From an uncultured Acidobacteriota bacterium (GTDB taxonomy: Bacteria > Acidobacteriota > Thermoanaerobaculia > Gp7-AA8): a stretch of DNA of 64,000 bases. Shown piece after piece: positions 1 to 64,000 of the stretch (the stretch's first letter is position 1; each line of letters starts with the position of its first letter). Location: contig CAVUKB010000005.1 in the NCBI GenBank assembly GCA_963741955.1, positions 1,056,001 through 1,120,000 of the forward strand, written 5' to 3'. The notes under the pieces were generated by a model, which saw only the letters and a list, made by a program, of their open reading frames with translations, had not been told where the DNA came from and did no database searches. Position numbers and translations under genes: made by a program.

Positions 1-287
1 TCGCCATGCGGATGGTATTTGCCGAGCACGTCGCCGACCGTGCGCGCCGATTTCTTGTACTTCGATCCGGCGCTCAATCCAAGCTCCGACATCGCGTAGA
101 TGATCCGTCGCTGCACGGGCTTCAGTCCGTCCGCGAGATGCGGCAGCGCGCGGTCGAGGACCACGTACATCGAGTAATCGAGGTACGCCTTCTCCGCGAA
201 ACTCGCCACCGGAATCCGCTCGAAGTCCATCGGCGGAGGCGGTGGCGGCATTTTCCTGCGACTCTTCGATGCAGATTTTCTAGGCAT
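1..287 (-). CDS. parC: DNA topoisomerase IV subunit A, 5' part only (runs off window start)
   Basis: Not in the ORF track. Manual translation from ATG at 287 gives MPRKS...[37 protein letters not shown]...[18 protein letters not shown]. Lies directly downstream of parE. Confidence 0.93.
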
Positions 288-328
288 GATCGTTCGTGAG
301 TTGCGAGTTGTCGGTTGCGGTTGCAACC

Positions 329-2221
<1,893 letters not shown>

Positions 2222-2376
2222 GTTTTCAGTCGGTTGGATTCAGATCGAGATCCGCTTGCGCTGCCGCCCAGGGGGCATCTCCACCGCGCGGCGGCACATG
2301 ATAACGCAAGGGGGCGCCTCCTTATAGCTCCGCGGCGCGAGAATGCACCGGCGCATGCCGCTCGTTCTACTCTTCA

Positions 2377-3042
2377 GTGAATCATCTGGCGCATCTCTTC
2401 CTCGCCGATGACGATGCCGAGTCGCTCATCGGGAACCTGGCCGCCGATTTCCTGAAGGGACCGATCCCTCACGATCTCGCTTCCGGCGTGCAGCGCGGGA
2501 TCGCGCTCCACCGGAAGGTCGACGCGTTCACAGATTCGCACGAAACGGTGATGCGCAGCCGGCAACGGCTGTTCGAGCGATGGCACCACCACGCGAGAAT
2601 CATCGTCGACGTCGCGTACGACCACTTCCTTTCGCGGGAGTGGTCGCGGTACCACTCCGTTCCGCTCCCTCGATTCATCGATGCGACGTACGTGACGCTT
2701 CTCCGTGCGGTCGATCTCGCCCCCCCCGAGCTGCGCCGTCCTCTTCCCCGGATGATCGAGAACGACTGGCTCAGCCGCTGCGGTGACATCGAGGGCGTGC
2801 GGAACGCGCTCCGTTTCATCTCGCGCCGGATGCGGCGTGACATCGGTCTCGAGGACGCCGCGGACGACGTCGAGCGGATGCGCGACGAGCTTTCCGGCGA
2901 CTTCGCGACGTTCTTCCCGCAGCTGATCCGCGCAGTGGAGAAGTGGAACGCCCCCGACCAGACCATTCACGGGACTTCGACTGCAGAGCGCGACACCGGC
3001 CTCTCCCCCGTGTCGGACGGCGACTCCGCCTCCTCGACCTGA
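2377..3042 (+). CDS. acpH: ACP phosphodiesterase
   Basis: MNHLAHLFLA, GNLAADFLKG, GIALHRKVDAFTDSH, DVAYDHFL signature motifs. Confidence 0.85.
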   Translation: MNHLAHLFLADDDAESLIGNLAADFLKGPIPHDLASGVQRGIALHRKVDAFTDSHETVMRSRQRLFERWHHHARIIVDVAYDHFLSREWSRYHSVPLPRFIDATYVTLLRAVDLAPPELRRPLPRMIENDWLSRCGDIEGVRNALRFISRRMRRDIGLEDAADDVERMRDELSGDFATFFPQLIRAVEKWNAPDQTIHGTSTAERDTGLSPVSDGDSASST

Positions 3043-3333
3043 GAGTCTGCCCGGTAGAGATGTCCGTAGCGAGAAAGTGGAGCAGCGACACGGTGGTACC
3101 GTTGACGACGAGGAGGCCGAGATTGCGCCGCGCCACCACCAGCCCGACGAGTCACGGGCGGCGACAGATGGTCTGCCTCCCGGCGACTCTCCTGTTTCGG
3201 CCATGGGGAGCCGAGGCTCCAGCCGCGGCCGGCACGGCAGAAGCCGTGCCGCTCCACTGCGGCTCCGGCTCGACAAATCTCTCCTCGTCGCTCCACTTCC
3301 TCCGGGAGCCTGCGCGGCAGAAGTATCCGTCGC

Positions 3334-4398
3334 CTAGAACACGAGCTTTCGGACGTTGAGACGGTCCTCGGCCGGCTCCACTGCGAACCGGAGAATTCCG
3401 ATCGTATCTCCGTGGTCCGAGAGCGCCATCACCCGCCACTCTCCCGGCTGGACCTCGCCTTTGAACGTGTAGCCGCGGTAGCCTCCCTCGCGCCCGCCGC
3501 GAATCACGAACGGGACGTCCCCTTCGAACAGCCATCGTTTCGACTGCCGGTCGAAGCGCTCCCACCGGTGATGGATGGTGGTCTCGATTCCGGGCGGCAC
3601 CCACACCGAGGTGAAACAGTAGATCGGTTCCGCATCGCGCCGGTGCCAGACCCGACTCGACGCGATCCAGAACTGCCAGGGACGTGGCCGCTCGACGGTC
3701 ATCACGTAGCTCCCGTCGCTTCGGATGAGATCGTGCGCGAGAAGCATCTGCTTCTTCACCAGAGGTACGGGCGGGATCACGTTCAGCGCGAAGAGCACCA
3801 CCAGGAGAGTCGCGACGACGAAGGAGGGGATCACATAGACGAAGCGCTGTCGCGTGAGGTAGCGGAGGCCGACCACCAGCGCGACCGCGAAGATCGTACT
3901 GACGTAGAACCAGACCTGGCTGATGCTGCGGAACATGTGCGGGAGGGCGAAATTGAGCAGCATGATCCCGGCGAACGCGAAGAACGTCCAGGAGAGCATC
4001 ATCCGGCTGTAGCGGCTCTCGAGGAATTCGTTTCCCACCAGGAGGACCACCAGCCCGAGCACCAGCAGCAGTCCGGGAAGGTCGCTGGAGCTGAGGAAGT
4101 AGAAGATCACCAGCGCGCTGAAGATCCCGCCGAATAAGAACTGCAGGGCCCAGTTCATCCACTCCGCGAAGCGCCACTTGACGTCACGGCCGATGAGAAC
4201 GATCAGAACCGCGGAAGCGATCCAGTACCCGAAGAGCAGAAGGAGGTCCCACGACTTGATCGTCCGCCCCAGCGTGATCGCATCCCAGAGGAATCCCCCC
4301 ACGAAGGCGACCGCCGGGAGCCAGGTGCGCACCCGCTCGAAGCGGGAGACGACCGTCGTCTCGGTGGGAGGGGAGGACTTCTCGATCTCGTCAGGCAT
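3334..4398 (-). CDS. DUF2914-family membrane protein
   Basis: Several hydrophobic helices followed by GGREGGYRGYTFK...GEWRV; start placed at ATG 4398 (MPDEIEK). Confidence 0.75.
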   Translation of the reverse strand: MPDEIEKSSPPTETTVVSRFERVRTWLPAVAFVGGFLWDAITLGRTIKSWDLLLLFGYWIASAVLIVLIGRDVKWRFAEWMNWALQFLFGGIFSALVIFYFLSSSDLPGLLLVLGLVVLLVGNEFLESRYSRMMLSWTFFAFAGIMLLNFALPHMFRSISQVWFYVSTIFAVALVVGLRYLTRQRFVYVIPSFVVATLLVVLFALNVIPPVPLVKKQMLLAHDLIRSDGSYVMTVERPRPWQFWIASSRVWHRRDAEPIYCFTSVWVPPGIETTIHHRWERFDRQSKRWLFEGDVPFVIRGGREGGYRGYTFKGEVQPGEWRVMALSDHGDTIGILRFAVEPAEDRLNVRKLVF

Positions 4399-4523
4399 TG
4401 CGGCGCATTCTACTTCGCAGAGGGAGGAGTCGCGTCGCCGGACACCCGAGGTCGAACGCCGCGCCACATCCCGAGCGCTTCATTTCGTTATACGCTTCGC
4501 CGAGCAAACTCAGGAGGACACTC

Positions 4524-6605
4524 ATGGTCCGACGCAGCATCACTCTCGCCCTCGCCTTCTCGTTCGTTACACTCTCGCTCGTGAGTGCAGCGAATTCGCC
4601 TTCTCCATCGACGACCACCCGCTTCGCGGACGTGCGATCGCAACTCGCCGCCGAGCTCACCGCGAAGTACGGCGACACCCAGCGTGAGCGCCTCGAGCGC
4701 GGCATGGAACAGGTGGCGAGCTTCTGGCGGGCCGAGGATGGCGACGCCGATGCGTTCGCATCCTTCATCCGCAGCGACTTCGCCGGCGACCCGACGACCC
4801 TCGACGCGATGTTCGACCGCTTCCAGTCCGCTCTCGAACAGCTGGACGGCAACATGCTGGAGATCAACCGGAAATTCCGTGAGCAGGTCGACCTCGACCG
4901 CGGTCCGATCCTTCCGATGGATCAGATCATGTCCGCGTGGGATCCGTCCGCGCACGTGAACGACGACTTCTTCCAGAACAAGCTCGCATTCGTCGCGCTC
5001 CTGAACTTCCCTCTCACCACGCTCGACGAGCGGCTCACCGACGGAAAGAACTGGAGCCGCCGCCACTGGGCCGAGGTCCGTCTCGCGCAGCGCTTCTCGC
5101 ATCGGGTCCCGGCCGAAGTGAATCAGGACATCAGCGCGGCCCTCTCTGATGCCGACGCGTACATCGCCGAGTACAACATCTGGATGCACCATCTCCTCAC
5201 GAACGACGGCCGCCGCCTCTTCCCCGCGAAGCTCCGCCTCATCTCGCACTGGAATCTTCGTGACGAGCTGAAGGCCGACTACAGCGACCCGGCCGGACTC
5301 GAGAAGCAGCAGATGATCGAAAAGGTGATGGAGCGCATCGTCACCCAGACCATTCCCGCCGCGGTGATCAATAATCCCAACGTCGACTGGAACCCGTACA
5401 CCAACGAAGTGAAGCCGACGAGCTCGTTCGACGGCGACACTCCGGCGCCTCCCGCCCACCTCACCGCCGCCCGCGAGCCCGACACCCGCTACGCGAAGCT
5501 CCTCGGCGTGTTCCATGCGACGCAGAAGGAAGACGCGTACTCTCCGAATGCGCCGACTCTCATCGACCGCCGGTTCAACGAGGACCGCGAGATCCCCGAG
5601 GCCCGCGTCGAAGCGATGTTCGAACAGATCGTCGCCTCACCGCTGGTGCCGAAGGTGGCGGCCCTGATCGAGAAGCGGCTCGGGCGGAAGCTCCAGCCGT
5701 TCGACATCTGGTACAACGGATTCCGGCAGCGGGGCCAGTACACAGAGGCACAGCTCGACGCGATCACCTCCGGAAAATACCCGACTGCAGCGGCGTACGG
5801 CGCCGACATTCCGAACATCCTGGAGAAGCTCGGCTTCTCTCCCGAGCGTGCACGCTACGTGGCGGCGAACATCGTCGTCGACCCGGCACGCGGCGCAGGT
5901 CACGCAATGGGGGCCGCCCGTCGCGGCGACAAGGCGCATCTCCGGACACGCGTCGAAAAAGAAGGGATGAACTACAAGGGCTACAACATCGCGGTGCACG
6001 AGATGGGGCACAACGTCGAGCAGACGTTCTCGCTCGACGACATCGACTACACCCTTCTCGAGGGCGTGCCGAACACCGCGTTCACCGAGGCGCTCGCATT
6101 CGTCTTTCAGAACCGGGACCTCGAGCTCCTCGGGCTGGCGAAGCCGGGCGAGGAAGCTCGGGCACTCTCGACGCTGAACGAATTCTGGGGCGCCTACGAG
6201 ATCGCCGGAGTGGCTCTGGTCGACATGAGAGTGTGGCACTGGATGTACGCGCACCCGAATGCCACCCCCGCCGAGCTCCGCGAAGCGACGGTGCAGATCT
6301 CGAAGGACCTCTGGAACCAGTACTACGCTCCGGTGTTCGGCCAGAAGGACGTCGTGCTCCTCGGCATCTACTCGCACATGATCGACGCGATGCTCTACCT
6401 CCCGGACTACCCGATCGGACACATGATCGCGTACCAGATCGAAGAGCAGATGGAGAAGAGCGGGAAGATCGGTCCCGAGTTCGAGCGGATGGCGAAGATC
6501 GGGAGCGTGGTTCCCGATCTCTGGATGACCGAAGCCACCGGAAAGCCGGTCGGACCCGAGGCGCTCCTCGCCGCGACGAAGAACGCGCTGGGGGTGGAGC
6601 GGTGA
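4524..6605 (+). CDS. Secreted protein, putative gluzincin-type zinc metallopeptidase
   Basis: GGAGG RBS before ATG 4524; signal peptide; HEMGH plus downstream FTEALA. Confidence 0.6.
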   Translation: MVRRSITLALAFSFVTLSLVSAANSPSPSTTTRFADVRSQLAAELTAKYGDTQRERLERGMEQVASFWRAEDGDADAFASFIRSDFAGDPTTLDAMFDRFQSALEQLDGNMLEINRKFREQVDLDRGPILPMDQIMSAWDPSAHVNDDFFQNKLAFVALLNFPLTTLDERLTDGKNWSRRHWAEVRLAQRFSHRVPAEVNQDISAALSDADAYIAEYNIWMHHLLTNDGRRLFPAKLRLISHWNLRDELKADYSDPAGLEKQQMIEKVMERIVTQTIPAAVINNPNVDWNPYTNEVKPTSSFDGDTPAPPAHLTAAREPDTRYAKLLGVFHATQKEDAYSPNAPTLIDRRFNEDREIPEARVEAMFEQIVASPLVPKVAALIEKRLGRKLQPFDIWYNGFRQRGQYTEAQLDAITSGKYPTAAAYGADIPNILEKLGFSPERARYVAANIVVDPARGAGHAMGAARRGDKAHLRTRVEKEGMNYKGYNIAVHEMGHNVEQTFSLDDIDYTLLEGVPNTAFTEALAFVFQNRDLELLGLAKPGEEARALSTLNEFWGAYEIAGVALVDMRVWHWMYAHPNATPAELREATVQISKDLWNQYYAPVFGQKDVVLLGIYSHMIDAMLYLPDYPIGHMIAYQIEEQMEKSGKIGPEFERMAKIGSVVPDLWMTEATGKPVGPEALLAATKNALGVER

Positions 6606-6642
6606 GCGGTGAGCGGTGAGCGGTGAGCGGTGAGCGGTGAGC
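6597..6642. repeat. Heptamer tandem tract (GGTGAGC) x~6
   Basis: Directly visible, overlapping the stop codon of the upstream gene. Confidence 0.9.
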
Positions 6643-6749
6643 GAATAATATTCTGCGCGAGCGCGTTTCTTGCGAATATTATTCTGTGATTGTGCGCAGT
6701 GTCAGAATAAAATTCGTCCGCCTCGCGGACTCGCTCCATTGTCCGCGAG

Positions 6750-6843
6750 GGTCGGACGTGTCGGACAGGTCGGACGTCGGCAAACCGCTCGCCGCTCGCT
6801 ACTCGCCGCTCCCTACTCGCCTCTCGCTACTCGCCGCTCGCTA
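6750..6843. repeat. GTCGGAC(N)2 9-mer tract followed by a CTCGCTA/CTCGCCG heptamer tract
   Basis: Directly visible between two convergent genes. Confidence 0.75.
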
Positions 6844-8121
6844 CTTTCCTTCATTCTGAATTCGCGATCTCTCGACCGCAGAAATTCCGGCCAGCCGTCC
6901 GCTCGCCCAGGCCCACTGGAAGTTGAAGCCGCCGATCCGCCCATCGACGTCGAGGATCTCGCCGCAGAGATGGAGTCGGGGGACGATGCGCGATTCCATC
7001 GACGAGAGCTCGATCTCGGTGAGCGGGACTCCCCCGGCCGTTGCCTCCGCGTAACGGAATCCTCGATCGCCGGTCACCGGGAGGGGAAGCTCGGTCATGG
7101 AATGGAGGAGGCGCCGCCGCTCCTCGCGTGTGAGCTGGCCGATCATCCGTTCGCCCGGGAGGGCGGCGAACGAGAGGAGCGCCGTGGCAAAGCGATCCGG
7201 AAATCGTCCCGACATCCACGACCCGACCGTGCGCCGAGGATTCTCACGCGCTTCGGCCACGATGGCTTCTTCCAGCTCGCCGAATGTGCGACCCGGGACG
7301 ATCGAAGCCCGCAGCTCGACGTCTTCGTTCATTCGCGCCTGCAGCCAGTGGCGACTCATGTCGAGCACCACCGGCCCGCTCAGGCCGAAATGCGTGAGGA
7401 GCATCGATCCGGCCATCCGCTGCAGGAGCCTTCCGCGGGCGCCGAGGAGTGCGAGCTCGACCTCGAGCGAGACTCCACTCAACGACGTGAGCCAGTGACT
7501 GCGAGGAAGGAGAAGGGGGACCAGAGCCGGAATGGTGTCGGTCACTGAATGTCCCATCGAGCGAGCGAGCGAGTAACCGCCGCCGTCGCTACCAGTCTCC
7601 GGAACGCTTCGGCCGCCGGTGGCGAGAATCACGTTGCGCGCTTCGAAGGCTCCGTCGTTCGTGGTCAGACGGAATCCGTTCTCGAGACGATGGATTCCGC
7701 TGATTCGATGCGCGGAGCGGACCGCGGCGCCGGCGTCGGATGCGGCGCGGAGGAGCGCGTCGAGAACGGTCCGCGCCTGATTGGAGGTGGGAAAGAGCTT
7801 CCCGCTCTCCTCCCGCTGCAGCGGTGCGCCGATCTCGCGGAAGAATGCGACCGTCTCAGGGACGTCGAACGTCCGGAGGACCCGGGCGATGGCGTTGCGG
7901 CTGCTTCCGTTGAAATCGGCTCCGGAGACCTGCTCGTGGGTGACGTTGCAGCGCCCTCCTCCCGCGATCAGAATCTTCGCACCGATCTTCGGCGCACCGT
8001 CGAAAGCGACGATCGAAACCGATCTCCCGGAGTCGCTCGCGGCACGTCCTGCCGAGATCGCCGCCATCAGGCCTGCCGCGCCTGCGCCAACGATCGCGAC
8101 GCCGATCTTCTGTCCCGTCAC
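6841..8121 (-). CDS. HI0933/BaiN-family flavoprotein oxidoreductase
   Basis: GAGAAG, KILIAGGGRCNVT, LATGG, THFGLSGP, GEILDVDGRIGGFNFQWAWASG. Confidence 0.9.
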   Translation of the reverse strand: MTGQKIGVAIVGAGAAGLMAAISAGRAASDSGRSVSIVAFDGAPKIGAKILIAGGGRCNVTHEQVSGADFNGSSRNAIARVLRTFDVPETVAFFREIGAPLQREESGKLFPTSNQARTVLDALLRAASDAGAAVRSAHRISGIHRLENGFRLTTNDGAFEARNVILATGGRSVPETGSDGGGYSLARSMGHSVTDTIPALVPLLLPRSHWLTSLSGVSLEVELALLGARGRLLQRMAGSMLLTHFGLSGPVVLDMSRHWLQARMNEDVELRASIVPGRTFGELEEAIVAEARENPRRTVGSWMSGRFPDRFATALLSFAALPGERMIGQLTREERRRLLHSMTELPLPVTGDRGFRYAEATAGGVPLTEIELSSMESRIVPRLHLCGEILDVDGRIGGFNFQWAWASGRLAGISAVERSRIQNEGK

Positions 8122-8178
8122 GGAGCGGAGTCTATCTGCTTTCGAAGCAGGTGCGTCTCCGCCGCGCCGGTTCCCGGA

Positions 8179-8496
8179 TCAACGCGCTTCGGCGCGTGGT
8201 TCGTCGTCCTGCCGCCGGCGGTCGCGTGAAGGTTCCTCCTCCTGCGGTCGTGCGCGCTGGATCGCTCCGTCGAAATAGAGCGCCTCGAGTCCCGAGGCCC
8301 AGTAGGCAAGAGCGCCGCGATCGGGCTGCCATGTTTCGCGGCCGGTACGAAGCACCTCGTTGACGTCGTCGAGCGGATGAAACTCCACCCAGCCGTCCCA
8401 GCTGTCGTCGGTGCGCTGCTCTCCATAAACGCGAATGACATACTCCGTCCCCCGCGAGGCGATCTGTTCCTTGTACTGCTGAATGAGTTCAGCCAT
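8179..8496 (-). CDS. Hypothetical protein
   Basis: MAELIQQY...WDGWVEFHP...LRTGRETWQPDRGALAYWASGL; purine-rich RBS upstream; start uncertain. Confidence 0.6.
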   Translation of the reverse strand: MAELIQQYKEQIASRGTEYVIRVYGEQRTDDSWDGWVEFHPLDDVNEVLRTGRETWQPDRGALAYWASGLEALYFDGAIQRARPQEEEPSRDRRRQDDEPRAEAR

Positions 8497-8704
8497 TGGT
8501 GTCTCCCCTTCTGTCGCTCCCAGGGACGAGAGCTTTTCTCTCATGGCTACAGACATCGCAAGAGACGCGCCACTTTTTTAGGGGTTTTCACTGAGCTTGC
8601 TTTGGACGCTGTCCCTTACGGCGATTCGGGAGTGAAGACTTTTTTCGCGACCCGGACTAAAATCTGCGGCTTCAGAGCACGTTCCCGGAAAAAGGAGAGA
8701 AGCA

Positions 8705-9709
8705 ATGAGGACAGTCCTTCGAGGGCTCGCCTGGATACTGGTCATACTCGTCGTCATCGCCGGTGCGGGATTCGCGTGGCTCGCACTCCGCTCGCCGGAG
8801 ATGAGACCCGCCCCCTCCATCGCACTGCACGCGACACCGGAGCAACTCGCGCGCGGAGCGTATCTCTTCAACCACGTCTCCGACTGTGTGGGCTGCCACT
8901 CCGATCACCTCTCCGATCGTTGGGCATTTCCACCGAGACCCGGCACCGAGGGGAGTGGAGGCTTCGCGTTCGACAAGGGAATGGGAGTCCCGGGAGTGGT
9001 CGTCGCCGCGAACATCACTCCGGACCGGGAGACCGGTGTCGGCTCATGGAGCGACGGGGAGATCATTCGAGCGATCCGCGAGGGAGTGACCCGAACGGGA
9101 GATGCGCTCTTCCCGATCATGCCTTACGAAGGCTACCGTCACATGAGCGACGACGACGTCGAAGCGGTGGTGGCGTACCTCCGTACACTCGCACCGCGGC
9201 GCAACCGCATCGCTCCCCGGCAACTCGATTTCCCGGTGAAGTACATGATCAAGTTCGCTCCGAAGCCCGTCACCGCGAAGGTCGACGCACCGGATCCGAA
9301 CGACAGCGTCGCGTACGGGCGGTATCTCGTCTCCATCGCCGGATGCGGCGATTGCCACACCCCGCGCGACGAACACGGCAAACCGCTTCCCGGGCGTGAG
9401 TTCACCGGAGGAAATACGATGATCGGCCCGTGGGGGAGAGTCGTCACCGCAAACATCACACCTGACCCCTCCACCTTCGTCGGTTCGGCGACGAAACCTC
9501 AGTTCATCGCTCGCTTCAAGGCGTATGCGCACGACGATCCCTCCTCGATTCCGCAGGTCCCGAAAGGGCTGAACACCGTCATGCCGTGGAACGCGTTCTC
9601 CGGAATGACCGAGCACGACCTCGGAGCGATCTACGATTACCTCCACACGCTGCCGCCGAACCCGACGCGCGTGGTGACGTTCCCCGACGCAACGCATCCG
9701 GGTACGTAG
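8705..9709 (+). CDS. Membrane-anchored diheme cytochrome c
   Basis: Two CxxCH motifs (CVGCH, CGDCH), ANITPD twice, N-terminal TM helix, AGGAG RBS. Confidence 0.9.
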   Translation: MRTVLRGLAWILVILVVIAGAGFAWLALRSPEMRPAPSIALHATPEQLARGAYLFNHVSDCVGCHSDHLSDRWAFPPRPGTEGSGGFAFDKGMGVPGVVVAANITPDRETGVGSWSDGEIIRAIREGVTRTGDALFPIMPYEGYRHMSDDDVEAVVAYLRTLAPRRNRIAPRQLDFPVKYMIKFAPKPVTAKVDAPDPNDSVAYGRYLVSIAGCGDCHTPRDEHGKPLPGREFTGGNTMIGPWGRVVTANITPDPSTFVGSATKPQFIARFKAYAHDDPSSIPQVPKGLNTVMPWNAFSGMTEHDLGAIYDYLHTLPPNPTRVVTFPDATHPGT

Positions 9710-9962
9710 CGGTTCGAAAAACCGGGGTCGGGATCCAGCGCGGCTGAGCTGTCCGCCGCGCTCCGGCCTTGCCATTGGAATCGGCATGGATTTGCCGTGC
9801 CGGCTGCGGCGGAAGCCGCAGCGCCCCTCCTGTCGCGCAGGTTCGAATGGCTCCGCCCGCGCGGATGGGGCTGCCTCTTCTCGATCGCCGTCATCATCCG
9901 GCGATCCCTTTCTTCGTCGCTGCACGGAAGGCTGGCAGAGCCGTTGCACGCCTGACCCCATC

Positions 9963-10229
9963 ATGGCTGACGACGTCGACGTTTCCCAACTCATCGCCCG
10001 CGCCGCTTCGATGCTCACCATCTGGGGGGTCGGGAAGATTCTCGGCACCGAACAGGGGGAGCAGGTCGTGGAGGAGTTCGACGACCAGATGCAGCGCGCC
10101 CGGATCATCGCCCAGCTGAAGATGCGCGAGGTCGGCCGGAACATGCGCCGCCACCCCGGACTCCTCGTCATCGGTGCGGGGTGTCTGATCGGCGCCGGAG
10201 TCTGCTTCACCCTCGCGATGAAGAAGTGA
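9963..10229 (+). CDS. Small hypothetical membrane protein
   Basis: MADDVDVSQL... with a C-terminal TM helix; host-like codon usage. Confidence 0.55.
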   Translation: MADDVDVSQLIARAASMLTIWGVGKILGTEQGEQVVEEFDDQMQRARIIAQLKMREVGRNMRRHPGLLVIGAGCLIGAGVCFTLAMKK

Positions 10230-10335
10230 CTCCGGCCGGAATCATTCTGGAGGCCTCCCTCGCGATGCACCGTTTCCGCATCGTTCCAGCTTCGGATTGA
10301 ATCGCTCCGATCCATCCCGTATCCTCCTCTCTCCG

Positions 10336-12834
10336 ATGAGAAAAGCTCTGTTCTGTTCGACGGCCGTTCTTTCTCTTCTCCTCGTACTTCCGTTCCGGCT
10401 GCTCGCCGCCGACGGAGCGTCGCTCACTCCGCAGCGGACCATGAGCGCCGCCGAGGTCCAGCTCGCGCTCGACAAGCTGAACGTCGTCGGGAGCGCGCTC
10501 TACATCGCCGCACATCCGGACGACGAGAACACTGCGATGCTTTCGTGGCTCTCCAGCGGCCGGCTGGTCCGCACCGGGTACCTTGCGCTCACCCGCGGCG
10601 ACGGAGGCCAGAACCTGATCGGGAGCGAAAAGGGAGAGCTCCTCGGAATGTTGCGCACCCAGGAGCTTCTCGACGCGCGGCGGATCGACGGCGCCGAACA
10701 GTTCTTCACCCGCGCCGTCGACTTCGGCTACACCAAGTCTCCCGACGAGACGTTCCGCTTCTGGAACCACGACACGATCCTCGGCGACGTGGTCTGGACC
10801 ATCCGCAAGTTCCGCCCGGACGTGATCATCACCCGTTTTCCGACCACCGGCGAAGGGGGTCACGGACACCACACCGCCTCCGCGATTCTCGCGGTCGAAG
10901 CGTTCAAGGCTGCAGGTGATCCGGCCCGTTACCCCGAACAGCTCGCATACGTGCAGCCGTGGCAGCCGAAGCGGATCTTCTGGAACGCGTGGCGTCCCGA
11001 TCTCGACCACCGACCCGCTGGGGCACCTCCACTGATCGCGGTCGATCTCGGCGCCTACAACCCGCTCCTCGGGAAGTCGTACACCGAGATCGCCGGCGAA
11101 GCGCGCTCGATGCACAAGAGCCAGGGCTTCGGATCGGCCGAGCGGAGAGGCTCGACCGTGAACTATCTCGAGCAGCTCGGAGGAGATCCCGCGAAGAGTG
11201 ATCCGTTCGAAGGGATCGACACGAGCTGGACGCGCGTTCCCGGATCCGCGCGCGTCGCCGCGCTCCTGCGCGATGCCCGCAACCGGTTCGAACCCGCACA
11301 TCCCGATGCGGTCGTTCCGCTCCTCGTCGAAGCCTGGAACTCGATGCAGCAGCTTCCTCCCTCTCCCTGGGTCGAAGAGAAGAAGCGGGAACTGGCTGCG
11401 ACGCTGCGAGGCGCGAGCGGACTCTGGCTCGAAGCGATTGCGGACCGCCCGGCCACGACGCCGGGAGGAACGTTCAACCTCACCGTCACCGCCATCAACC
11501 GGTCCAACCAGAGGCTCGCGATCGCTTCCGTCCAGCCGCCGTTCGACGGCGTCGCAGTCAGCGGAACCACACTCGCGACGAACCACCCCACCGAGACGAA
11601 GTTCACCATCGCGGTTCCTGCGGACCAGCCGATCTCCGAGCCGTACTGGATGGTGGGATGGGACCACTCCGCGATGTACCCGGTTCCGGACCCGAGGCTC
11701 ACCGGCCTCCCCGAGAATCCTCCCATCACCGCAACGGTGCTCGTCGACTTCAACGGGACCCGGATTCCGTACCAGATCCCGGTTCTCTTCCGCTCGACGG
11801 ACCGGGTGGAAGGGGAGCGCTACCAGCGGCTCGGAATCGTTCCCCCCTTCACGGTGAACTTCGCCGAACCGATGATCCTCTTCCCCGACTCGAGCGCGAA
11901 GGCGGTGCACCTGGTGGCGCGATCACTCACCGGACACGCTGAAGGCTCGGTCAGCCTTCGTCTTCCCGCCGGCTGGAAGTCGGATCCCTCCAGCGTCGAT
12001 CTCCGTTTCGAAGAGCCGGGCGACGAACACAACGTAGTCTTCGAGGTCGCCCCCACCGCGGAGCCGTTCCGAGGGATGGCGGGCGCCCAGGTCGAATCCG
12101 GCGGGAAGCTCTATCGCCGGAGCCGGGAGACGATCGACTACCCGCACATCCCGCAGCAGCTCCTCCACCCGGAGGCGGCAGCACGTCTGGTGCGTACCGA
12201 TCTCCGGAAGGAGGGTTCGCGGATCGGCTATGTGATGGGACCGGGGGACGACGTCCCGGCCGCGCTCGAGCAGTCCGGGTACGACGTGACTCTTCTCACG
12301 GACCAGGATCTCGAAACTGCGGACCTGACCCCCTTCGATGCGGTGGTCACCGGAGTCCGGGCGTTCAACACAAGGAAGGTCCTGGAGAACCAGCTGCCCC
12401 GTATTCTCGAGTATGTGAAGAACGGCGGGACGTTCCTGGTGCAATACGACACCGCGGACCGGACGCTCCCTTCGCGCATCGGGCCGTGGCCGATCGAGCT
12501 TTCCCACGACCGCGTCACGGTCGAAGAGGCGCCGGTCACGTTCGTCCATCCCGACAGTCCGCTCCTCCATCGGCCGAACGAGATATCTCAACGCGATTTC
12601 GAGGGATGGGTGCAGGAACGCGGCCTCTACTTCGCGCGAACCTGGGATCCGAAATACGAGACGCTCCTCTCCAGTCACGACCCGGGAGAAAAGCCTCTGG
12701 AGGGAGGACTCCTCGTCGGCCATTACGGGAAAGGCACCTACATCTACACCGGGTATGCGTTCTTCCGGCAGCTTCCGGCAGGGGTGCCCGGCGCGTACCG
12801 GCTGTTTCTGAACCTGATCGCGGGCGGGAAATGA
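10336..12834 (+). CDS. PIG-L/LmbE-family deacetylase with C-terminal glutamine-amidotransferase-like domain
   Basis: AAHPDDE, LTRGDGGQN, HGHH, WVQERGLYF; signal peptide. Confidence 0.88.
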   Translation: MRKALFCSTAVLSLLLVLPFRLLAADGASLTPQRTMSAAEVQLALDKLNVVGSALYIAAHPDDENTAMLSWLSSGRLVRTGYLALTRGDGGQNLIGSEKGELLGMLRTQELLDARRIDGAEQFFTRAVDFGYTKSPDETFRFWNHDTILGDVVWTIRKFRPDVIITRFPTTGEGGHGHHTASAILAVEAFKAAGDPARYPEQLAYVQPWQPKRIFWNAWRPDLDHRPAGAPPLIAVDLGAYNPLLGKSYTEIAGEARSMHKSQGFGSAERRGSTVNYLEQLGGDPAKSDPFEGIDTSWTRVPGSARVAALLRDARNRFEPAHPDAVVPLLVEAWNSMQQLPPSPWVEEKKRELAATLRGASGLWLEAIADRPATTPGGTFNLTVTAINRSNQRLAIASVQPPFDGVAVSGTTLATNHPTETKFTIAVPADQPISEPYWMVGWDHSAMYPVPDPRLTGLPENPPITATVLVDFNGTRIPYQIPVLFRSTDRVEGERYQRLGIVPPFTVNFAEPMILFPDSSAKAVHLVARSLTGHAEGSVSLRLPAGWKSDPSSVDLRFEEPGDEHNVVFEVAPTAEPFRGMAGAQVESGGKLYRRSRETIDYPHIPQQLLHPEAAARLVRTDLRKEGSRIGYVMGPGDDVPAALEQSGYDVTLLTDQDLETADLTPFDAVVTGVRAFNTRKVLENQLPRILEYVKNGGTFLVQYDTADRTLPSRIGPWPIELSHDRVTVEEAPVTFVHPDSPLLHRPNEISQRDFEGWVQERGLYFARTWDPKYETLLSSHDPGEKPLEGGLLVGHYGKGTYIYTGYAFFRQLPAGVPGAYRLFLNLIAGGK

Positions 12835-12965
12835 GCGAGTCTCGAGACTCGGACAAAGAGCCTCCGCCGATCCTCGGTTCCTGGCCGCGTCTCTACGCCA
12901 TCGTGCTCGGCGAGCTCGCACTCCTCATCGCGCTCTTCACCTGGTTCACGAAGGCGTTCCAATGA
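12831..12965 (+). CDS. 44-aa single-TM protein preceding the SSS transporter
   Basis: MSESRDSDKEPPPILGSWPRLYAIVLGELALLIALFTWFTKAFQ; ATGA overlaps with both neighbours. Confidence 0.7.
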   Translation: MSESRDSDKEPPPILGSWPRLYAIVLGELALLIALFTWFTKAFQ

Positions 12966-14689
12966 GAGCGGTCGACTGGACCATTCTCATCGCGTCTCTC
13001 CTCTTCATCGTCCTCTACGGACTCTGGAAGGGACGGAAGAATCGGGATCTCGACGACTACATTCTCGCCGGGCGCAGCCTGAAGTGGTACACCATCGCGC
13101 TTTCCATCATGGCCACCCAGGCGAGTGCGATCACGTTCATCTCCACTCCGGGGCAGGCGTACGCCGACGGGATGCGCTTCGTGCAGTTCTATCTCGGTCT
13201 CCCGGTCGGGATGGTCATCCTCTCCATCACCGCAGTTCCGATCTATCACCGGCTGAAGGTGTACACGGCGTACGAATATCTGGAAGGGCGATTCGATCTC
13301 AAGACGCGCGCTCTCGCCGCCGGACTCTTTCTCGTTCAGCGTGGACTCGCAGCCGGTCTGACCATCTTCGCTCCCGCATTGATCCTCTCCATCATCCTCG
13401 GGTGGAATCTCTACGTCACCAACATCGTGATCGGCGGGCTGGTGGTGATCTACACCGCGCTCGGCGGAACGAAGGCGGTCAACTGGACCAACTTCCACCA
13501 GATGCTGATCGCGATGCTGGGAATGGTCGCCGCGTTCATGGTGGTCCTCGCGTTCCTTCCTCCCGACGTCTCGCTCCCCGAAGCGGTGACGCTCGCGGGA
13601 AAGATGGGGCGGCTCGATGCGATCGACTTCTCGTTCGACTGGAGTAATCGATACAACTTCTGGTCCGGACTGATCGGCGGGATGTTCCTGCAGCTCTCCT
13701 ACTTCGGGACCGATCAGTCGCAGGTCCAGAGATATCTCACCGGAAGCTCGGTTGCGGAAAGCCGGCTGGCGCTCCTCCTGAACGGGATGCTCAAAGTTCC
13801 GATGCAGTTCTTCATCCTCTTCGTCGGGGCGATGGTCTTCGTCTTCTACCAGTTCGTCACGCCGCCGGTCTTCTTCAACTCCGTCGCCACGGATCAGATG
13901 CGGACCAGCCGCTACGCCGCCGAGTTCCGGGACGTCGAGCGACGGCACGAGAAGGCTGCGGTGGAACAGCGGGTCGAGGCGCGGAACCTGCTGGAAGCGG
14001 TGCGCAGCGGAAACGACCCCGCGATCTCACGGCAGGAAGAGCGGCTCGGCGCAGCGCGGAGCCGCACCCTCGCGACCCGCGCCGAAGCGATCGACCTGAT
14101 GAAGAAGCGCGACCCCGAAGCCGATACGAACGATACGAACTTCATCTTCCTCACCTTCGTGATCCACTACCTTCCGGCGGGACTGGTGGGTCTGGTGATC
14201 GCAGCCGTCTTCGCGGCCTCGATGTCGTCGACCTCTTCGGAGCTGAATGCTCTCGCTTCGACGACGGTGGTGGACTTCTACCGGAGGATGCTCCGCCCGG
14301 ACGCGACGCAGACCCACTACGTGAAAGTCTCGAAACTCGCCACCCTCTTCTGGGGAGCCTTCGCGATCGGCTTTGCCGAATACGCGAACCGGCTCGGTTC
14401 TCTCATCGAGGCGGTGAACATTCTCGGATCGGTCTTCTACGGGACCATTCTCGGGATCTTCCTCGTGGCGTTCTATCTGAAGAGAGTGGGTGCAACCGCG
14501 ACGTTCACCGGGGCGATCCTCGCGGAGATCGTGGTGCTGTACCTGAAGTTCGGGACGGAGATCGCGTTCCTCTGGTACAACGTCGCGGGGTGTCTGGTGA
14601 CGGTCGGCGTCGCGATCCTCATTCAATGGATGAGCGGCGAGCCTCGTCCGCATTCTCCCGCGAACCCCGACTCCTCACGGGCGAACTGA
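12962..14689 (+). CDS. Sodium:solute symporter family protein
   Basis: ATQASAITF, GTDQSQVQRYL, AASMSSTSSELNALAS; many TM helices. Confidence 0.92.
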   Translation: MRAVDWTILIASLLFIVLYGLWKGRKNRDLDDYILAGRSLKWYTIALSIMATQASAITFISTPGQAYADGMRFVQFYLGLPVGMVILSITAVPIYHRLKVYTAYEYLEGRFDLKTRALAAGLFLVQRGLAAGLTIFAPALILSIILGWNLYVTNIVIGGLVVIYTALGGTKAVNWTNFHQMLIAMLGMVAAFMVVLAFLPPDVSLPEAVTLAGKMGRLDAIDFSFDWSNRYNFWSGLIGGMFLQLSYFGTDQSQVQRYLTGSSVAESRLALLLNGMLKVPMQFFILFVGAMVFVFYQFVTPPVFFNSVATDQMRTSRYAAEFRDVERRHEKAAVEQRVEARNLLEAVRSGNDPAISRQEERLGAARSRTLATRAEAIDLMKKRDPEADTNDTNFIFLTFVIHYLPAGLVGLVIAAVFAASMSSTSSELNALASTTVVDFYRRMLRPDATQTHYVKVSKLATLFWGAFAIGFAEYANRLGSLIEAVNILGSVFYGTILGIFLVAFYLKRVGATATFTGAILAEIVVLYLKFGTEIAFLWYNVAGCLVTVGVAILIQWMSGEPRPHSPANPDSSRAN

Positions 14690-14745
14690 GGCCTTTCGCT
14701 TCTCAGCCCATCATCCTGCCGATCCCAGGTCGATGCGGAATTCCA

Positions 14746-15115
14746 GATCCGCGATCCTCGATCCTCGATCCTCGATCTTCGATGCCTCTCAGATCCGCGA
14801 TCCTCGATCCTCGATCCTCGATGCCTCGATCTTCGATGCCTCTCAGATCCGCGATCCTCGATCCTCGTTCCTCGATGCCTCTCAGATCCTCGATCCTCGT
14901 TCCTCGATGCCTCTCAGATCCTCGATCCTCGATCCTCGATACCTCTCAGATCCTCGATCCTCGATCCTCAATCCTCGATCCTCGATCCTCGATCCTCGAT
15001 CTTCGATCCTCGATCCTCGATCTTCGATGCCTCTCAGATCCTCGATCCTCGATCCTCGATGCCTCTCAGATCCTCGATCCTCGATGCCTCTCAGATCCTC
15101 GATCTTCGATGCCTC
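14746..15115. repeat. ~370-bp degenerate (GATCCTC)n tract with GATGCCTCTCA interruptions
   Basis: Directly visible between convergent genes. Confidence 0.95.
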
Positions 15116-15116
15116 C

Positions 15117-15962
15117 CTACTTTTTCCACCCGGCGATCGCTTCCTCCATCGCACTCGTATCGACGGGGGGAGTGGCCGCCTTTCCGAGCTTCACCGCCTT
15201 TTCGCCGAGCGCCACCGCGTCCTTCGGCTTTCCGCTCTCGGCGAGGATCCGGGCCTTCAGGCCGACGTTGTAGAAATTCTCGTCGATGGCGATCGAGCGA
15301 TCCAGCCACGCCGCCGTTTCGGCCGCGTCGCCGCCATTGTGGTAACTGAAGGAAGCAGCCCGGTACGGCGTCTGCCAGTCGCTCAGTTCGTGCCGCGCCT
15401 GCGACAGCACCTGATCTTTCGTGTCGACCTCGACGCGGAACGGAACGATCAGCTTCTCCCACGCCAGAGCGACGGTCGCCGAGTCGTCGTCGACCGCCGG
15501 AAACGCGAACGTCATCCTCTCGTGGAAGTCGTGTTGCTTCGGCTGGACCTCGACCCTGAGAACGTCTTTCGCCGGATCGTAGTCGTAGGCCCCCCACTGG
15601 TCCGCGTCCTTGTTGAAGATCAGAGTCCAGGTGCTTTCGGTGGGGATGGTGAAGAGCGCGTACCGGCCGGCCTTCAGCGGTTGTCCCTCGACCTTGACGT
15701 CGCTGCTGAACGTGATGGTGGTCGCTTCATTCGCTCCGGTACGCCAGACCTTGCCGTACGGGACCAGCCCGCCCCAGATCACGCGGTCTTTCACTCCCGG
15801 GCGGCTGTAGGTGATCGTCACGTCGGTGACGCCCACCGTCTGACTGACGGAAGCTTTCGGGCTGGGGCGCGGCATCTGCAGCTCCGCGTGGAGGGGGACT
15901 GCGAGTGAAGCGATCAACATCGAAGTCGCGAATACGCCTCCGGTCATCTTCCTCGAGAGCAT
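15117..15962 (-). CDS. DUF2911-domain secreted protein with TPR-like C-terminus
   Basis: PRPSP, YSRPGVK, GGLVPYGKVWRTGANEAT. Confidence 0.88.
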   Translation of the reverse strand: MLSRKMTGGVFATSMLIASLAVPLHAELQMPRPSPKASVSQTVGVTDVTITYSRPGVKDRVIWGGLVPYGKVWRTGANEATTITFSSDVKVEGQPLKAGRYALFTIPTESTWTLIFNKDADQWGAYDYDPAKDVLRVEVQPKQHDFHERMTFAFPAVDDDSATVALAWEKLIVPFRVEVDTKDQVLSQARHELSDWQTPYRAASFSYHNGGDAAETAAWLDRSIAIDENFYNVGLKARILAESGKPKDAVALGEKAVKLGKAATPPVDTSAMEEAIAGWKK

Positions 15963-16158
15963 CGGAAACCTCCTTGGATCGTGCTTCGTCGTTCGGCGGG
16001 AGTACCGGCGAATGTTAGCAGAGGTGGAAGGAAAGATACGGATCGGGATCCTCCACGGTCATCACATTCCCCGGCGCGACGACCCTGGCGCGGCGGTACG
16101 CCGGCCCCGGCTCCCGGGATGGCGCTCGGAATCGGACGGATGATATTCTCCGGCCGCC

Positions 16159-17601
16159 ATGACCACGACAAAAGAATCCAGCCTGAACTCGGAACAGACC
16201 AGCCAATTCGTCGACCGTTTCTGGGAGGAGCAGATCCTCCCCACCCTGAGCAGCTACATCGAGATTCCGAACCAGTCGATCCTCTTCGACCCTGAGTGGA
16301 AGAAGAACGGTCACATGGATCGCGCAGTCGCGCTGGTCCGTGAGTGGGTCGAAAAGCAGAACATCTCAGGGCTTCGGCTCGAAGTGATCGAAGACACCGG
16401 GCGCACACCGGTGATCCTCATCGAAGTCGACGGAGCGAACGACGACACGATCCTCCTCTACGGCCATCTCGACAAACAGCCGGCGATGGTCGGCTGGGAC
16501 AAGGAGCTCGGACCGTGGAAGCCGGTACGACGCGGCGACAAGCTGTTCGGCCGCGGAGGCGCCGACGATGGCTACGCGGTTTTCTCGATCATCTCCATGG
16601 TCAAGGCGCTCCAGGAGCAGAAGATCCCCCATGCACGCCTGGTCGCCCTGATCGAAACGTGTGAGGAGAGCGGCTCACTGGATCTCCCCCACTACGTCGA
16701 AAAGTTTTCCGGCCGGATCGGCACGCCGAGCCTCGTGATCTGCCTCGACTCGGGATGTGGCAACTACGACCGGCTGTGGCTGACCACTACGCTGCGTGGC
16801 GCCATCGTCGGGAATCTCACGGTCGACGTTCTCACCGAGGGTGTGCATTCGGGAGACGCGAGCGGAATCGTTCCTTCGAGCTTCCGGATTCTCCGAGTCC
16901 TCCTCGATCGTCTCGAGGATGCGAAGAGCGGTGAGCTGATCCCGGAATGGATGTCGATCGACGTCCCGCCGCATCGGATGGAGCAGATCCGTCAGACCGC
17001 GGAGATCATGGGTGACAACGTCTGGTCGCAGTTTCCCTTCGTCGAGGGGATGACACCGCTCTCGAAAGACCCGGTCGAGCTGATCATCAACCGCACCTGG
17101 AAGCCGACGGTCTGCTACACCGGTCAGGCCGGGATGCCCGACCTCGTGCAGGGGGGCAACGTGCTGCGACCGCAGACCTCGCTCAAGCTGTCGATCCGCA
17201 TCCCTCCGGGAGTGGATGCCGACACCATCGAAACGAAGCTGACCGAGCTTCTCACCTCGGATCCTCCTTACGGAGCGAAAGTCACTCTCGACCTCGAGAA
17301 GGGCGCCTCCGGATGGGAAGCCCCGAAGACGGTACCGTGGCTGGCGCGATCTCTCGACGCCGCGTCGAACGCCTTTTTCGGTCACAGTGTCGCGAACCTC
17401 GGCGAAGGCGGATCGATCCCGTTCATGGGGATGCTCGGCGAGAAGTTTCCCGAGGCGCAGTTCGTGGTGACCGGAGTCCTCGGCCCCTACAGCAATGCGC
17501 ATGGGCCGAACGAGTTCCTGCACATCCCGATGGCGAAGAAAGTGAGCATGTGCATGGCGCGCGTGGTCGCCGACGCGTTCGAGGCACGGTCGGCGCGATG
17601 A
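16159..17601 (+). CDS. M20-family metallopeptidase
   Basis: YGHLDKQP, GRGGADDG, CEESGS, VHSG, GGSIPF, NAHGPNE. Confidence 0.92.
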   Translation: MTTTKESSLNSEQTSQFVDRFWEEQILPTLSSYIEIPNQSILFDPEWKKNGHMDRAVALVREWVEKQNISGLRLEVIEDTGRTPVILIEVDGANDDTILLYGHLDKQPAMVGWDKELGPWKPVRRGDKLFGRGGADDGYAVFSIISMVKALQEQKIPHARLVALIETCEESGSLDLPHYVEKFSGRIGTPSLVICLDSGCGNYDRLWLTTTLRGAIVGNLTVDVLTEGVHSGDASGIVPSSFRILRVLLDRLEDAKSGELIPEWMSIDVPPHRMEQIRQTAEIMGDNVWSQFPFVEGMTPLSKDPVELIINRTWKPTVCYTGQAGMPDLVQGGNVLRPQTSLKLSIRIPPGVDADTIETKLTELLTSDPPYGAKVTLDLEKGASGWEAPKTVPWLARSLDAASNAFFGHSVANLGEGGSIPFMGMLGEKFPEAQFVVTGVLGPYSNAHGPNEFLHIPMAKKVSMCMARVVADAFEARSAR

Positions 17602-18740
17602 CGACGAAGATTGCGGTACTCGGCTGCGGGCTGGTAGGCGGCCTGATCGCACACGACCTCGCCTCGGATCCGGGAATCGAGGTCCACGCGTTCGACGCGT
17701 CGGAGCGGGCTCTCGCCGCTCTGGAGGATCTTCCGCGGATCCGGACCGCGCGGGCCGATCTGTCGGATCCGAAGCAGATCGCGAACGCGGTCCGTGCAGC
17801 CGATGCCGTGGTCGGTGCCGTTCCGGGACGGTACGGCACTCAGATGCTCCGCACCGTGATCGAAGCCGGCAAACCGATCGCCGACATCTCCTTCTCCCCC
17901 GAGAACCCACTCGCGCTTCACGATCTCGCGGTGGAGAAAGGAGTCACGGCGGTGGTGGACTGCGGCGTCTCGCCCGGGCTCTCGAATCTCGCCGTCGGTC
18001 GTGCCGCGTACCACCTCGACGACGTTCGCCACGCGGTGATCTACGTCGGTGGGCTTCCCGTCGAGCGGCACTGGCCGTACGAATACCGGATCGTCTTCTC
18101 CGCCACCGACGTGATCGAGGAGTACACCCGGCCGGCACGCCTGGTCGAGAACGGTCGGACGGTCGTGAAGCCGGCGCTCTCGGAGGTCGAGCTTCTCGAC
18201 TTTCCCGGCATCGGAACCCTCGAGGCATTCAACACCGACGGGCTTCGAACGCTGCTCGCCACCATCGAAGCCGACAACATGAAGGAGAAGACGCTCCGCT
18301 ATCCCGGTCACGCCGACCGGATGCGGATGCTGCGCGAGAGCGGTTTCTTCTCCGACGAACCGCTCGAGACGTCGGCCGGAAAAGTGCGACCGCGGGAGCT
18401 GACGGAGGCTCTTCTCTTCCGCAACTGGAAACGACCCGCAGCGGAAGAGGAGCTGACCGTACTTCGGGTGGCGGTCGATGGATCGAAGAACGGCTCGCGG
18501 ATCGAATACACGTTCGACCTTCTCGACCGGACCGACCGGAGCAGCGGCGCGACGTCGATGGCGCGTACCACCGGATTCCCCTGCGCGATCATGGCGCGGC
18601 TCCTGGCCCGCGGCGAATACCGCGATCCAGGGGTCAGGCCTCCGGAATCGTTCGCCTCGAACGATTCCGTCTACAACACCATGGTCGACGAGCTTCGTCG
18701 TCGCGGGGTCCGGTTCGAGGAACGATCCCGGACACTCTGA
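17598..18740 (+). CDS. Saccharopine dehydrogenase / lysine 6-dehydrogenase-like protein
   Basis: GCGLVG Rossmann motif, DCGVSPGLSN, EAFNTDGLRTL, EKTLRYPGH; ATGA overlap with the M20 gene. Confidence 0.85.
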   Translation: MTTKIAVLGCGLVGGLIAHDLASDPGIEVHAFDASERALAALEDLPRIRTARADLSDPKQIANAVRAADAVVGAVPGRYGTQMLRTVIEAGKPIADISFSPENPLALHDLAVEKGVTAVVDCGVSPGLSNLAVGRAAYHLDDVRHAVIYVGGLPVERHWPYEYRIVFSATDVIEEYTRPARLVENGRTVVKPALSEVELLDFPGIGTLEAFNTDGLRTLLATIEADNMKEKTLRYPGHADRMRMLRESGFFSDEPLETSAGKVRPRELTEALLFRNWKRPAAEEELTVLRVAVDGSKNGSRIEYTFDLLDRTDRSSGATSMARTTGFPCAIMARLLARGEYRDPGVRPPESFASNDSVYNTMVDELRRRGVRFEERSRTL

Positions 18741-18807
18741 CCGCCGCGGTGAGTCGTCGTTCCGGAACCCTGCAGGATGGCGCCCACCGCAACGTCGAGC
18801 GCCGGAA

Positions 18808-19452
18808 TCACTCCCCGAGCTTCGCATTCAGCTCGCCCAGCTCCTTTGCGAGACGCTCGACCGTCACTTCGAGTCGCTCCACCCGGCTTCCGAGTGACTC
18901 GCTCCGGGTCTCCACTTCGACCGAAGCCACATCCGCAGTCGATTCCTCGAGCGCAGACGGGTCGCCCGCCAGGTGCATCCAGCGCGATTCCTTCTGCCCC
19001 GGACGCCGCGGGAGCTCGCGCGCCAGCGGCTCTTCCCGATCCGCGAGTGTGCGGAGCGTCGCCTCGACCTCGTCGATCGTCTCGAAGCGGAACATCCGCT
19101 CGCTGCGGCCACGAAGCTCGCCCGGCGTCTGTGCTCCCCTGAGCAGCAGGAGCGTCATCACCGCCCGCCGCGCGGGGTCGAGTCCCCACTTTCCGCCGAG
19201 CTTGTGGTCCCAGCGGGTCGCGCGCCCGCCGAGGACCTGCCAGACGTATCCATCGTCCTGAAGCCGCCGGAGTGCGCGCTCGATCTCTTCCTCCCGCAGC
19301 TCCATCACCGGCTCCCGGTTCGTCTTCTGATTGCACGCGGTCGTGAGCGCGTTGAGAGTCAGCGGGTAGTATTCGGGCGTCGTCTGCTGCTTCTCCATCA
19401 GACTCCCGAGGATGCGGATCTCGACCGGGTCGAGCAGAATCGGTTCACTCAT
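18808..19452 (-). CDS. yceH: YceH/DUF480-family protein
   Basis: EKQQTTPEYYPLTLNALTTACNQKTNREPVM, LLLRGAQTPGELRGR. Confidence 0.88.
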   Translation of the reverse strand: MSEPILLDPVEIRILGSLMEKQQTTPEYYPLTLNALTTACNQKTNREPVMELREEEIERALRRLQDDGYVWQVLGGRATRWDHKLGGKWGLDPARRAVMTLLLLRGAQTPGELRGRSERMFRFETIDEVEATLRTLADREEPLARELPRRPGQKESRWMHLAGDPSALEESTADVASVEVETRSESLGSRVERLEVTVERLAKELGELNAKLGE

Positions 19453-19500
19453 GGCTGGCGGGTGATCCTATCAGGAGTTACCCGGGGGAGGAATCCCGCT

Positions 19501-20652
19501 TCATCGTCCGTCGCTTCCGGCGAACACCGGAGGAGCGGCGCGCCGCCGCTCACCGAGCAGACGGTCCACCTCCTCTCCCACCGAGTTCGCCAGAGAGAGG
19601 AACGTGGTCATCTTTCCGCCGAAGACGTTCACCAGCCGCGGCGCCGTCTCGATGCGATATTCACGGCTGATGTCGTTCGGATCGTCCTGACGGCCGGTCA
19701 GTGGCCGTACTCCGGCGAAACTCTCCACGATCTCGTCCTCCTTCGCCATCGGAGCGAAGTACTCGTTGAACCGATCGAGCAGGTAGTGGATCTCGACCTC
19801 CGTGGCCCGTACCCCGTCGATCGGACCGCGATGCAGCTCCTCGGTGGTCCCCACGAGCGTCCTCCCTTTCCACGGAAGAACGAAGAAGACCCGCTTCTCG
19901 CCCGGAGATTCGAGAAGGAATCCTTTCTCGCTCACCCGGCGCCGAAGTACGATGTGACTCCCCCGGATCAGCGAGAGCCGGAAGTGCGAAGGGAGGGCAT
20001 TCCGCTCGAGGAATCCGTTCATCCACGGACCGGCTGCGTTCACCAGAAGGTCGAAGGTTCCGTCCCCGTCCGTCTCCCCGGAGGTGGAAAGGTGCCACGA
20101 CGATTCCAGCCGCTCGACGCCGGTCACCTCGCTCTTCTCGTGCGCGCGGAGTCCGTCCCGCACGGCGGAAGCGACCACGGTCCGGACCAGCTCACGATCG
20201 TCGACCTGCGCGTCGAGGTAACGGAATCCTCCGATCAGGCGCGCCCGGCGGATGGGCGCCGCTTCGAGGATCTGGTCGGCCGAGAGGCGGCGGTGGTTCT
20301 CGAGACGGTCCCTCCCCGCGAGGAGATCGTACAGAATGAGACCGGTCTGGATCATCCACATGGGACGCCGGCTGTCGTGAAAGATCGGAATGTACAACTC
20401 GAGCGGGTGAACCAGCCGCGGAAGATTCTGGAGGAGAAATTTCCGGTCCCGCAGTGACTCACGGACCAGACCGAATTGGAGCTGTTCGAGATAGCGGAGT
20501 CCCCCGTGGATCATCTTCGTCGTCGCGGACGAAGTCGCGGCACCGAATTCGCCTTTTTCGAACAGGTCGACTTCGTAGCCTCGCCTCGCGAGCTCCCACG
20601 CGATACCGGCTCCGTTGATGCCGCCGCCGACGACGGCGATCTTCCATTTCAT
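19501..20652 (-). CDS. FAD-dependent glycerol-3-phosphate dehydrogenase/oxidase-like protein (short form)
   Basis: GGGINGAG, TSSATTKMIHGGLRYLE, GSHIV, AGVRPL, GGKMTT. Confidence 0.85.
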   Translation of the reverse strand: MKWKIAVVGGGINGAGIAWELARRGYEVDLFEKGEFGAATSSATTKMIHGGLRYLEQLQFGLVRESLRDRKFLLQNLPRLVHPLELYIPIFHDSRRPMWMIQTGLILYDLLAGRDRLENHRRLSADQILEAAPIRRARLIGGFRYLDAQVDDRELVRTVVASAVRDGLRAHEKSEVTGVERLESSWHLSTSGETDGDGTFDLLVNAAGPWMNGFLERNALPSHFRLSLIRGSHIVLRRRVSEKGFLLESPGEKRVFFVLPWKGRTLVGTTEELHRGPIDGVRATEVEIHYLLDRFNEYFAPMAKEDEIVESFAGVRPLTGRQDDPNDISREYRIETAPRLVNVFGGKMTTFLSLANSVGEEVDRLLGERRRAAPPVFAGSDGR

Positions 20653-20804
20653 CGGTGCTCCACTCTCCTCCGAAGCAAGATGTTCTCCAGTGCCGGTTCC
20701 GGCTCACGTCCCGGACCGATGGTCCCGGTGACGAACCGACTCCCGCTTTGACCCCCTATCGAAGGTTGGGACTCTTCTCTCGCGACTCCTGTTACACTTT
20801 TGGG

Positions 20805-22409
20805 GTGCTGGAACCGGTTCTGAAACTCGAATCGCGCCTGAAGGAACTGCTCTATCGCTGCATGGAAGAGATTCGTGCGACGAAGGCCGCGCTCTACACC
20901 TCGGAAACGGAAAACCTGAACGAGAACCAGTACGAGCTGGTGACCCAATATGGGTTCTCTTCCGATTTCTCCCGGCGGAAACTGAATATCAACGACGTGA
21001 TCGTCGATCGGCTCCTCACCAAGCGCGGAGTTTTTTTCGTCAACGGCGTCGGAACCGAACCGCGTTTTTCGGAACTTCTCTATGGCGCAGGGACGGACCG
21101 GCTGCTGGTCGCTCCCCTACTCTCCCGGGGACGGCTGGTCGGGCTGATCGACATGCGCGACAAAGCGGGTAAACAGCCGTTTACGAATGAAGACGTCGAG
21201 ATCGCGAACCACATCACGTCTCAAATGCTCGCCCTCTTCTCGGACCACAAGCTTTATGGAATCGCTGCCATCCCTCTCTCTGCGATCGAGAGCGGTTCGG
21301 AGCGGCAGGTGGTCGTCGGCAACGGTGCAACCGCGAAGACGATCCAGACGGCCCGGCAGATCGTGGCCCGCGATCTGATCAACTACCGCGCATCCGAGAG
21401 GGTCCTCAACAACCAGCAGCTCGGGTCCGCCCGGTCGGTCCTCGGCACGACGCTCGTCATTCCCGGTGCGCTTCTGGTTGCGCTCACGGCATACGGACAT
21501 GAAGACAACCTGCAGCTCGTCGCCGCGAGCGCACGCGTTTCGGCCGACGCGATGCAGCACTTCGAGAGCCGGCTCGGGGCGTGGAGGTCGAAGCGCGGTG
21601 AGGCCGACATCGCACCGAGCACCGAGCTTTTCTATCCGCTGGGAACCGAAGGAGCGCCGATCACCGGCGCCCGGATCGTCTCCATGCTGAATGCTCCGAT
21701 GAAGGTGACCCGCACCACCGGCCTGGTCTTCAGCGTCGCGTTCGATTCCAAGCCGGACGTCCAGACGAAGCGGTATCTCGAGGCGTTTCTCCGTCAGGCC
21801 GAACAGATCGTCGAGAGCGCAGCCGCGACATCGGAGCTCGCTTCGATGCGCGAGCGGGTCGCGCTGAAGCTCGTGGAGCCCGATTTCCAGAAGTTTCCTC
21901 AGCTGGTCGAGCACGTCCACCAGGTCGCGGCACTTTCAGAGCGTCTGGCGGAACAGATGGGCCTTCCCTCGCCCATGATCGAGGCGGTGCGGATCGCGGC
22001 ACTGGTGCACGATGCGGGGATGCGTCTGATCGACGATCCCTTCACCAAGTCTGCCCTCACCGCCGACGAGCTCCGGAACATGAAAGAGCACCCGGTGGTC
22101 GGTTCCGCCCTGGTCGAGCCGGTTCTCGGAGGAGAGATTGCCGAGATCGTCCTGAGCCATCACGAGAGAGCGGACGGGACGGGATACCCGAACGGCCTCA
22201 GGGGCGACCGGATTCCGATCGGATCCCGCATCATCCAGATCTGCGACGCGTTCATTGCGATGACTTCGGCCGTCTCGTACAAGCCGCCGATCAGGGACGC
22301 TGAAGCACTCGACCGGATCCGCGCCGCCGCAGGAACGCAGTTCGATGCTCAGATCGCCAACCGCTTCCTCGCCATGATGGAACCATTCGCGCAGCCGCAG
22401 ACTCGATGA
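20805..22409 (+). CDS. GAF + HD-GYP domain protein (start uncertain)
   Basis: GAF-like LLVAPLLSRGRLVGLI; LVHD, HHERADGTGYP. Confidence 0.8.
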   Translation: MLEPVLKLESRLKELLYRCMEEIRATKAALYTSETENLNENQYELVTQYGFSSDFSRRKLNINDVIVDRLLTKRGVFFVNGVGTEPRFSELLYGAGTDRLLVAPLLSRGRLVGLIDMRDKAGKQPFTNEDVEIANHITSQMLALFSDHKLYGIAAIPLSAIESGSERQVVVGNGATAKTIQTARQIVARDLINYRASERVLNNQQLGSARSVLGTTLVIPGALLVALTAYGHEDNLQLVAASARVSADAMQHFESRLGAWRSKRGEADIAPSTELFYPLGTEGAPITGARIVSMLNAPMKVTRTTGLVFSVAFDSKPDVQTKRYLEAFLRQAEQIVESAAATSELASMRERVALKLVEPDFQKFPQLVEHVHQVAALSERLAEQMGLPSPMIEAVRIAALVHDAGMRLIDDPFTKSALTADELRNMKEHPVVGSALVEPVLGGEIAEIVLSHHERADGTGYPNGLRGDRIPIGSRIIQICDAFIAMTSAVSYKPPIRDAEALDRIRAAAGTQFDAQIANRFLAMMEPFAQPQTR

Positions 22410-23623
22410 GCTCCGCCGCTGCGGGGTCACTCCGCCATTCCGTCCGCTCCCTTCCGCGGGGCGTCTGGTTCCTCTTCCTCGGCACGTTCGTCAACCGCTT
22501 CGGCACGTTCGTCGTCCCGTTCCTGGTCCTCTATCTGACGCACATGGGGTTCTCGATCGCCCGGGCGGGAGCGGCAGCGGGGGCATACGGGATCGGACAC
22601 ATCGCGGCATCGATCCTCGGCGGATTCCTCGCGGATCACTTCGGACGCCGCAACACCATCGCTCTCTCGATGTTCTCCACCGCGATCGCCCTGATGCTGC
22701 TGTACCAGGCGCGGGGATTCGGCTGGATCGTCGCCTTCGCTGCACTCTCGGGCCTCGCGGCGGAAATGTACAGGCCGGCCGCACAGGCCCTCATCGCGGA
22801 TCTCGTACCGGAGCAGCAGCGCCTTACCGCGTATTCGATCTATCGCCTCGCCGCGAACGCAGGATTCGCGTTCGGACCAGCACTCGCCGGTTTTCTCGCC
22901 CATCGTTCCTACTTCTATCTGTTCGCCGGTGACGCAGCGACGGCAGCCGGCTACGGAATCATCGCCCTGAGTCTTCTTCCTCGAGCCTCGACGTCTACGC
23001 GATCGAGAACCGTCGGCGCGTGGAAGGGCTACGGGATCGCCATGCGGGACCGGCGGCTCCTGTTCATTCTTCTCGCGAGCCTCGCGATCACGTTCGTCAT
23101 CTTTCAGTTCGGCTCGACCGTACCACTGCACGTTCGCGATGCGGGGATGACGGAAACCGCATACGGATTGTTCCTCTCTCTGAACGGAGTGCTGATCGTC
23201 TTCTTCGAGCTTCCGCTGACCGCCGTTACGCGAAGATACCCTCCCCGGCGCGTGATCGCTCTCGGAATTCTCCTGCTCGGCATCGGCTTCGGAGGCATCG
23301 GTCTCGCGAGGACACCCGCGGCAATGGTGGCGGTCGTCTGTCTCTGGACGCTCGGCGAGATCACGGCACTCCCACTGCTCGCGGCGTTCGTCGCGAACCT
23401 GGCTCCGGAGGAATTCCGCGGACGTTACATGGGGCTGTGGGGGCTGAGCTTTTCCATCGGCATCGCCGCAGGACCGTGGGTGGGATCGCTTCTCTACGCA
23501 TGGCACCCGTTCGTTCTGTGGCTCCTCTGTCCGATTCTCGGATTCACTTCAGCGGTCCTGGTCTCGTTCGAGCCGCGCAGCACCGAGAGAGCGGCGCAGG
23601 GATCCGGGGCTGTGACGCCGTAG
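22406..23623 (+). CDS. MFS transporter
   Basis: GGFLADHFGRR motif A; about 12 TM helices. Confidence 0.9.
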   Translation: MSSAAAGSLRHSVRSLPRGVWFLFLGTFVNRFGTFVVPFLVLYLTHMGFSIARAGAAAGAYGIGHIAASILGGFLADHFGRRNTIALSMFSTAIALMLLYQARGFGWIVAFAALSGLAAEMYRPAAQALIADLVPEQQRLTAYSIYRLAANAGFAFGPALAGFLAHRSYFYLFAGDAATAAGYGIIALSLLPRASTSTRSRTVGAWKGYGIAMRDRRLLFILLASLAITFVIFQFGSTVPLHVRDAGMTETAYGLFLSLNGVLIVFFELPLTAVTRRYPPRRVIALGILLLGIGFGGIGLARTPAAMVAVVCLWTLGEITALPLLAAFVANLAPEEFRGRYMGLWGLSFSIGIAAGPWVGSLLYAWHPFVLWLLCPILGFTSAVLVSFEPRSTERAAQGSGAVTP

Positions 23624-23688
23624 GCTCCAGGCAATCGAGAGATGAACGACATGGGAGCCGGCGCGACGAAAGGCCGGCGGGCCCGGCG

Positions 23689-25560
23689 TCAGTCAGCGAG
23701 CGTGAGATGGAACACCGAGGAGTCGACCTCCACCATCGCGCGCCACTGCTCCGCGATCGCAATCGAGATCCGGTCACCGTAGCGCGACAGGCGCCGCAGC
23801 AGCTTCTGCAGCGACGGCAGCTGCTCGCGCCGGAGGTCTTCGATGTTGAGAGTCACGGTCGAACCACTCCGTCGCAGAATGCGCCGGAGCTGTCGACCGG
23901 TCCGGCGGAAACCCTTCCGATCGACTCCCGTACCGAGCGAGATCGAAAAATGCGGCATCGCCGCCCGCGCATTTTCGAGCTTCAGCTTCAGGGCTCCCGT
24001 ATCGACATACTGTGCGAGACGCTTCTGCAGCCTCGCCAATCCCTGCGACGCCACCCGCTGGTCGCCCTCGACATGCGGCCGGAAATTCCTCACCACGTAA
24101 TCGCGCATGGCGAGTCCGGTGATCCACTCCGAGATCACCATCGGCACCTGCCGAGGGGTCGCCGGAGCGAGAGTCCGGAGGAAGTGGATGATTCTGCCAG
24201 GTCCCCCTCGTCCCAACCCTCTCGTCGCGAACCGCCACGCGATGGCGGCCTGCTTCGCCATCCCTTCCCTGCTGGAATAGAGGGGGCGACGAAGCACCGG
24301 TAGCTTCGCCCGGATGCGGTCCGCGATCCCGCGGTAGCTGCAGAGACGCAGATAGAGCTCGTGGTACCCGCGGACCATGGTGTCGTACGACATCCGCTTC
24401 GGGATCACGTTGGTTCCGAGTCTGGTGTTGTCCGACTCTGCCGCTCCCTCGATCAGGCGTCCCTCCGACCGCAGCCGCTCGTAGAGTGGCGTCTTCGGAA
24501 GCGCGGTGAGAAGTCCGACCATCGCGACCTGAATCCCCGATCTCATGATGAAACGGTACTGGCGCTCGAACGTCGACTCGCTGTCGTGATCGAATCCGAC
24601 GATGAAGCCGGCGAAGATCTCGATTCCATGCGCGTAGATCCGCCGGATGGACGTGAGCATGTCCTCACGCATGTTCTGCACTTTTCCCGTCTCCCGAAGG
24701 CTTTCGGCGTCGGGCGACTCGATCCCGATGAACACCCACTGAAAGTTCGCCTCGCGAAAGAGCGCGAGGAGGCCTGCGTCCCCGGCGAGGTTGAGCGACA
24801 CCTCGGTTCCGAAGCGGAACGGCATTCGATGCTCTCTCTGGTACTCGCCGAGGAACCTCACCAGCTCGCGCGCCGTGCGGCGGTCGCCGATGAAGTTGTC
24901 GTCGACGAAGAAGAGATTCTTCGCTCCGAGCGCGCGGAGTGTGTCGAGCTCACGAGCGACCTGTTCGAGCGACTTCGTACGCGGCTTGCGGCCGAACATC
25001 ACGATGATGTCGCAGAACTCGCAGGTGAATGGACAGCCGCGGGAGAACTGGAGCGTCGCGTTCGTGTAGCGGTCGAGCTTCAGAAGGTCGAAGCGGGGAA
25101 CCGGCGAGTCGGCGAGATCGACGGTACCGGTCTCCCTGTACAGCTTGCGGGGTGCACGCAGCGCGAAGTCGGCGCAGAACTCACCCCAGATGTACTCCGC
25201 TTCTCCCGCGATGACTGCATCGGCGAGAGCGTCGAACTTCTCGGGACAGAGCGAGGCGTAGCTCCCTCCCGCGACGACGAAGTATCCCTTCTCGCGATAG
25301 AAGGAGAGAAGCTCGCGCTGCCGCGGGAACTGCACGCCCATGCCGCAGATGCCGATCAGATCGGCGTCCGGCGCGAGCGGAACGGATTCGATGTTCTCGT
25401 CGACGATCTCGATCGTCCAGCCGGCTGGCGAGAGTGCCGCGAGCGTGGCGAGACCCAGGGGAGGATTGATCGAACGCTTCGACGGGAGGACCGTGTCGAC
25501 TGCCCACTTGAAACTCCAGAAGCTCTCGGGAAAACGGGGATTGATCAGCAGCAGTTTCAT
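23689..25560 (-). CDS. B12-binding radical SAM protein (DUF4070/HpnP-like)
   Basis: MKLLLINPRFPESFWSF, PPLGLATLAA, SRGCPFTCEFC, FVDDNFIG, GFIVGFD. Confidence 0.88.
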   Translation of the reverse strand: MKLLLINPRFPESFWSFKWAVDTVLPSKRSINPPLGLATLAALSPAGWTIEIVDENIESVPLAPDADLIGICGMGVQFPRQRELLSFYREKGYFVVAGGSYASLCPEKFDALADAVIAGEAEYIWGEFCADFALRAPRKLYRETGTVDLADSPVPRFDLLKLDRYTNATLQFSRGCPFTCEFCDIIVMFGRKPRTKSLEQVARELDTLRALGAKNLFFVDDNFIGDRRTARELVRFLGEYQREHRMPFRFGTEVSLNLAGDAGLLALFREANFQWVFIGIESPDAESLRETGKVQNMREDMLTSIRRIYAHGIEIFAGFIVGFDHDSESTFERQYRFIMRSGIQVAMVGLLTALPKTPLYERLRSEGRLIEGAAESDNTRLGTNVIPKRMSYDTMVRGYHELYLRLCSYRGIADRIRAKLPVLRRPLYSSREGMAKQAAIAWRFATRGLGRGGPGRIIHFLRTLAPATPRQVPMVISEWITGLAMRDYVVRNFRPHVEGDQRVASQGLARLQKRLAQYVDTGALKLKLENARAAMPHFSISLGTGVDRKGFRRTGRQLRRILRRSGSTVTLNIEDLRREQLPSLQKLLRRLSRYGDRISIAIAEQWRAMVEVDSSVFHLTLAD

Positions 25561-25703
25561 GGCCCGGCCCTCCGGCGGTAAACATTCAGCATACTCCTCT
25601 CCCGGCGTGAGGGTCTGTGACGGGTCGAGGCTCCGACCTCCCACCGGCGATTCGCGATACACTCCTCGGCCGGCGCACCCCTCGAAAGGAAGGAGATTCC
25701 CGT

Positions 25704-27809
25704 ATGCGACCCCTCTCTCGTCTCGCACCTCTCGCAGTGATCGCCCTCTTCCTCTTCCTCCCTCTTCCTCTCTTCGCAGCCGAAGGGGCGGCGGCAGGGC
25801 ATTGGGAGGGTGCGATCGACATCCCCGGTTCGCCGCTCGACGTTTCGGTCGACCTCTCGCAGATGAATGGCGCGTGGAGCGGGGCGATCTCGATCCCCCT
25901 GCAGAATGCGAAAGACCTCCCGCTCACGAAGATCTCCGTAACCGGTTCGAGCGTCTGGTTCTCCATCGCCGGCATACCCGGCAACCCCACCTTCACCGGA
26001 TCGCTGAGCTCCGACAGCCAGAGAATCACCGGGAAGTTCACTCAGGGGGGTCAGACCTTTCCGTTTGCCCTGGAAAGAAAGCAGCCTCCCGCGGCTGCGG
26101 CGACCGAAGCACTCCAGGGTTTCGACGCATTCGTCCATTCGACCCTCGCGCCGTGGCAGGTTCCCGGCCTCGCGATCGCGGTGGTGAAAGACGGGAAGAT
26201 CGCGTACACCCAGGGGTTCGGTCTCCGCGACGTCGAGAACGATCTTCCGGTGACGCCCGACACCCTCTTTCCGATCGGCTCCGCCACCAAGGCATTCACG
26301 ACGTTCACCCTCGGCACGCTGGTCGACGAAGGAAAGCTCGACTGGTCGAAGCCGGTGAGGAACTACATCCCCGATTTTCAGATGTTCGATCCCGTGGCCA
26401 CCCTCGAGATGACCCCGCTCGATCTCGTCACGCATCGCTCCGGGCTCCCCCGTCACGATCTGGTCTGGTACAACAATCAGGACCTCACGCGCGCGGAGAT
26501 CGTCCACCGGTTGCGCTACCTGAAGCCGTCCGCCGAGTTTCGTCAGCGGTTCCAGTACAACAACCTGATGTTCCTGACTGCCGGCGACCTGATCGAGCGG
26601 CTCACGGGAAAGACGTGGGAGGAGGCCGTGCGCGCTCGCGTCCTGGATCCTCTCGGCATGACCCGCACGAACTTCTCCGACGCGAGCTCGCAGCAGGATC
26701 CCGACTTCGCAAAGCCGTACCGCACGGACGAGGGAAAGGTGGTCGGGATTCCGTTCCGCGAGGTCGGGAACATGGGGCCCGCCGGATCGATCGACTCGTC
26801 GGTGGACGAGATGTCGCACTGGATGATCGCCCACCTCGAGAAGGGAAAGTTCGACGGGAAGCAGGTCATCCAGCCCGCCACGCTCGACCAGATTCACACG
26901 CCTCAGATGTTCATCTCTGCGCTTCCCACCGACGCCGACGGCGCTCCCACCAGCTACGCCATGGGATGGTTCGTCTCCAGCTATCGCGGTCACCTCACGC
27001 TCGCCCACGGAGGCAACATCGACGGATTCAGCGCGCTGGTGACGCTCTATCCGTTCGACGACGTCGGCATCGTCGTGCTGACCAACGCCGAGGGAACGCC
27101 GCTCCCCGGCATCATCACGAAACATGCAGCCGATCGCCTTCTGGCCCTCCCGCACCGGGACTGGAATTCCGAAGCTCTGGTGAAGAAAGTCCAGGGAGAG
27201 AAGGTGGAGAAAGAAGCGGAGTCGAAGAAGGCCACATTCCGCAAGAACGGAACGCATCCGTCTCATCGGCTCGAGGAGTACGCCGGCGACTACGAGAATC
27301 CCGGCTATGGCGTCATTCACGTCACCCTTGCGGGTCAGACGCTCACCGCCACGTACAACGGGATCGCCACCCCTCTCGAGCATTGGCACTACGACGTTTT
27401 CAACGGGGTGAAGGCCGCCGATCCGGTATTCCGAGAGATGAAGTATCAGTTCCGATCGGACCTCGATGGCGACATCGCCTCTCTCGCGGCTCCGTTCGAG
27501 CCGTCCGTCGATCCGATCGTCTTCACGAAGAAGCCGGATGCCCGGATGTCCGACGCCGCGTACCTCGGCCAGTTCACCGGCGAGTACGTGCTCGGACCGC
27601 AAACGATCCGCGTTTCGCTGCAAGGCTCGTCGCTGATCCTCGATGTCAGTGGCCAGCCTCCCTACGAGCTGGTACCGGCCGTCGCTGGATGGTTCGACCT
27701 GAAGGGACTGACCGGTTTTCGCGCACGTTTCGAGAGCGATCCGAAGAGTGGAGAGGTCTCGCTGGTCCTCGCTCAGCCGAACGGCGTCTTCACGGCGGCG
27801 CGGAAGTAG
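25704..27809 (+). CDS. Beta-lactamase-family serine hydrolase with DUF3471-like C-terminus
   Basis: SATK (SxxK), YNN, HGGNIDGF; signal peptide; AAGGAG RBS. Confidence 0.88.
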   Translation: MRPLSRLAPLAVIALFLFLPLPLFAAEGAAAGHWEGAIDIPGSPLDVSVDLSQMNGAWSGAISIPLQNAKDLPLTKISVTGSSVWFSIAGIPGNPTFTGSLSSDSQRITGKFTQGGQTFPFALERKQPPAAAATEALQGFDAFVHSTLAPWQVPGLAIAVVKDGKIAYTQGFGLRDVENDLPVTPDTLFPIGSATKAFTTFTLGTLVDEGKLDWSKPVRNYIPDFQMFDPVATLEMTPLDLVTHRSGLPRHDLVWYNNQDLTRAEIVHRLRYLKPSAEFRQRFQYNNLMFLTAGDLIERLTGKTWEEAVRARVLDPLGMTRTNFSDASSQQDPDFAKPYRTDEGKVVGIPFREVGNMGPAGSIDSSVDEMSHWMIAHLEKGKFDGKQVIQPATLDQIHTPQMFISALPTDADGAPTSYAMGWFVSSYRGHLTLAHGGNIDGFSALVTLYPFDDVGIVVLTNAEGTPLPGIITKHAADRLLALPHRDWNSEALVKKVQGEKVEKEAESKKATFRKNGTHPSHRLEEYAGDYENPGYGVIHVTLAGQTLTATYNGIATPLEHWHYDVFNGVKAADPVFREMKYQFRSDLDGDIASLAAPFEPSVDPIVFTKKPDARMSDAAYLGQFTGEYVLGPQTIRVSLQGSSLILDVSGQPPYELVPAVAGWFDLKGLTGFRARFESDPKSGEVSLVLAQPNGVFTAARK

Positions 27810-27914
27810 ATTCAGGGAGCCGCCGAGTGCGACACGCGGGAGACCAGCGCCACTCTGCCGCTCCGTCGGGTCGACTCTTTGATAGAGTCGACCGGATGCG
27901 GACTCGACACCAGC

Positions 27915-28236
27915 ATCGAGGATCGAGGATCGAGGATCTGAGAGGCACCGGGAGAAGAGGATCGAGGATTCGATATCTGTATCCGGGACCTCGATCCTCG
28001 ATCCTCGATGTTTTTCCGATCCTCGATCCTCGATGCTTTCCAACCCCCGGTGCCTTTCAGATCCTCGATACCAGATCCTCGATCCTCGATGCTTTCCAAC
28101 CCCCGGTGCCTTTCAGATCCTCGATCCTCGATGTTTTTCCGATCCTCGATCCTCGATGCTTTCAGATCCTCGATCCTCGATGTTTTTCCGATCCTCGATA
28201 CTCGATGCTTCTCAGATCCTCGATGCTTCTCAGATG
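27915..28236. repeat. Inverted pair of heptamer tracts: (GAGGATC)n followed by (GATCCTC)n
   Basis: 27915-27970 is the reverse complement of the units at 27988-28236; includes a duplicated ~60-bp higher-order unit. Confidence 0.9.
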
Positions 28237-28254
28237 CTTTCGGAGGTATAGCGC

Positions 28255-31200
28255 GTGAAACGAACACTCAGCATTGCATTCCTCGCCCTCTTCGTCACCG
28301 GCTCGCTCTTCGCCGCACCCCCGTCGAAAAGCTCCAGTGACGATGGGAAGAAGTCCGGCGCATATACGGCGGACACGTTCCAGGGACTCGAGTTCCGCAG
28401 CATCGGTCCCGCGGTCATCTCCGGGAGAATCGCCGACATCGCGGTCGACCCGAGCGACCATCACACCTGGTACGTCGGCGTCGCATCGGGCGGCGTCTGG
28501 AAGACGGTGAACTCCGGAACCACCTGGACGCCGATCTTCGACGACCAGAAGTCGTACTCCATCGGTGCGGTGACCGTCGATCCGAAGGATCCGCTGGTGG
28601 TCTGGGTCGGCACCGGCGAGAACAACAGCCAGCGCAGCGTCTCCTGGGGCGACGGCTTGTACAAATCGACCGACGGCGGCGCGAGCTGGAAGCTCTCCGG
28701 TCTCGACAAATCCGAGCACATCTCGAAGATCGTGATCGACCCGCGCGACTCGAACGTGGTGTGGGTCGCCGCACAGGGTCCGCTCTGGAACTCCGGCGGC
28801 GACCGCGGTCTGTACGAGACGGCCGACGGCGGCAAGACGTGGAAGAAGATGCTCGACGTCAGCGCCGACACGGGCGTCACGGACCTCGTATTCGATCCCC
28901 GCAACCCCGACGTGATGTATGCCGCCGCCTACCAGCGCCGGCGACACGTCTGGACGCTCATCGACGGCGGCCCGGAATCGGCGATCTACCGCTCGCGCGA
29001 CGGCGGCGCCAGCTGGGAGAAGATCGACAAAGGCCTCCCGAAGACGGATCTCGGACGGATCGGTCTCGCCATTGCTCCTTCCGATCCGGACAAGCTGTAC
29101 GCCATCGTCGAAGCAGCCGACGACAAGAGCGGCTTCTTCCGCTCCACGAACGGCGGCGCGAGCTGGGAAAAGATGAGCGATTACGTCTCCTCCAGTCCGC
29201 AGTACTACCAGGAGATCGTGGTCGATCCGCACGACGCGAACCGGATCTACTCGATGGACACGTGGCTGCACGTCTCCGAAGATGGCGGGAAGACGTTCCA
29301 GCGACTCGGCGAGACGTGGAAGCACGTCGACAACCACGCGCTCTGGATCGAGCCGTCGAACACCAGCCATCTGGTGGACGGATGCGACGGCGGCGTGTAC
29401 GAGAGCTTCGACCGCGGCAAGACGTGGGAGTTCAAGTCGAACCTCCCGCTCGCGCAGTTCTACCGCCTCTCGCTCGACAACGACGTGCCCTTCTACCACG
29501 TCTACGGCGGGACGCAGGACAACAACACCATCGGCGGCCCGACCCGCACTTCGAGCGCTAGTGGCATCGTCAACTCCGACTGGTACATCACCGTCGGCGG
29601 CGACGGCTTCCAGCCGCGTGCCGATCCCGAAGACCCGAACACCGTCTACTCCGAATATCAGTACGGAGGACTGGTTCGCTACGATCGCCGCAGCGGCGAG
29701 GCAGTCGACATCCGCCCCGTCGCCGCACCGGGCGAAGCTCCCCTCCGCTTCAACTGGGACTCGCCGCTGATCATCAGCCCGCACTCCCATACCCGGCTCT
29801 ACTTCGCCTCACAGAAGATCTTCCGCTCCGACGATCGCGGCAACTCGTGGACCGCGATCAGCCCCGACCTCACCCGCGGACTCGATCGCAACAAGCTGAA
29901 AGTGATGGGACGCGTCTGGGGCGTCGACACCGTCGCCAAGAATGCATCGACCTCGTTCTACGGAAACATCGTCTCGCTCAGCGAGTCGCCGCTGCAGGAA
30001 GGACTGATCTACGCCGGAACCGATGACGGACTGATTCAGGTCACGGCCGACGGTGGTCAGCACTGGACGAAGATCGACAACGTCCCCGGGATTCCACAGT
30101 ACGCGTACGTCGCCGATCTCGAGACCTCACAGCACGACGCGAACACCGTCTACGCCATCTTCGAGAATCACAAGATGGGGGACTTCAAACCGTACGTCCT
30201 CGAGAGTACCGATCGCGGCAGGACGTGGAAGAACATCAATGGCGATCTCCCGACGAACGGCCCTGCATGGACGATCGTGGAAGATCCCAAAGACGCGAAC
30301 CTTCTCTTCCTCGGCACCGAGTACGGCGCGTTCTTCTCGCGTGACGGCGGCGCGAAGTGGATCCAGCTGAAGGGCGGCATCCCGACCATCGCGGTGCGCG
30401 ATCTCGCCATCCAGCCGCGGGAGAACGATCTCGTCGCCGCGACGTACGGCCGCGGCTTCTACGTCCTCGACGACATCACGCCGCTCCGCACCACCTCTCC
30501 CGAGCTGCTGCAGAAGGATGCGGTCCTCTTCTCCACTACGAAGACGGCGTGGATGTTCATGCCATCCACTCCACTCGGATTGAAGGGAAAGAGCTTCCAG
30601 GGCGACTCCTACTACGCCGGCGAGAATCCTCCCTTCGGCGCGATTCTCACGTACTACCTGAAAGACTCCCTCGAGAGCCGGAAGGAAGCTCGCCAGAAGT
30701 CGGAGATGAAGCTCGAGAAGGAGAAGAAGGACGTCTACTACCCGACCTGGGAAGAGCTGCGGCTCGAAGACCGCGAACAGAAGCCCGCGATCGTTCTCAC
30801 CGTCAAAGACGAAGGGGGGAACGTCGTGCGCCGCATCACCGGGCCGGTGAGCGCAGGCTTCCATCGCGTCGCATGGGATCTCCGTTACCCGGCCGCGAAT
30901 CCGGTCGAGCCCAGCGGAGCGAAACGCGAAGAGGATCCGTTCAGCCAGGGTCCCGAAGGACCGATGGTCGCTCCGGGAACCTACACGGTGACTCTCTCGA
31001 AGCTCGCCGATGGTCAGTTCACCCCGCTCGGTGATCCGCAGACCGTGAACGCGAAACCGCTCGGCCTCGTGAAGCTGACCCCCGAGGAGACCTCTGCCTC
31101 ACTCGCATTCGAGCGCAAGGTCGCACGCCTCCAGCGAGCGGTGCTCGGCGCCGCTCGAAACGTACGGGAGACGTCGAGTCAGATCGATCTCCTCCAGAAG

Positions 31201-31563
31201 GCACTCCTCGACACGCCGCAGGCCGACCCGAAGCTCGCGGCAACCCTCGTCTCCCTCCACAACCGTCTCGCCGACATCAGTGAGAAACTCCTCGGCGACC
31301 GTGTGGTCGGGAAGTACAACGAGCCTGTCCCTCCCTCCATCCGCGAGCTCGTACAGGGCGTGGTCGAAGGACAGTGGAACACCACGTCCGCGCCGACACA
31401 GACACAGATCGATGCTTACAACGCGGCGGCGAAGGAGTTCGCTCCAGTGCTCAATGACCTCCGCACAATCGTCGACGTCGATCTGAAGAACGTGCAGGAC
31501 GCAATGGAAAAGGCCGGCGCGCCGTGGACCCCGGGACGCGTTCCGGTGTGGACGCCGGAGTAA
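28255..31563 (+). CDS. Secreted BNR/Asp-box (VPS10/sortilin-like) glycosyl hydrolase
   Basis: Repeated SxDGGxTW boxes; GGTQDN, RFNWDSP, ATYGRGF; signal peptide. Confidence 0.88.
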   Translation: MKRTLSIAFLALFVTGSLFAAPPSKSSSDDGKKSGAYTADTFQGLEFRSIGPAVISGRIADIAVDPSDHHTWYVGVASGGVWKTVNSGTTWTPIFDDQKSYSIGAVTVDPKDPLVVWVGTGENNSQRSVSWGDGLYKSTDGGASWKLSGLDKSEHISKIVIDPRDSNVVWVAAQGPLWNSGGDRGLYETADGGKTWKKMLDVSADTGVTDLVFDPRNPDVMYAAAYQRRRHVWTLIDGGPESAIYRSRDGGASWEKIDKGLPKTDLGRIGLAIAPSDPDKLYAIVEAADDKSGFFRSTNGGASWEKMSDYVSSSPQYYQEIVVDPHDANRIYSMDTWLHVSEDGGKTFQRLGETWKHVDNHALWIEPSNTSHLVDGCDGGVYESFDRGKTWEFKSNLPLAQFYRLSLDNDVPFYHVYGGTQDNNTIGGPTRTSSASGIVNSDWYITVGGDGFQPRADPEDPNTVYSEYQYGGLVRYDRRSGEAVDIRPVAAPGEAPLRFNWDSPLIISPHSHTRLYFASQKIFRSDDRGNSWTAISPDLTRGLDRNKLKVMGRVWGVDTVAKNASTSFYGNIVSLSESPLQEGLIYAGTDDGLIQVTADGGQHWTKIDNVPGIPQYAYVADLETSQHDANTVYAIFENHKMGDFKPYVLESTDRGRTWKNINGDLPTNGPAWTIVEDPKDANLLFLGTEYGAFFSRDGGAKWIQLKGGIPTIAVRDLAIQPRENDLVAATYGRGFYVLDDITPLRTTSPELLQKDAVLFSTTKTAWMFMPSTPLGLKGKSFQGDSYYAGENPPFGAILTYYLKDSLESRKEARQKSEMKLEKEKKDVYYPTWEELRLEDREQKPAIVLTVKDEGGNVVRRITGPVSAGFHRVAWDLRYPAANPVEPSGAKREEDPFSQGPEGPMVAPGTYTVTLSKLADGQFTPLGDPQTVNAKPLGLVKLTPEETSASLAFERKVARLQRAVLGAARNVRETSSQIDLLQKALLDTPQADPKLAATLVSLHNRLADISEKLLGDRVVGKYNEPVPPSIRELVQGVVEGQWNTTSAPTQTQIDAYNAAAKEFAPVLNDLRTIVDVDLKNVQDAMEKAGAPWTPGRVPVWTPE

Positions 31564-31571
31564 AGCTCGCG

Positions 31572-31606
31572 CATGGTGCACCCGGGGCGATCCCGGGTGC
31601 ACCATG
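31572..31606. terminator. Perfect 15-bp hairpin after the BNR gene
   Basis: CATGGTGCACCCGGG-gcgat-CCCGGGTGCACCATG; no long U tract. Confidence 0.55.
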
Positions 31607-31708
31607 TTCAGAAGACGAATTCAGAATGCAGAGTGCAGAGTGCAGAATCGAGAGGTCCAGGTCCTCCGCATCACAGGCTTGCGTCAGCCCGAAGGGCGGC
31701 ACCTTGTT

Positions 31709-31889
31709 AACCCGCATTTCTCACACCGTCTCGTCGCGAGGAGGCGGAGAGTGGCTTGGATGCAAGGCGCGCCCGGCTTCGGCAACGAAGGCATAGTGGT
31801 GACTATGTCGAGGAGCCGAAGCCGGGCGCAACGCTGCAGACAGGCCGCTATCCGTCTCCGCAGCAGAGATGGTGTGAGAAATGCGGGTT
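31709..31889. mobile_element. 181-bp palindromic MITE-like element, copy 1
   Basis: Terminal inverted repeats AACCCGCATTTCTCACACC...GGTGTGAGAAATGCGGGTT; empty sites nearby. Confidence 0.65.
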
Positions 31890-32190
31890 TAGCCCCCGCC
31901 GTCAGGCGGGGGTTCGGAAGTCCCCGGAATTCAGGTGTGAGCCCCCGAAAGGGGGCGGTACCTCAGCAGAGTGCAGAATCGAGAGGTCCAGGTCCTCCGC
32001 ATCACAGGCTTGGGATAGCCCGAAGGGCGGCACCTTTGTTTAGCCCCCGCCGTCAGGCGGGGGTTCGGAAGTCCCCGGAATTCAGGTGTGAGCCCCCGAA
32101 AGGGGGCGGTACCTCAGCAGAGTGCAGAATCGAGAGGTCCAGGTCCTCCGCATCACAGGCTTGCGACAGCCCGAAGGGCGGCACCTTGTT

Positions 32191-32371
32191 AACCCGCATT
32201 TCTCACACCGTCTCGTCGCGAGGAGGCGGAGAGTGGCTTGGATGCAAGGCGCGCCCGGCTTCGGCAACGAAGGCATAGTGGTGACTATGTCGAGGAGCCG
32301 AAGCCGGGCGCAACGCAGCAGACAGGCCGCTATCCATCTCCGCAGCAGAGATGGTGTGAGAAATGCGGGTT
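32191..32371. mobile_element. 181-bp palindromic MITE-like element, copy 2
   Basis: Near-identical to 31709-31889. Confidence 0.65.
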
Positions 32372-32663
32372 TAGCCCCCGCCGTCAGCCCGAAGGGCGCC
32401 ACCTTGTTTAGCCCCCGCCGTCAGCCCGAAGGGCGGCACCTTGTTTAGCCCCCGCCGTCAGGCGGGGGTTCGGAAGTCCCCGGAATTCAGGTGTGAGCCC
32501 CCGAAAGGGGGCGGTACCTCTGAATTTCGTGAATATCGAGCAGCGGCCATGGAGGGATGCAGGCCTCGGTTCACCCTGACTGCGGAGCAGTCCCTTTGAA
32601 ACAACGAACGCACGCTATGACTGCGCGCTCCTAGATCTTCCCCGTTCTCTCGTGATCAAGAAC

Positions 32664-32690
32664 AAAGGCCCCGGAGTCCGGGGCCTTTTT
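32664..32690. terminator. Probable intrinsic terminator
   Basis: AAAGGCCCCGGA-g-TCCGGGGCCTTTTT between convergent genes. Confidence 0.7.
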
Positions 32691-32750
32691 GTCTCGTCTT
32701 CTGAATTCTGAATTCTGCATTCTGCATTCTGAATTCGTCTTCTCCCCCGC

Positions 32751-34880
32751 TCATCCGCCGGCGACGCGTCTCGCCTGAAGCTCCTTCAGCGCAGCGAGAA
32801 CCCGCTCCGGCGTCATCGGAAGCCGGTAGAGGCGCGCACCGGTCGCATCGAACACGCCGTTCGCGATCACCGCGCCCATCGGGACGATTGCCGGCTCGCC
32901 ACCACCCTGCGGAGCGACGTCGTCGTTCTTCACCAGAACCGTCTCGATCTTCGGCAGAGTGGAGAAGCGCGGAAGCTCGTACGTCCCGAAGTTCTGGTCG
33001 AGGATCTCCCCTCCATGGAATCGCAGTTCCTCCGTGAGGGGGTAGCCGAGGCCCATGGTCATGCAGCCTTCCATCTGCATCTTCGCGCCGACCGGGTTGA
33101 CGACGATGCCCATGTCCTGTGCCGCGAGGATCCGCTTCACCCGAATGGTTCCCTTCGACGGATCGACGTCGACGTCGGCCATCAGAGCGACATAGCTTCC
33201 GGCGTCGATGCCGCACGCGAGTCCCCGCCCCTTTCCGGTCGGCCCCGCTCCCGGCTTCCAGCCGAACGCGTCCGCCGCGGTCTGCAGAACCTTGCGCATC
33301 CGCGGGTCGGTGGTATTGCGCAGACGGAACTCAAGCGGATCGATTCCCGCTGCAGCCGCCATCATGTCGATCTGCGACTCGGCGGCGAAGACGTTCGCAT
33401 TCGCGCCGGGAGCGCGCCACGCCCCGACCGCGAACGGATGGAGGCTCTCGTTCCCCATCCAGCCGCCGTATGCGCGGATGCTGGCATTGGGAACGTCGTA
33501 GAAGAGATCCGTCCCGCGGCTTCCGGCCGCATAGACACCGTAGTCCCACAGAGTGATCTTCCCGGCGGGATCGACGGCGGAGACGATCCTGATCACCGAG
33601 GCCGGATCAAAGGTGTCGTAAAAGAACTCCTCTTCGCGGGACCAGCGGACCTGGACCGGCTTCCCGCTGATCTTCGCCAGCTTCGCCGCTTCGATCGCCT
33701 GCCCGCTCGCGCTCTTCCCGCCGAATCCGCCACCGACGTAGGGCGTGATCACGCGAACCTTCTCCTTCGCCAGACCGAGCTCCTTCGCGATCCGGTCCCG
33801 CGTCGGGAACGGCGTCTGGGTTCCCGCCCAGACGGTCATCTTTCCGTCCTTCATCTCCGCGATCGCGGTGTGCGGTTCCATCGGCGCGTGTGCGTGGTAC
33901 GCGGTACGGAATGTCGACTCGAAGAGCTTTCCTCCCGCGGTGCGCGCCGCGACCGGGTCGCCTCGCTTCTCCTTCACTTCCGGCGCGGGAGCAGCTTTCA
34001 CCAGATGTTCGAAGATCGTCTCGCCGTCGAGATCCGATTTCGGGACGTCCCATTTCGCATCGATCTTCCCGAGCGCCGCATCCGCAGCTTCCGGGTCGGC
34101 GGCGAGGACCGCGATCAGTCCGTCCTGGTTCACCAGGGTGACACCGGCGATCTTTCCCGCGGCGGTCGTGTCGGCGCTCTTCAGAGTCGCGCCGTGCGCG
34201 GGCGGACGGAGGATTCGCGCGTAGAGCATTCCCGGGACGCGGATGTCGCCGGCGTACTTCGCGGCGCCGGTGACTTTCTCGCGGGCATCGAGACGCGTCG
34301 GCGACTGTCCCATGATCTGGAATTCCGAGACCTTCCGCAGCACCGCTTTCTCGTCGACCAGGCGCGCGATCTTCTTTCCCTTCGCCAGCTCGCCGTAAGT
34401 GACCTTCCTGGACGGACTCCCCACCACCGAGACGACACCGTCCTTCGCAGTCACGTTCGCCTTCGGGACTCCGAGCTTCTTCGCTCCGAGCTCGAGCATC
34501 GCTTCACGCCCCTCCGCCGCGCCGGCGCGGAGCGCGGGACCGAACATGCGAGTGGTGAGCGAGCCGAACGTCCCCATGTCCCAGGGGCACGTATCCGTAT
34601 CTCCCATCACCATGTCGATCGAGGCGAGCGCCACTCCGAGCTCCTCGGCGGCCATCTGCGCCTGCGAGGTCATCACCCCCTGTCCCATCTCGATCTTCCC
34701 GGTGAAGATCGTCACCCGTCCGTCCTCACCGATCCTCAGATACGCGTTGAGGTCTTCCGGGTAGATGCGGCGGCGGTCCTGTGAGAAGAGATCCGTGGGA
34801 CCGAGCGCGATACAGACGACCACGCCTCCGCCGACGAGCCTGAAGAACGTGCGACGGTCCATTCCACCAGCGTCGCTCAT
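32751..34880 (-). CDS. iorB: Isoquinoline 1-oxidoreductase beta-like molybdopterin-binding subunit
   Basis: Tat-like DRRTFF, GKIEMGQG, HAPMEP, GGGFGGK, WRAPG, GGGEPAIVP. Confidence 0.8.
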   Translation of the reverse strand: MSDAGGMDRRTFFRLVGGGVVVCIALGPTDLFSQDRRRIYPEDLNAYLRIGEDGRVTIFTGKIEMGQGVMTSQAQMAAEELGVALASIDMVMGDTDTCPWDMGTFGSLTTRMFGPALRAGAAEGREAMLELGAKKLGVPKANVTAKDGVVSVVGSPSRKVTYGELAKGKKIARLVDEKAVLRKVSEFQIMGQSPTRLDAREKVTGAAKYAGDIRVPGMLYARILRPPAHGATLKSADTTAAGKIAGVTLVNQDGLIAVLAADPEAADAALGKIDAKWDVPKSDLDGETIFEHLVKAAPAPEVKEKRGDPVAARTAGGKLFESTFRTAYHAHAPMEPHTAIAEMKDGKMTVWAGTQTPFPTRDRIAKELGLAKEKVRVITPYVGGGFGGKSASGQAIEAAKLAKISGKPVQVRWSREEEFFYDTFDPASVIRIVSAVDPAGKITLWDYGVYAAGSRGTDLFYDVPNASIRAYGGWMGNESLHPFAVGAWRAPGANANVFAAESQIDMMAAAAGIDPLEFRLRNTTDPRMRKVLQTAADAFGWKPGAGPTGKGRGLACGIDAGSYVALMADVDVDPSKGTIRVKRILAAQDMGIVVNPVGAKMQMEGCMTMGLGYPLTEELRFHGGEILDQNFGTYELPRFSTLPKIETVLVKNDDVAPQGGGEPAIVPMGAVIANGVFDATGARLYRLPMTPERVLAALKELQARRVAGG

Positions 34881-35353
34881 GACCGTTCTCCTTTCGTTCC
34901 CGCGACCGCTTCGATCGCGGCGATGATCCGCTGGTGCGCACCGCACCGGCAGAGGTTGTCGTTCATCCCGTCGACGATCTCTGCGCGCGAGGGATGCGGC
35001 TTCTCACGCAGCAGGGCGTACGCATTCATGATCATCCCCGACGTGCAGTAACCGCACTGGAATCCGCCGTGCTCGACGAACGCCTCCTGGATCGGATGGA
35101 GCCGTTCGCCTTTCGCGAGCCCCTCGATGGTCGTGACTTCCTTCCCCGCGACCTCGGCGAGCGAGGTCTGGCAGGAACGGACCGCCTCGCCATCGACGAC
35201 CACGGTGCAGGATCCGCAGATCCCTTCTCCACAGCCGTACTTCGTGCCGGTCAGGTCGAGGTCGGTACGAAGAACCCACAGCAGGCGGCGCTCGTCGTCG
35301 GTGTTCAGTGTGACGGGACGGCCGTTGAGACGAAACCGGATGCTCTTTTTCAT
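34877..35353 (-). CDS. iorA: (2Fe-2S)-binding small subunit
   Basis: GTKYGCGEGICGSCTV, QCGYCTSG, NLCRCG; ATGA overlap with the large subunit. Confidence 0.85.
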   Translation of the reverse strand: MKKSIRFRLNGRPVTLNTDDERRLLWVLRTDLDLTGTKYGCGEGICGSCTVVVDGEAVRSCQTSLAEVAGKEVTTIEGLAKGERLHPIQEAFVEHGGFQCGYCTSGMIMNAYALLREKPHPSRAEIVDGMNDNLCRCGAHQRIIAAIEAVAGTKGERS

Positions 35354-35429
35354 GCAAGCTCCCTTCGTCGAACGCGGGAGAACGTTCCCCGCCATCCTAA
35401 CGCAATGCGGAGGAATGGGGGGAGCGCGG

Positions 35430-35525
35430 CGCGATGTGGGTCGCGCGCCGTGGGTCGCGCAATGTGGGTCGCGCGCCGTGGGTCGCGCGTCTCGCGCGAT
35501 GTGGGTCGCGCGTCTCGCGCGATGG
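35430..35525. repeat. Short tandem GTGGGTCGCGC-type tract
   Basis: About five copies in the divergent intergenic region. Confidence 0.75.
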
Positions 35526-35634
35526 CGAGCGGCGTCCCGCCGCGAGCGACGCCTGAACGACGTCCGCGGCCCTCGCCACGATCGCGTTCTCGCCCCCCCC
35601 GAAACCCACCAGGCACGAAACTCGTATTCAAGGC

Positions 35635-36537
35635 GTGACCCCTCTCCAACGGCTCCGCTCCGCGACCAGGCTCGGGATCCTTTTCTCCGGTGGATCCTCC
35701 CGCTGCATCTTTCAGGTCGGAGTGATGGAGGCGCTTCATGAGCTCGGCATCCAGCCGAGCGTCTGTCTCGGCGTGTCCGGAGGGGCGTGGAACGCGGCGG
35801 CAGTCGCGGTCGGGAACGTGCAGCGTCTCCGGGCCTACTGGCGCTTCTTCTGGCGGATGCCGTACCTCGATCTGCGGAACCTCCTGCGCGAGCACTCACC
35901 GTTCATCTGGTCCCGGCTTCATGAGCGTGCGTTCGAGCGCTATGTCGGGAACGAGCGGATCCGCGCCACGACCACTCTCCCACTTTACGTCGCACTCACC
36001 CGCCTCCGCGATCGAACCTCGATGATCTTCGACGTCCGTGAGTCGGCCGATCCGTTGCGGCTGCTGATCGCGAGCAACTACCTTCCCCCGTTCTTCACAC
36101 ACGCGCCGCGTCTGGAGGGGGAACGCTATGGCGACGGCGGCTTCTCCGACAATCTTCCTTACGAAAGCCTCTTCGACCTCGGCTGCGACGCGGTGATCGT
36201 TCTCGCGTCGAAGGGGGAGAGCGAGGGTGGGCTGTTTCGCAATCGCGAAGATTACGATCACGTCATCTCTAATCCGTTCCGTGATCGGGTCGTGGTGATC
36301 CGGCCGCGTCACCGGCTCCCGCTCGGCTTCGTCGAGCGCCGCTGGGAAAGGCTCGCTCCGATCGCGAATCTCGGATCGCGGCGAACGCGCGAAATCCTGC
36401 TCGGCGAAGAAGATACGGACTACGTCGTGCCACCGGGCAGACCGAGCCCGTCGGTCGTCTTTCTCCGTATCCGCGACTGGACGCGAACGCGATTCGACAC
36501 CCGCCGCGCGACGAACGACACGCCTCCGCGATCGTGA
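35635..36537 (+). CDS. Patatin-like phospholipase
   Basis: SGGSSR, GVSGG (GxSxG), DGG. Confidence 0.82.
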   Translation: MTPLQRLRSATRLGILFSGGSSRCIFQVGVMEALHELGIQPSVCLGVSGGAWNAAAVAVGNVQRLRAYWRFFWRMPYLDLRNLLREHSPFIWSRLHERAFERYVGNERIRATTTLPLYVALTRLRDRTSMIFDVRESADPLRLLIASNYLPPFFTHAPRLEGERYGDGGFSDNLPYESLFDLGCDAVIVLASKGESEGGLFRNREDYDHVISNPFRDRVVVIRPRHRLPLGFVERRWERLAPIANLGSRRTREILLGEEDTDYVVPPGRPSPSVVFLRIRDWTRTRFDTRRATNDTPPRS

Positions 36538-36615
36538 GCCGCATCACGAACGTTCTGCCCGCTTCGACGTGCATCTCCGCTCCTATCGGTGCAGAATAGA
36601 AATCGGAGGTGAGCC

Positions 36616-36855
36616 ATGGCCCGGGGATGGGAAAGCAAGTCGGTCGAGGCGCAGATCGAAGAAGGATCCGTCGCAGAAATGACGACGGCCGAAACCGAGG
36701 CAGTCGAAGCGGAGCGCAAGCGGAAGCGCGACAGCATCGAGATGTCGCGACGGCGTGTGAAGCACGACCTGGAGGCGACGCAGTCGGACGTCCACCGCAC
36801 CGCGCTCCAGAACGCGCTCGCATTTCTCGATGCCGAGTTGAAGAAGCTGAACTGA
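36616..36855 (+). CDS. Small conserved hypothetical protein
   Basis: MARGWESKSVEAQ...; GGAGGT RBS. Confidence 0.75.
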   Translation: MARGWESKSVEAQIEEGSVAEMTTAETEAVEAERKRKRDSIEMSRRRVKHDLEATQSDVHRTALQNALAFLDAELKKLN

Positions 36856-36867
36856 GCGTCCAGCCGC

Positions 36868-37311
36868 TCAGAGTCTCAGCAGTGGCCGGCCGTACGGCAG
36901 GAAAGGCCACGGAATCGTCGCAATCATGATCAGCAGCGCGATCGCGAACATGATCGCCGGTTTTCTGCTCCCACCGCGCTTCATCATCACGTTCCCGATG
37001 TGTACGAGGATGATCGCGACGACCATCCCGAAGTCGTGCTCGATGGCCCAGAAGCGCGTGGTCGGGTCCTGCATCCCCGCCGCGGGATTCGCGAAGAACG
37101 CGGAGATCCACGGCGTCACGACGTAGAGGACCACGCCGAGGAGCAGCTGGATGTCGACGCTCATCATGAAGAAAAGCGACGCGCGACGGGCGAGGGAGCG
37201 AGGCTCCGAGTGGCGCGAGACTCCGAATGCGCTGACCACTGCGAGCAGCCCGAGCGCGAGGACGATCCACCGATTCCAGGAATGGAGATCGAGCAGGATT
37301 TGATACAACAT
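36868..37311 (-). CDS. Four-TM membrane protein (cytochrome b-like)
   Basis: LHSWNRW, DIQLLLG, RFWAIEH, LVHIG, IPWPF. Confidence 0.7.
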   Translation of the reverse strand: MLYQILLDLHSWNRWIVLALGLLAVVSAFGVSRHSEPRSLARRASLFFMMSVDIQLLLGVVLYVVTPWISAFFANPAAGMQDPTTRFWAIEHDFGMVVAIILVHIGNVMMKRGGSRKPAIMFAIALLIMIATIPWPFLPYGRPLLRL

Positions 37312-37420
37312 CGATGCGCCTCCGTTACCGGACGCCTTCGGCATCCGATCCGGGACGCATCATACCGGTTCTTGCCGCGCTCTGCCGATCAGGAGTCTGC
37401 GCGGTAGAAACTTTCTGTTG

Positions 37421-37579
37421 CTAACAGGGATCGTCACGCTCGCCGAACGAGTTCGGGTCCTCGCGGAACGAGTGCCGCTTCCTCGAAGTCGCGCTCCGCG
37501 GTTTGCGACGGTCTCCGCCGCTTCGTCGCTCTTCGATCCGGTTGCCTTCCTCTTTCTCTGCATTCTTCTCGCGTTTCAT
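37421..37579 (-). CDS. 52-aa charged hypothetical protein (not in the ORF track)
   Basis: GGAGG RBS 4 nt before ATG; MKREKNAEKEEGNRIEERRSGGDRRK... Confidence 0.45.
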   Translation of the reverse strand: MKREKNAEKEEGNRIEERRSGGDRRKPRSATSRKRHSFREDPNSFGERDDPC

Positions 37580-37842
37580 CGTTCCTCCAGCTGAGACTCC
37601 TTATCGCAAGAGCCGTACCGGAAGGGCGACGGCGGCGAGAATGCGGAGATGCCGCGGCCCGGAGCGGAAGGAGGTCGAGCGGCTCCGTGGGCGATCTCAC
37701 CTGGGCGATTTGCCATAGCCCGTCCGGGCGTCTTCCATGAGAACGATCACGGTGCCGGAACGAGCAGCGGCTTCGTGAGCGATCTCATTTGCGCGATTTG
37801 AAGACACCGGCACTCGGTTTCGCACAGCTCTCCTTGCTCGAC

Positions 37843-38650
37843 GCCCTTCGCCGAGCCGACAACGCGATGACCGCGCCCCTCCGCGGGACGCACCCTCTCC
37901 CCGTCCGGGATCATGTCTTCAGCCGAGGACCGACATTCGGGGAGAGGGAAGGGTGAGGGGCAACCCCGAAAGTCGAAGCCGAAGATCGTGCAACCCAGCC
38001 CGCCCTTCGCCGAGCCGACAACGCGATGACCGCGCCCCTCGGCGGGACGCACCCTCTCCCCGTCCGGGGTCACGTCTTCAGCCGAGGACCGACATTCGGG
38101 GAGAGGGAAGGGTGAGGGGCAACCCCCAAAGTCGAAGCCGAAGATCGTGCAATCCAGCCCGCCCTTCGCCGAGCCGACAACGCGATGACCGCGCCCCTCG
38201 GCGGGACGCACCCTCTCCCCGTCCGGGGTCATGTCTTCAGCCGAGGACCGACATTCGGGGAGAGGGAAGGGTGAGGGGCAACCCCGAAAGTCGAAGCCGA
38301 AGATCGTGCAACCCAGCCCGCCCTTCGCCGAGCCGACAACGCGATGACCGCGCCCCTCGGCGGGACGCACCCTCTCCCCGTCCGGGGTCATGTCTTCAGC
38401 CGAGGACCAACATTCGGGGAGAGGGAAGGGTGAGGGGCAACCCTGAAAGTCGAAGCCGAAGATCGTGCAACCCAGCCCGCCCTTCGCCGAGCCGACAACG
38501 CGATGACCGCGCCCCTCGGCGGGACGCACCCTCTCCCCGTCCGGGGTCATGTCTTCAGCCGAGGACCAACATTCGGGGAGAGGGAAGGGTGAGGGGCAAC
38601 ACTGAAAGTCGAAGCCGAAGATCGTGCAAGCCAGCCCGCCCTTCGCCGAC
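37843..38650. repeat. 159-bp tandem repeat x5 containing a CCCTCTCCCC...GGGGAGAGGG REP-like hairpin
   Basis: Units start at 37843, 38002, 38161, 38320, 38479; partial unit at 38638. Confidence 0.95.
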
Positions 38651-38673
38651 GCGCTGGCGTATGATTTTCGACC

Positions 38674-39003
38674 ATGGACAAACCTCTGGAATCGGATTGG
38701 AAAGTATTCCATAAGCGCGTCCCGGAATGGCGCGAGCGTTACCTCGACACGGCGGACGCGGAGATTGCATCGATCCTCTCGAGTCGAAAGGGCTCGCCGA
38801 CCGATCGGTTCTGGGAGGCGAAAGAGAAGGCCGACGGGATCGCGAATACTCTCCACATCCTCCTCGACGACCACTCGCGCTCGAAGATGGACTGGGCTCT
38901 CGTGCTGATGTATGCACACGGATTCATCGGAGACGACGACCTCGGCGAATTCAGCCAGCCGCTCGCCGGACGGATCCGGAGCGCTTCGCACCTGAAGCGA
39001 TGA
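38674..39003 (+). CDS. Hypothetical protein
   Basis: MDKPLESDWKVFHKRVPEWRERYL...HSRSKM...GFIGDDDLGEFS; protein-like composition. Confidence 0.7.
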   Translation: MDKPLESDWKVFHKRVPEWRERYLDTADAEIASILSSRKGSPTDRFWEAKEKADGIANTLHILLDDHSRSKMDWALVLMYAHGFIGDDDLGEFSQPLAGRIRSASHLKR

Positions 39004-39091
39004 ACCCGAAAGGGGCGCGCGAACGCGCCAGTCGTCCCGCTCATCTCCCGCGACGGGAGCGACTGGAGCGACTGCGGAGTCGAACGGAAAT

Positions 39092-39120
39092 ATACGTATG
39101 CCTGGTACGATTATACGTAT
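39092..39120 (+). promoter_or_regulatory. Putative TA operator/promoter
   Basis: Two ATACGTAT palindromes 21 bp apart flank a TACGAT -10-like box just before the antitoxin GTG. Confidence 0.55.
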
Positions 39121-39121
39121 C

Positions 39122-39352
39122 GTGAAAACGAAGCTGACGATCACGGTCGATGAAAAGTTGCTTCCCCGGGCGAAGCGTGCTGCGCGGCGACGAGGGGTTT
39201 CGCTTTCGAGCGTGATCGAGGAGAGCCTGAAACGGCTCGCGACACCGGACGGCGATTTCGTCGCAAAGTGGAGGGGCGGCTTTCGGGCTCGGACCGGGCG
39301 CAATCCTCGCCTGGAGTACCTGAAGAGGAAGTACCTTGCGGATTCTGATTGA
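39122..39352 (+). CDS. Ribbon-helix-helix (DUF6364-like) antitoxin
   Basis: MKTKLTITVDEKLLPRAKRAARRRGVSLSSVIEE; overlaps the PIN gene. Confidence 0.8.
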   Translation: MKTKLTITVDEKLLPRAKRAARRRGVSLSSVIEESLKRLATPDGDFVAKWRGGFRARTGRNPRLEYLKRKYLADSD

Positions 39353-39749
39353 TACGGACGTCCTGCTCGATCTCGCCCTCGACCGTGCTCCGCATGCGGA
39401 AGCCGCATCCCGAGTTCTCGAAAGGGTGGAGAACGGGGCGGTATCGGCGGTCGTCGCGTGGCACACCATCTCGAATCTGTACTATCTGCTCGCTTCGTTT
39501 GCTGACCGAAAGAAAGCTCTGAACTTCATCCGGGACCTGATCGGCATCGTCGAGGTGGCCCCGACCGGCACTGCAGCGCTCCGCACGGCTTTGAATCTCG
39601 GAATGAACGACTTCGAAGATGCCATGCAGGTCGCCGCCGCCCTTGCGGCAGGAGTCGACGTGATCGTCACCCGAAACGTGGGCGATTTCCGCAAAGCGCC
39701 GTTGCGCGCGATCCGACCTGCGGATCTCGTCTTCCCCGAACGCGAGTGA
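39336..39749 (+). CDS. vapC: PIN-domain toxin
   Basis: ILIDTDVLLD, DFEDAMQ, IVTRNVGDF. Confidence 0.88.
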   Translation: MRILIDTDVLLDLALDRAPHAEAASRVLERVENGAVSAVVAWHTISNLYYLLASFADRKKALNFIRDLIGIVEVAPTGTAALRTALNLGMNDFEDAMQVAAALAAGVDVIVTRNVGDFRKAPLRAIRPADLVFPERE

Positions 39750-39789
39750 TCGAAGAAGCGAATGAACCGCTTCCCGTGGCTTCAAGAAC

Positions 39790-40615
39790 GCCACCACCCA
39801 TCCCCACTCGCGCCGCATCCCTCTCCCCGTCCGGGGTCATGTCTTCAGCCGAGGGCCGACACTCGGGGAGAGGGAAGGGTGAGGGGCAACCCCGAAAGTC
39901 GAAGCCGAAGCCGAAGCCACTCGCGTCGTCCCCACGAATGGCGAGAGCGAATTCACAATCCGACGAATTCAGAATGCAGAATTCAGAATTCAGAATTCAG
40001 AATTCACGCGCCACACTCCGAACCATCCGCAGTCCGGAACTTTGAGCCCCGTCCCCACGAGCACCACCCACTCCCACTCGCGCGGGCCTCCCCTCTCCCC
40101 GTCCGGGGTCATGTCTTCAGCCGAGGACCGACATTCGGGGAGAGGGAAGGGTGAGGGGCAACCCCGAAAGTCAGATCCGACGCCGAAGCCACTCGCGTCG
40201 TCCCCACGAATGGCGAGAGCGAATTCAAATTCCGACGAATGCAGAATGCAGAATTCAGATTTCAGAATTCACGCGCCACACTCCGAACCATCCCCAGTCC
40301 GGAACTTCAAGCCCCGTCCCCACGAAGCACCACCCTCTCCCTCTCGCGCGGGCCTCCCCCTCTCCCCGTCCGGGTCATGTCTTCAGCCGAGGAACGACAT
40401 TCGGGGAGAGGGAAGGGTGAGGGGCAACCCCGAAAGTCGAAGCCGAAGCCACTCGCGTCATCCCCACGAATGGCGAGAGCGAATTCAAATTCCGACGAAT
40501 GCAGAATGCAGAGTTCAGAATTCAGAATTCAGATTTCACGCGCCACACTCCGAACCATCCGCAGTCCGGACCTTTGAGCCCCGTCCCCACGAAGCACCAC
40601 CCACTCCCACTCGCG
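39790..40615. repeat. ~270-bp tandem repeat x3 sharing a ~90-bp core with the 159-bp unit, plus CAGAATT heptamers
   Basis: Cores start at 39819, 40091 and 40358. Confidence 0.9.
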
Positions 40616-40825
40616 GCTTCCCTCGCGACGCCGAACATAGCGGATCCGATCGGGATTCACGGCGTACTCACGATGAACCCACACCAGGCCGGCCGCCACG
40701 AAGACAGGCAGAGCGACGTCGAACCGTCTCCGATCGATCTTCGGCCTGCTGCGCCTCAGCCGCACGAGCGTGTCCCCTTCCCGGGCTTCGGATGCTTTTG
40801 CGACGGGAACCGCGCAGTTTCGACC
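40605..40825 (-). pseudogene. Internally deleted, truncated copy of the LytTR gene
   Basis: EAREGDTLVRLRRSRPKIDRRRFDVALPVF...YVRRREGSREWE matches 41673-42166; start region and C-terminus are absent. Confidence 0.75.
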
Positions 40826-40966
40826 AGAACGGGACACGCCCCTTCCCCGCCCGCGCGCTCCACACCCACTCCCACTCGCACCGATATAGAATGCGCGCGG
40901 GCTCGATCCCGATCTTCAGCCGCGACGAGCGAGGGTCACACCCGCCACGGTCGCACGGAAGGACTC

Positions 40967-41215
40967 ATGAAACAGGGCATGCTGGAAATTCTCGGAAAGA
41001 CGATCACCGGCGTGGTGGTGAAGGAGCGCGAGGAGACACACGCCGCGCAGAACCAGGTCTTCATCCTCTTCTCGGACGGAACGTATTACGAGCTGTACGG
41101 GGCCCGCATCGAAGGCATCGGGCACTTGAGGGAAGGCGGCAAAGAGGACGTGCGCGAGTACATGTCGAGTGGAAAGATCGTACTCGAAGGACACATTGAA
41201 CGACTCAGTCGCTGA
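40967..41215 (+). CDS. Small hypothetical protein
   Basis: AAGGA RBS; MKQGMLEILGKTITGVVVKE...QVFILFSDGTYYELYG. Confidence 0.7.
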   Translation: MKQGMLEILGKTITGVVVKEREETHAAQNQVFILFSDGTYYELYGARIEGIGHLREGGKEDVREYMSSGKIVLEGHIERLSR

Positions 41216-41672
41216 AGAGGCCGCGGGGGCCACGGCAGGTGTACCTCGAGATGACGGGTGGACAGCGAATCGCTTCTTCGACATGCTTTCCCCCGCACCC
41301 CTCGTCAGCCGGATACCAGGTGCGGCTGCCAACGGAGCGAGGCGTGAGTGCGGGCACCTCCGACACTCACGCCGCGGTTCCTCTGATCCCCCATGCCTCC
41401 GCTCGACGATCGTCGGCCCGAGCTCCTGCCCATGCAGGTCCGACTCTTGACCTCCAAGTGCCCCTCCGCCCACGCTCAAAACTCACTCCCGATCGCGCCG
41501 TCCCCAGTGCCGCAGGGACGACAGACAACAGCCACGGGTGAAGGCGCTCCGCGCCGGAACCCGGGGGTGCGCGGACGAACGACATTTCATCTTGCTCTTC
41601 AAGACGATCCAGACGATCGCCGCACCCTTCGTTCCACGCATCCTTCTGGAGCTCGGCACGGCCCCTCGCCGC

Positions 41673-42166
41673 TCACCCGCCTTCGAACAGCCGGATGATC
41701 TTCGGGTAGTCCTGACGGCTCACCGGGATCACCGCGTTGACCGGCGGGTCGAGGACCATCTCCCACTCGCGGCTTCCCTCGCGACGCCGAACGTAGCGGA
41801 TTCGATCGGGATTCACGGCGTATTCACGATGTACCCGCAGCAGTCCGGCCGCCACGAAGACTGGAAGAGCCACGTCGAACCGCCTCCGATCGATCTTCGG
41901 CCTGCTGCGCCTCAGCCGCACTTGCGACGCCGAACGTAGCGGATTCGATCGGGATTCATGGCGTATTCACGATGTACCCGCAGCAGTCCGGCCGCCACGA
42001 AGACTGGAAGAGCCACGTCGAACCGCCTCCGATCGATCTTCGGCCTGCTGCGCCTCAGCCGCACGAGCGTGTCCCCTTCCCGGGCTTCGATGTAGAAGAC
42101 GTCTCCGACGTCGATCGCCTCACGCGGGCCATCCTCGACGTGAAGTAAAACGCGTTTCGTCTGCAT
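41673..42166 (-). pseudogene. Stand-alone LytTR-domain regulator frameshifted by a 143-bp tandem duplication
   Basis: DVFYIEA, LRVHREYAVN..RI, IPVSR motifs; 41781-41921 is repeated at 41924-42064. Confidence 0.78.
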
Positions 42167-42689
42167 GATCGAACCATTCCGGACCGGAGCGGATGTTTTT
42201 GCGACGGGGATGGCGCAGTTTCGACCCGAGCGGGATATCCCGAGCATCGACCATCCCGACCCGCGGACCATCTCCCGCCTGCAGCCTGGAATTCGGTTCG
42301 CCGGAACTCCCCTCACCTCGACCCGCTGCGTCCCTCCGCTCTTCCATCCGTCGTGCCGGATCTTTTCATTTTCAGGTCTGGCCCTGGACCTTCCACGGCC
42401 GATCTACCGGGCAGGCACGAAGACACCGAGCGACTGGCGCGGGATCGAACGGCGAGAGCGGAACGGCGTGTTGGTGTTCAGTAAGGTCGGGAGAGGCGAA
42501 TGAGCGAGTTACAGAAGACGCCTGCACTCGCGCCTCGTTCCGTCGAGCGCCGCGTCCTGGCATCCAGATGACGAGGGGTGCATTCAGAGTATCGGTCCGA
42601 TGCGGCTGGAAAGTCCAGGGCTGGATCATTCGCCCAGACGGCCCTCAGGATGCGGAGAGCGCCGGATGACGTTGCATCAGCGTTGCCGC

Positions 42690-45600
42690 GCTTCAATGGG
42701 GCCGCTCCCTTTCGGAAGCGGAAGGGCATCTGGAATCAGGAGCAGGGTCTACTCCAGCGAATGCTTCAATGGGGCCGCTCCCTTTCGGAAGCGGAAGGGG
42801 CGCGGGCGTCGGCGCCACGTTCGGCGCGCACTGTCGAGCTTCAATGGGGCCGCTCCCTTTCGGAAGCGGAAGGTTCAAAAAGGTAGCGTTAACCTCGATG
42901 GCAAGCTTCAATGGGGCCGCTCCCTTTCGGAAGCGGAAGGCAGCCGCGCGCTGAATCGGCGGCAACTCCCTCTCGGCTTCAATGGGGCCGCTCCCTTTCG
43001 GAAGCGGAAGGTTCAAGTCCTGGCGCGCCGCATCAGCGCCGGTGATCTCGCTTCGATGGGGCCGCTCCCTTTCGGAAGCGGAAGGCCGAGCAATTAACCA
43101 ACACAGTCGCACCGTGGTGATCCTGGCTTCAATGGGGCCGCTCCCTTTCGGAAGCGGAAGGTTTGCAACTCGGCGTCGATCGCCTCGCCGTAAATGGCTT
43201 CAATGGGGCCGCTCCCTTTCGGAAGCGGAAGGTTCAACTCTCGCTCGGAGGCGGGAAGGAAAAGCTGCGCTTCAATGGGGCCGCTCCCTTTCGGAAGCGG
43301 AAGGTTCTTCCAACTCGGCGTCGTTCGCCTCGCCGGCCAAGGCTTCAATGGGGCCGCTCCCTTTCGGAAGCGGAAGGGCTCTTCCATATTTGCTGCAGCT
43401 GTTGCATGAGACCCTGCTTCAATGGGGCCGCTCCCTTTCGGAAGCGGAAGGTCTCGGAGCGGAACAACAGGATCATCGCGATCGGCAACCCGCTTCAATG
43501 GGGCCGCTCCCTTTCGGAAGCGGAAGGGTCGACGAGGTCCTCGAGGTCGTCGCGCCACACGAAGCTTCAATGGGGCCGCTCCCTTTCGGAAGCGGAAGGG
43601 CACGGCGAGGCGTTTTGCCTGATGACCTACCAGTGCGAGCTTCAATGGGGCCGCTCCCTTTCGGAAGCGGAAGGTTCGCCGCGGTGGCGCGGTTCTACGG
43701 GTTCTCACACAACGCTTCAATGGGGCCGCTCCCTTTCGGAAGCGGAAGGGCGGGGAGGCAAAATGCCAGCGCTTCAGCTTCGGGTGGCTTCAATGGGGCC
43801 GCTCCCTTTCGGAAGCGGAAGGGCGTCGATTCGTTCTCGACGAACGTTGGCGGTGCTGAATGGCTTCAATGGGGCCGCTCCCTTTCGGAAGCGGAAGGAG
43901 CGCCAGATCAACGATCTCGAAGCAATCATGGGGATCGCTTCAATGGGGCCGCTCCCTTTCGGAAGCGGAAGGAGGGGACAGTCGAGAAACTCAAGAACGC
44001 AGGGGTACTGCTTCAATGGGGCCGCTCCCTTTCGGAAGCGGAAGGTTCCTGACGGCTGACTTCCTTCGACAGAAGGTCTTCGCTTCAATGGGGCCGCTCC
44101 CTTTCGGAAGCGGAAGGCTCCGATGAACTGCTCATGGATGCAATGGAGAGCGGTAACGCTTCAATGGGGCCGCTCCCTTTCGGAAGCGGAAGGGGGGCAC
44201 TCATGGGCAAACTCCCACTCCGCGCCGATGCTTCAATGGGGCCGCTCCCTTTCGGAAGCGGAAGGGTTGATTCTTGCCGACGAAGCCGAACCGGAACTCC
44301 GGCTTCAATGGGGCCGCTCCCTTTCGGAAGCGGAAGGTGTCCAAGTGATGGGCCTCGACCTCATGCCGTGTCGCGGCTTCAATGGGGCCGCTCCCTTTCG
44401 GAAGCGGAAGGCGCTCGATCAGCTTCGCTTGAGCGCGCCAGGGCGTGGCGCTTCAATGGGGCCGCTCCCTTTCGGAAGCGGAAGGGGCGCCAGGCGCGGG
44501 AAGTCCCGCATTCCCCCCCGCGCGCAGCTTCAATGGGGCCGCTCCCTTTCGGAAGCGGAAGGTGGCCCTGCAGATCTCCCGGCTCATCCCGACGCTGCAA
44601 GCTTCAATGGGGCCGCTCCCTTTCGGAAGCGGAAGGTCGAGTCCGGGATCGAGGCGCAGAAGACCGGATTCGATGCTTCAATGGGGCCGCTCCCTTTCGG
44701 AAGCGGAAGGGTCGAGGAACTCCCGATCGAGGATGCGAGCCGAGATCGCGCTTCAATGGGGCCGCTCCCTTTCGGAAGCGGAAGGAAGGTCGAGAGGATG
44801 CGCTCGCCGTTCGGCGGTTCGATCGCGCTTCAATGGGGCCGCTCCCTTTCGGAAGCGGAAGGATCGGCGAGATCGAGTTCCGGAACATGGCACCGGGGCT
44901 GCTTCAATGGGGCCGCTCCCTTTCGGAAGCGGAAGGTTCCGCCGATGTAGAACAGTCGGTCGCCGTCCGATCGGCTTCAATGGGGCCGCTCCCTTTCGGA
45001 AGCGGAAGGGGACCAGCCATCGAGCTACCGTCGCATCTATCCGAACGCTTCAATGGGGCCGCTCCCTTTCGGAAGCGGAAGGAGCCCTTCAGGACGGAGG
45101 CCGCTCTCGCCGCTCACGCAGCTTCAATGGGGCCGCTCCCTTTCGGAAGCGGAAGGGCGTCGGGACGCCATCGAGATCTGCGCCATGTCGCTCGTGCTTC
45201 AATGGGGCCGCTCCCTTTCGGAAGCGGAAGGTCACGTTCGCGGATAGTCTGTGGGCGGAGTGTCTGATTGCTTCAATGGGGCCGCTCCCTTTCGGAAGCG
45301 GAAGGAGGCATCGAGATCAGGACTGGGATGCGGTAGCAGCAACACGCTTCAATGGGGCCGCTCCCTTTCGGAAGCGGAAGGCTGCGACCGGTCTGCGAGG
45401 GTGGCTGGACCGGCTGGGCTTCAATGGGGCCGCTCCCTTTCGGAAGCGGAAGGCTGGCACGGTTCCGGCCCCATCGCATCGCGGGCACGTCTCCGCTTCA
45501 ATGGGGCCGCTCCCTTTCGGAAGCGGAAGGCGAAGCTCTGTCTCGCCACCCTGATCGCGTACAGCACTCGCTTCAATGGGGCCGCTCCCTTTCGGAAGCG

Positions 45601-48600
45601 GAAGGCGGCGACACCGGCACGATGACGTCTCCGATGCTGGCAGAGCTTCAATGGGGCCGCTCCCTTTCGGAAGCGGAAGGGTTGCGCTACAGGTCAGCAA
45701 CCAGGTCGACGTCACGCTTCAATGGGGCCGCTCCCTTTCGGAAGCGGAAGGGCGTTTATACGGGCTCGATCGGACGCCCATACACGCGCTTCAATGGGGC
45801 CGCTCCCTTTCGGAAGCGGAAGGTTCGGTATGGCCTCTCCTCTCAGCGATGCTCACGCAGCAGCTTCAATGGGGCCGCTCCCTTTCGGAAGCGGAAGGGC
45901 GTCACGTTGCGTCACTGGCGGAGAAGGTTGTCGGGCTTCAATGGGGCCGCTCCCTTTCGGAAGCGGAAGGCCTCTGCGCCGTGATTCTCGTCTTCGACCC
46001 TGAAGCTTCAATGGGGCCGCTCCCTTTCGGAAGCGGAAGGCCGCTCCGACGCAACGGAGCGCTTCCCATGCCTGTTCAGGGCTTCAATGGGGCCGCTCCC
46101 TTTCGGAAGCGGAAGGTAGACGTCGCAAGCTGGCACCTCAGAGAATGGCTGCCCGCTTCAATGGGGCCGCTCCCTTTCGGAAGCGGAAGGTTACGATCCG
46201 CGGGGCACGTCCCAAACCATGGTGCAACCGCTTCAATGGGGCCGCTCCCTTTCGGAAGCGGAAGGATGTATCGCGCTGTGCCGTGCGTCGCATCGTGGGA
46301 GCTTCAATGGGGCCGCTCCCTTTCGGAAGCGGAAGGAACGAGCAGAACCTCATGGAGTCGACCCGGTACGGGCAGCTTCAATGGGGCCGCTCCCTTTCGG
46401 AAGCGGAAGGATACGTGCTACTGACCTTACTCTTTTGGCTTGAATCGACGCTTCAATGGGGCCGCTCCCTTTCGGAAGCGGAAGGAATGGACGACCCGCG
46501 AACAGCCGGGAAGGGCAACTACGAGCTTCAATGGGGCCGCTCCCTTTCGGAAGCGGAAGGGCCGAGATCGGACGAGCTCGAAGCATTGACGTCGATCGGC
46601 TTCAATGGGGCCGCTCCCTTTCGGAAGCGGAAGGCGGCGACGCAGCTCGCGCATCGACGCTCCTGACGCTCATGCTTCAATGGGGCCGCTCCCTTTCGGA
46701 AGCGGAAGGACGACGTTGTACCAGACATGATGACGAACGTCGACATGGGGCTTCAATGGGGCCGCTCCCTTTCGGAAGCGGAAGGATGCCCGATCGGGCG
46801 GAAGGGAGCGACGGGAACATGCGGCTTCAATGGGGCCGCTCCCTTTCGGAAGCGGAAGGATGCTCCGCGCACTGCGTGCAGCGCCTCGCCAGAGCGGCGC
46901 TTCAATGGGGCCGCTCCCTTTCGGAAGCGGAAGGCCCCGCTGCGCCGGCGTCGATCGGGGCTTCAGCGTCGGAGCTTCAATGGGGCCGCTCCCTTTCGGA
47001 AGCGGAAGGCTCGGGTCAGACTGCTCGAAGGTCAGGAAAAGTGCGATGCTTCAATGGGGCCGCTCCCTTTCGGAAGCGGAAGGTCGCTGACGAACTATCG
47101 GTCAGCAAACAGCTGCTGTGCTTCAATGGGGCCGCTCCCTTTCGGAAGCGGAAGGCTCCGCGCGTACGGTAAGCGCTGCGACCGAAAGACTGCGCGCTTC
47201 AATGGGGCCGCTCCCTTTCGGAAGCGGAAGGGCCAGCATCGATCTGCGATCGTGCAGCCGACGTCGAGCTTCAATGGGGCCGCTCCCTTTCGGAAGCGGA
47301 AGGTCGCTGCGATCGCGAGTCTGTCCGCGGGCGCTAGTGCTTCAATGGGGCCGCTCCCTTTCGGAAGCGGAAGGTGGCATCGACGACAGCGCAGACGCGG
47401 AGCAGCATGCACGCTTCAATGGGGCCGCTCCCTTTCGGAAGCGGAAGGTCGCCGATGCTGATCGACAATCTCTGCTTACCGTCGACGCTTCAATGGGGCC
47501 GCTCCCTTTCGGAAGCGGAAGGCGGCCGGACAGTCCTATGTCTGGACGCACCTGTGCCGTAGCTTCAATGGGGCCGCTCCCTTTCGGAAGCGGAAGGCAG
47601 CGCGAATTTCATCATGCTCGCTCGGGCAAGAGGTGTGGGCTTCAATGGGGCCGCTCCCTTTCGGAAGCGGAAGGCTTTAACTATCTGCCACGAAGAATCG
47701 GCAGAATTTCCGCTTCAATGGGGCCGCTCCCTTTCGGAAGCGGAAGGTGCGGGAAGCAACTCGGGAGCAACTCGGGAATGCGGGCTTCAATGGGGCCGCT
47801 CCCTTTCGGAAGCGGAAGGGCTTCGTGAGTCGCATCCCCTCGGGGAAGATCTTCGCGCTTCAATGGGGCCGCTCCCTTTCGGAAGCGGAAGGGGTTGCTC
47901 CCGAATGAGACGGAGTACAGGTGCGGCGGCTTCAATGGGGCCGCTCCCTTTCGGAAGCGGAAGGCAAGAGTCTGGAAGTGTTCGACGAGTCTCGGCCAGC
48001 CCCTCGCTTCAATGGGGCCGCTCCCTTTCGGAAGCGGAAGGTCCGACGGCGAAATCGCATCGCAGTATACCGGAATGACGCTTCAATGGGGCCGCTCCCT
48101 TTCGGAAGCGGAAGGATGCCACGAATCTCGCGACGGACCTTGTGACGGATGCCGCGCTTCAATGGGGCCGCTCCCTTTCGGAAGCGGAAGGATGTGCTGG
48201 GAGCCGGTGACGCTTGCTCACACCCCGCAGCTTCAATGGGGCCGCTCCCTTTCGGAAGCGGAAGGCCGGTTGAAGGACAGGATGGAAGACATCTCGGGCG
48301 TGGCTTCAATGGGGCCGCTCCCTTTCGGAAGCGGAAGGCGACCGGCTCTACCTTCTTCAATACTCCTCGTGCCATGCTTCAATGGGGCCGCTCCCTTTCG
48401 GAAGCGGAAGGTTCGGCTTCGATTTGACCGATCGTCATGAATGCCTGGCGCTTCAATGGGGCCGCTCCCTTTCGGAAGCGGAAGGCTCGCTTCGTGGGAT
48501 GCGATCGCCGCGAAGCGGAAGCTTCAATGGGGCCGCTCCCTTTCGGAAGCGGAAGGCGAGTCACCATTCCGGCCTTGCACTTTCCCCAGCTATCGCTTCA

Positions 48601-48704
48601 ATGGGGCCGCTCCCTTTCGGAAGCGGAAGGACAGCAGCCCTTAAACTACTGTCGAATTTAGCCACCTCGCTTCAATGGGGCCGCTCCCTTTCGGAAGCGG
48701 AAGG
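42690..48704 (-). CRISPR. CRISPR array, ~82 repeats and ~81 spacers (manual count), type I-G-like repeat
   Basis: 36-bp repeat GCTTCAATGGGGCCGCTCCCTTTCGGAAGCGGAAGG; minus strand ends ATTGAAGC and has a CCGCT...AGCGG hairpin; spacers about 31-41 bp; leader on the cas2 side. Confidence 0.98.
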
Positions 48705-48921
48705 GGTCCGTGTGCAACTCTCGTTTTTCCAATTCGATGGGAGGTCGTTTGCGAGCGGTGGCCGGCCATGCGACCGGATTTCAATGGGCAACTCTCTTCG
48801 ATTGTCAAAGAGCCCCGCCATTCCGCCGCGAGCGGTGCCCGCCATCATCTCCGGCACCGGACCGCTCGCACACGCGAAGCCGGGGGACGCGCACGGCCAG
48901 TCCATCATTCGCTCCATTCTC
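48705..48921 (-). promoter_or_regulatory. CRISPR leader
   Basis: Between cas2 and the first repeat; AT-richer; TTGACA on the minus strand; TGCGAGCGGT/ACCGCTCGCA inverted pair. Confidence 0.7.
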
Positions 48922-49215
48922 TCAGAAGATCTTCGGGCCGGGAAGCTCGAAGTTGCGAGGCCTGCCGAGGACCTCGATGCCGCCCACCACCGCGGGACTG
49001 CTCTTCCCCAGATCGATGATCAGCACCTGGTCCTCGTGATGATGAATCAGATCGTCGATCCGGCTGCGCAGCACCGCATGCTGCTCCGCCGTCAGATCGC
49101 AGCGGAACACGCTCAGCTGCACGTGCTCGCCGAACCCCTGCATCTCGCGGAAGATGCGCCGCCATCGCTTCGGCGAGGAAATGTCGTACGTCACCAGATA
49201 ACAGCGCAGCTGCAT
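48922..49215 (-). CDS. cas2: Cas2
   Basis: YLVTYDISSPKRWR, GEHVQLSVFRC, DQVLIIDLG. Confidence 0.95.
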   Translation of the reverse strand: MQLRCYLVTYDISSPKRWRRIFREMQGFGEHVQLSVFRCDLTAEQHAVLRSRIDDLIHHHEDQVLIIDLGKSSPAVVGGIEVLGRPRNFELPGPKIF

Positions 49216-49222
49216 CGGCGCC

Positions 49223-50893
49223 TCACCGGATCCGGTAGGGAACGTACCGCTCGATCTCCCCCATCAGCCACCGCGCCACCAGCCTAGCCTCGATCATGAA
49301 GAGCCGCCGGTACGCACAGCGGTAGCCGAAGAGCGGATGCGTCACCTCGATCGCCATTCTCCGCTCGTACGCCTCCAGCATCCGTCTGCGTGCGGCGGTC
49401 TTCAGCAGCATTCCCCCTTCGACTTCGTAGAAGTCCGAAGGCGCGATCTCTCCGTTGTTGATCACCCCGATCACGGTGCTGTCGGCGACCACGGGCCGGA
49501 ACGGCTCCATCAGGTCGAGCGCGAGCGCCGGCTTCCCGTACTTCGGCGTGTGATAGAAGCCCATCATGGGATCGAATCCGATCGTCTCGAGCGTGGTGAC
49601 CCAATCCTTCGTCAGGAGTGAATACGCGAACGAGAGGAGGGCGTTCACCCGATCCTTCGGCGGACGGCGGTTGCGGCCGTCGAGCTCGAACCCTCCGAGG
49701 CCGTCCCGCGCTTTCAACATCGACGCGAATCCCGCGTAATAGATCCGAGCCGCGGAGCCTTCGATACCGAGGAGCTCTTCGAGATCGTTCGAACGGGCGG
49801 CGGCCGCAGCGAATCCCTTGAGAATCTCGAGATCCCTCTCGTCGACGCTTCCATTACGCCGCAGCATCACGCGGGAGTTGTCGATCTTCGCCGCCACGAT
49901 CTCGCGCGCGACATCCACGCGACGCCCGGCATCCCGCGCCGCCGCGAACTGCTCGATCCGGAGCTCCACGTTCTTGTGCGTCGCACCACGAGTGATTCCG
50001 TGCAGCCATCCCGTCCCGCTCATGTGCGCGATCAGGATTCCGCGCCGGAGGCACTCGCGAAACACCGAGGGGGACGCCTGCGCTGCGCCGACGAGCACGA
50101 GCTGCGAGACGCGCACCAGAGGAACGCTCCCCTCCTCCTTTCCCTCGCGCATCACACGGAGGCGCGATCCGCAGAGACGCACCACGCTCCCCGGCTCCTG
50201 CACGATCAGCGGTTCCGTCCCGTCGTTAACCACCGCGATCGGCCTCACTTTCTCCGCGCCCCTCCGAAGGAAGTTCACCTCCTCGGGGAGACAGATCGAC
50301 ACGAGCGAGCAGCGCGGGCATTTCGGGTTGTCTTCGAGCGGCGGCGGAATCCGGTCGTTCGCGAGCGTGGCGCGCATCGCTCGGAGGAGGTCCATCGTCC
50401 GCGCGACGAGATCGGCCGTGAAGCGGACGCGCACCCGATCGCGCGACGCGTTGAAGTAGAGAAGGCCTTCGTTGCATTCGTACCCTTCCTCGCGGAGAAG
50501 GAGTCCCTGCGCGCAGAGCTGAACCCGCTCCGGCTCCCACGCTCCTGCAGCGACCGGCGGGCGCTTGCCGCGCTTGTAGTCGACGGGACGGACGCGTTTC
50601 CCGTCGCGCTCGATGAGATCGATGACGGCGGTGAGCCCGAGGGTCTCGCTGGTGAGGTGAACTGATCGCGTGTGAAGCGTGACGCGCGAACCCTCCGGCC
50701 GGTCGACGTTGCGGTGGACGTGTTTTCCCTCGATCGTCTCGACGTTGTCCTTCCACTCCCCCTGGGTCCATTCGAGATACGCGAGGCGCGGACAGTATGT
50801 GAATTCGTTGAGCATCCGCGCAGGAATGTGCGCGGGGACGCTCGTCAGTGGCTGCGGCTTCGGTTCAGGCGGCTCGAGGATCGTTTCGCTCAT
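49223..50893 (-). CDS. cas1: Cas4-Cas1 fusion (type I-G hallmark)
   Basis: YCPR, VDYKRG, QLCAQ, CPRCSLVSIC (Cas4); GIEG, RRPPKDRVNALLS, GFYH, LDLMEPFRP (Cas1). Confidence 0.95.
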   Translation of the reverse strand: MSETILEPPEPKPQPLTSVPAHIPARMLNEFTYCPRLAYLEWTQGEWKDNVETIEGKHVHRNVDRPEGSRVTLHTRSVHLTSETLGLTAVIDLIERDGKRVRPVDYKRGKRPPVAAGAWEPERVQLCAQGLLLREEGYECNEGLLYFNASRDRVRVRFTADLVARTMDLLRAMRATLANDRIPPPLEDNPKCPRCSLVSICLPEEVNFLRRGAEKVRPIAVVNDGTEPLIVQEPGSVVRLCGSRLRVMREGKEEGSVPLVRVSQLVLVGAAQASPSVFRECLRRGILIAHMSGTGWLHGITRGATHKNVELRIEQFAAARDAGRRVDVAREIVAAKIDNSRVMLRRNGSVDERDLEILKGFAAAAARSNDLEELLGIEGSAARIYYAGFASMLKARDGLGGFELDGRNRRPPKDRVNALLSFAYSLLTKDWVTTLETIGFDPMMGFYHTPKYGKPALALDLMEPFRPVVADSTVIGVINNGEIAPSDFYEVEGGMLLKTAARRRMLEAYERRMAIEVTHPLFGYRCAYRRLFMIEARLVARWLMGEIERYVPYRIR

Positions 50894-50920
50894 GATCCCG
50901 CAGCGTAGCGCCGCGGGATG

Positions 50921-51724
50921 TCAGTTTCTGTCAGGGAGTGTGCGGGAATCGTCGGACCTGTCGGACTTGTCGGACCTGTCCGACCTGTCCGACTTGTCCG
51001 ACTTGTCCGACCTGTCCGACGATTCGTACGCGCGAGTCCCGGAGCACTGTGGATACGCACGACACCCCCGGAAGCGGCTGCCGGCACGCGGACCGTTCCG
51101 GACGGTGCGCAGAACCATCGGCTCGCCGCAGCGGGGACACGCCAGCACTTCCGCTTCCTGCGAGGCCGCGCGGGCTTCGGTGCGCTTCCGGTAGAGCCGC
51201 TCGGTGAAACCGCCGTTTCGTAGAAAGTCCTGCTCGAGTCGCGCGATCTGCCGGCCAAGAAGATAGATCGCCTGATTGACCAGGCAGAGCATGATGTTGG
51301 CGAAGATCGCCGGTAGAGCTCCTTCGAGCTCGGCGAACTGGAACTCTCCCGATTGCAGGCGCCGGCGGGCATCACGTGCCTCGGGTGAGTCCTTCTCCCA
51401 GGCCCGAAGCCGGCGGTGTCTCAGAAAATCCTCGTAATCGAGGAGCAGCTCGCCGAGGCTGGCTCGCGCGACGTTGGTGAGCTTGAGCTCCGTCTTCTTC
51501 GACGTCGCCGACGCGAGACTCCCCTCGGCGATGTTCTGCCGTCCGCTGCGCGCCGCCTGGACCATCTGGTCGTGTGTGCGCGAGCGCTTGTCGATGAAGC
51601 GGTCGCAGAAGACGACTGTGGCGTCGTAGATCTTCTCGGCTGCCTGAAAGCTCCGGAGACGGCGGTAGCCGCCATGCGGCGGGATCAGGCCCGGAGGCTC
51701 TTCGCCTTTGTGCGCGTTCGCCAT
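50921..51724 (-). CDS. Four-helix-bundle protein (TIGR02436-like) with suffix domain and topoisomerase-type C4 zinc finger
   Basis: DQMVQAARSGRQNIAEGS, VARASLGELLLDYEDF, GGFTERLY, CPRCG...GCRAYPQC. Confidence 0.88.
   Translation of the reverse strand: MANAHKGEEPPGLIPPHGGYRRLRSFQAAEKIYDATVVFCDRFIDKRSRTHDQMVQAARSGRQNIAEGSLASATSKKTELKLTNVARASLGELLLDYEDFLRHRRLRAWEKDSPEARDARRRLQSGEFQFAELEGALPAIFANIMLCLVNQAIYLLGRQIARLEQDFLRNGGFTERLYRKRTEARAASQEAEVLACPRCGEPMVLRTVRNGPRAGSRFRGCRAYPQCSGTRAYESSDRSDKSDKSDRSDRSDKSDRSDDSRTLPDRN
50951..51020. repeat. 9-mer tract (GACCTGTCS/GACTTGTCS) x~7
   Basis: Directly visible at the 3' end of the four-helix gene. Confidence 0.9.
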
Positions 51725-51794
51725 ACGGTCCGGAGCATACCTCGGCGATCCGGGGGCTCTACGGTGGGTGGAATTCGGCCGTGGCACCGTCAAT

Positions 51795-51830
51795 CTGTCG
51801 GACAGGGTCGACAGGTCCGACAGGTCCGAC
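51795..51830. repeat. 9-mer tract (GACAGGTCC) inverted relative to 50951-51020
   Basis: Directly visible upstream of the four-helix gene. Confidence 0.8.
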
Positions 51831-51837
51831 GCGCGGT

Positions 51838-52250
51838 TCACGCCGTCGCGCGCTTCTTCATCGCCTCGTCGAGAAACGCGGCGAACGACTCGCTGGAGAG
51901 ATCGAAATCTTCTTTCATTCTCAAGCGGATCTTGTCGGTCCTCTCGTTGCGGCGTGAAACATTCACGGAGCTCGGAAGCCCTAATTTTTCCGACAGTGAT
52001 TCGTCGGAATCGTATCTCGCGGCCCCGAGTCGTTCGGCGAGAGCTGCGCCTTCGAAGGCCTCCATTTTCCCCGCTTGATCTCGATGATCACGGCGTTCCC
52101 CTGCGGGTCGAGTGCGAGAAGATCAACGGTCTCGGACGTCGGGAATGATCACCTGTCGTCCGATCACCAGGAGCGGTTCACGGAGAATAGAAGGATCTGC
52201 GGCGATCCGCTCCTCGAGCCTCTCTTCGAGGAACTTCTTGGAGAGGCACA
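51838..52250 (-). pseudogene. NucS/DUF91-like PD-(D/E)xK endonuclease remnant
   Basis: LEERIAADPSILREPLLVIGRQVIIPDVRDR*, then a frameshift near 52125 to DLLALDPQGNAVIIEIKRGK, then a short C-terminal ORF. Confidence 0.65.
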
Positions 52251-52486
52251 CGGCTCTCCTTCGAAGTCGATCAGAATTGCAGCGGCGACAAGCTCTCTAG
52301 CCCCAATGGCCCGAACTAACTTAAGGGGCACTGTGGGTGTTCACAGAGCCGATGCGCGGAGTTACTGCGCATCTGCCGCAGGTGTCGCCTCGTTGCGTTC
52401 TGAAGGCGATCTGCGCGGCCACGGCCGGAGCCGTGGCGCCCCTCGGAGAGGGGATCCTTCGCTGCCCAGCAAGCTCGCGCAGACTC

Positions 52487-54010
52487 CTAGCTCGTTACGG
52501 GGCGAAAAAGACCCAATCCGAACGTGCTCGAGTGGCCCAGGCGGATCGGTCCGATTACCTGAGAGGGGAATATCAGCCGAACGAACTGCCCACGCCGGTC
52601 ACCGATGAACCCCTTCCTTCCTCCTTCCCGACGGGGAACGTGAACCGCTACCCACAGAGGATCGTCAACCCTCTCGACCACCACGTCGTCCGCGGCTGCG
52701 ACACCGCGCAGGCGCAGCTCGCGTCGAACTTGAGCCGCGATCGACTCGCTCTCGCGCTCTTTACCGCCGCGAAGATGGTGGCGGGGTGGGACATAGGGAG
52801 TGACGGACTCCCAGATCCGAGAGCCGATGCCATCGAACCCTGGCGGCGGCGGGACGGCGCGATCGAGGGGAATCAGCCTGACCTTCCACGCATCATTATC
52901 CGGGCCTGCGACGGCCCAGGAGAGATCGCGTGCCGCTGCGCAAAGCATCGCTTCTTGCTCCGGTTCATCGAATGCCCGGCGATCACGCCACGCGAGCAAC
53001 CGCGTCGGCTGCCCGTCCTCCAACCATACGAAATACTCGACATGGCGGTGCCCCTCGAGCGGGGCGCCGTCGGCGTCCTTGCCAGTCATCTCCGCGATAC
53101 CTTCTCGGATGCTGCGATCGGCACGACTCCAGGCCGGGTTCGGGACTCCGGTCTTCAGCCTGAGAAGCTCTCGAACCACAGCGCCTCGGAACCGCGAGGT
53201 GAGCCGCACGATCGCGCGCGGATCCGGCGCGACGTTCCACCCAATTGCGAACTGGATCAGGTGACAATCGGGCCGATGCACTGGTACGCGTCTGCGTTCG
53301 TGCGAGGCAGAGCGCGGTGGTCGAACCGCGTAGAGCCATTGCGCGCCGGGAGGGACGGCTCGCTTCACGGCTTCAGGATTGTCGGTCGTCCGCTCGATGT
53401 CGTCGCGCGTGGCTTCCTCGAGCGGCGACAGCACGGGGACGGCACCTGCCGTGCGCTTGTCGACTAGCGTGCAGTTAGGTGTTGGGGTGTCGTCTGGCGA
53501 ACCGACGACGCAAATGCGCGTGAGTGTCTCGGCGCGCCCGAACCAGGTCATGCGCTCGAGGCACTGTGCGAGCAGTGCGCGGAGCTCCTCGGTCCAGTCA
53601 TCACCTTCGAGGAACCACCACACGGGCGACTCGGGAGGGACGCACCAGTAGTTGTCCTGCACGAGGCTCGTGCCGTAGGTGCGCGCTCCCGCCTTCTTCT
53701 TCTCCGCCGGTCGCCAACCGAACTCGGTCGGATGGTACTGCCTCAGCGGGCTTCCCTTGCGCGCATCCGGTGGGAGATGGAACGCATACGTGCTCCTGCA
53801 CAGCGCGGCCTGCAGTTGTTCGAGGTTCGCGAGGTCCGGCTGTTCCTCCATCTCACGCGCCCACTGGTACCAGCGCGCGGTGACTGCGCGAACCAGGCGC
53901 CATGGGCTCGGCGGCCACTCGCCGTGCGGGTCATCAAACGGATTCACGCGCCACGGCGTGGCGTGGTAACGCCCCAGCGGGAACTCTTGTCGGAGGACGA
54001 TTTGCATCAC
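52487..54010 (-). CDS. csb2: Type I-G Csb2 (Cas5/Cas6 fusion)
   Basis: GRYHATPW, EWPPSPWRLVRA, WFGRAE, WESVTPY, GHSSTFGLGLF G-loop. Confidence 0.92.
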   Translation of the reverse strand: MMQIVLRQEFPLGRYHATPWRVNPFDDPHGEWPPSPWRLVRAVTARWYQWAREMEEQPDLANLEQLQAALCRSTYAFHLPPDARKGSPLRQYHPTEFGWRPAEKKKAGARTYGTSLVQDNYWCVPPESPVWWFLEGDDWTEELRALLAQCLERMTWFGRAETLTRICVVGSPDDTPTPNCTLVDKRTAGAVPVLSPLEEATRDDIERTTDNPEAVKRAVPPGAQWLYAVRPPRSASHERRRVPVHRPDCHLIQFAIGWNVAPDPRAIVRLTSRFRGAVVRELLRLKTGVPNPAWSRADRSIREGIAEMTGKDADGAPLEGHRHVEYFVWLEDGQPTRLLAWRDRRAFDEPEQEAMLCAAARDLSWAVAGPDNDAWKVRLIPLDRAVPPPPGFDGIGSRIWESVTPYVPPRHHLRGGKERESESIAAQVRRELRLRGVAAADDVVVERVDDPLWVAVHVPRREGGRKGFIGDRRGQFVRLIFPSQVIGPIRLGHSSTFGLGLFRPVTS

Positions 54011-55110
54011 GCGCTCTCTTCCGGGCCCTCGTCATCTTCAGGGCTGCTGGTGCTGTCGGCCTGACCTTCACGATACAGCTCTTCACGCGGCCAGAACACG
54101 TCGGTAATGGACTCCTTGCTGAAGCCGGCGTTGGCGATTGCTGTCCGGATGTCGACTTCGATCCCGACTTCCTTGCCACCGCTCTGAATCGTCGTGCAGA
54201 GGAGGTAGCAGCCGGACCTGTAGCGGAACGGCGACTCGAGGAGCCTTCGGATCTTCCACAGCGCGATAGCGACGAGCAACTCCTGTTGCTTGTCCGAGAG
54301 ACCCAACGTGGAGCCGCCCGTCTTTCGCCCAAAGGACCGGATCAGACTGACGTCCAGGACGAAAGTGGCCCGAATCGATTCAGCGGTGGCGTCATCGACC
54401 GCGAAGATCGGCTGGCCGGATGTCGTCTTTCCGAGCCGGTCGAACTTCACGCCGGAGCGATCGACGCGCCCCGCGCCGAACGCCTCGAGGTGCGCCGTCA
54501 GCGCGCGCGGGATCTTGATCTGCCACTGTGGGAACAACACCCCATGAACGAGCGAGTTAGGGTCGGCTTCAAAGATCGTCTTGAAAACATCCCACCACTT
54601 TGCAGGCGGCGGATGGGCCTTCGAGCTTCCGGGCAGGACGATGCCGAACCTGGTGACGAGGTCGTCCTCGAACGTGTCGTCACCCTTCGCTCCGCCGTTC
54701 CTCAAAGGCACGCCGTCGAGGAAGTACGAGGACGCGATGCGGTGGCCTTCGGTGAGGCTCGTAACGACGACCTCGCGCTCGTTCGTGGGTTCCTTACCTT
54801 CCGTCGTGTTCGTGACGCACCGGAGGTACGGCAGACCATCGAGATCCTCGACGAGGTCGAGGTCGTGCGCGCTACGCTGGCAGACCGACTCGAGATGGTT
54901 CGCCATGCTCGCGGCGCTGTCGACGATGCAGACGTTCTCGGTGCCGCCGTCCTTGCGCGGAGCCTTGTAAATCACATGACCGATCTCCGGGAACCCCGCA
55001 GGCTGGAATCGGTCACCAACGATCGGCTCGAGCGTCGCCGTCAGGACGAGCGGCGACGCCCCCTTCAATACCTCGGCCGGGGTAAGTTTCTTCTTCTCTG
55101 CTTCAGACAT
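54007..55110 (-). CDS. csb1: Type I-G Cas7 (Csb1)
   Basis: DRFQPAGFP, VDSAASMANHLE, EGHRIAS, DPNSLVHGV, RSGVKFD, RSGC. Confidence 0.9.
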   Translation of the reverse strand: MSEAEKKKLTPAEVLKGASPLVLTATLEPIVGDRFQPAGFPEIGHVIYKAPRKDGGTENVCIVDSAASMANHLESVCQRSAHDLDLVEDLDGLPYLRCVTNTTEGKEPTNEREVVVTSLTEGHRIASSYFLDGVPLRNGGAKGDDTFEDDLVTRFGIVLPGSSKAHPPPAKWWDVFKTIFEADPNSLVHGVLFPQWQIKIPRALTAHLEAFGAGRVDRSGVKFDRLGKTTSGQPIFAVDDATAESIRATFVLDVSLIRSFGRKTGGSTLGLSDKQQELLVAIALWKIRRLLESPFRYRSGCYLLCTTIQSGGKEVGIEVDIRTAIANAGFSKESITDVFWPREELYREGQADSTSSPEDDEGPEESA

Positions 55111-57340
55111 TTGCTTCGCCTCCTTGTCGCCGGCGTCGAGGACGAAGCCAGCGCTCGAACAGGACCGTCCGATCGCGGTCCGGAATGCTGAACAACAGGG
55201 CCGCGGCGAGGCGGTCCGGATCATGTGCGTTCCAGGGGACATCGAATGACGCGACGCGCGCGCCGGCCATCGCGTAGCGGCTGCTCGCGAGCCGTGTCGC
55301 CGCGTCGAGGTTGCCGGATCGGATCAGCGTGACGAGCGAGCGCGCCGCTTCCGTGGTGCGTGCGCCGGTCGCCTCCGTAAGAAGATCGCTCGGCGAGAGG
55401 TCGCGGACGACCAGGGGACGCTGGTCGACGAGGGGCTGCATCAGCCCGAGGAGGACCAGTTCACCTTCCGCTCGCGGAGCCTGGACCTTCCCATGGATTA
55501 AACCGCGGGCCTCCTGCGGGATCCTTCTCCAGTCGAAGAGCGCGAGCCGCGAGAGCCATGCTGAAAACAGCGACTCGTCGACGTCGGCGGCGAGCCACTG
55601 ATGCACGTGCGCCGTCGTAGCGGGTAGAGGTGAGCGGCCGGAAGGGAGTTTCGTTTGCGTGGCGTCCAGCCTGGCTTCTTCGAGAAGTCTTCGCGAGAGC
55701 ACTGAACCCATGACACGAGCAAGCTTACCCGGCCCCCATACCCATCGCGCCGGAGCGATCTTCGCGTGTTCGAACCATCCTGGCTTGGTGGTCCAGTCGT
55801 ACTCGTACTTCCCGTTCCTCTCCCTGGCCCACTCCACACCAAAGCGAAACGCCGCAAATGGAAGCGCAGCAGGAAAGGCCGACACGAGTGACAACGCGAG
55901 CCGCGCCTCGGCTCCGGCTTGCTCGTCCGCAAACAGCGATGGCAGCCATTCGAGTGGCAGCGGCTCCCATCGAACCTTGCCCTCGCGGAAGCTGCGATTG
56001 CGGTCGATGCGATTCAGTGCAGCGGTGATCGCGTCGAGCATCTCGATGGCCGCCTCGGAGCGGCCGGGATCTGCCGCGACGTCGAGGAGGGCCGCTTCGA
56101 TGGGACCACGGAGTCCCACGAAGCGCTTGCCATCGCGGGGAAAGCCGCGCTGTTCGATTAGTGCGGTGACGCGTTCGAGCGTGAGAGAGGTGGAGACACT
56201 ACTCCCACCGGCACCAGCATCGAGAGCGAAGCGAGCTTCCAGGCGCGGTTCGAACGTGTTGACGCTGGTAGTCCTGCCGAGCGTGAAGCGGCGAAACTCG
56301 CTGACGCCCGCATCTACGCCACGCTTTCGAATCGCCGTCGCGAATTCGGCGGGCGTGAGTGATCCACGTCCATGCAGTTCGGCTCGGCCGCGCAAAAACA
56401 GCGCGCTCGCTTCAGCGAGCGTCATCGGTCGGGACCACAACGGGGTCCAGATCTCGCCACGGAGACGATCGGCCTCCTTTTCAGCGCTCGCAGCGATGGG
56501 CTGGGTCACGAAGGGGAACGCACCGACGGCACGCGTGCGAGCACCGAGGCGTCGCGATGCACCGCCTGCGAGAAACGCCAATCCCTCGCAGGCGAGCACC
56601 ATCGCCCAGGGAGAGATCAGCCCCTCGCGCGCAGGGGACTGGCCGCTGTTGTAGAGCTTCGTCGCTTCGCTGAACCAGGAACCGGCGACGAGCCCGTCGA
56701 CGAGCCAAGAGACCGTACGGCTTACGAGCAGAGCCTCGAGCTCACTACGATTTCTCTGCAATCTGGCTGGGGCTTCCCGTTCGTACGTGCCGAGGGCTTT
56801 CTTCTCACGTTTCTCGCGTGCGGCTTTCTGCTTGTCGGTTTCGTCCTTCTTTGGCTCCCTGGCCCCGGGAGCCGCTGGAGAGAGCGCTTCGATCGCCTTT
56901 GCCCACCCATTCGAGAATGCGCGCTTCCCCGCGTTTCCTCCGCTGCCGAAAAGGGGATTGAAGCTCACGCGCGCATGTGGCACCGCGTGCGCGGCGAAAA
57001 CCTCGAGTTCCCGCTCCTCAGCAGAGGCTTGCCAGAGAGCGAGCGGCAGTCCTGACTTCGCCTTCGTTCCCCGCTTCTGCTTCTCATTCCAGCGTCGATC
57101 GTACGTGGTCCATGCGCGTTCGCTGGCAACACGCACGAGCTCGTCGAGCAGTGCATCCAGCGTCGGCGGCCCACCGACTACGTGCAGCACGTCGTCGCGC
57201 CACGCAATGCGCGTGCTCGGCCACTTCCGGCTGAGCACACGAAGGAGGCCGAGGGACGCGAGGTAGTTGCCGAGGCTGTCGGGCGAGAGGCCGGGCAGCG
57301 GGAGAGCTGTAAGGCGAGGTTCTCGTCGGAGCGCGGTCAT
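55103..57340 (-). CDS. csx17: Type I-G large subunit Csx17 (Cas8g)
   Basis: LGNYLASLGLLR, LFGSGGNAG, SPWAMVLACEG, FPF, EIWTPLW, RGVDAGVSEFRRF. Confidence 0.88.
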   Translation of the reverse strand: MTALRREPRLTALPLPGLSPDSLGNYLASLGLLRVLSRKWPSTRIAWRDDVLHVVGGPPTLDALLDELVRVASERAWTTYDRRWNEKQKRGTKAKSGLPLALWQASAEERELEVFAAHAVPHARVSFNPLFGSGGNAGKRAFSNGWAKAIEALSPAAPGAREPKKDETDKQKAAREKREKKALGTYEREAPARLQRNRSELEALLVSRTVSWLVDGLVAGSWFSEATKLYNSGQSPAREGLISPWAMVLACEGLAFLAGGASRRLGARTRAVGAFPFVTQPIAASAEKEADRLRGEIWTPLWSRPMTLAEASALFLRGRAELHGRGSLTPAEFATAIRKRGVDAGVSEFRRFTLGRTTSVNTFEPRLEARFALDAGAGGSSVSTSLTLERVTALIEQRGFPRDGKRFVGLRGPIEAALLDVAADPGRSEAAIEMLDAITAALNRIDRNRSFREGKVRWEPLPLEWLPSLFADEQAGAEARLALSLVSAFPAALPFAAFRFGVEWARERNGKYEYDWTTKPGWFEHAKIAPARWVWGPGKLARVMGSVLSRRLLEEARLDATQTKLPSGRSPLPATTAHVHQWLAADVDESLFSAWLSRLALFDWRRIPQEARGLIHGKVQAPRAEGELVLLGLMQPLVDQRPLVVRDLSPSDLLTEATGARTTEAARSLVTLIRSGNLDAATRLASSRYAMAGARVASFDVPWNAHDPDRLAAALLFSIPDRDRTVLFERWLRPRRRRQGGEANV

Positions 57341-58224
57341 GGCGCGAGCCTCCAGAAGCCGTCAGGCTCAATCGACCACCGGAGCGGGCTGTTCGAGGAC
57401 GAGCCGGGCTGCCAGAAGCACGAGGCTTGGTCAAGTCTGCGAATCGAGCCCCGATCCCAGCCAGCGAGTAACTCCAAGGCACCGCTCAGCGACGCTCCAG
57501 GATAGGCGTGGGCCCACGCCGTGGACGCTTCCAGTTGAGGCAGATCGGCATCGAGCGTTACCGCCCCACCGAACGCTCCCCCTTCCTTCACGAGGTCGAA
57601 TGCGATGCGGCGTAGACGGCCCAAGCCATAGCGGGTGTCACCGCCAACGAACAGTGTGTCGCTCCCGTCGAAGCGACGCCGGTCCGCCGGGTACCTATCC
57701 TCGGCGTTCACCCTCCGCATGAACACGTAGCCGAGCATCGCTACGGGCCCCGCGTCACGGCCTCGCACGTCTCGCCACCGCGCTTCGATGCACTCGGTCT
57801 CTCGGAGCGAGCCATCGTCAGCTGCGTCGGTGCTTGCGTCAATTGACGTACCTGCTCTGGTCGAGAGGAGGCGGCGACGGAAGTTTCGATCGCCCACTGG
57901 CTGCCGGGCCTGATCCTCGCGTGCCCACGCGAGCCCCTCCCCGGTGAGGAACATCGGCAGCCACACTTGCCAGCCCGCTTGCAGCTTCTCCGCCGGGAAC
58001 AAGTAGGTGAAGCGATAGTCCGTCTGCAAGTTCTCGCCGACGGTCTGGTACTGCGGCTCCTTCCCGTTCCGTGCTTCCCGTCGCGACAGCTCGGCCGTCA
58101 ACGCGCCCCACAGCGCGCGGGCGGGCACGTAGAGCCGCGTGCGATTGAGCGAGCCCGCAGGCGGCATACCGACATGCAAGGGGCCGTCGAGCTGCCAGAT
58201 CCAGCGAAAGAGTGACCAGCTCAC
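57337..58224 (-). CDS. Type III RAMP protein (Cas5-group / Cmr3-like position)
   Basis: PLHVG, TRLYVPARALWGALT, GSLRETE, VGGDTRYGLG G-loop. Confidence 0.75.
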   Translation of the reverse strand: MSWSLFRWIWQLDGPLHVGMPPAGSLNRTRLYVPARALWGALTAELSRREARNGKEPQYQTVGENLQTDYRFTYLFPAEKLQAGWQVWLPMFLTGEGLAWAREDQARQPVGDRNFRRRLLSTRAGTSIDASTDAADDGSLRETECIEARWRDVRGRDAGPVAMLGYVFMRRVNAEDRYPADRRRFDGSDTLFVGGDTRYGLGRLRRIAFDLVKEGGAFGGAVTLDADLPQLEASTAWAHAYPGASLSGALELLAGWDRGSIRRLDQASCFWQPGSSSNSPLRWSIEPDGFWRLAP

Positions 58225-58610
58225 GTCGTCCTCGCTCCACCACCCTGCGCAGCCTTGGCGTGATAGCGAGCGTAGACCAGCGCGCGGTGCAGGAGGTCCC
58301 GCGCGAAGAGCAGCTTGTCGAGGTCACCTGCGAGCTGCTGGAGCGCCGCGAACAGGTCGTTGTTCGTGGTCGCACCGAGCAGTGCGTTCCGCTGGTTCGG
58401 CTGCTGGCGAAGGAAAGTCGCGAGCTCTTTGCTCGTCGTTTGGCCCCACTGCTTCTCACGCGCATGGAGGTAAAGGAACAGCGCGTAGACGCCCTGCTCT
58501 TCGAGTACGCCGAGGGACTTGGTGATGCTGTTCTCGGTGTCCTTGTTGCCCGACGATGCTAGGTTGGCACCAAGCTTCGCGCAAGCGGCGTCGAGGTTCT
58601 GCACGGTCAC
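58221..58610 (-). CDS. cmr5: Type III small subunit (Cmr5/Cas11-like)
   Basis: 129-aa helical protein; LGVLEEQGVYALFLYL, LVYARYHAKA; follows cmr4. Confidence 0.75.
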   Translation of the reverse strand: MTVQNLDAACAKLGANLASSGNKDTENSITKSLGVLEEQGVYALFLYLHAREKQWGQTTSKELATFLRQQPNQRNALLGATTNNDLFAALQQLAGDLDKLLFARDLLHRALVYARYHAKAAQGGGARTT

Positions 58611-59563
58611 TGCGCACCTCCAACCGCGAGGACTTCGAGGCGGCCCATGCCGCGCGTGCCCATGCCGCCGATGCCAAGCGCTGCGAGCAGCGGGTACGCC
58701 TTGGCGACGACATCATGGACCTGCTGCGCGTTCGTCACCGTCGGTGCGTTGCGGCCCTCCTTGAAGTGGCGTGGATCGCGGCAGGTTACGTCCCACGTGA
58801 GTACCGCCCCGCGCGGAATCGCCTCGTACGTGAAGAGAGCGCGGTCCTCCGCAGCGCCCGTCGCCGGGTTGATGGCCACCGAGGTGCGTACCTCAAGGTT
58901 GCTGTTGACGACGTGGCCAAAGAGCTTGTCGGAGACGAGCACGAGCCGCTCGACGACACGCAGGTCCTTGTACAGGTCCTCGCGCACGCCGAAGGCCTTG
59001 ACCGCGTCCTTCACGGCTTGCAGCCCCGACCACGACTCCGCTTCGAGCTGCAGCCACCCGAGGTTGATGGGCCCCTTCTTGCCGCCACGCTGGGCCTTGT
59101 TCTGGCTCACGTCGTCGACGGTCGCGCTCGCACCCACGAAGCGCAGCGCGCTCGGCGAGGTCACCCACAGCGGGCCCTCGCGCGACGCGACTGGAAAGAG
59201 CACCACCTGCGCATCGCTGAACGCGGCGAGACCCGCGAACTTCTTGTGGCCGAAGACAGCGTTGATCGGCCCCGCACCGTCGTTGTTCGCCGAGCCCTGG
59301 CCCGCGTCGTCGGGGTAGTACTGTCGCGTATCGTTCGGCGTACGAGCGTCCTCGAGCGCCATCGCCACGTAAGCGCGGTGGACACCCGCGAGGCTCGAAC
59401 CAGGAATCTTCGGGATGCGCGTGACGGGATCGCGCACGATGGTGTTGTCGACGCGCCCGAGCCGCGCGCCTCCCGTCCCGATGTGAATCGGGTCGATCGC
59501 GATCCCAACGGTGCGAAATACTTGAAAACTGCACTGCTTCGTCTGCTGTTGGCTATTGCTCAT
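58607..59563 (-). CDS. cmr4: Cmr4 (Cas7 RAMP)
   Basis: PIHIGTG...VDNTIVRD, PKIPGSSLAG, FSDAQVVLFPVAS, ALFTYEAIP, GGMGTRGMG. Confidence 0.9.
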   Translation of the reverse strand: MSNSQQQTKQCSFQVFRTVGIAIDPIHIGTGGARLGRVDNTIVRDPVTRIPKIPGSSLAGVHRAYVAMALEDARTPNDTRQYYPDDAGQGSANNDGAGPINAVFGHKKFAGLAAFSDAQVVLFPVASREGPLWVTSPSALRFVGASATVDDVSQNKAQRGGKKGPINLGWLQLEAESWSGLQAVKDAVKAFGVREDLYKDLRVVERLVLVSDKLFGHVVNSNLEVRTSVAINPATGAAEDRALFTYEAIPRGAVLTWDVTCRDPRHFKEGRNAPTVTNAQQVHDVVAKAYPLLAALGIGGMGTRGMGRLEVLAVGGAQ

Positions 59564-62517
59564 GGGGTCACTCCGATCGTCTGCTTGAGTACGTGCAGGT
59601 GCCAGCTCAAGACACGCTCGAGCAGGCCATCACGGGCTGCTTGTTCAAGGTCCTGTAGCTCCCGACCTCTGGCGTTCCACTCGTTGGCGAGCACTGCGTG
59701 CACCCAGTCGTTCCACGCTGCCTCGTCCAACGCGCCGTCGGAATCGGTCCAGCGCTCGCGCGCTTCGCGCAGTGACTGCTCGACCGCGCGGGCTGCCGTG
59801 GGGCTCGGCACGATCCTGCGAACCTGCTCCCAGATCGTACGGCGTCGGTCCCATTCGGACAGCGGATGCACCTGCACCGGCTCGAAGCGGCGAGCGGTCG
59901 AGTCGAGGAACAGCGACGCGAAGCGCGAAGGCTCGACGCAGACCTCGTCACCGAGCTTGAGGTCCGCGGCACGTCGATACACGACGGTAGTGCCATCGGG
60001 CCGAGGCGCGGTGAAGTCGCGTGGCTCGCGCTCCGCGCCGCCGACGGCGAGGTTCGGGTAGTAGACATCGTCCCGACCGTCCGCGAGTTGCGCAGGCACT
60101 TCAACGTCTTCGTGTCTCTGGCCGGGGCGTTCGAACGATAGCGTGGTGGTTCCTGATTGCGTCACGGCGTGCGCGACGCGCCATTGCTCGACACCGCGTG
60201 CTCCCATGTCGTCCTCCACGTTGCGCGTGGCCTCGATGACCGCCTGAAACGGCGTCTTGCGTGGGAAGCCGACCACGCCGATGCTCAGCGGAAGGCGGTC
60301 CCACACGCGCGCCATCTCCTTGCGCCACTTCGTGATGACGTGCCCCACGCACACCGCCTCGGCTCCGAGAGGAACGAGCACCCGGAAGCGCTCGGGGTTC
60401 TCTTCGAGCACGATGAGCGGACGATACGAGGCCAACACGCGCTCAGCGGTGGTGACACTCTCGATGGCGAAGCGCCGCCGCTGCCCATCGTCGCCTCGCG
60501 CCTCGAACTGCATCCCCGTAAGAATCGTCGCGTCTCCGTCCGGACCAAGCACGCGCGCGAGGTTGCAAACCGTCACGAAGTCGCTCGAGCGGCGCAGGAT
60601 CTCGAACGGCGCGTTCGGGGCAGTCGGCAAGGGTCCGGCGTAGACCTCGCCGACCCGCAGACCATTCGTGTCGCCCGAGAGCGTAAGGCTCAGCCGCTGG
60701 GTGCGAGTGCCGCCGTCGCCCGAGACGAGCTGGCGGAACTCATCGAGCGCTTCGGCAAAGAACGCACGCGTCGTGCGCCAGAAGCGATGCACGCGCCCCG
60801 GCGAGGCGTTCTTGCGAAAAAGCTGGTGCGTCAGCCAGGCGGCACGGGTCGTGTCGTCGAGCGAGGACCACGCGGGAGCGCCTGCGCGATCTTCGACGAC
60901 CTTCTGAAAGAAGTCCTCCAGCGCGGTCTCGTGGGCGAAGCCGTCGTTCAGAGTCTCCAGGACTGCATCCGACAGCCTGCCTTTATTCAACATCGGCGAT
61001 TTGACGAAGCCTTCGACGTGGGTGCGGAGCGAGTCGCGCGGCGCGTTCGCGTCGATGGCCGTAAGCGAAGTGTTGTTCGCCCGCCACTCGACCACGCTCT
61101 GCGCCCGCAGCGAGTCGACGTGCGTGCCATCGAGCCAGCCTTCAAGGCCTAAGCTAAACGTCAGCAGGGCGACGCGGTCGTTCGCGTCGGCGACCTCGCT
61201 GATCCAGATGGTGTCGCCGCCGTTCTTCTCCCACGCCGCGCGCCGTCCCGTGCGCCGCTCATAGCAGCTCTTCGAGACGTCCTGCTTCCGGTCGCTCTCG
61301 TTGTTCGACTGCGCGCCCGCGCGAACCAAGGACACCGGGCAGACGTGCTTGCCCGTACCGCCGTCGCTCGCGATCGACCACGCCCGGTGAACCGGTACTT
61401 CGAGCACGCGGCGCGCCTCGGCCAGCTCGCGCGACATCGCGACAAAAGAGCGCGTCGATGACGAGAGCCGTACCAGCGGCGGCGTCTCGAAGGCGTGCGA
61501 TCGCGCGAGTTCGTCGACGCGCATCTCGATGCCGGTGCGCAACGTCTCGGCCAGCGTGTCGTCCACACTGTGTTTGCCATCGAGGCGATGACCGGGAAAC
61601 GTAAACGAGATCGCACGCTCGTCGCGATAGACGCAGGCACCGAGGGCGAGGTCGACCTCGATGAACGCGCAGACCTCATGGAAGAACGCAGCGATCGCGT
61701 CGCGCGTGCCTGTCCAGTCTCCGATGCGCACGGCGCGGGACTCGTAGTGCTCCGCGCCGAGGCCCACCGTGAGCACGCGCCAGCGCGTGTTGGCCTTGCT
61801 ACCGTTGCCCGTTTCAAACGAGGTGCCCAAGAGCACAGCGCCCGCCGCTGCAGCCTTGAATAGGGCGGATGCAATGAAGGACTGGTCCCACAGCGTGACG
61901 TCGTTATTGGGGACGCGCGTCTCGGCGAGCGTGCTCGCAAACGCCTCGCGCAGCCAGCCCGACGGGCCGATTGCAGCGTCACGCCACGTGCACCATTCGG
62001 CGAGGTGCGTCGGGTCCTTCACCCGCGCAGCGAGACCGTCGATGAGCGCACCGATCTGCGTCTCCGTGTTCGACCAAGCATTCTTGGCAAGGATCGCAGG
62101 CGGGGTGGAGCCCAGAAGGTTCCGGACCGGGCGACCGAACGCGGTCGCGAGCCACGTCTGCCCCGTCGGCTGCTTCTGGTAGTCGGCGGGCGTGTTCTTC
62201 TCGATGCCCGAGGCCATCGTATGCGCAGCCTGCAGGAGGCCGAGCACGCCATCACTACGCTGTCGGTGCTTTTCGAAGAGGTCGTTGGGCGAGATGGTCT
62301 GCGTTCCGAACGACGGCAGCGTCCCGAACTTGCTGTACAGGTTCGACGCCCACGTCAGCTCGTTCCACGTCGTGCCACCCGAGGTCGCGTTGGACGCCTG
62401 CTGCCGAACGAAGTCGGGGTGCGCCTTGCCCGCCATGTGCAGCCAGCCGATGGCCTCGCACGCGAGGAGCGCAGCGCGCTGGTCACGCAGGGGCTGGAGC
62501 GGATCGTTCGCGCTCAT
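59560..62517 (-). CDS. cas10: Cas10 of Csx11 / type III-C type, catalytic motifs degenerate
   Basis: ETRVPNNDVTLWDQ, VYRDE, TIWISEVADANDR, KNASPGRVHRFW; position between cmr6 and cmr4. Confidence 0.82.
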   Translation of the reverse strand: MSANDPLQPLRDQRAALLACEAIGWLHMAGKAHPDFVRQQASNATSGGTTWNELTWASNLYSKFGTLPSFGTQTISPNDLFEKHRQRSDGVLGLLQAAHTMASGIEKNTPADYQKQPTGQTWLATAFGRPVRNLLGSTPPAILAKNAWSNTETQIGALIDGLAARVKDPTHLAEWCTWRDAAIGPSGWLREAFASTLAETRVPNNDVTLWDQSFIASALFKAAAAGAVLLGTSFETGNGSKANTRWRVLTVGLGAEHYESRAVRIGDWTGTRDAIAAFFHEVCAFIEVDLALGACVYRDERAISFTFPGHRLDGKHSVDDTLAETLRTGIEMRVDELARSHAFETPPLVRLSSSTRSFVAMSRELAEARRVLEVPVHRAWSIASDGGTGKHVCPVSLVRAGAQSNNESDRKQDVSKSCYERRTGRRAAWEKNGGDTIWISEVADANDRVALLTFSLGLEGWLDGTHVDSLRAQSVVEWRANNTSLTAIDANAPRDSLRTHVEGFVKSPMLNKGRLSDAVLETLNDGFAHETALEDFFQKVVEDRAGAPAWSSLDDTTRAAWLTHQLFRKNASPGRVHRFWRTTRAFFAEALDEFRQLVSGDGGTRTQRLSLTLSGDTNGLRVGEVYAGPLPTAPNAPFEILRRSSDFVTVCNLARVLGPDGDATILTGMQFEARGDDGQRRRFAIESVTTAERVLASYRPLIVLEENPERFRVLVPLGAEAVCVGHVITKWRKEMARVWDRLPLSIGVVGFPRKTPFQAVIEATRNVEDDMGARGVEQWRVAHAVTQSGTTTLSFERPGQRHEDVEVPAQLADGRDDVYYPNLAVGGAEREPRDFTAPRPDGTTVVYRRAADLKLGDEVCVEPSRFASLFLDSTARRFEPVQVHPLSEWDRRRTIWEQVRRIVPSPTAARAVEQSLREARERWTDSDGALDEAAWNDWVHAVLANEWNARGRELQDLEQAARDGLLERVLSWHLHVLKQTIGVTP

Positions 62518-63314
62518 GCAGCGCCTCCCAGTAGCTTCGTCACTTCGTCGCGAACGTTGGGGAGCTTCCCCTCACGTGAACCATCGCGCCATCGCAGGTG
62601 CGCCTTCGTGACAATGGCGACTCCCCAGCCCGAGGTGCGCTTGGCCGAGAATCCATACTCGGTGATGAGAGCCTCGACGGCATCGAGCAAGAGCAGCACG
62701 GCCTTCTGTCGGTTCACGTTCGCCGTCGTCGCGCCGGGAGCCGGTGCATAGAGAACGCGCAGCGTGCCGGTCGCACCCGGCGGTACGACCTCGTAGAGGA
62801 TCGGCTTGGTGCCCGACTTCTTTGTGCGGTCGTGCGGGTTGATGACCTCGAAGCCGATCTGTTCGAACCACGTGGGGCGAAACCCGAGCGCGCCGCGTTG
62901 AAAGTGCTTGTCCTCATCGCGCTCGTTGCCGAAGAGGTGGACGACCTCGGGCGAGTCCTCCCACTTGCTCAGCGCGTTGTTGCTCCCTTCGAGGTGCGCG
63001 AGCAGCCCGGTCCGCATCCGTGCGGCCCAGCGCAGGAGCCCCTTCCAACTCGAAGCGGGCATGAACGGCGCGCCAAAGACGTGGTCGCGGTGAACGGGGT
63101 TGTCGAGGACGTGGAACGGCAGATCATCCTTCGAGAACCACGGAGCTTGGAACTGGAAGGTGACGGCGAGCGCGAACCACTCGCGCAGCAGCGTCGGCGA
63201 AGACGGCTCGTAGGCGGCGTGCCCCTTCGGAGGGTTCGACTGGTAGTCGCGACGCGCGGCGTCCTTGTCGTCCTTCAGCTTCGCGAGAAGTGGATCGATG
63301 TGCTCGAAAATCAT
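62514..63314 (-). CDS. cmr6: Cmr6-like RAMP
   Basis: DNPVHRD, ASSWKGLLR, LFG, EVINPHDR, PILYEVVP, YGFSAKRTSGWG. Confidence 0.8.
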   Translation of the reverse strand: MIFEHIDPLLAKLKDDKDAARRDYQSNPPKGHAAYEPSSPTLLREWFALAVTFQFQAPWFSKDDLPFHVLDNPVHRDHVFGAPFMPASSWKGLLRWAARMRTGLLAHLEGSNNALSKWEDSPEVVHLFGNERDEDKHFQRGALGFRPTWFEQIGFEVINPHDRTKKSGTKPILYEVVPPGATGTLRVLYAPAPGATTANVNRQKAVLLLLDAVEALITEYGFSAKRTSGWGVAIVTKAHLRWRDGSREGKLPNVRDEVTKLLGGAA

Positions 63315-64000
63315 CGCACGCTCTCCGTCGGCGGGCAGAGCCGGGCGAGCAGGGCGTCGCCCGAGACGAACCAGTCGTTGGACGCTGCGGGTTCGCTCCA
63401 GATGGGCCGCAACGCGTCGCGCACGGCATCAAGCTCGTTGGTCTTCTCCACGAACCCGAAGGTGCGCTCGGGCGACTTGAAGCTGAAGACCTTCTTGCTG
63501 ACTCCTCGGCTGCCTGCACGCCAGGAGTCGCCTTGGGCCGATGAGGACTTCGCCTCGGGGCGCCCGAGGACCTTATTGAAAGAGGACGCTACATCGCCGG
63601 TGCGCCTCAGGTGCTTCCCCTCGACGAACCACATGTGGCTGCACGACGCCCAGGCCGCGCCGTTGACGGTGGGCTTCTTCGTCGACGCGTTCACGTAGCT
63701 CGCGAGTTGCTCGCGTGGATGCGTCGCCGACGCCGTGCCGACCCACCCCACGAGCCCGAAGTCGGCGTGCTGCACCTTGTTGTTCTGCTCCGACGGCTTG
63801 AGCACCGTTTTGCCGCCGAGCGCGCCGAACTCGCAGATGAGCCGCAGTGTCAGCTCGAGGAGGGCCCACTCCTCGGCCTTCACCGCGCGAAGTGGCGTGA
63901 AGCGCAGATGGAACGTCGTGCCCTTCGTCAGCTTCGACGCAATGACGGCGCCCTGCGCGTTGCGCACGTCGAAGCGCACCTTACGCGCCCAGCCCGTGCA
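63311..64000 (-). CDS. cmr1: Cmr1-like RAMP, 3' part (5' end outside the window)
   Basis: Frame is open to the window edge (CTGWARKVRF); FGALGGKT, DFG. Confidence 0.75.
   Translation of the reverse strand, partial: CTGWARKVRFDVRNAQGAVIASKLTKGTTFHLRFTPLRAVKAEEWALLELTLRLICEFGALGGKTVLKPSEQNNKVQHADFGLVGWVGTASATHPREQLASYVNASTKKPTVNGAAWASCSHMWFVEGKHLRRTGDVASSFNKVLGRPEAKSSSAQGDSWRAGSRGVSKKVFSFKSPERTFGFVEKTNELDAVRDALRPIWSEPAASNDWFVSGDALLARLCPPTESVR

Follow-up and report, generated by a model that had tools for sequence, protein, structure and literature searches.

The window, a stretch of 64,000 nucleotides from an uncultured Acidobacteriota genome (G000, 99.1% complete), carries nine minus-strand genes in the order cmr1-cmr6-csx11/cas10-cmr4-cmr5-cmr3-csx17-csb1-csb2, with a tenth, cas3g, directly upstream (Table 1). 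Profile matches confirmed the one-strand gene string and positions given in a sequence-only reading of the window, and identified the gene it had left as an unnamed RAMP as cmr3. Between cas3g and csb2, each of the nine junctions overlapped, by 4 bp (ATGA/GTGA) except for 8 bp at csx17/csb1, where the csb1 start is the ATG at 55110, preceded by an AAGGAGG Shine-Dalgarno sequence. For the junctions from cmr1 to csb2, this agrees with the sequence-only reading. The cmr3/csx17 overlap, which joins the type III genes to the type I genes, is the ATGA at 57337-57340. The six III-C genes form an insert of 6.9 kb between cas3g and cas8g, and both of its borders (cas3g/cmr1 and cmr3/csx17) keep the 4-bp overlap. 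The ten coupled genes are predicted to form one operon.

Table 1. Features of the locus, in window coordinates; positions beyond 64000 are window-equivalent.
Feature	Position	Strand	Product and matches
cas3g	64237-67056 (G000:C5:1120237-1123056)	minus	939 aa; TIGR02621 5e-179, TIGR01587 1e-32, Cas3_HD PF18019
cmr1 (type III-C Cas7-like RAMP)	63311-64240 (690 3' bases inside the window)	minus	309 aa; TIGR01894 1.8e-14, PF03787 6.9e-18, PADLOC Cmr1 1.7e-10
cmr6 (RAMP)	62514-63314	minus	266 aa; PADLOC Cmr6 4.3e-59, PF03787 6.4e-13
csx11 (Cas10 large subunit, type III-C)	59560-62517	minus	985 aa; TIGR02682 1.9e-83
cmr4 (backbone RAMP, predicted target-RNA nuclease)	58607-59563	minus	318 aa; TIGR02580 2.7e-33
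cmr5 (Cas11 small subunit)	58221-58610	minus	129 aa; PADLOC Cmr5 8.4e-36, 'CAS-III-C effector_SS' 6e-35
cmr3 (Cas5-like)	57337-58224	minus	295 aa; PADLOC Cmr3 9.7e-71
csx17 (cas8g, type I-G large subunit)	55103-57340	minus	745 aa; TIGR04113 3.8e-143
csb1 (cas7g)	54007-55110	minus	367 aa; PF09617 1.6e-26, TIGR02570 5e-10
csb2 (Cas5-Cas6 fusion)	52487-54010	minus	507 aa; TIGR02165 1.9e-27
Four-helix-bundle protein	50921-51841	minus	306 aa; TIGR04258 1.8e-21, TIGR02436 3.4e-07
cas4g/cas1g fusion	49223-50893	minus	556 aa; NF049935 1.4e-216
cas2	48922-49215	minus	97 aa; TIGR01573 1.6e-09
Putative leader, cas2 to first repeat	48705-48921	minus	
CRISPR array	42690-48704	minus	82 repeats of 36 nt, 81 unique spacers of 31-41 nt

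The earlier statement that no helicase gene occurs from 42 to 64 kb holds inside the window but not beyond it. A cas3g gene with helicase and HD domains begins 237 bases past the edge, with a 4-bp overlap to cmr1; its apparent absence resulted from the window edge at 64000, which cut the operon. The Cmr1 domain match (TIGR01894, residues 11-96) likewise lies mostly past base 64000. The type III module is thus not located where cas3 is expected, but between cas3g and csx17, and the cas3g-cmr1 overlap supports the other arrangement considered in that reading, in which the module was inserted downstream of a cas3 gene and ahead of csx17. Further support comes from L107, an independent contig from a metagenome, which has the identical ten-gene order with protein identities of 69 to 88%. 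The dN/dS ratios between the window and L107 were 0.076 to 0.246 for all ten genes, including the six III-C genes, indicating that all of them are under purifying selection.

CRISPR array and crRNA processing

All 82 repeat matches in G000 fell in one array, the sole CRISPR array of the genome; other periodic repeats were rejected as arrays, being 86-bp tandem repeats. A single variant repeat lies at the array end far from the putative leader, which was assigned by its position. In minus-strand orientation, the repeat has an 8-bp stem, followed by CCCC and then ATTGAAGC at the end. This geometry fits Csb2 cleavage as in a characterised I-G system, in which Csb2 cuts 4 nt past the hairpin to leave an 8-nt handle (excerpt of PMC9638904), and the repeat is also consistent with the 36-nt TTGAAGC-tailed type assigned to I-G in the available part of PMC11237760.

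The genome contains one cas1 match, the cas4g/cas1g fusion. Searches with TIGR01877, PF01881 and PF10040 gave no stand-alone cas6 in G000, so that the lack of such a gene noted for the window extends to the whole genome, and Csb2 is the only Cas6-like function found. The three RAMP matches (PF03787) all lie within the I-G/III-C locus, and no array, cas6 or cas1 belonging to the III-C module was found anywhere in G000. Any III-C function must therefore draw on I-G parts. The sequence-only reading had reasoned that the locus would be ordinary co-location if cas3 and cas6 lay just upstream together with an array specific to type III. Only the cas3 was found, with neither a cas6 nor a second array, so that the locus is not co-location of that kind. 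The Csb2 of the characterised I-G effector remains bound to the cleaved 3' hairpin, according to the excerpt of PMC9638904, so that crRNA need not pass from it to a type III complex. According to a preprint, Csb2 is also active as an enzyme on its own (10.1101/2022.08.19.504415).

Predicted activities of Csx11 and Cmr4

The AlphaFold2 model of Csx11 (mean pLDDT of 72.8) has a Cas10-like fold: the Foldseek matches listed from the PDB were all Cas10, Csm1 or Cmr2 chains or complexes containing them (best E of 6.4e-6). A motif scan of the window's Csx11 found no GGDD-type cyclase motif. The HD dyad was also absent, the aligned N-terminal motif being H-M rather than H-D in 12 of 12 sequences, and two of the four zinc-finger cysteines are missing in the Csx11 of the window's clade. 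Cmr4 aligned with solved Cmr4 chains and kept the Asp at the 'VVD' position of Pyrococcus furiosus Cmr4, which we take to be the catalytic residue. Given a Csx11 with neither cyclase motif nor HD dyad, site-specific RNA cleavage is the sole output predicted from the sequence, with no cyclic-oligoadenylate signalling. Our literature search found no characterised type III-C system. RNA cleavage may not suffice for immunity when the HD dyad and the cyclase motif are both missing, and we counted this against the composite reading proposed below.

A probable composite I-G/III-C locus

These data suggest that the locus is probably a horizontally acquired, composite type I-G/III-C CRISPR-Cas system, in which two effectors are fed by one array and one Cas6-like enzyme. 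Among 127 genomes of the order, csx17 and csx11 were each found in one, G000 in both cases, which we took as support for horizontal transfer. The operon would run cas3g-[cmr1-cmr6-csx11(cas10)-cmr4-cmr5-cmr3]-cas8g(csx17)-cas7g(csb1)-csb2, followed by cas4/cas1-cas2 and the 82-repeat array. Spacers would be loaded by Cas4/Cas1-Cas2, and the pre-crRNA would be cut by the Cas6-like C-terminal domain of Csb2, 4 nt past the hairpin, to give an 8-nt AUUGAAGC 5' tag. The crRNAs from the single array may then serve both complexes. The I-G Cascade with its integral Cas3g would recognise and degrade PAM-flanked DNA, and the Cmr-like III-C complex would base-pair with matching transcripts, whether or not a PAM is present, for cutting by Cmr4. 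Confined to such RNA cleavage, the III-C part could act as a backup to I-G against mutants that escape through changes in the PAM or the seed. No RNA run contained the stretch, and it is by inference that we propose a common transcript, a shared crRNA pool and interference by each of the two complexes; the single array and adaptation module, the L107 contig and the purifying selection all fit a one-array dual DNA/RNA system. The locus would be a variant of a known pattern, in which type III modules make use of crRNAs from a type I system, with an RNA-targeting III-C set nested in a DNA-targeting I-G operon and both apparently reliant on the only array and the only crRNA-processing enzyme.

Alternative explanations

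We surveyed 26 readable cas3g-csx17 junctions of close relatives in metagenome sequence, in which the cas3g alignment reached residue 928-934 of 939. The two genes directly abut in 21 of them. Three junctions hold a type III module of either kind, which shows that the pairing of I-G with type III recurs: a III-C module in one, the sole further case of the window's exact architecture, and a III-D-like module with an intact GGDD motif and a CARF-HEPN gene in two. A KilA-N gene lies in another two. The KilA-N gene and the III-D-like module, as unrelated cargo in the same slot, are in line with a junction that is permissive for mobile defence cassettes, in which case the III-C genes would be non-cooperating passengers, perhaps idle for want of a usable crRNA. 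The six-gene III-C order was also kept in all 80 Csx11 loci (all six genes being present in 55), as if the genes moved in units, and of the III-C modules found in genomes, the nearest one (L012, 78% identity) is free-standing behind a type I restriction operon, indicating that the module does not depend on a I-G context. In GTDB, 50 Csx11 loci had 1.5 kb or more of sequence downstream of cmr3, and none of these showed the cmr3-csx17 adjacency seen again in L107. However, the low dN/dS of all six III-C genes and the overlaps retained at both insert borders argue against a passenger, and a module that lacks a separate array, cas6 and cas1 in the genome would have to use I-G parts. Moreover, three further architectures link I-G with III-C. 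In Lujinxingia vulgaris TMQ2 (L138/L029), the I-G genes are followed by the array and then III-C, and in a Rhodospirillales MAG (L039), cmr1 begins 3 bp after csb2; csx17 also occurs in 12 of the 50 Csx11-bearing genomes searched (80 loci in all), a count that has no matched baseline. We therefore consider a mere passenger unlikely.

A true hybrid effector, in which III-C, once bound to a nascent transcript, uses Cas3g as a DNA-degrading arm or otherwise acts via I-G proteins as one machine, would account for a Csx11 missing both known Cas10 catalytic motifs and for the direct coupling of cmr1 to cas3g. Cas3 is, in addition, integral to I-G effectors even when target-free (PMC9638904, excerpt). 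However, 41 Csx11 loci had 1.5 kb or more of sequence upstream of cmr1, and none of these had cas3g directly before it. Sequence of that length downstream of cmr3 was present in 50 loci, of which 2 had cas3-like matches within 3 kb, both weak (25-29% identity), which indicates that the family works without Cas3g. The III-D-like modules in the same slot, with a cyclase motif predicted to work and a CARF-HEPN effector, further indicate that the position implies no Cas3 dependence. A hybrid machine is thus quite improbable.

The record comes from a soil metagenome study, and a chimeric assembly, joining III-C and I-G halves of different organisms at 57337, had been named as a risk. A Logan contig of 6602 bases covered positions 3266-9867 of the locus sequence (L010), including the cmr3/csx17 junction, and another of 5281 bases covered the cas3g/cmr1 junction, both with 0 differences; Logan uses a second assembler, but its contigs possibly derive from the same source sample. 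Word depth was even over the locus (about 9.5-10.6), and the GC content of 0.63-0.67 was flat over the III-to-I junction. With the matching order on L107, a separate record, and the low dN/dS, the junction-crossing contigs indicate that the arrangement is no artefact and has been maintained, leaving a chimera scarcely credible. Replacement of cas3 by the type III module, leaving a DNA-binding, non-cutting Cascade, had been suggested by the missing helicase gene inside the window and is refuted, to near certainty, by the intact cas3g just past its edge.

Comparison with known systems

The locus contains the same six I-G genes in the same order as the canonical system of Thioalkalivibrio sulfidiphilus (PMC9638904, excerpt), which likewise has a 36-nt hairpin repeat, an 8-nt tail and the Cas6 function fused in Csb2. 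The window differs by the III-C insert and by the four-helix-bundle gene between csb2 and cas4/cas1. Stand-alone III-C (Csx11) cassettes share the six-gene order and the lack of their own cas6, cas1 and array, and III-C Cas10 has been reported to be without the cyclase motif (PMC11229360), as in the window's Csx11. However, cassettes elsewhere are free-standing or beside an array, whereas the window's is placed inside the operon of a different system with stop/start overlaps on both sides, and its Csx11 clade is distinguished by the zinc-finger losses.

The functional model was adopted from Marinomonas mediterranea, whose type III-B system takes over crRNAs of a type I-F system and acts against phages that would escape (PMC5576922, as far as the excerpt describes it). 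Its horizontally acquired type III module is thus able to cover PAM-escape mutants. Sharing of crRNAs was demonstrated there, as opposed to our sequence-derived proposal. By the same excerpt, the two systems occupy separate loci and the III-B one is equipped with separate adaptation genes and a Cas10 that is active, whereas the window combines one operon and one array with a Cas10 having no recognisable catalytic motifs. Type I-D loci also encode Cas3 together with a large subunit resembling Cas10, and the effector has mixed type I/III ancestry, but with one complex and one subunit set in the part of the source available (10.1101/2020.04.18.045682), compared to two complete sets here (Cas8g/Cas7g/Csb2 and Cas10/Cmr1,3,4,5,6). 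L. vulgaris TMQ2 and L039 resemble the window in having I-G genes and a Csx11-type III-C module on one strand with a single I-G-type array. However, III-C follows the array in the former and csb2 in the latter, cas3g and csx17 are split in neither, and their I-G proteins show 24-41% identity to those of the window.

Gene content of the locus

The sequence-only reading had described a string of genes on one strand, joined by overlapping junctions, in which III-C-like genes are coupled to I-G genes. The open reading frames, the profile searches and a script run on the genome bore this description out (table below). Each of the nine junctions between cas3g and csb2 is an overlap of 4 bp (ATGA or GTGA), except for csx17/csb1, where it is 8 bp and csb1 starts at the ATG at 55110, which is preceded by AAGGAGG. 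The products of cmr5 and cmr3 received no name from Pfam or NCBIfam, and PADLOC profiles named both. The same reading had reported cas3 as missing, which is true of the window and not of the genome, because the window ends before a cas3g gene that overlaps cmr1.

Genes of the I-G/III-C locus in minus-strand order (positions in the window or, beyond its edge, window-equivalent)
Gene	Position	Strand	Length	Basis
cas3g	64237-67056, window-equivalent, beyond the window edge; directly upstream of cmr1		939 aa	TIGR02621 5e-179, 597.9 bits (cut-off 400); also Cas3 helicase core and Cas3 HD domain
cmr1	start 64240 (window-equivalent), end inside the window	minus	309 aa	
cmr6	62514-63314	minus		profile search
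csx11 (Cas10 of type III-C)	59560-62517	minus		TIGR02682 1.9e-83, 281.3 bits (cut-off 248.95)
cmr4	58607-59563	minus		profile search
cmr5	58221-58610	minus	129 aa	PADLOC Cmr5 8.4e-36, also 'CAS-III-C effector_SS'
cmr3	57337-58224	minus	295 aa	PADLOC Cmr3 9.7e-71
csx17/cas8g	55103-57340	minus		TIGR04113 3.8e-143, 478.8 bits (cut-off 150)
csb1/cas7g		minus		PF09617 1.6e-26
csb2 (Cas5-Cas6 fusion)		minus		TIGR02165 1.9e-27
cas4g/cas1g fusion	downstream of csb2			NF049935 1.4e-216
cas2	downstream of cas4g/cas1g			TIGR01573 1.6e-09

All components of a canonical I-G system were found, namely Cas8g, Csb1, Csb2, Cas3g, the Cas4-Cas1 fusion and Cas2, with no separate cas5 or cas6. However, the canonical order, in which cas3g lies next to cas8g (usual, though no formal criterion), is broken by six intervening genes. 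The order cmr1-cmr6-cas10-cmr4-cmr5-cmr3 reportedly defines III-C in the 2015 classification. A survey (PMC11229360), which takes the missing cyclase motif as a III-C criterion, gives cyclase sites in III-C as absent, ancillary effectors as not known and an HD domain in about half of the systems. The window has the III-C gene set and order, the Csx11-type Cas10 and the missing cyclase motif, but not the HD domain. Both halves fit their own subtypes and depart from them only in the separation of cas3g from cas8g and in the lack of an HD dyad.

Assembly support and selection

Two public runs from one soil study hold the window stretch, and one of them is possibly the source sample; no RNA run with the stretch was found. 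From that possible source run, a Logan contig of 6602 bases was identical, with zero differences, to positions 3266-9867 of the host locus L010 and includes the cmr3/csx17 junction (L010 5338-5341), while a second one of 5281 bases spans the cas3g/cmr1 junction; these contigs represent a second assembly, not a second sample. The word depth was even along the locus, at about 9.5-10.6. Runs X2 and X3 yielded short pieces only, none of which crosses any junction. The sequence-only reading had made the join at 57337 depend on read support. The longer Logan contig crosses that join, and the arrangement is supported independently by the metagenome contig L107, which carries cas3g-cmr1-cmr6-csx11-cmr4-cmr5-cmr3-csx17-csb1-csb2-cas4/cas1 with 69-88% protein identity to the window and with overlapping junctions too. 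Comparison of ten genes between the window and L107 gave dN/dS values of 0.076-0.246 at dS of 0.54-1.17; the I-G and III-C halves are both under purifying selection.

Supply of crRNA in the host genome

The host genome is 99.1% complete in 16 contigs, and the window corresponds to C5:1056001-1120000. Its CRISPR array (42690-48704) consists of 82 equal-length repeats and 81 unique spacers of 31-41 nt, and a putative leader separates it from cas2. Read on the minus strand, the repeat forms an 8-bp hairpin with a GAAA loop, followed by CCCC and then ATTGAAGC. All 82 repeat matches in the genome (up to 3 mismatches) lie in this single array, and cas1 gave a single match. The Cas6 models TIGR01877, PF01881 and PF10040 had no match in the genome, although control genomes responded, so the claim that no stand-alone cas6 occurs, first made for part of the window, holds genome-wide by these three models. 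RAMP-domain matches numbered three in the genome (cmr4, cmr1 and cmr6), all in this locus. With a single array, a single cas1 and no Cas6 match, the only array, Cas6 function and adaptation genes open to the III-C module are therefore those of the surrounding I-G system.

When the spacers were searched against the host genome and every retrieved locus, the only matches, of 16-22 bases, lay close to the E-value limit, and no self-target or other target was found. Of 33 aligned C-terminal parts of Csb2, 31 keep H411, and the protein has a GHSSxFGxG loop; the catalytic histidine of the characterised I-G protein is H503 (PMC9638904).

Catalytic features of Csx11 and Cmr4

A sequence profile built from 12 Csx11 proteins retrieved no relative among solved structures, the sole match being one expected by chance (E 0.56). 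The AlphaFold2 model of the window Csx11 (mean pLDDT 72.8, pTM 0.72) was then compared using Foldseek, and every listed match was a Cas10/Csm1/Cmr2 chain or a complex holding one (best E 6.4e-6); the window Csx11 is assigned as a Cas10 because of these fold matches. Variants of the GGDD-type cyclase motif had no match in the window Csx11, and the 12 aligned sequences showed no conserved motif of this kind. An HD dyad was also absent from the window Csx11: the N-terminal motif reads GWLHMxGK in 12/12 sequences, with Met in place of the Asp of the HD nuclease. The N-terminal domain was poorly modelled, with pLDDT below 50 at residues 39-54, 70-95 and 100-136. Judged by its motifs, the III-C Cas10 looks catalytically empty. 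Cmr4 aligned to solved Cmr4 proteins and keeps the Asp at 'VVD' of Pyrococcus furiosus Cmr4, which we take to be the catalytic residue.

At residues ~391-421 of Csx11, two of four zinc-finger cysteines are gone in the clade of the window (4 of the 12 aligned sequences), where CPVC has become CPVS and CxVC a single Cys.

Distribution of III-C cassettes and pairing with I-G

The Csx11 family is large, with 681 proteins at E <= 1e-10 among 8000 scored candidates. Among the 80 Csx11 loci kept from GTDB species representatives, the III-C genes present were collinear with the window order in every case, and all six genes were present in 55. As a check on its claim, the sequence-only reading had proposed looking elsewhere for the RAMP-csx17 adjacency, the RAMP being cmr3. 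It was found in L107, and the 50 GTDB loci whose sequence continues for 1.5 kb or more beyond cmr3 all lack it; likewise, no cas3g lay immediately upstream of cmr1 in the 41 loci with 1.5 kb or more on that side.

Other arrangements of the two subtypes were observed. In L039, cas3g-csx17-csb1-csb2 ends 3 bp before cmr1, and in Lujinxingia vulgaris the order is cas3g-csx17-csb1-csb2-cas4/cas1-cas2, array, III-C cassette. I-G-type tails (..TTGAAGC) occur on arrays adjoining III-C cassettes in L029, L048 and L050, and the genome of L012, the closest stand-alone III-C cassette in a genome, has I-G genes on a separate contig. A csx17 gene was also present in 12 of 50 Csx11-bearing genomes searched (50 of the 80 loci, a count without a matched baseline). 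The pairing of I-G with III-C is wider than the one architecture of the window. Of 127 genomes in the taxonomic order of the host, only that of the host itself has csx17, and the same is true of csx11; therefore, the locus was acquired by horizontal transfer.

A plasmid search returned three records, the best of which was Thermus thermophilus plasmid pHB5018b (L140, NZ_AP024271.1:3123-31373). Its Csx11-type cassette is broken by IS3 and IS701-like transposases and adjoins type I-B-like genes (TM1802 family, cas6, cas3'' and cas4); it is another type I/III-C neighbourhood, in decay.

The cas3g/csx17 junction as a probable insertion site

The csx17 search of metagenomes gave 41 loci, 32 of them close (61-76% identity), and the cas3g-to-csx17 junction was readable in 26 of the close loci. 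The two genes were directly joined in 21, whereas one locus (L107) held the III-C cassette, two a KilA-N gene and two a III-D-like insert. The KilA-N insert (L093:9111-9998 and L108:~870-1760) is a gene of 295 aa (PF04383, 1.7e-20) with overlapping stop and start codons, and may represent a regulator or what is left of a mobile element. The III-D-like inserts (L095:834-10002 and L118:747-10002; 9.2-9.3 kb) encode a short Cas10 with an intact GGDD, a Csx10-like Cas5 and large, fused III-D-type Cas7 proteins, together with a CARF-HEPN protein (PADLOC 'CARF, Csm6-like', 1.8e-223; RNDVAH motif); in L095 the insert is followed by the I-G genes and a 45-repeat I-G-type array. With III-C in the window and L107 and III-D-like modules in L095 and L118, the same junction has therefore taken up type III modules of at least two kinds. 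From their motifs, the III-D-like module looks signalling-competent and the III-C module does not. The presence of two type III subtypes and a KilA-N gene at one junction points to a recurrent insertion site, and its contents point to selection for an RNA-level layer added to I-G immunity.

On a single or a repeated origin of the III-C insertion, the trees point in different directions. In the csx17 tree, the window and L107 are set apart by starred branches; placing them together was not rejected by the AU test (p 0.079), for a group named after the tree had been seen. A quick tree of Csx11 alone groups L107 with the stand-alone L012 (98), and the six-protein III-C tree joins the window to L107 weakly (81/74).

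Proposed mode of action

Gene content, repeat geometry and the features of Csx11 and Cmr4 argue that the locus most likely encodes two effector complexes that draw their crRNA from a single array through a single processing enzyme. In the I-G system described in PMC9638904, Csb2 cleaves 4 nt past the hairpin and leaves an 8-nt 5' handle, Csb2 remains on the 3' hairpin of the crRNA, and Cas3 is an integral subunit required for stable R-loop formation. The repeat geometry in the window matches this processing geometry exactly. On this model, Csb2 would process the array RNA to crRNAs with an 8-nt AUUGAAGC 5' tag. The I-G Cascade with Cas3g would act on PAM-flanked DNA, and the Cmr-like III-C complex would cut complementary transcripts, with no PAM needed and no cyclic-nucleotide signalling. 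The selective logic would be that a type III module using type I crRNAs blocks escape, as in Marinomonas, where a horizontally acquired III-B module uses type I-F crRNAs and stops escape (PMC5576922). However, two points weigh against this scheme: Csb2 normally retains the crRNA, and RNA cutting alone might not confer immunity.

A bolder joint reading of the junction and the cassette, which we regard as very improbable, is that the junction is a dedicated cargo slot that repeatedly captures RNA-sensing type III modules and that the captured III-C complex, whose Cas10 lacks catalytic motifs, works via Cas3g, its Cmr-like binding to a transcript recruiting or unleashing the co-translated Cas3g on transcribed DNA; if true, the locus would encode a genuine hybrid of type I and type III effectors, which degrades DNA when it is transcribed and needs no PAM.

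Relation to known systems

It is established that type I and type III systems can share crRNA and that cas6 and arrays are absent from many type III loci. Where a type III module is known to borrow crRNAs from a type I system, the two are encoded at separate loci; here, the predicted borrower (III-C) sits inside the predicted operon of the donor (I-G). The III-C module agrees with such sharing in that the genome offers it no separate array, cas6 or adaptation genes. Three features appear to be new: a complete type III effector cassette embedded in a type I operon, with Cas3 on one side, the large subunit on the other and translational coupling at both ends; the occupation of this junction by an unrelated second type III module and by a KilA-N gene; and the association of III-C with a Cas5-Cas6 fusion that is the only candidate source of its crRNA. 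A full-text literature search returned no description of cas3 and cas8g/csx17 with a type III module between them, although hybrid loci in two papers may already include this architecture: seven 'hybridized' myxobacterial systems in a supplementary figure and data set of PMC11237760, and hybrid loci called by CCTyper and given without detail in PMC11229360.

The same search returned no biochemical study of type III-C. The locus pairs two poorly understood parts, type III-C with its catalytically empty-looking Cas10 and the Cas5-Cas6 fusion Csb2. Nothing else in the genome could supply III-C with crRNA; therefore, one construct of 18 kb would suffice to test sharing between the two complexes. 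The value of the locus is that of a compact natural test bed, not of a new principle, and its interest is moderate.

Other features of the region

Upstream of cas3g (L011:4139-8732, window-equivalent 68139-72732) lie genes for RhuM (PF13310, 1.1e-117), a type I hsdM methylase and a WYL/WCX/HTH regulator; hsdR and hsdS were not seen among the open reading frames examined there. A type I restriction operon also adjoins the closest module in a genome (L012, 78% identity), which lies after the hsdR of that operon and before housekeeping genes. Between csb2 and cas4/cas1, a four-helix-bundle protein (50921-51841; TIGR02436 with a TIGR04258 suffix domain) is encoded by a gene with 9-bp tandem repeats in its 3' (C-terminal) part (50942-51029), and it has weak matches at the equivalent position in L124 and upstream of cmr1 in L047. 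The Rfam scan of 41000-64000 found no family, and the scan of 48600-52600 found no promoter-like site and four terminator-like sites against 2.5 expected.

A script scan of the host genome proposed two further arrays, C4:696022-697991 and C5:52532-54207, which were rejected as 86-bp tandem repeats without spacers; they hold 23 and 14 copies, respectively, with a common GCAAATCGCGCAA core. Short tandem or interspersed repeats also occur in the window at 14723-15117, 27993-28220 and 32038-32479, comprising GATCCTCGAT-type units within long open reading frames and a 37-nt GTTTAGCCCCCGCCGTCAG... unit in five copies.

Follow-up and report, generated by a model that had tools for sequence, protein, structure and literature searches.

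The 64,000-nucleotide stretch of DNA analysed here (the window) comes from an uncultured Acidobacteriota bacterium (GCA_963741955.1, CAVUKB010000005.1:1056001-1120000) and carries on its minus strand a six-gene cassette, cmr1-cmr6-cas10c-cmr4-cmr5-cmr3, nested in a type I-G operon with cas3g on one side and cas8g on the other (Table 1). Both the gene set and its order are those which we take to typify subtype III-C. The operon junctions are ATGA or GTGA overlaps, with ATGA at cmr1/cmr6 and at cmr3/cas8g and, in agreement with an earlier sequence-only reading of this DNA, the 985-aa cas10c frame is free of stop codons and coupled by ATGA overlaps to both adjoining genes. The Cas proteins of the window were additionally scanned with NCBIfam and PADLOC, and PADLOC recognised all six products of the cassette (Cmr1, Cmr6, Cas10c, Cmr4, Cmr5 and Cmr3), of which the cmr5 product yielded no match in Pfam or NCBIfam.

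Table 1. Features of the composite I-G/III-C locus; coordinates are counted from the first nucleotide of the window.
Feature	Coordinates	Strand	Evidence
CRISPR array, 82 repeats of 36 nt, 81 spacers	42690..48704	-	repeat count
cas2	48922..49215	-	PF09827 66 bits
cas4g/cas1g fusion	49223..50893	-	NF049935 720 bits
csb2 (Cas5-Cas6 fusion)	52487..54010	-	TIGR02165 97 bits, PADLOC Cas56g 229 bits
csb1 / cas7g	54007..55242	-	PF09617 94 bits, TIGR02570
cas8g / csx17, type I-G large subunit	55103..57340	-	TIGR04113 479 bits
cmr3, 295 aa	57337..58224	-	PADLOC Cmr3 237 bits
cmr5, small subunit, 129 aa	58221..58610	-	PADLOC Cmr5 'CAS-III-C effector_SS' 118-121 bits
cmr4, backbone RNase subunit, 318 aa	58607..59563	-	TIGR02580 116 bits (cut-off 87)
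cas10c / csx11, subtype III-C effector large subunit, 985 aa	59560..62517	-	TIGR02682, PADLOC, predicted fold
N707-P708-E709-R710 at Palm2 GGDD position	60388..60399	-	Cmr2 profile alignment, model hairpin, Csm1 ranges
degenerate treble-clef zinc finger, C393-P-V-S396 ... S415-K-S-C418	61264..61341	-	aligned columns, tree
D211-Q212 replacing DH, in TLWDQS	61882..61887	-	translation, aligned columns
H99 in LQAAHTMASGIEKN, conserved ex-HD pocket His	62221..62223	-	alignment A1, profile match
H27-M28 replacing HD dyad, in GWLHMAGK	62434..62439	-	translation, aligned columns
cmr6-like RAMP, 266 aa	62514..63314	-	PADLOC Cmr6 198 bits, Pfam RAMPs
cmr1, 309 aa, start 240 bases past window end	63311..64000	-	TIGR01894 54 bits (cut-off 28.65), Pfam RAMPs
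cas3g, 939 aa, outside window	ends 4 bases into cmr1		TIGR02621 598 bits

The type I-G complement comprises cas3g, cas8g/csx17, csb1, csb2, cas4/cas1, cas2 and an array; the true start of csb1 is probably an internal Met near 55110. This operon, with cas3g lying directly upstream of the cassette, did not figure in the sequence-only reading. The array contains 81 exact repeat copies and one with a single mismatch. In minus-strand orientation the repeat has the ending ...ATTGAAGC and fits the 36-bp 'G-type', with the tail TTGAAGC, of myxobacterial I-G systems (PMC11237760).

The genome is 99.1% complete and yielded no further CRISPR-Cas system. Its only RAMP genes are the three of the present locus, its only Cas1 is the cas4g/cas1g product (one PF01867 match), its only array with this repeat is the one described, and the csb2 product is the only Cas6-like enzyme found. 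A genome search for Cas6_C (PF01881) gave no match, while its control matched in four genomes, and no canonical Cas10 of the Cmr2 or Csm1 type was found in the genome. Nor did the 34 ORFs of the window, scanned with Pfam, or the 11 ORFs past its end match CARF, Csx1 or Csm6, and for the window this is what had been claimed before; in the genome search with PF09651 the control was itself without a match anywhere. The only SAVED protein of the genome is the HNH-SAVED effector of a CBASS pair, encoded beside its own cyclase 454 kb from the locus, and no CARF or SAVED effector of the kind associated with canonical Cas10 was found with the cassette.

The 59560..62517 product is a standard Cas10c/Csx11 of the known subtype III-C. 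It scores 281.3 bits with TIGR02682 (NCBIfam), above the curated cut-off of 248.95, and 392 bits over residues 7-978 with the PADLOC Cas10c profile 'CAS-III-C effector_LS'. An AF2 model (pLDDT 93.5, pTM 0.94) retrieved only Cas10 chains among its top 50 Foldseek matches, the best being Csm1/Cmr2 at E 3e-8, and VIA aligned it to Csm1 both with chain 6ifl_A (Z 18.3, rmsd 4.0, 467 aligned) and in a second alignment (Z 18.1, rmsd 3.8, 582 aligned) in which model residues 13-980 correspond to Csm1 1-756. The predicted model thus shows the complete Cas10 architecture of an HD-fold domain, two palm domains and a C-terminal helical domain.

Each of the motif changes reported by the sequence-only reading is present. 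In the N-terminal domain, GWLHMAGK and TLWDQS occupy the columns that read LLHDxGK and TLWDHS in HD-bearing relatives, and the protein therefore lacks both the HD dyad and the DH motif of canonical Cas10. A further pocket residue, H99, is invariant in alignment A1, its column being mostly CD in HD-bearing relatives, and a weak profile match (E 0.025) aligns it to the AGHH His of the Cas3 HD domain in chain 8g9u_P. The 985 residues contain no GGDD or GGDE string; the nearest approach, GGDT at 433-436, has two Gly that are not conserved in the family. In a weak profile alignment (E 0.03) the P. furiosus Cmr2 segment G-D-D-V-L-A-I-L-P is set against P-E-R-F-R-V-L-V-P of Cas10c, and placement of the GGDD site at NPER is consistent with the model beta-hairpin 702-716 (E702-707/E710-716). 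It is also consistent with the Csm1 aligned ranges, by range arithmetic using the residue numbers that we take for S. thermophilus Csm1, H15/D16 and D575/D576. With no GGD[DE] string and NPER at the aligned cyclase site, the protein has the motif state of an inactivated Cas10. In the adjacent subunit, Cmr4 D39 (59447-59449) aligns to Asp 26 of P. furiosus Cmr4 (chain 4wnz_A), presumably the catalytic residue, and the retention of this Asp was correctly noted.

The loss of HD and GGDD is not special to the present gene: HM/DQ and the lack of GGDD are states of the family at large. In a family alignment (A3) of 114 Csx11 rows, which are a non-random sample, the HD-dyad column reads HM in 59 rows, HD in 35, HL in 10, HN in four and HQ in three, with HE, AD and a gap once each, while the DH-motif column reads DQ in 62/114 and DH in 20/114. 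GGDD is found at the aligned columns in none of the 114 rows, whereas 112 rows share P708. The states of the pocket go together in sets, HM with AH/GH and DQ as against HD with CD/AD and DH. The change from HD to HM arose more than once in the family, and in a tree from which the N-terminal domain was left out, two clades at the least, and probably three, carry the HM(+Q) state independently. For groups that were defined only after sight of a first tree, a constraint that placed every HM row in a single clade cost 484 lnL (AU p 1.6e-5) and one that united the two large HM clades cost 123 lnL (p 0.003). A tree of the N-terminal domain, although poorly resolved with 8/46 branches starred, likewise does not join the HM clades. 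By the sequence-only reading's own terms, its view would be refuted if HM/DQ were the normal state in active III-C Cas10; so far as motif state goes, this agrees with the Csx11 sample, in which HM/DQ is commonest.

The zinc finger is a different case. Residues 393-418 read CPVS...SKSC in place of the two CxxC pairs of the family, as had been observed, with C393 and C418 kept and S396 and S415 substituted, and the four-Cys treble clef, typical of the family rather than defining for it, is accordingly incomplete. All four Cys are present in 102/114 rows, and 11 of the 12 remaining rows form one clade with 99% support, in which the present protein falls. These Cys losses, confined to 11/114 rows and of one origin, are the sole lineage-specific motif change. 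The loss of two zinc ligands (three in some relatives) has occurred under purifying selection, the Zn segment showing a dN/dS of 0.17-0.27, and the Cas10 zinc finger is thus dispensable in at least one lineage.

Purifying selection extends throughout Cas10c. Measured against six homologues, dN/dS lies at 0.19-0.24 for the whole protein and at 0.11-0.35 for its individual domains, with no domain relaxed and the ex-HD domain at 0.19-0.25; this was the comparison that the sequence-only reading had proposed. Among conserved 15-residue windows, segments 199-213, 17-31 and 95-109 of the ex-HD domain rank 1, 4 and 6, and the pocket that they form (H27, H99, E106, D211, Q212) is the best-conserved part of the protein. 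Outside the pocket, E441 and D444 (113 rows each), D817 (112), R575 and R578 (113 each) are near-universal among the 114 rows, and the acidic residue of a conserved F-D-L strand is replaced here by Gly457. Since the best-conserved part is the former HD pocket, Cas10c is probably more than a passive scaffold, and the conserved segments, the low dN/dS and the recurrent HD-to-HM change together fail to support the earlier view of a mere scaffold.

Gene order and strand of the cassette are the same in 158/158 related loci from many phyla. All six genes are present in 56/80 and 47/78 loci, the remainder being cut by contig ends, and no array is found in 55/70 related loci of at least 15 kb.

We consider it probable that the cassette constitutes the RNA-cutting arm of a composite I-G/III-C locus, dependent on Cmr4 and dead for signalling, and that it uses crRNAs in common with the I-G system. 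The effector would be built from Cmr1, Cmr6, Cas10c, Cmr4, Cmr5 and Cmr3. Since both the cyclase motif and the HD dyad are absent, Cas10c is most likely unable to synthesise cyclic oligoadenylate and devoid of canonical HD ssDNase activity; to this extent the sequence-only reading of a complex with neither output was reasonable, also given the lack of a cOA sensor at the locus, although the scaffold role attached to it is not supported. The six-gene cassette has no array, Cas6 or adaptation genes of its own, and the absence of alternatives suggests that the III-C complex would be loaded with crRNAs which Csb2 processes from the one I-G array. Its likeliest action, judged from sequence, would be crRNA-guided cleavage of complementary transcripts by Cmr4 through D39, an RNA-targeting arm beside the DNA-targeting I-G Cascade/Cas3g. 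Because cas3g precedes the cassette, a DNA nuclease is nevertheless encoded within the complete locus. Half of the spacers acquired by the I-G system would give crRNAs of the wrong sense for transcripts, which may limit the efficiency of an RNA arm. Moreover, the retained H27, H99 and D211, together with the near-universal acidic and Arg residues, may leave room for another chemistry.

That last possibility leads to a reading that we hold to be rather unlikely, in which the HM/DQ pocket is a functional, remodelled metal or ligand centre, with H27, H99, E106 and D211 as candidates, giving a target-activated output other than HD DNase or cOA. The ranks of its segments, the co-variation of its states, its recurrence in separate clades of both trees and the constraint on the domain all speak for such a site. 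However, Met, Leu, Gln and Asn, which take the place of the HD Asp, are no usual metal ligands, the conservation is equally explicable by contacts to Cmr3, crRNA or target RNA, and the tree tests carry the post hoc grouping and poor resolution noted above. Less likely again is a bolder version that combines a convergent working alternative to HD, with target-activated output, with an I-G/III-C operon that moves as a unit and possibly shares Cas3g and crRNAs. A partnership of another kind, in which the III-C complex has lost its own HD nuclease and passes transcription-coupled DNA destruction to the upstream-encoded Cas3g helicase-nuclease, would be in keeping with the overlap of the cas3g end with cmr1. 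The cas3g-cassette-cas8g order is kept on the metagenome contig L088 at 69-88% protein identity, the cas3g-cmr1 junction recurs in L096, and in L158 the end of another Cas3-like gene (30% identity) precedes cmr1 by under 1.5 kb. Yet a Cas3g-like gene is within reach of only 8/80 and 6/78 cassettes, those of the closest relatives (L003, L085, L087, L089) are isolated, with restriction-modification genes or a recombinase as neighbours, and the normal partner of Cas3g, Cas8g, is in the operon, such that the I-G system alone explains the adjacency; we regard this partnership as improbable.

A mainly regulatory role, with the complex binding RNA sequence-specifically and silencing transcripts of the host or of mobile elements instead of acting as an immune nuclease, accords with the absence of cOA and HD motifs, and hence of a collateral output, and with the regulation involving III-C that PMC10120712 proposes for an adjacent I-B + III-C locus. 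The retained catalytic Asp of Cmr4, and an array whose 81 spacers are separated by almost perfect repeats, as active immunity would lead one to expect, make it distinctly improbable. Most strongly disfavoured, and very improbable, is a decaying or non-functional remnant in which the lost HD, GGDD and Cys residues are steps of erosion. Three classes of canonical residues are indeed missing and the longest frame of one relative (L005) aligns over only 630/985 codons, but the six genes are intact and translationally coupled, selection is relaxed in no domain and not even in the Zn segment, gene order is conserved throughout, and the model is confident.

The means by which III-C systems defend a cell when Cas10 yields neither output are acknowledged to be an open question, and our literature searches found no paper with a measured activity of any III-C system. 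The present locus does not settle the matter but offers a clean test bed: no second CRISPR-Cas system was found in the 99%-complete genome, one array would feed both I-G Cascade/Cas3g and the III-C complex, and a single coupled operon holds all the effector genes.

The inactive state of Csx11 is already in print (Makarova 2011; Hoikkala 2024). PMC3150331 names an 'inactivated Cas10 (Csx11 subfamily)', PMC11229360 describes III-C as without cyclase sites and effectors, half having HD, and PMC12669027 places III-C among the subtypes with inactivated cyclase, most of its loci being without arrays; a degenerate cyclase palm in III-C Cas10, taken as established by the sequence-only reading, accords with these and with our family alignment. 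Apart from its zinc finger and its operon placement, the present Cas10c is an ordinary member of this known, uncharacterised family. It resembles other Csx11 proteins in its above-threshold score, length of about 1000 aa, full Cas10 fold, lack of GGDD and gene order, and shares the HM/DQ pocket with 59/114 sampled members, but differs in keeping 2/4 zinc Cys, in Gly457 of the F-D-L strand and in a cassette nested in an I-G operon.

Canonical Cas10 proteins (Csm1 of III-A and Cmr2 of III-B; 6ifn/6ifl, 3w2w, 4h4k) share its architecture (VIA Z 14.6-18.3), its domain order of N-terminal HD-fold, two palm domains, Zn finger and C-terminal helical domain, and the partners Cmr3, Cmr4 and Cmr5. At 8-14% identity, Cas10c differs from them in HM for HD, DQ for DH and NPER for GGDD, is about 230 residues longer and has no CARF or SAVED effector partner. 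The signalling-dead subtypes III-F, III-G and III-H, and III-I which lacks the domain, are similar in their dead or lost cyclase and in having no cOA-sensing effectors, as PMC12669027 and PMC11229360 state; however, III-F generally keeps its HD nuclease (PMC11229360), whereas the present protein is without both motifs and scores in PADLOC as Cas10c and not as any of these subtypes. Type III effectors that lack their own adaptation genes also occur beside a type I system and array in the adjacent I-B + III-C locus (PMC10120712, Fig. 4D) and in the myxobacterial 'Hybrid(I-G,III-B)' and 'Hybrid(I-G,III-D)' entries of PMC11237760 (supplement 2), which are compared here as table rows and whose Fig. 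S4 may already draw the same layout. Unlike those composite loci, the present cassette is inserted between cas3g and cas8g with stop/start overlaps on both sides, and this placement, together with the decayed zinc finger, is what is unusual here.

The cas10c (csx11) gene is an intact open reading frame with no stops, which shares an ATGA overlap with each neighbour, and its product departs from the canonical motifs where the sequence-only reading had said that it does. H27-M28, within GWLHMAGK, stands where HD is expected and D211-Q212, within TLWDQS, where DH is expected; the zinc-finger segment reads C393-P-V-S396 ... S415-K-S-C418, and neither a GGDD nor a GGDE string occurs in the whole protein. 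Cmr4, the backbone subunit, keeps D39 in GRVDNTIVRD, aligned to Asp 26 of P. furiosus Cmr4 (chain 4wnz_A), a residue which we take to be catalytic. These motif readings bear out the earlier observation as a whole, while its interpretation, though supported in part, holds nothing new for the Cas10c family.

The protein scores 281.3 bits against TIGR02682 (Csx11; cut-off 248.95) in NCBIfam and 392 bits against the PADLOC Cas10c model 'CAS-III-C effector_LS' over residues 7-978. No Pfam model matches Cas10c, Cmr5 or Cmr3, and identification was supplied by NCBIfam and PADLOC. The neighbouring genes encode Cmr1, Cmr6, Cmr4, Cmr5 (by a III-C-specific model) and Cmr3, and the locus is a subtype III-C effector operon. 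A sequence-profile search of the PDB gave only weak matches, to Cas3 HD and Cmr2 (E 0.025-0.04). Foldseek, run with an AlphaFold2 model built from a 114-sequence alignment (pLDDT 93.5, pTM 0.94), returned Cas10 chains as all of the top 50 PDB matches (best E 3e-8, identity 8-11%), and VIA-align superposed the model on 6ifl_A (Z 18.3, rmsd 4.0, 467 aligned) and 6ifn_A (Z 18.1, rmsd 3.8, 582 aligned). Since model residues 13-980 are matched to chain residues 1-756, no part of the Cas10 fold is missing: it comprises an HD-fold domain at the N-terminus, the two palms and a C-terminal domain.

The state of the active sites was compared in an alignment, A3, of this Cas10c with 23 relatives (48-87% identity, from 120 listed) and 90 representatives (from 150 listed). 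In this non-random sample of 114 rows, whose proportions are not population estimates, the HD position reads HM in 59, HD in 35, HL in 10, HN in 4, HQ in 3, and HE, AD and a gap in one each; positions 211-212 read DQ in 62 and DH in 20. By these counts HM/DQ, like the dead palm, is a normal state of the family and no loss peculiar to this Cas10c. The canonical motifs that had been expected are found in HD-bearing relatives, as LLHDxGK, CDxxDSGxDK and TLWDHS. Residues E441, D444, R575, R578 and D817 are kept in 112-113 of the 114 members, HD-bearing and HD-less alike, and, judged by this conservation, mark a feature outside the classical motifs.

A weak alignment (E 0.03) of the family profile with P. 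furiosus Cmr2, in which Cmr2 'GDDVLAILPVDKALE' lies over 'PERFRVLVPLGAEAV', makes N707-P708-E709-R710 the equivalent of GGDD. The model agrees with this placement, showing a beta-hairpin (702-707/710-716) and, after it, a helix (717-734), a strand (744-752) and a second helix (757-772), as does the VIA superposition, whose ranges (14..776 in the model, 2..641 in the chain) bring model residue ~709 opposite Csm1 residue ~574; the Csm1 cyclase residues are presumably D575/D576. NPER thus probably occupies the GGDD position. The equivalent columns of A3 hold GGDD in none of the 114 rows and x-P-x-x-F in all, and a GGD[DE] string occurs at unrelated positions in four relatives. ASPGR (571-575), considered as the GGDD replacement, was dropped for NPER after the profile alignment, model hairpin and VIA ranges, and GGDT at 433-436 was rejected as a cryptic GGDD, its two glycines being unconserved (G in 22 and 27 of the 114 rows).

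Decay of the zinc finger, unlike HM/DQ, is specific to one lineage as far as the alignment goes. The four columns read CCCC in 102 of the 114 rows, and 11 of the 12 exceptions (CSSC, CTSA, CSSA, CSAC) form one clade, which includes the protein studied here, has 99% local support and is accounted for by a single change on the tree; the twelfth, P0244 (CSSW), is unrelated to that clade. Some clade members have one cysteine of the second pair left, or none (…SKSA), and the metal site is thus being abandoned. In the conserved F-D-L strand that follows the finger, Gly (position 457) replaces the acidic residue in our Cas10c and in 7 of the remaining 10 members of the clade.

That the cassette is decaying, as the erosion implied by lost motifs would have it, is barely credible in view of the selection acting on cas10c. 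Comparison with six homologues (69-79% identity; loci L088, L085, L087, L003, L089 and L004) gives Nei-Gojobori dN/dS values of 0.19-0.24 overall, 0.19-0.25 for the HD-fold domain, 0.17-0.27 for the Zn segment and 0.11-0.23 for Palm2, with a range of 0.11-0.35 for any domain in any pair. At dS values of 0.54-0.96, which are high and unsaturated, no cas10c domain shows any sign of relaxed constraint in the six pairs. A seventh pair (L005) was left out, with 630 of 985 codons aligned; its contig is the same as that of L094, and its csx11 gene, aligned in the longest frame, may be frameshifted or misassembled.

Several results argue against the proposal that Cas10c is a mere scaffold. When 15-residue windows were ranked by conservation among the 24 relatives of A1, a smaller alignment, the best were 199-213 (ETRVPNNDVTLWDQS, 10 invariant), 564-578, 244-258, 17-31 (LLACEAIGWLHMAGK), 437-451 and 95-109 (LQAAHTMASGIEKNT), and 199-213, 17-31 and 95-109 are the three ex-HD motif segments. 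The pocket states co-vary in sets in A3, and a FastTree phylogeny covering all 114 rows requires 12-14 changes of the label HD/non-HD: HM+DQ occurs in two large clades (A and B; 36 and 24 rows) with HD-bearing lineages between them, and a third, small HM+AQ pair (C) is nested among HD rows. IQ-TREE was also run on 49 selected rows, with the alignment restricted to residue 240 and beyond. Uniting all HM rows in one group there lowers the log-likelihood by 484 units (AU p 1.6e-5), and uniting the two large clades lowers it by 123 (p 0.003), for groups named after the first tree was seen and trees rooted at midpoints. A domain swap, by recombination of the N-terminal domain, is a possible source of the recurrent HM, but a tree of that domain with the trait columns removed keeps A and B apart and C within HD rows, albeit with 8 of 46 branches well supported. 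In these alignments the repeated Asp to Met change, accompanied by His to Gln, resembles an alternative kept by selection more than it does random decay. A functional, remodelled pocket would suit the same observations and is conceivable, if unlikely; conservation of the ex-HD segments could also come from contacts with Cmr3, crRNA or target RNA.

The sequence-only reading was silent on the locus context, in which a type I-G operon, with its cas3g and array, was found around the cassette (see table). With cas3g upstream and cas8g downstream, the III-C cassette lies inserted between these two genes, and the seven junctions from cmr1 through csb2 are ATGA or GTGA overlaps. The repeat ends, on the coding strand, in ...ATTGAAGC and fits the 36-bp 'G-type' I-G repeat of myxobacteria (PMC11237760). 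The host genome, 99.1% complete, carries one Cas1 and no RAMP genes beyond the three of this locus, and searches of it yielded no Cmr2-type Cas10, no second array with this repeat and no Cas6_C domain, controls for the latter giving matches. A sub-cut-off Csm1-family match (33.8 bits, model positions 7-105) was rejected as a Cas10, because it covers an HD domain in a 531-aa frame that lies on a different contig. Given the sole array, Cas1 and RAMP set and the lack of Cas6_C, the III-C complex would have to use the I-G array, presumably with Csb2, a Cas5-Cas6 fusion, for processing; a preprint has Csb2 acting alone and also within Cascade (10.1101/2022.08.19.504415). P. furiosus, with 'I-G + III-B sharing crRNAs', was discarded as a precedent, since 'I-G' there is an earlier designation of an I-B system (PMC7192623).

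Features of the composite locus, of the same genome and of related loci (L-numbers)
Feature	Location	Position	Description
cas3g	beyond window end, upstream of cmr1		939 aa; TIGR02621, 598 bits; stop overlaps cmr1 start
cas10c/csx11	window	59560-62517 (-)	985 aa
cmr4	window	58607-59563	
cas8g/csx17	downstream of cmr3		479 bits
csb1, csb2	after cas8g, in that order		
306-aa gene	between csb2 and cas4/cas1	50921-51841 (-)	four-helix-bundle domain (TIGR02436, TIGR04258 'suffix' domain); topoisomerase-type C4 zinc ribbon; Ser/Asp-rich tail of SDxSDx repeats
cas4g/cas1g	followed by cas2		720 bits
CRISPR array	after cas2	42690-48704	82 repeats
Tandem repeat	between last ordinary gene and distal end of array	39792-40615	272-bp unit, 3.1 copies, 89% match
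Tandem repeat	same interval	41781-42064	143-bp unit, 2 copies, 99% match
HsdM and RhuM-family genes	L002, past window end, upstream of cas3g	7139-10010	HsdM type I restriction methylase, PF02384, 372 bits
CBASS pair	contig C5, 601-603.3 kb (L163), 454 kb from CRISPR locus	6211-8332	oligonucleotide cyclase (PADLOC Cyclase, 241 bits); HNH-SAVED effector (483 bits)
Neighbourhood of array-less III-C cassette	L003	62-7771	cassette directly after HsdS, AAA_13 ATPase, Schlafen/AlbA protein, HsdR
Neighbourhood of array-less cassette	L089	892-8242	cassette directly after SNF2 helicase with NOV_C and DUF1156 methylase
Neighbourhood of array-less cassette	L085	5473-7236	cassette directly after serine recombinase
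Small arrays either side of cassette	L087, 79% identical	6974-7274; 15575-16031	5 and 7 repeats
Cas3-like gene	L158, 44%-identity relative	4693-6118	30% identity to Cas3g; ends <1.5 kb before cmr1

The 306-aa gene has no PADLOC match. HsdM and the RhuM-family gene, beside the CRISPR locus, make the region a defence island. The CARF profile PF09651 drew no match even in its controls and carries no weight here.

Gene order and strand of the cassette are constant in all 158 related loci, 80 from genomes and 78 from metagenomes with some contigs common to both sets; all six genes are present in 56 of the 80 and 47 of the 78, the remainder being cut by contig ends. Of the loci that span 15 kb or more, 15 of 70 hold an array, in agreement with PMC12669027, according to which most III-C loci lack arrays. 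The nested cas3g-cassette-cas8g-csb1-csb2-cas4/1 order is repeated in a single metagenome contig, L088, whose proteins are 69-88% identical, and the cas3g-cmr1 junction in another contig (L096); in L050, L115 and L118 the I-G genes lie in tandem upstream of the cassette. The cassettes of L003, L085, L087 and L089 (73-79% identity) stand alone, and the defence and mobility neighbours in L003, L089 and L085 suggest a mobile cassette. Searches of the 126 further genomes in the host's order with these protein queries detected no Csx11 and no Cas8g, and the composite locus therefore seems to have been gained whole by horizontal transfer.

We consider it probable that the complex, which lacks the HD dyad, is dead for signalling, is loaded with crRNAs from the I-G array and cuts complementary transcripts through Cmr4; it would then constitute a second, RNA-directed arm beside Cascade/Cas3g. 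Motif states, selection, gene order and the standing of this locus as the only one in the genome are direct observations, and lost activities, shared crRNAs and RNA cutting are inferences. Coupling of the III-C complex to Cas3g, which the shared cas3g-cmr1 junctions might favour, is improbable; in L158 a cas3 gene again comes directly before a III-C cassette, independently of the present case, and the cassettes that stand alone have to be set beside it. A regulatory role, to be weighed against the Asp kept by Cmr4, is quite improbable.

The inactive state of Csx11 is already in print and is not new for the family. Makarova et al. 2011 named an 'inactivated Cas10 (Csx11 subfamily)' (PMC3150331), Hoikkala et al. 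2024 described III-C systems without cyclase sites and without known effectors, half of them with a recognisable HD (PMC11229360), and Makarova et al. 2025 placed III-C among the inactivated-cyclase subtypes (PMC12669027). The literature searched, with most subscription journals outside its coverage, yielded no paper in which a III-C system was studied by experiment or structure, and PMC7192623 notes that whether these systems confer immunity, and by what means, has yet to be learned. With HM/DQ a normal state of the family and GGDD absent from every sampled row, the present Cas10c, a member of a known family, is set apart locally by its decayed zinc finger and by a cassette nested within a I-G operon. 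Adjacent type I and III-C loci have been described for I-B with III-C (PMC10120712), and the 'Hybrid(I-G,III-B/III-D)' loci listed for myxobacteria in PMC11237760 (supplement 2) may already show the nested layout.
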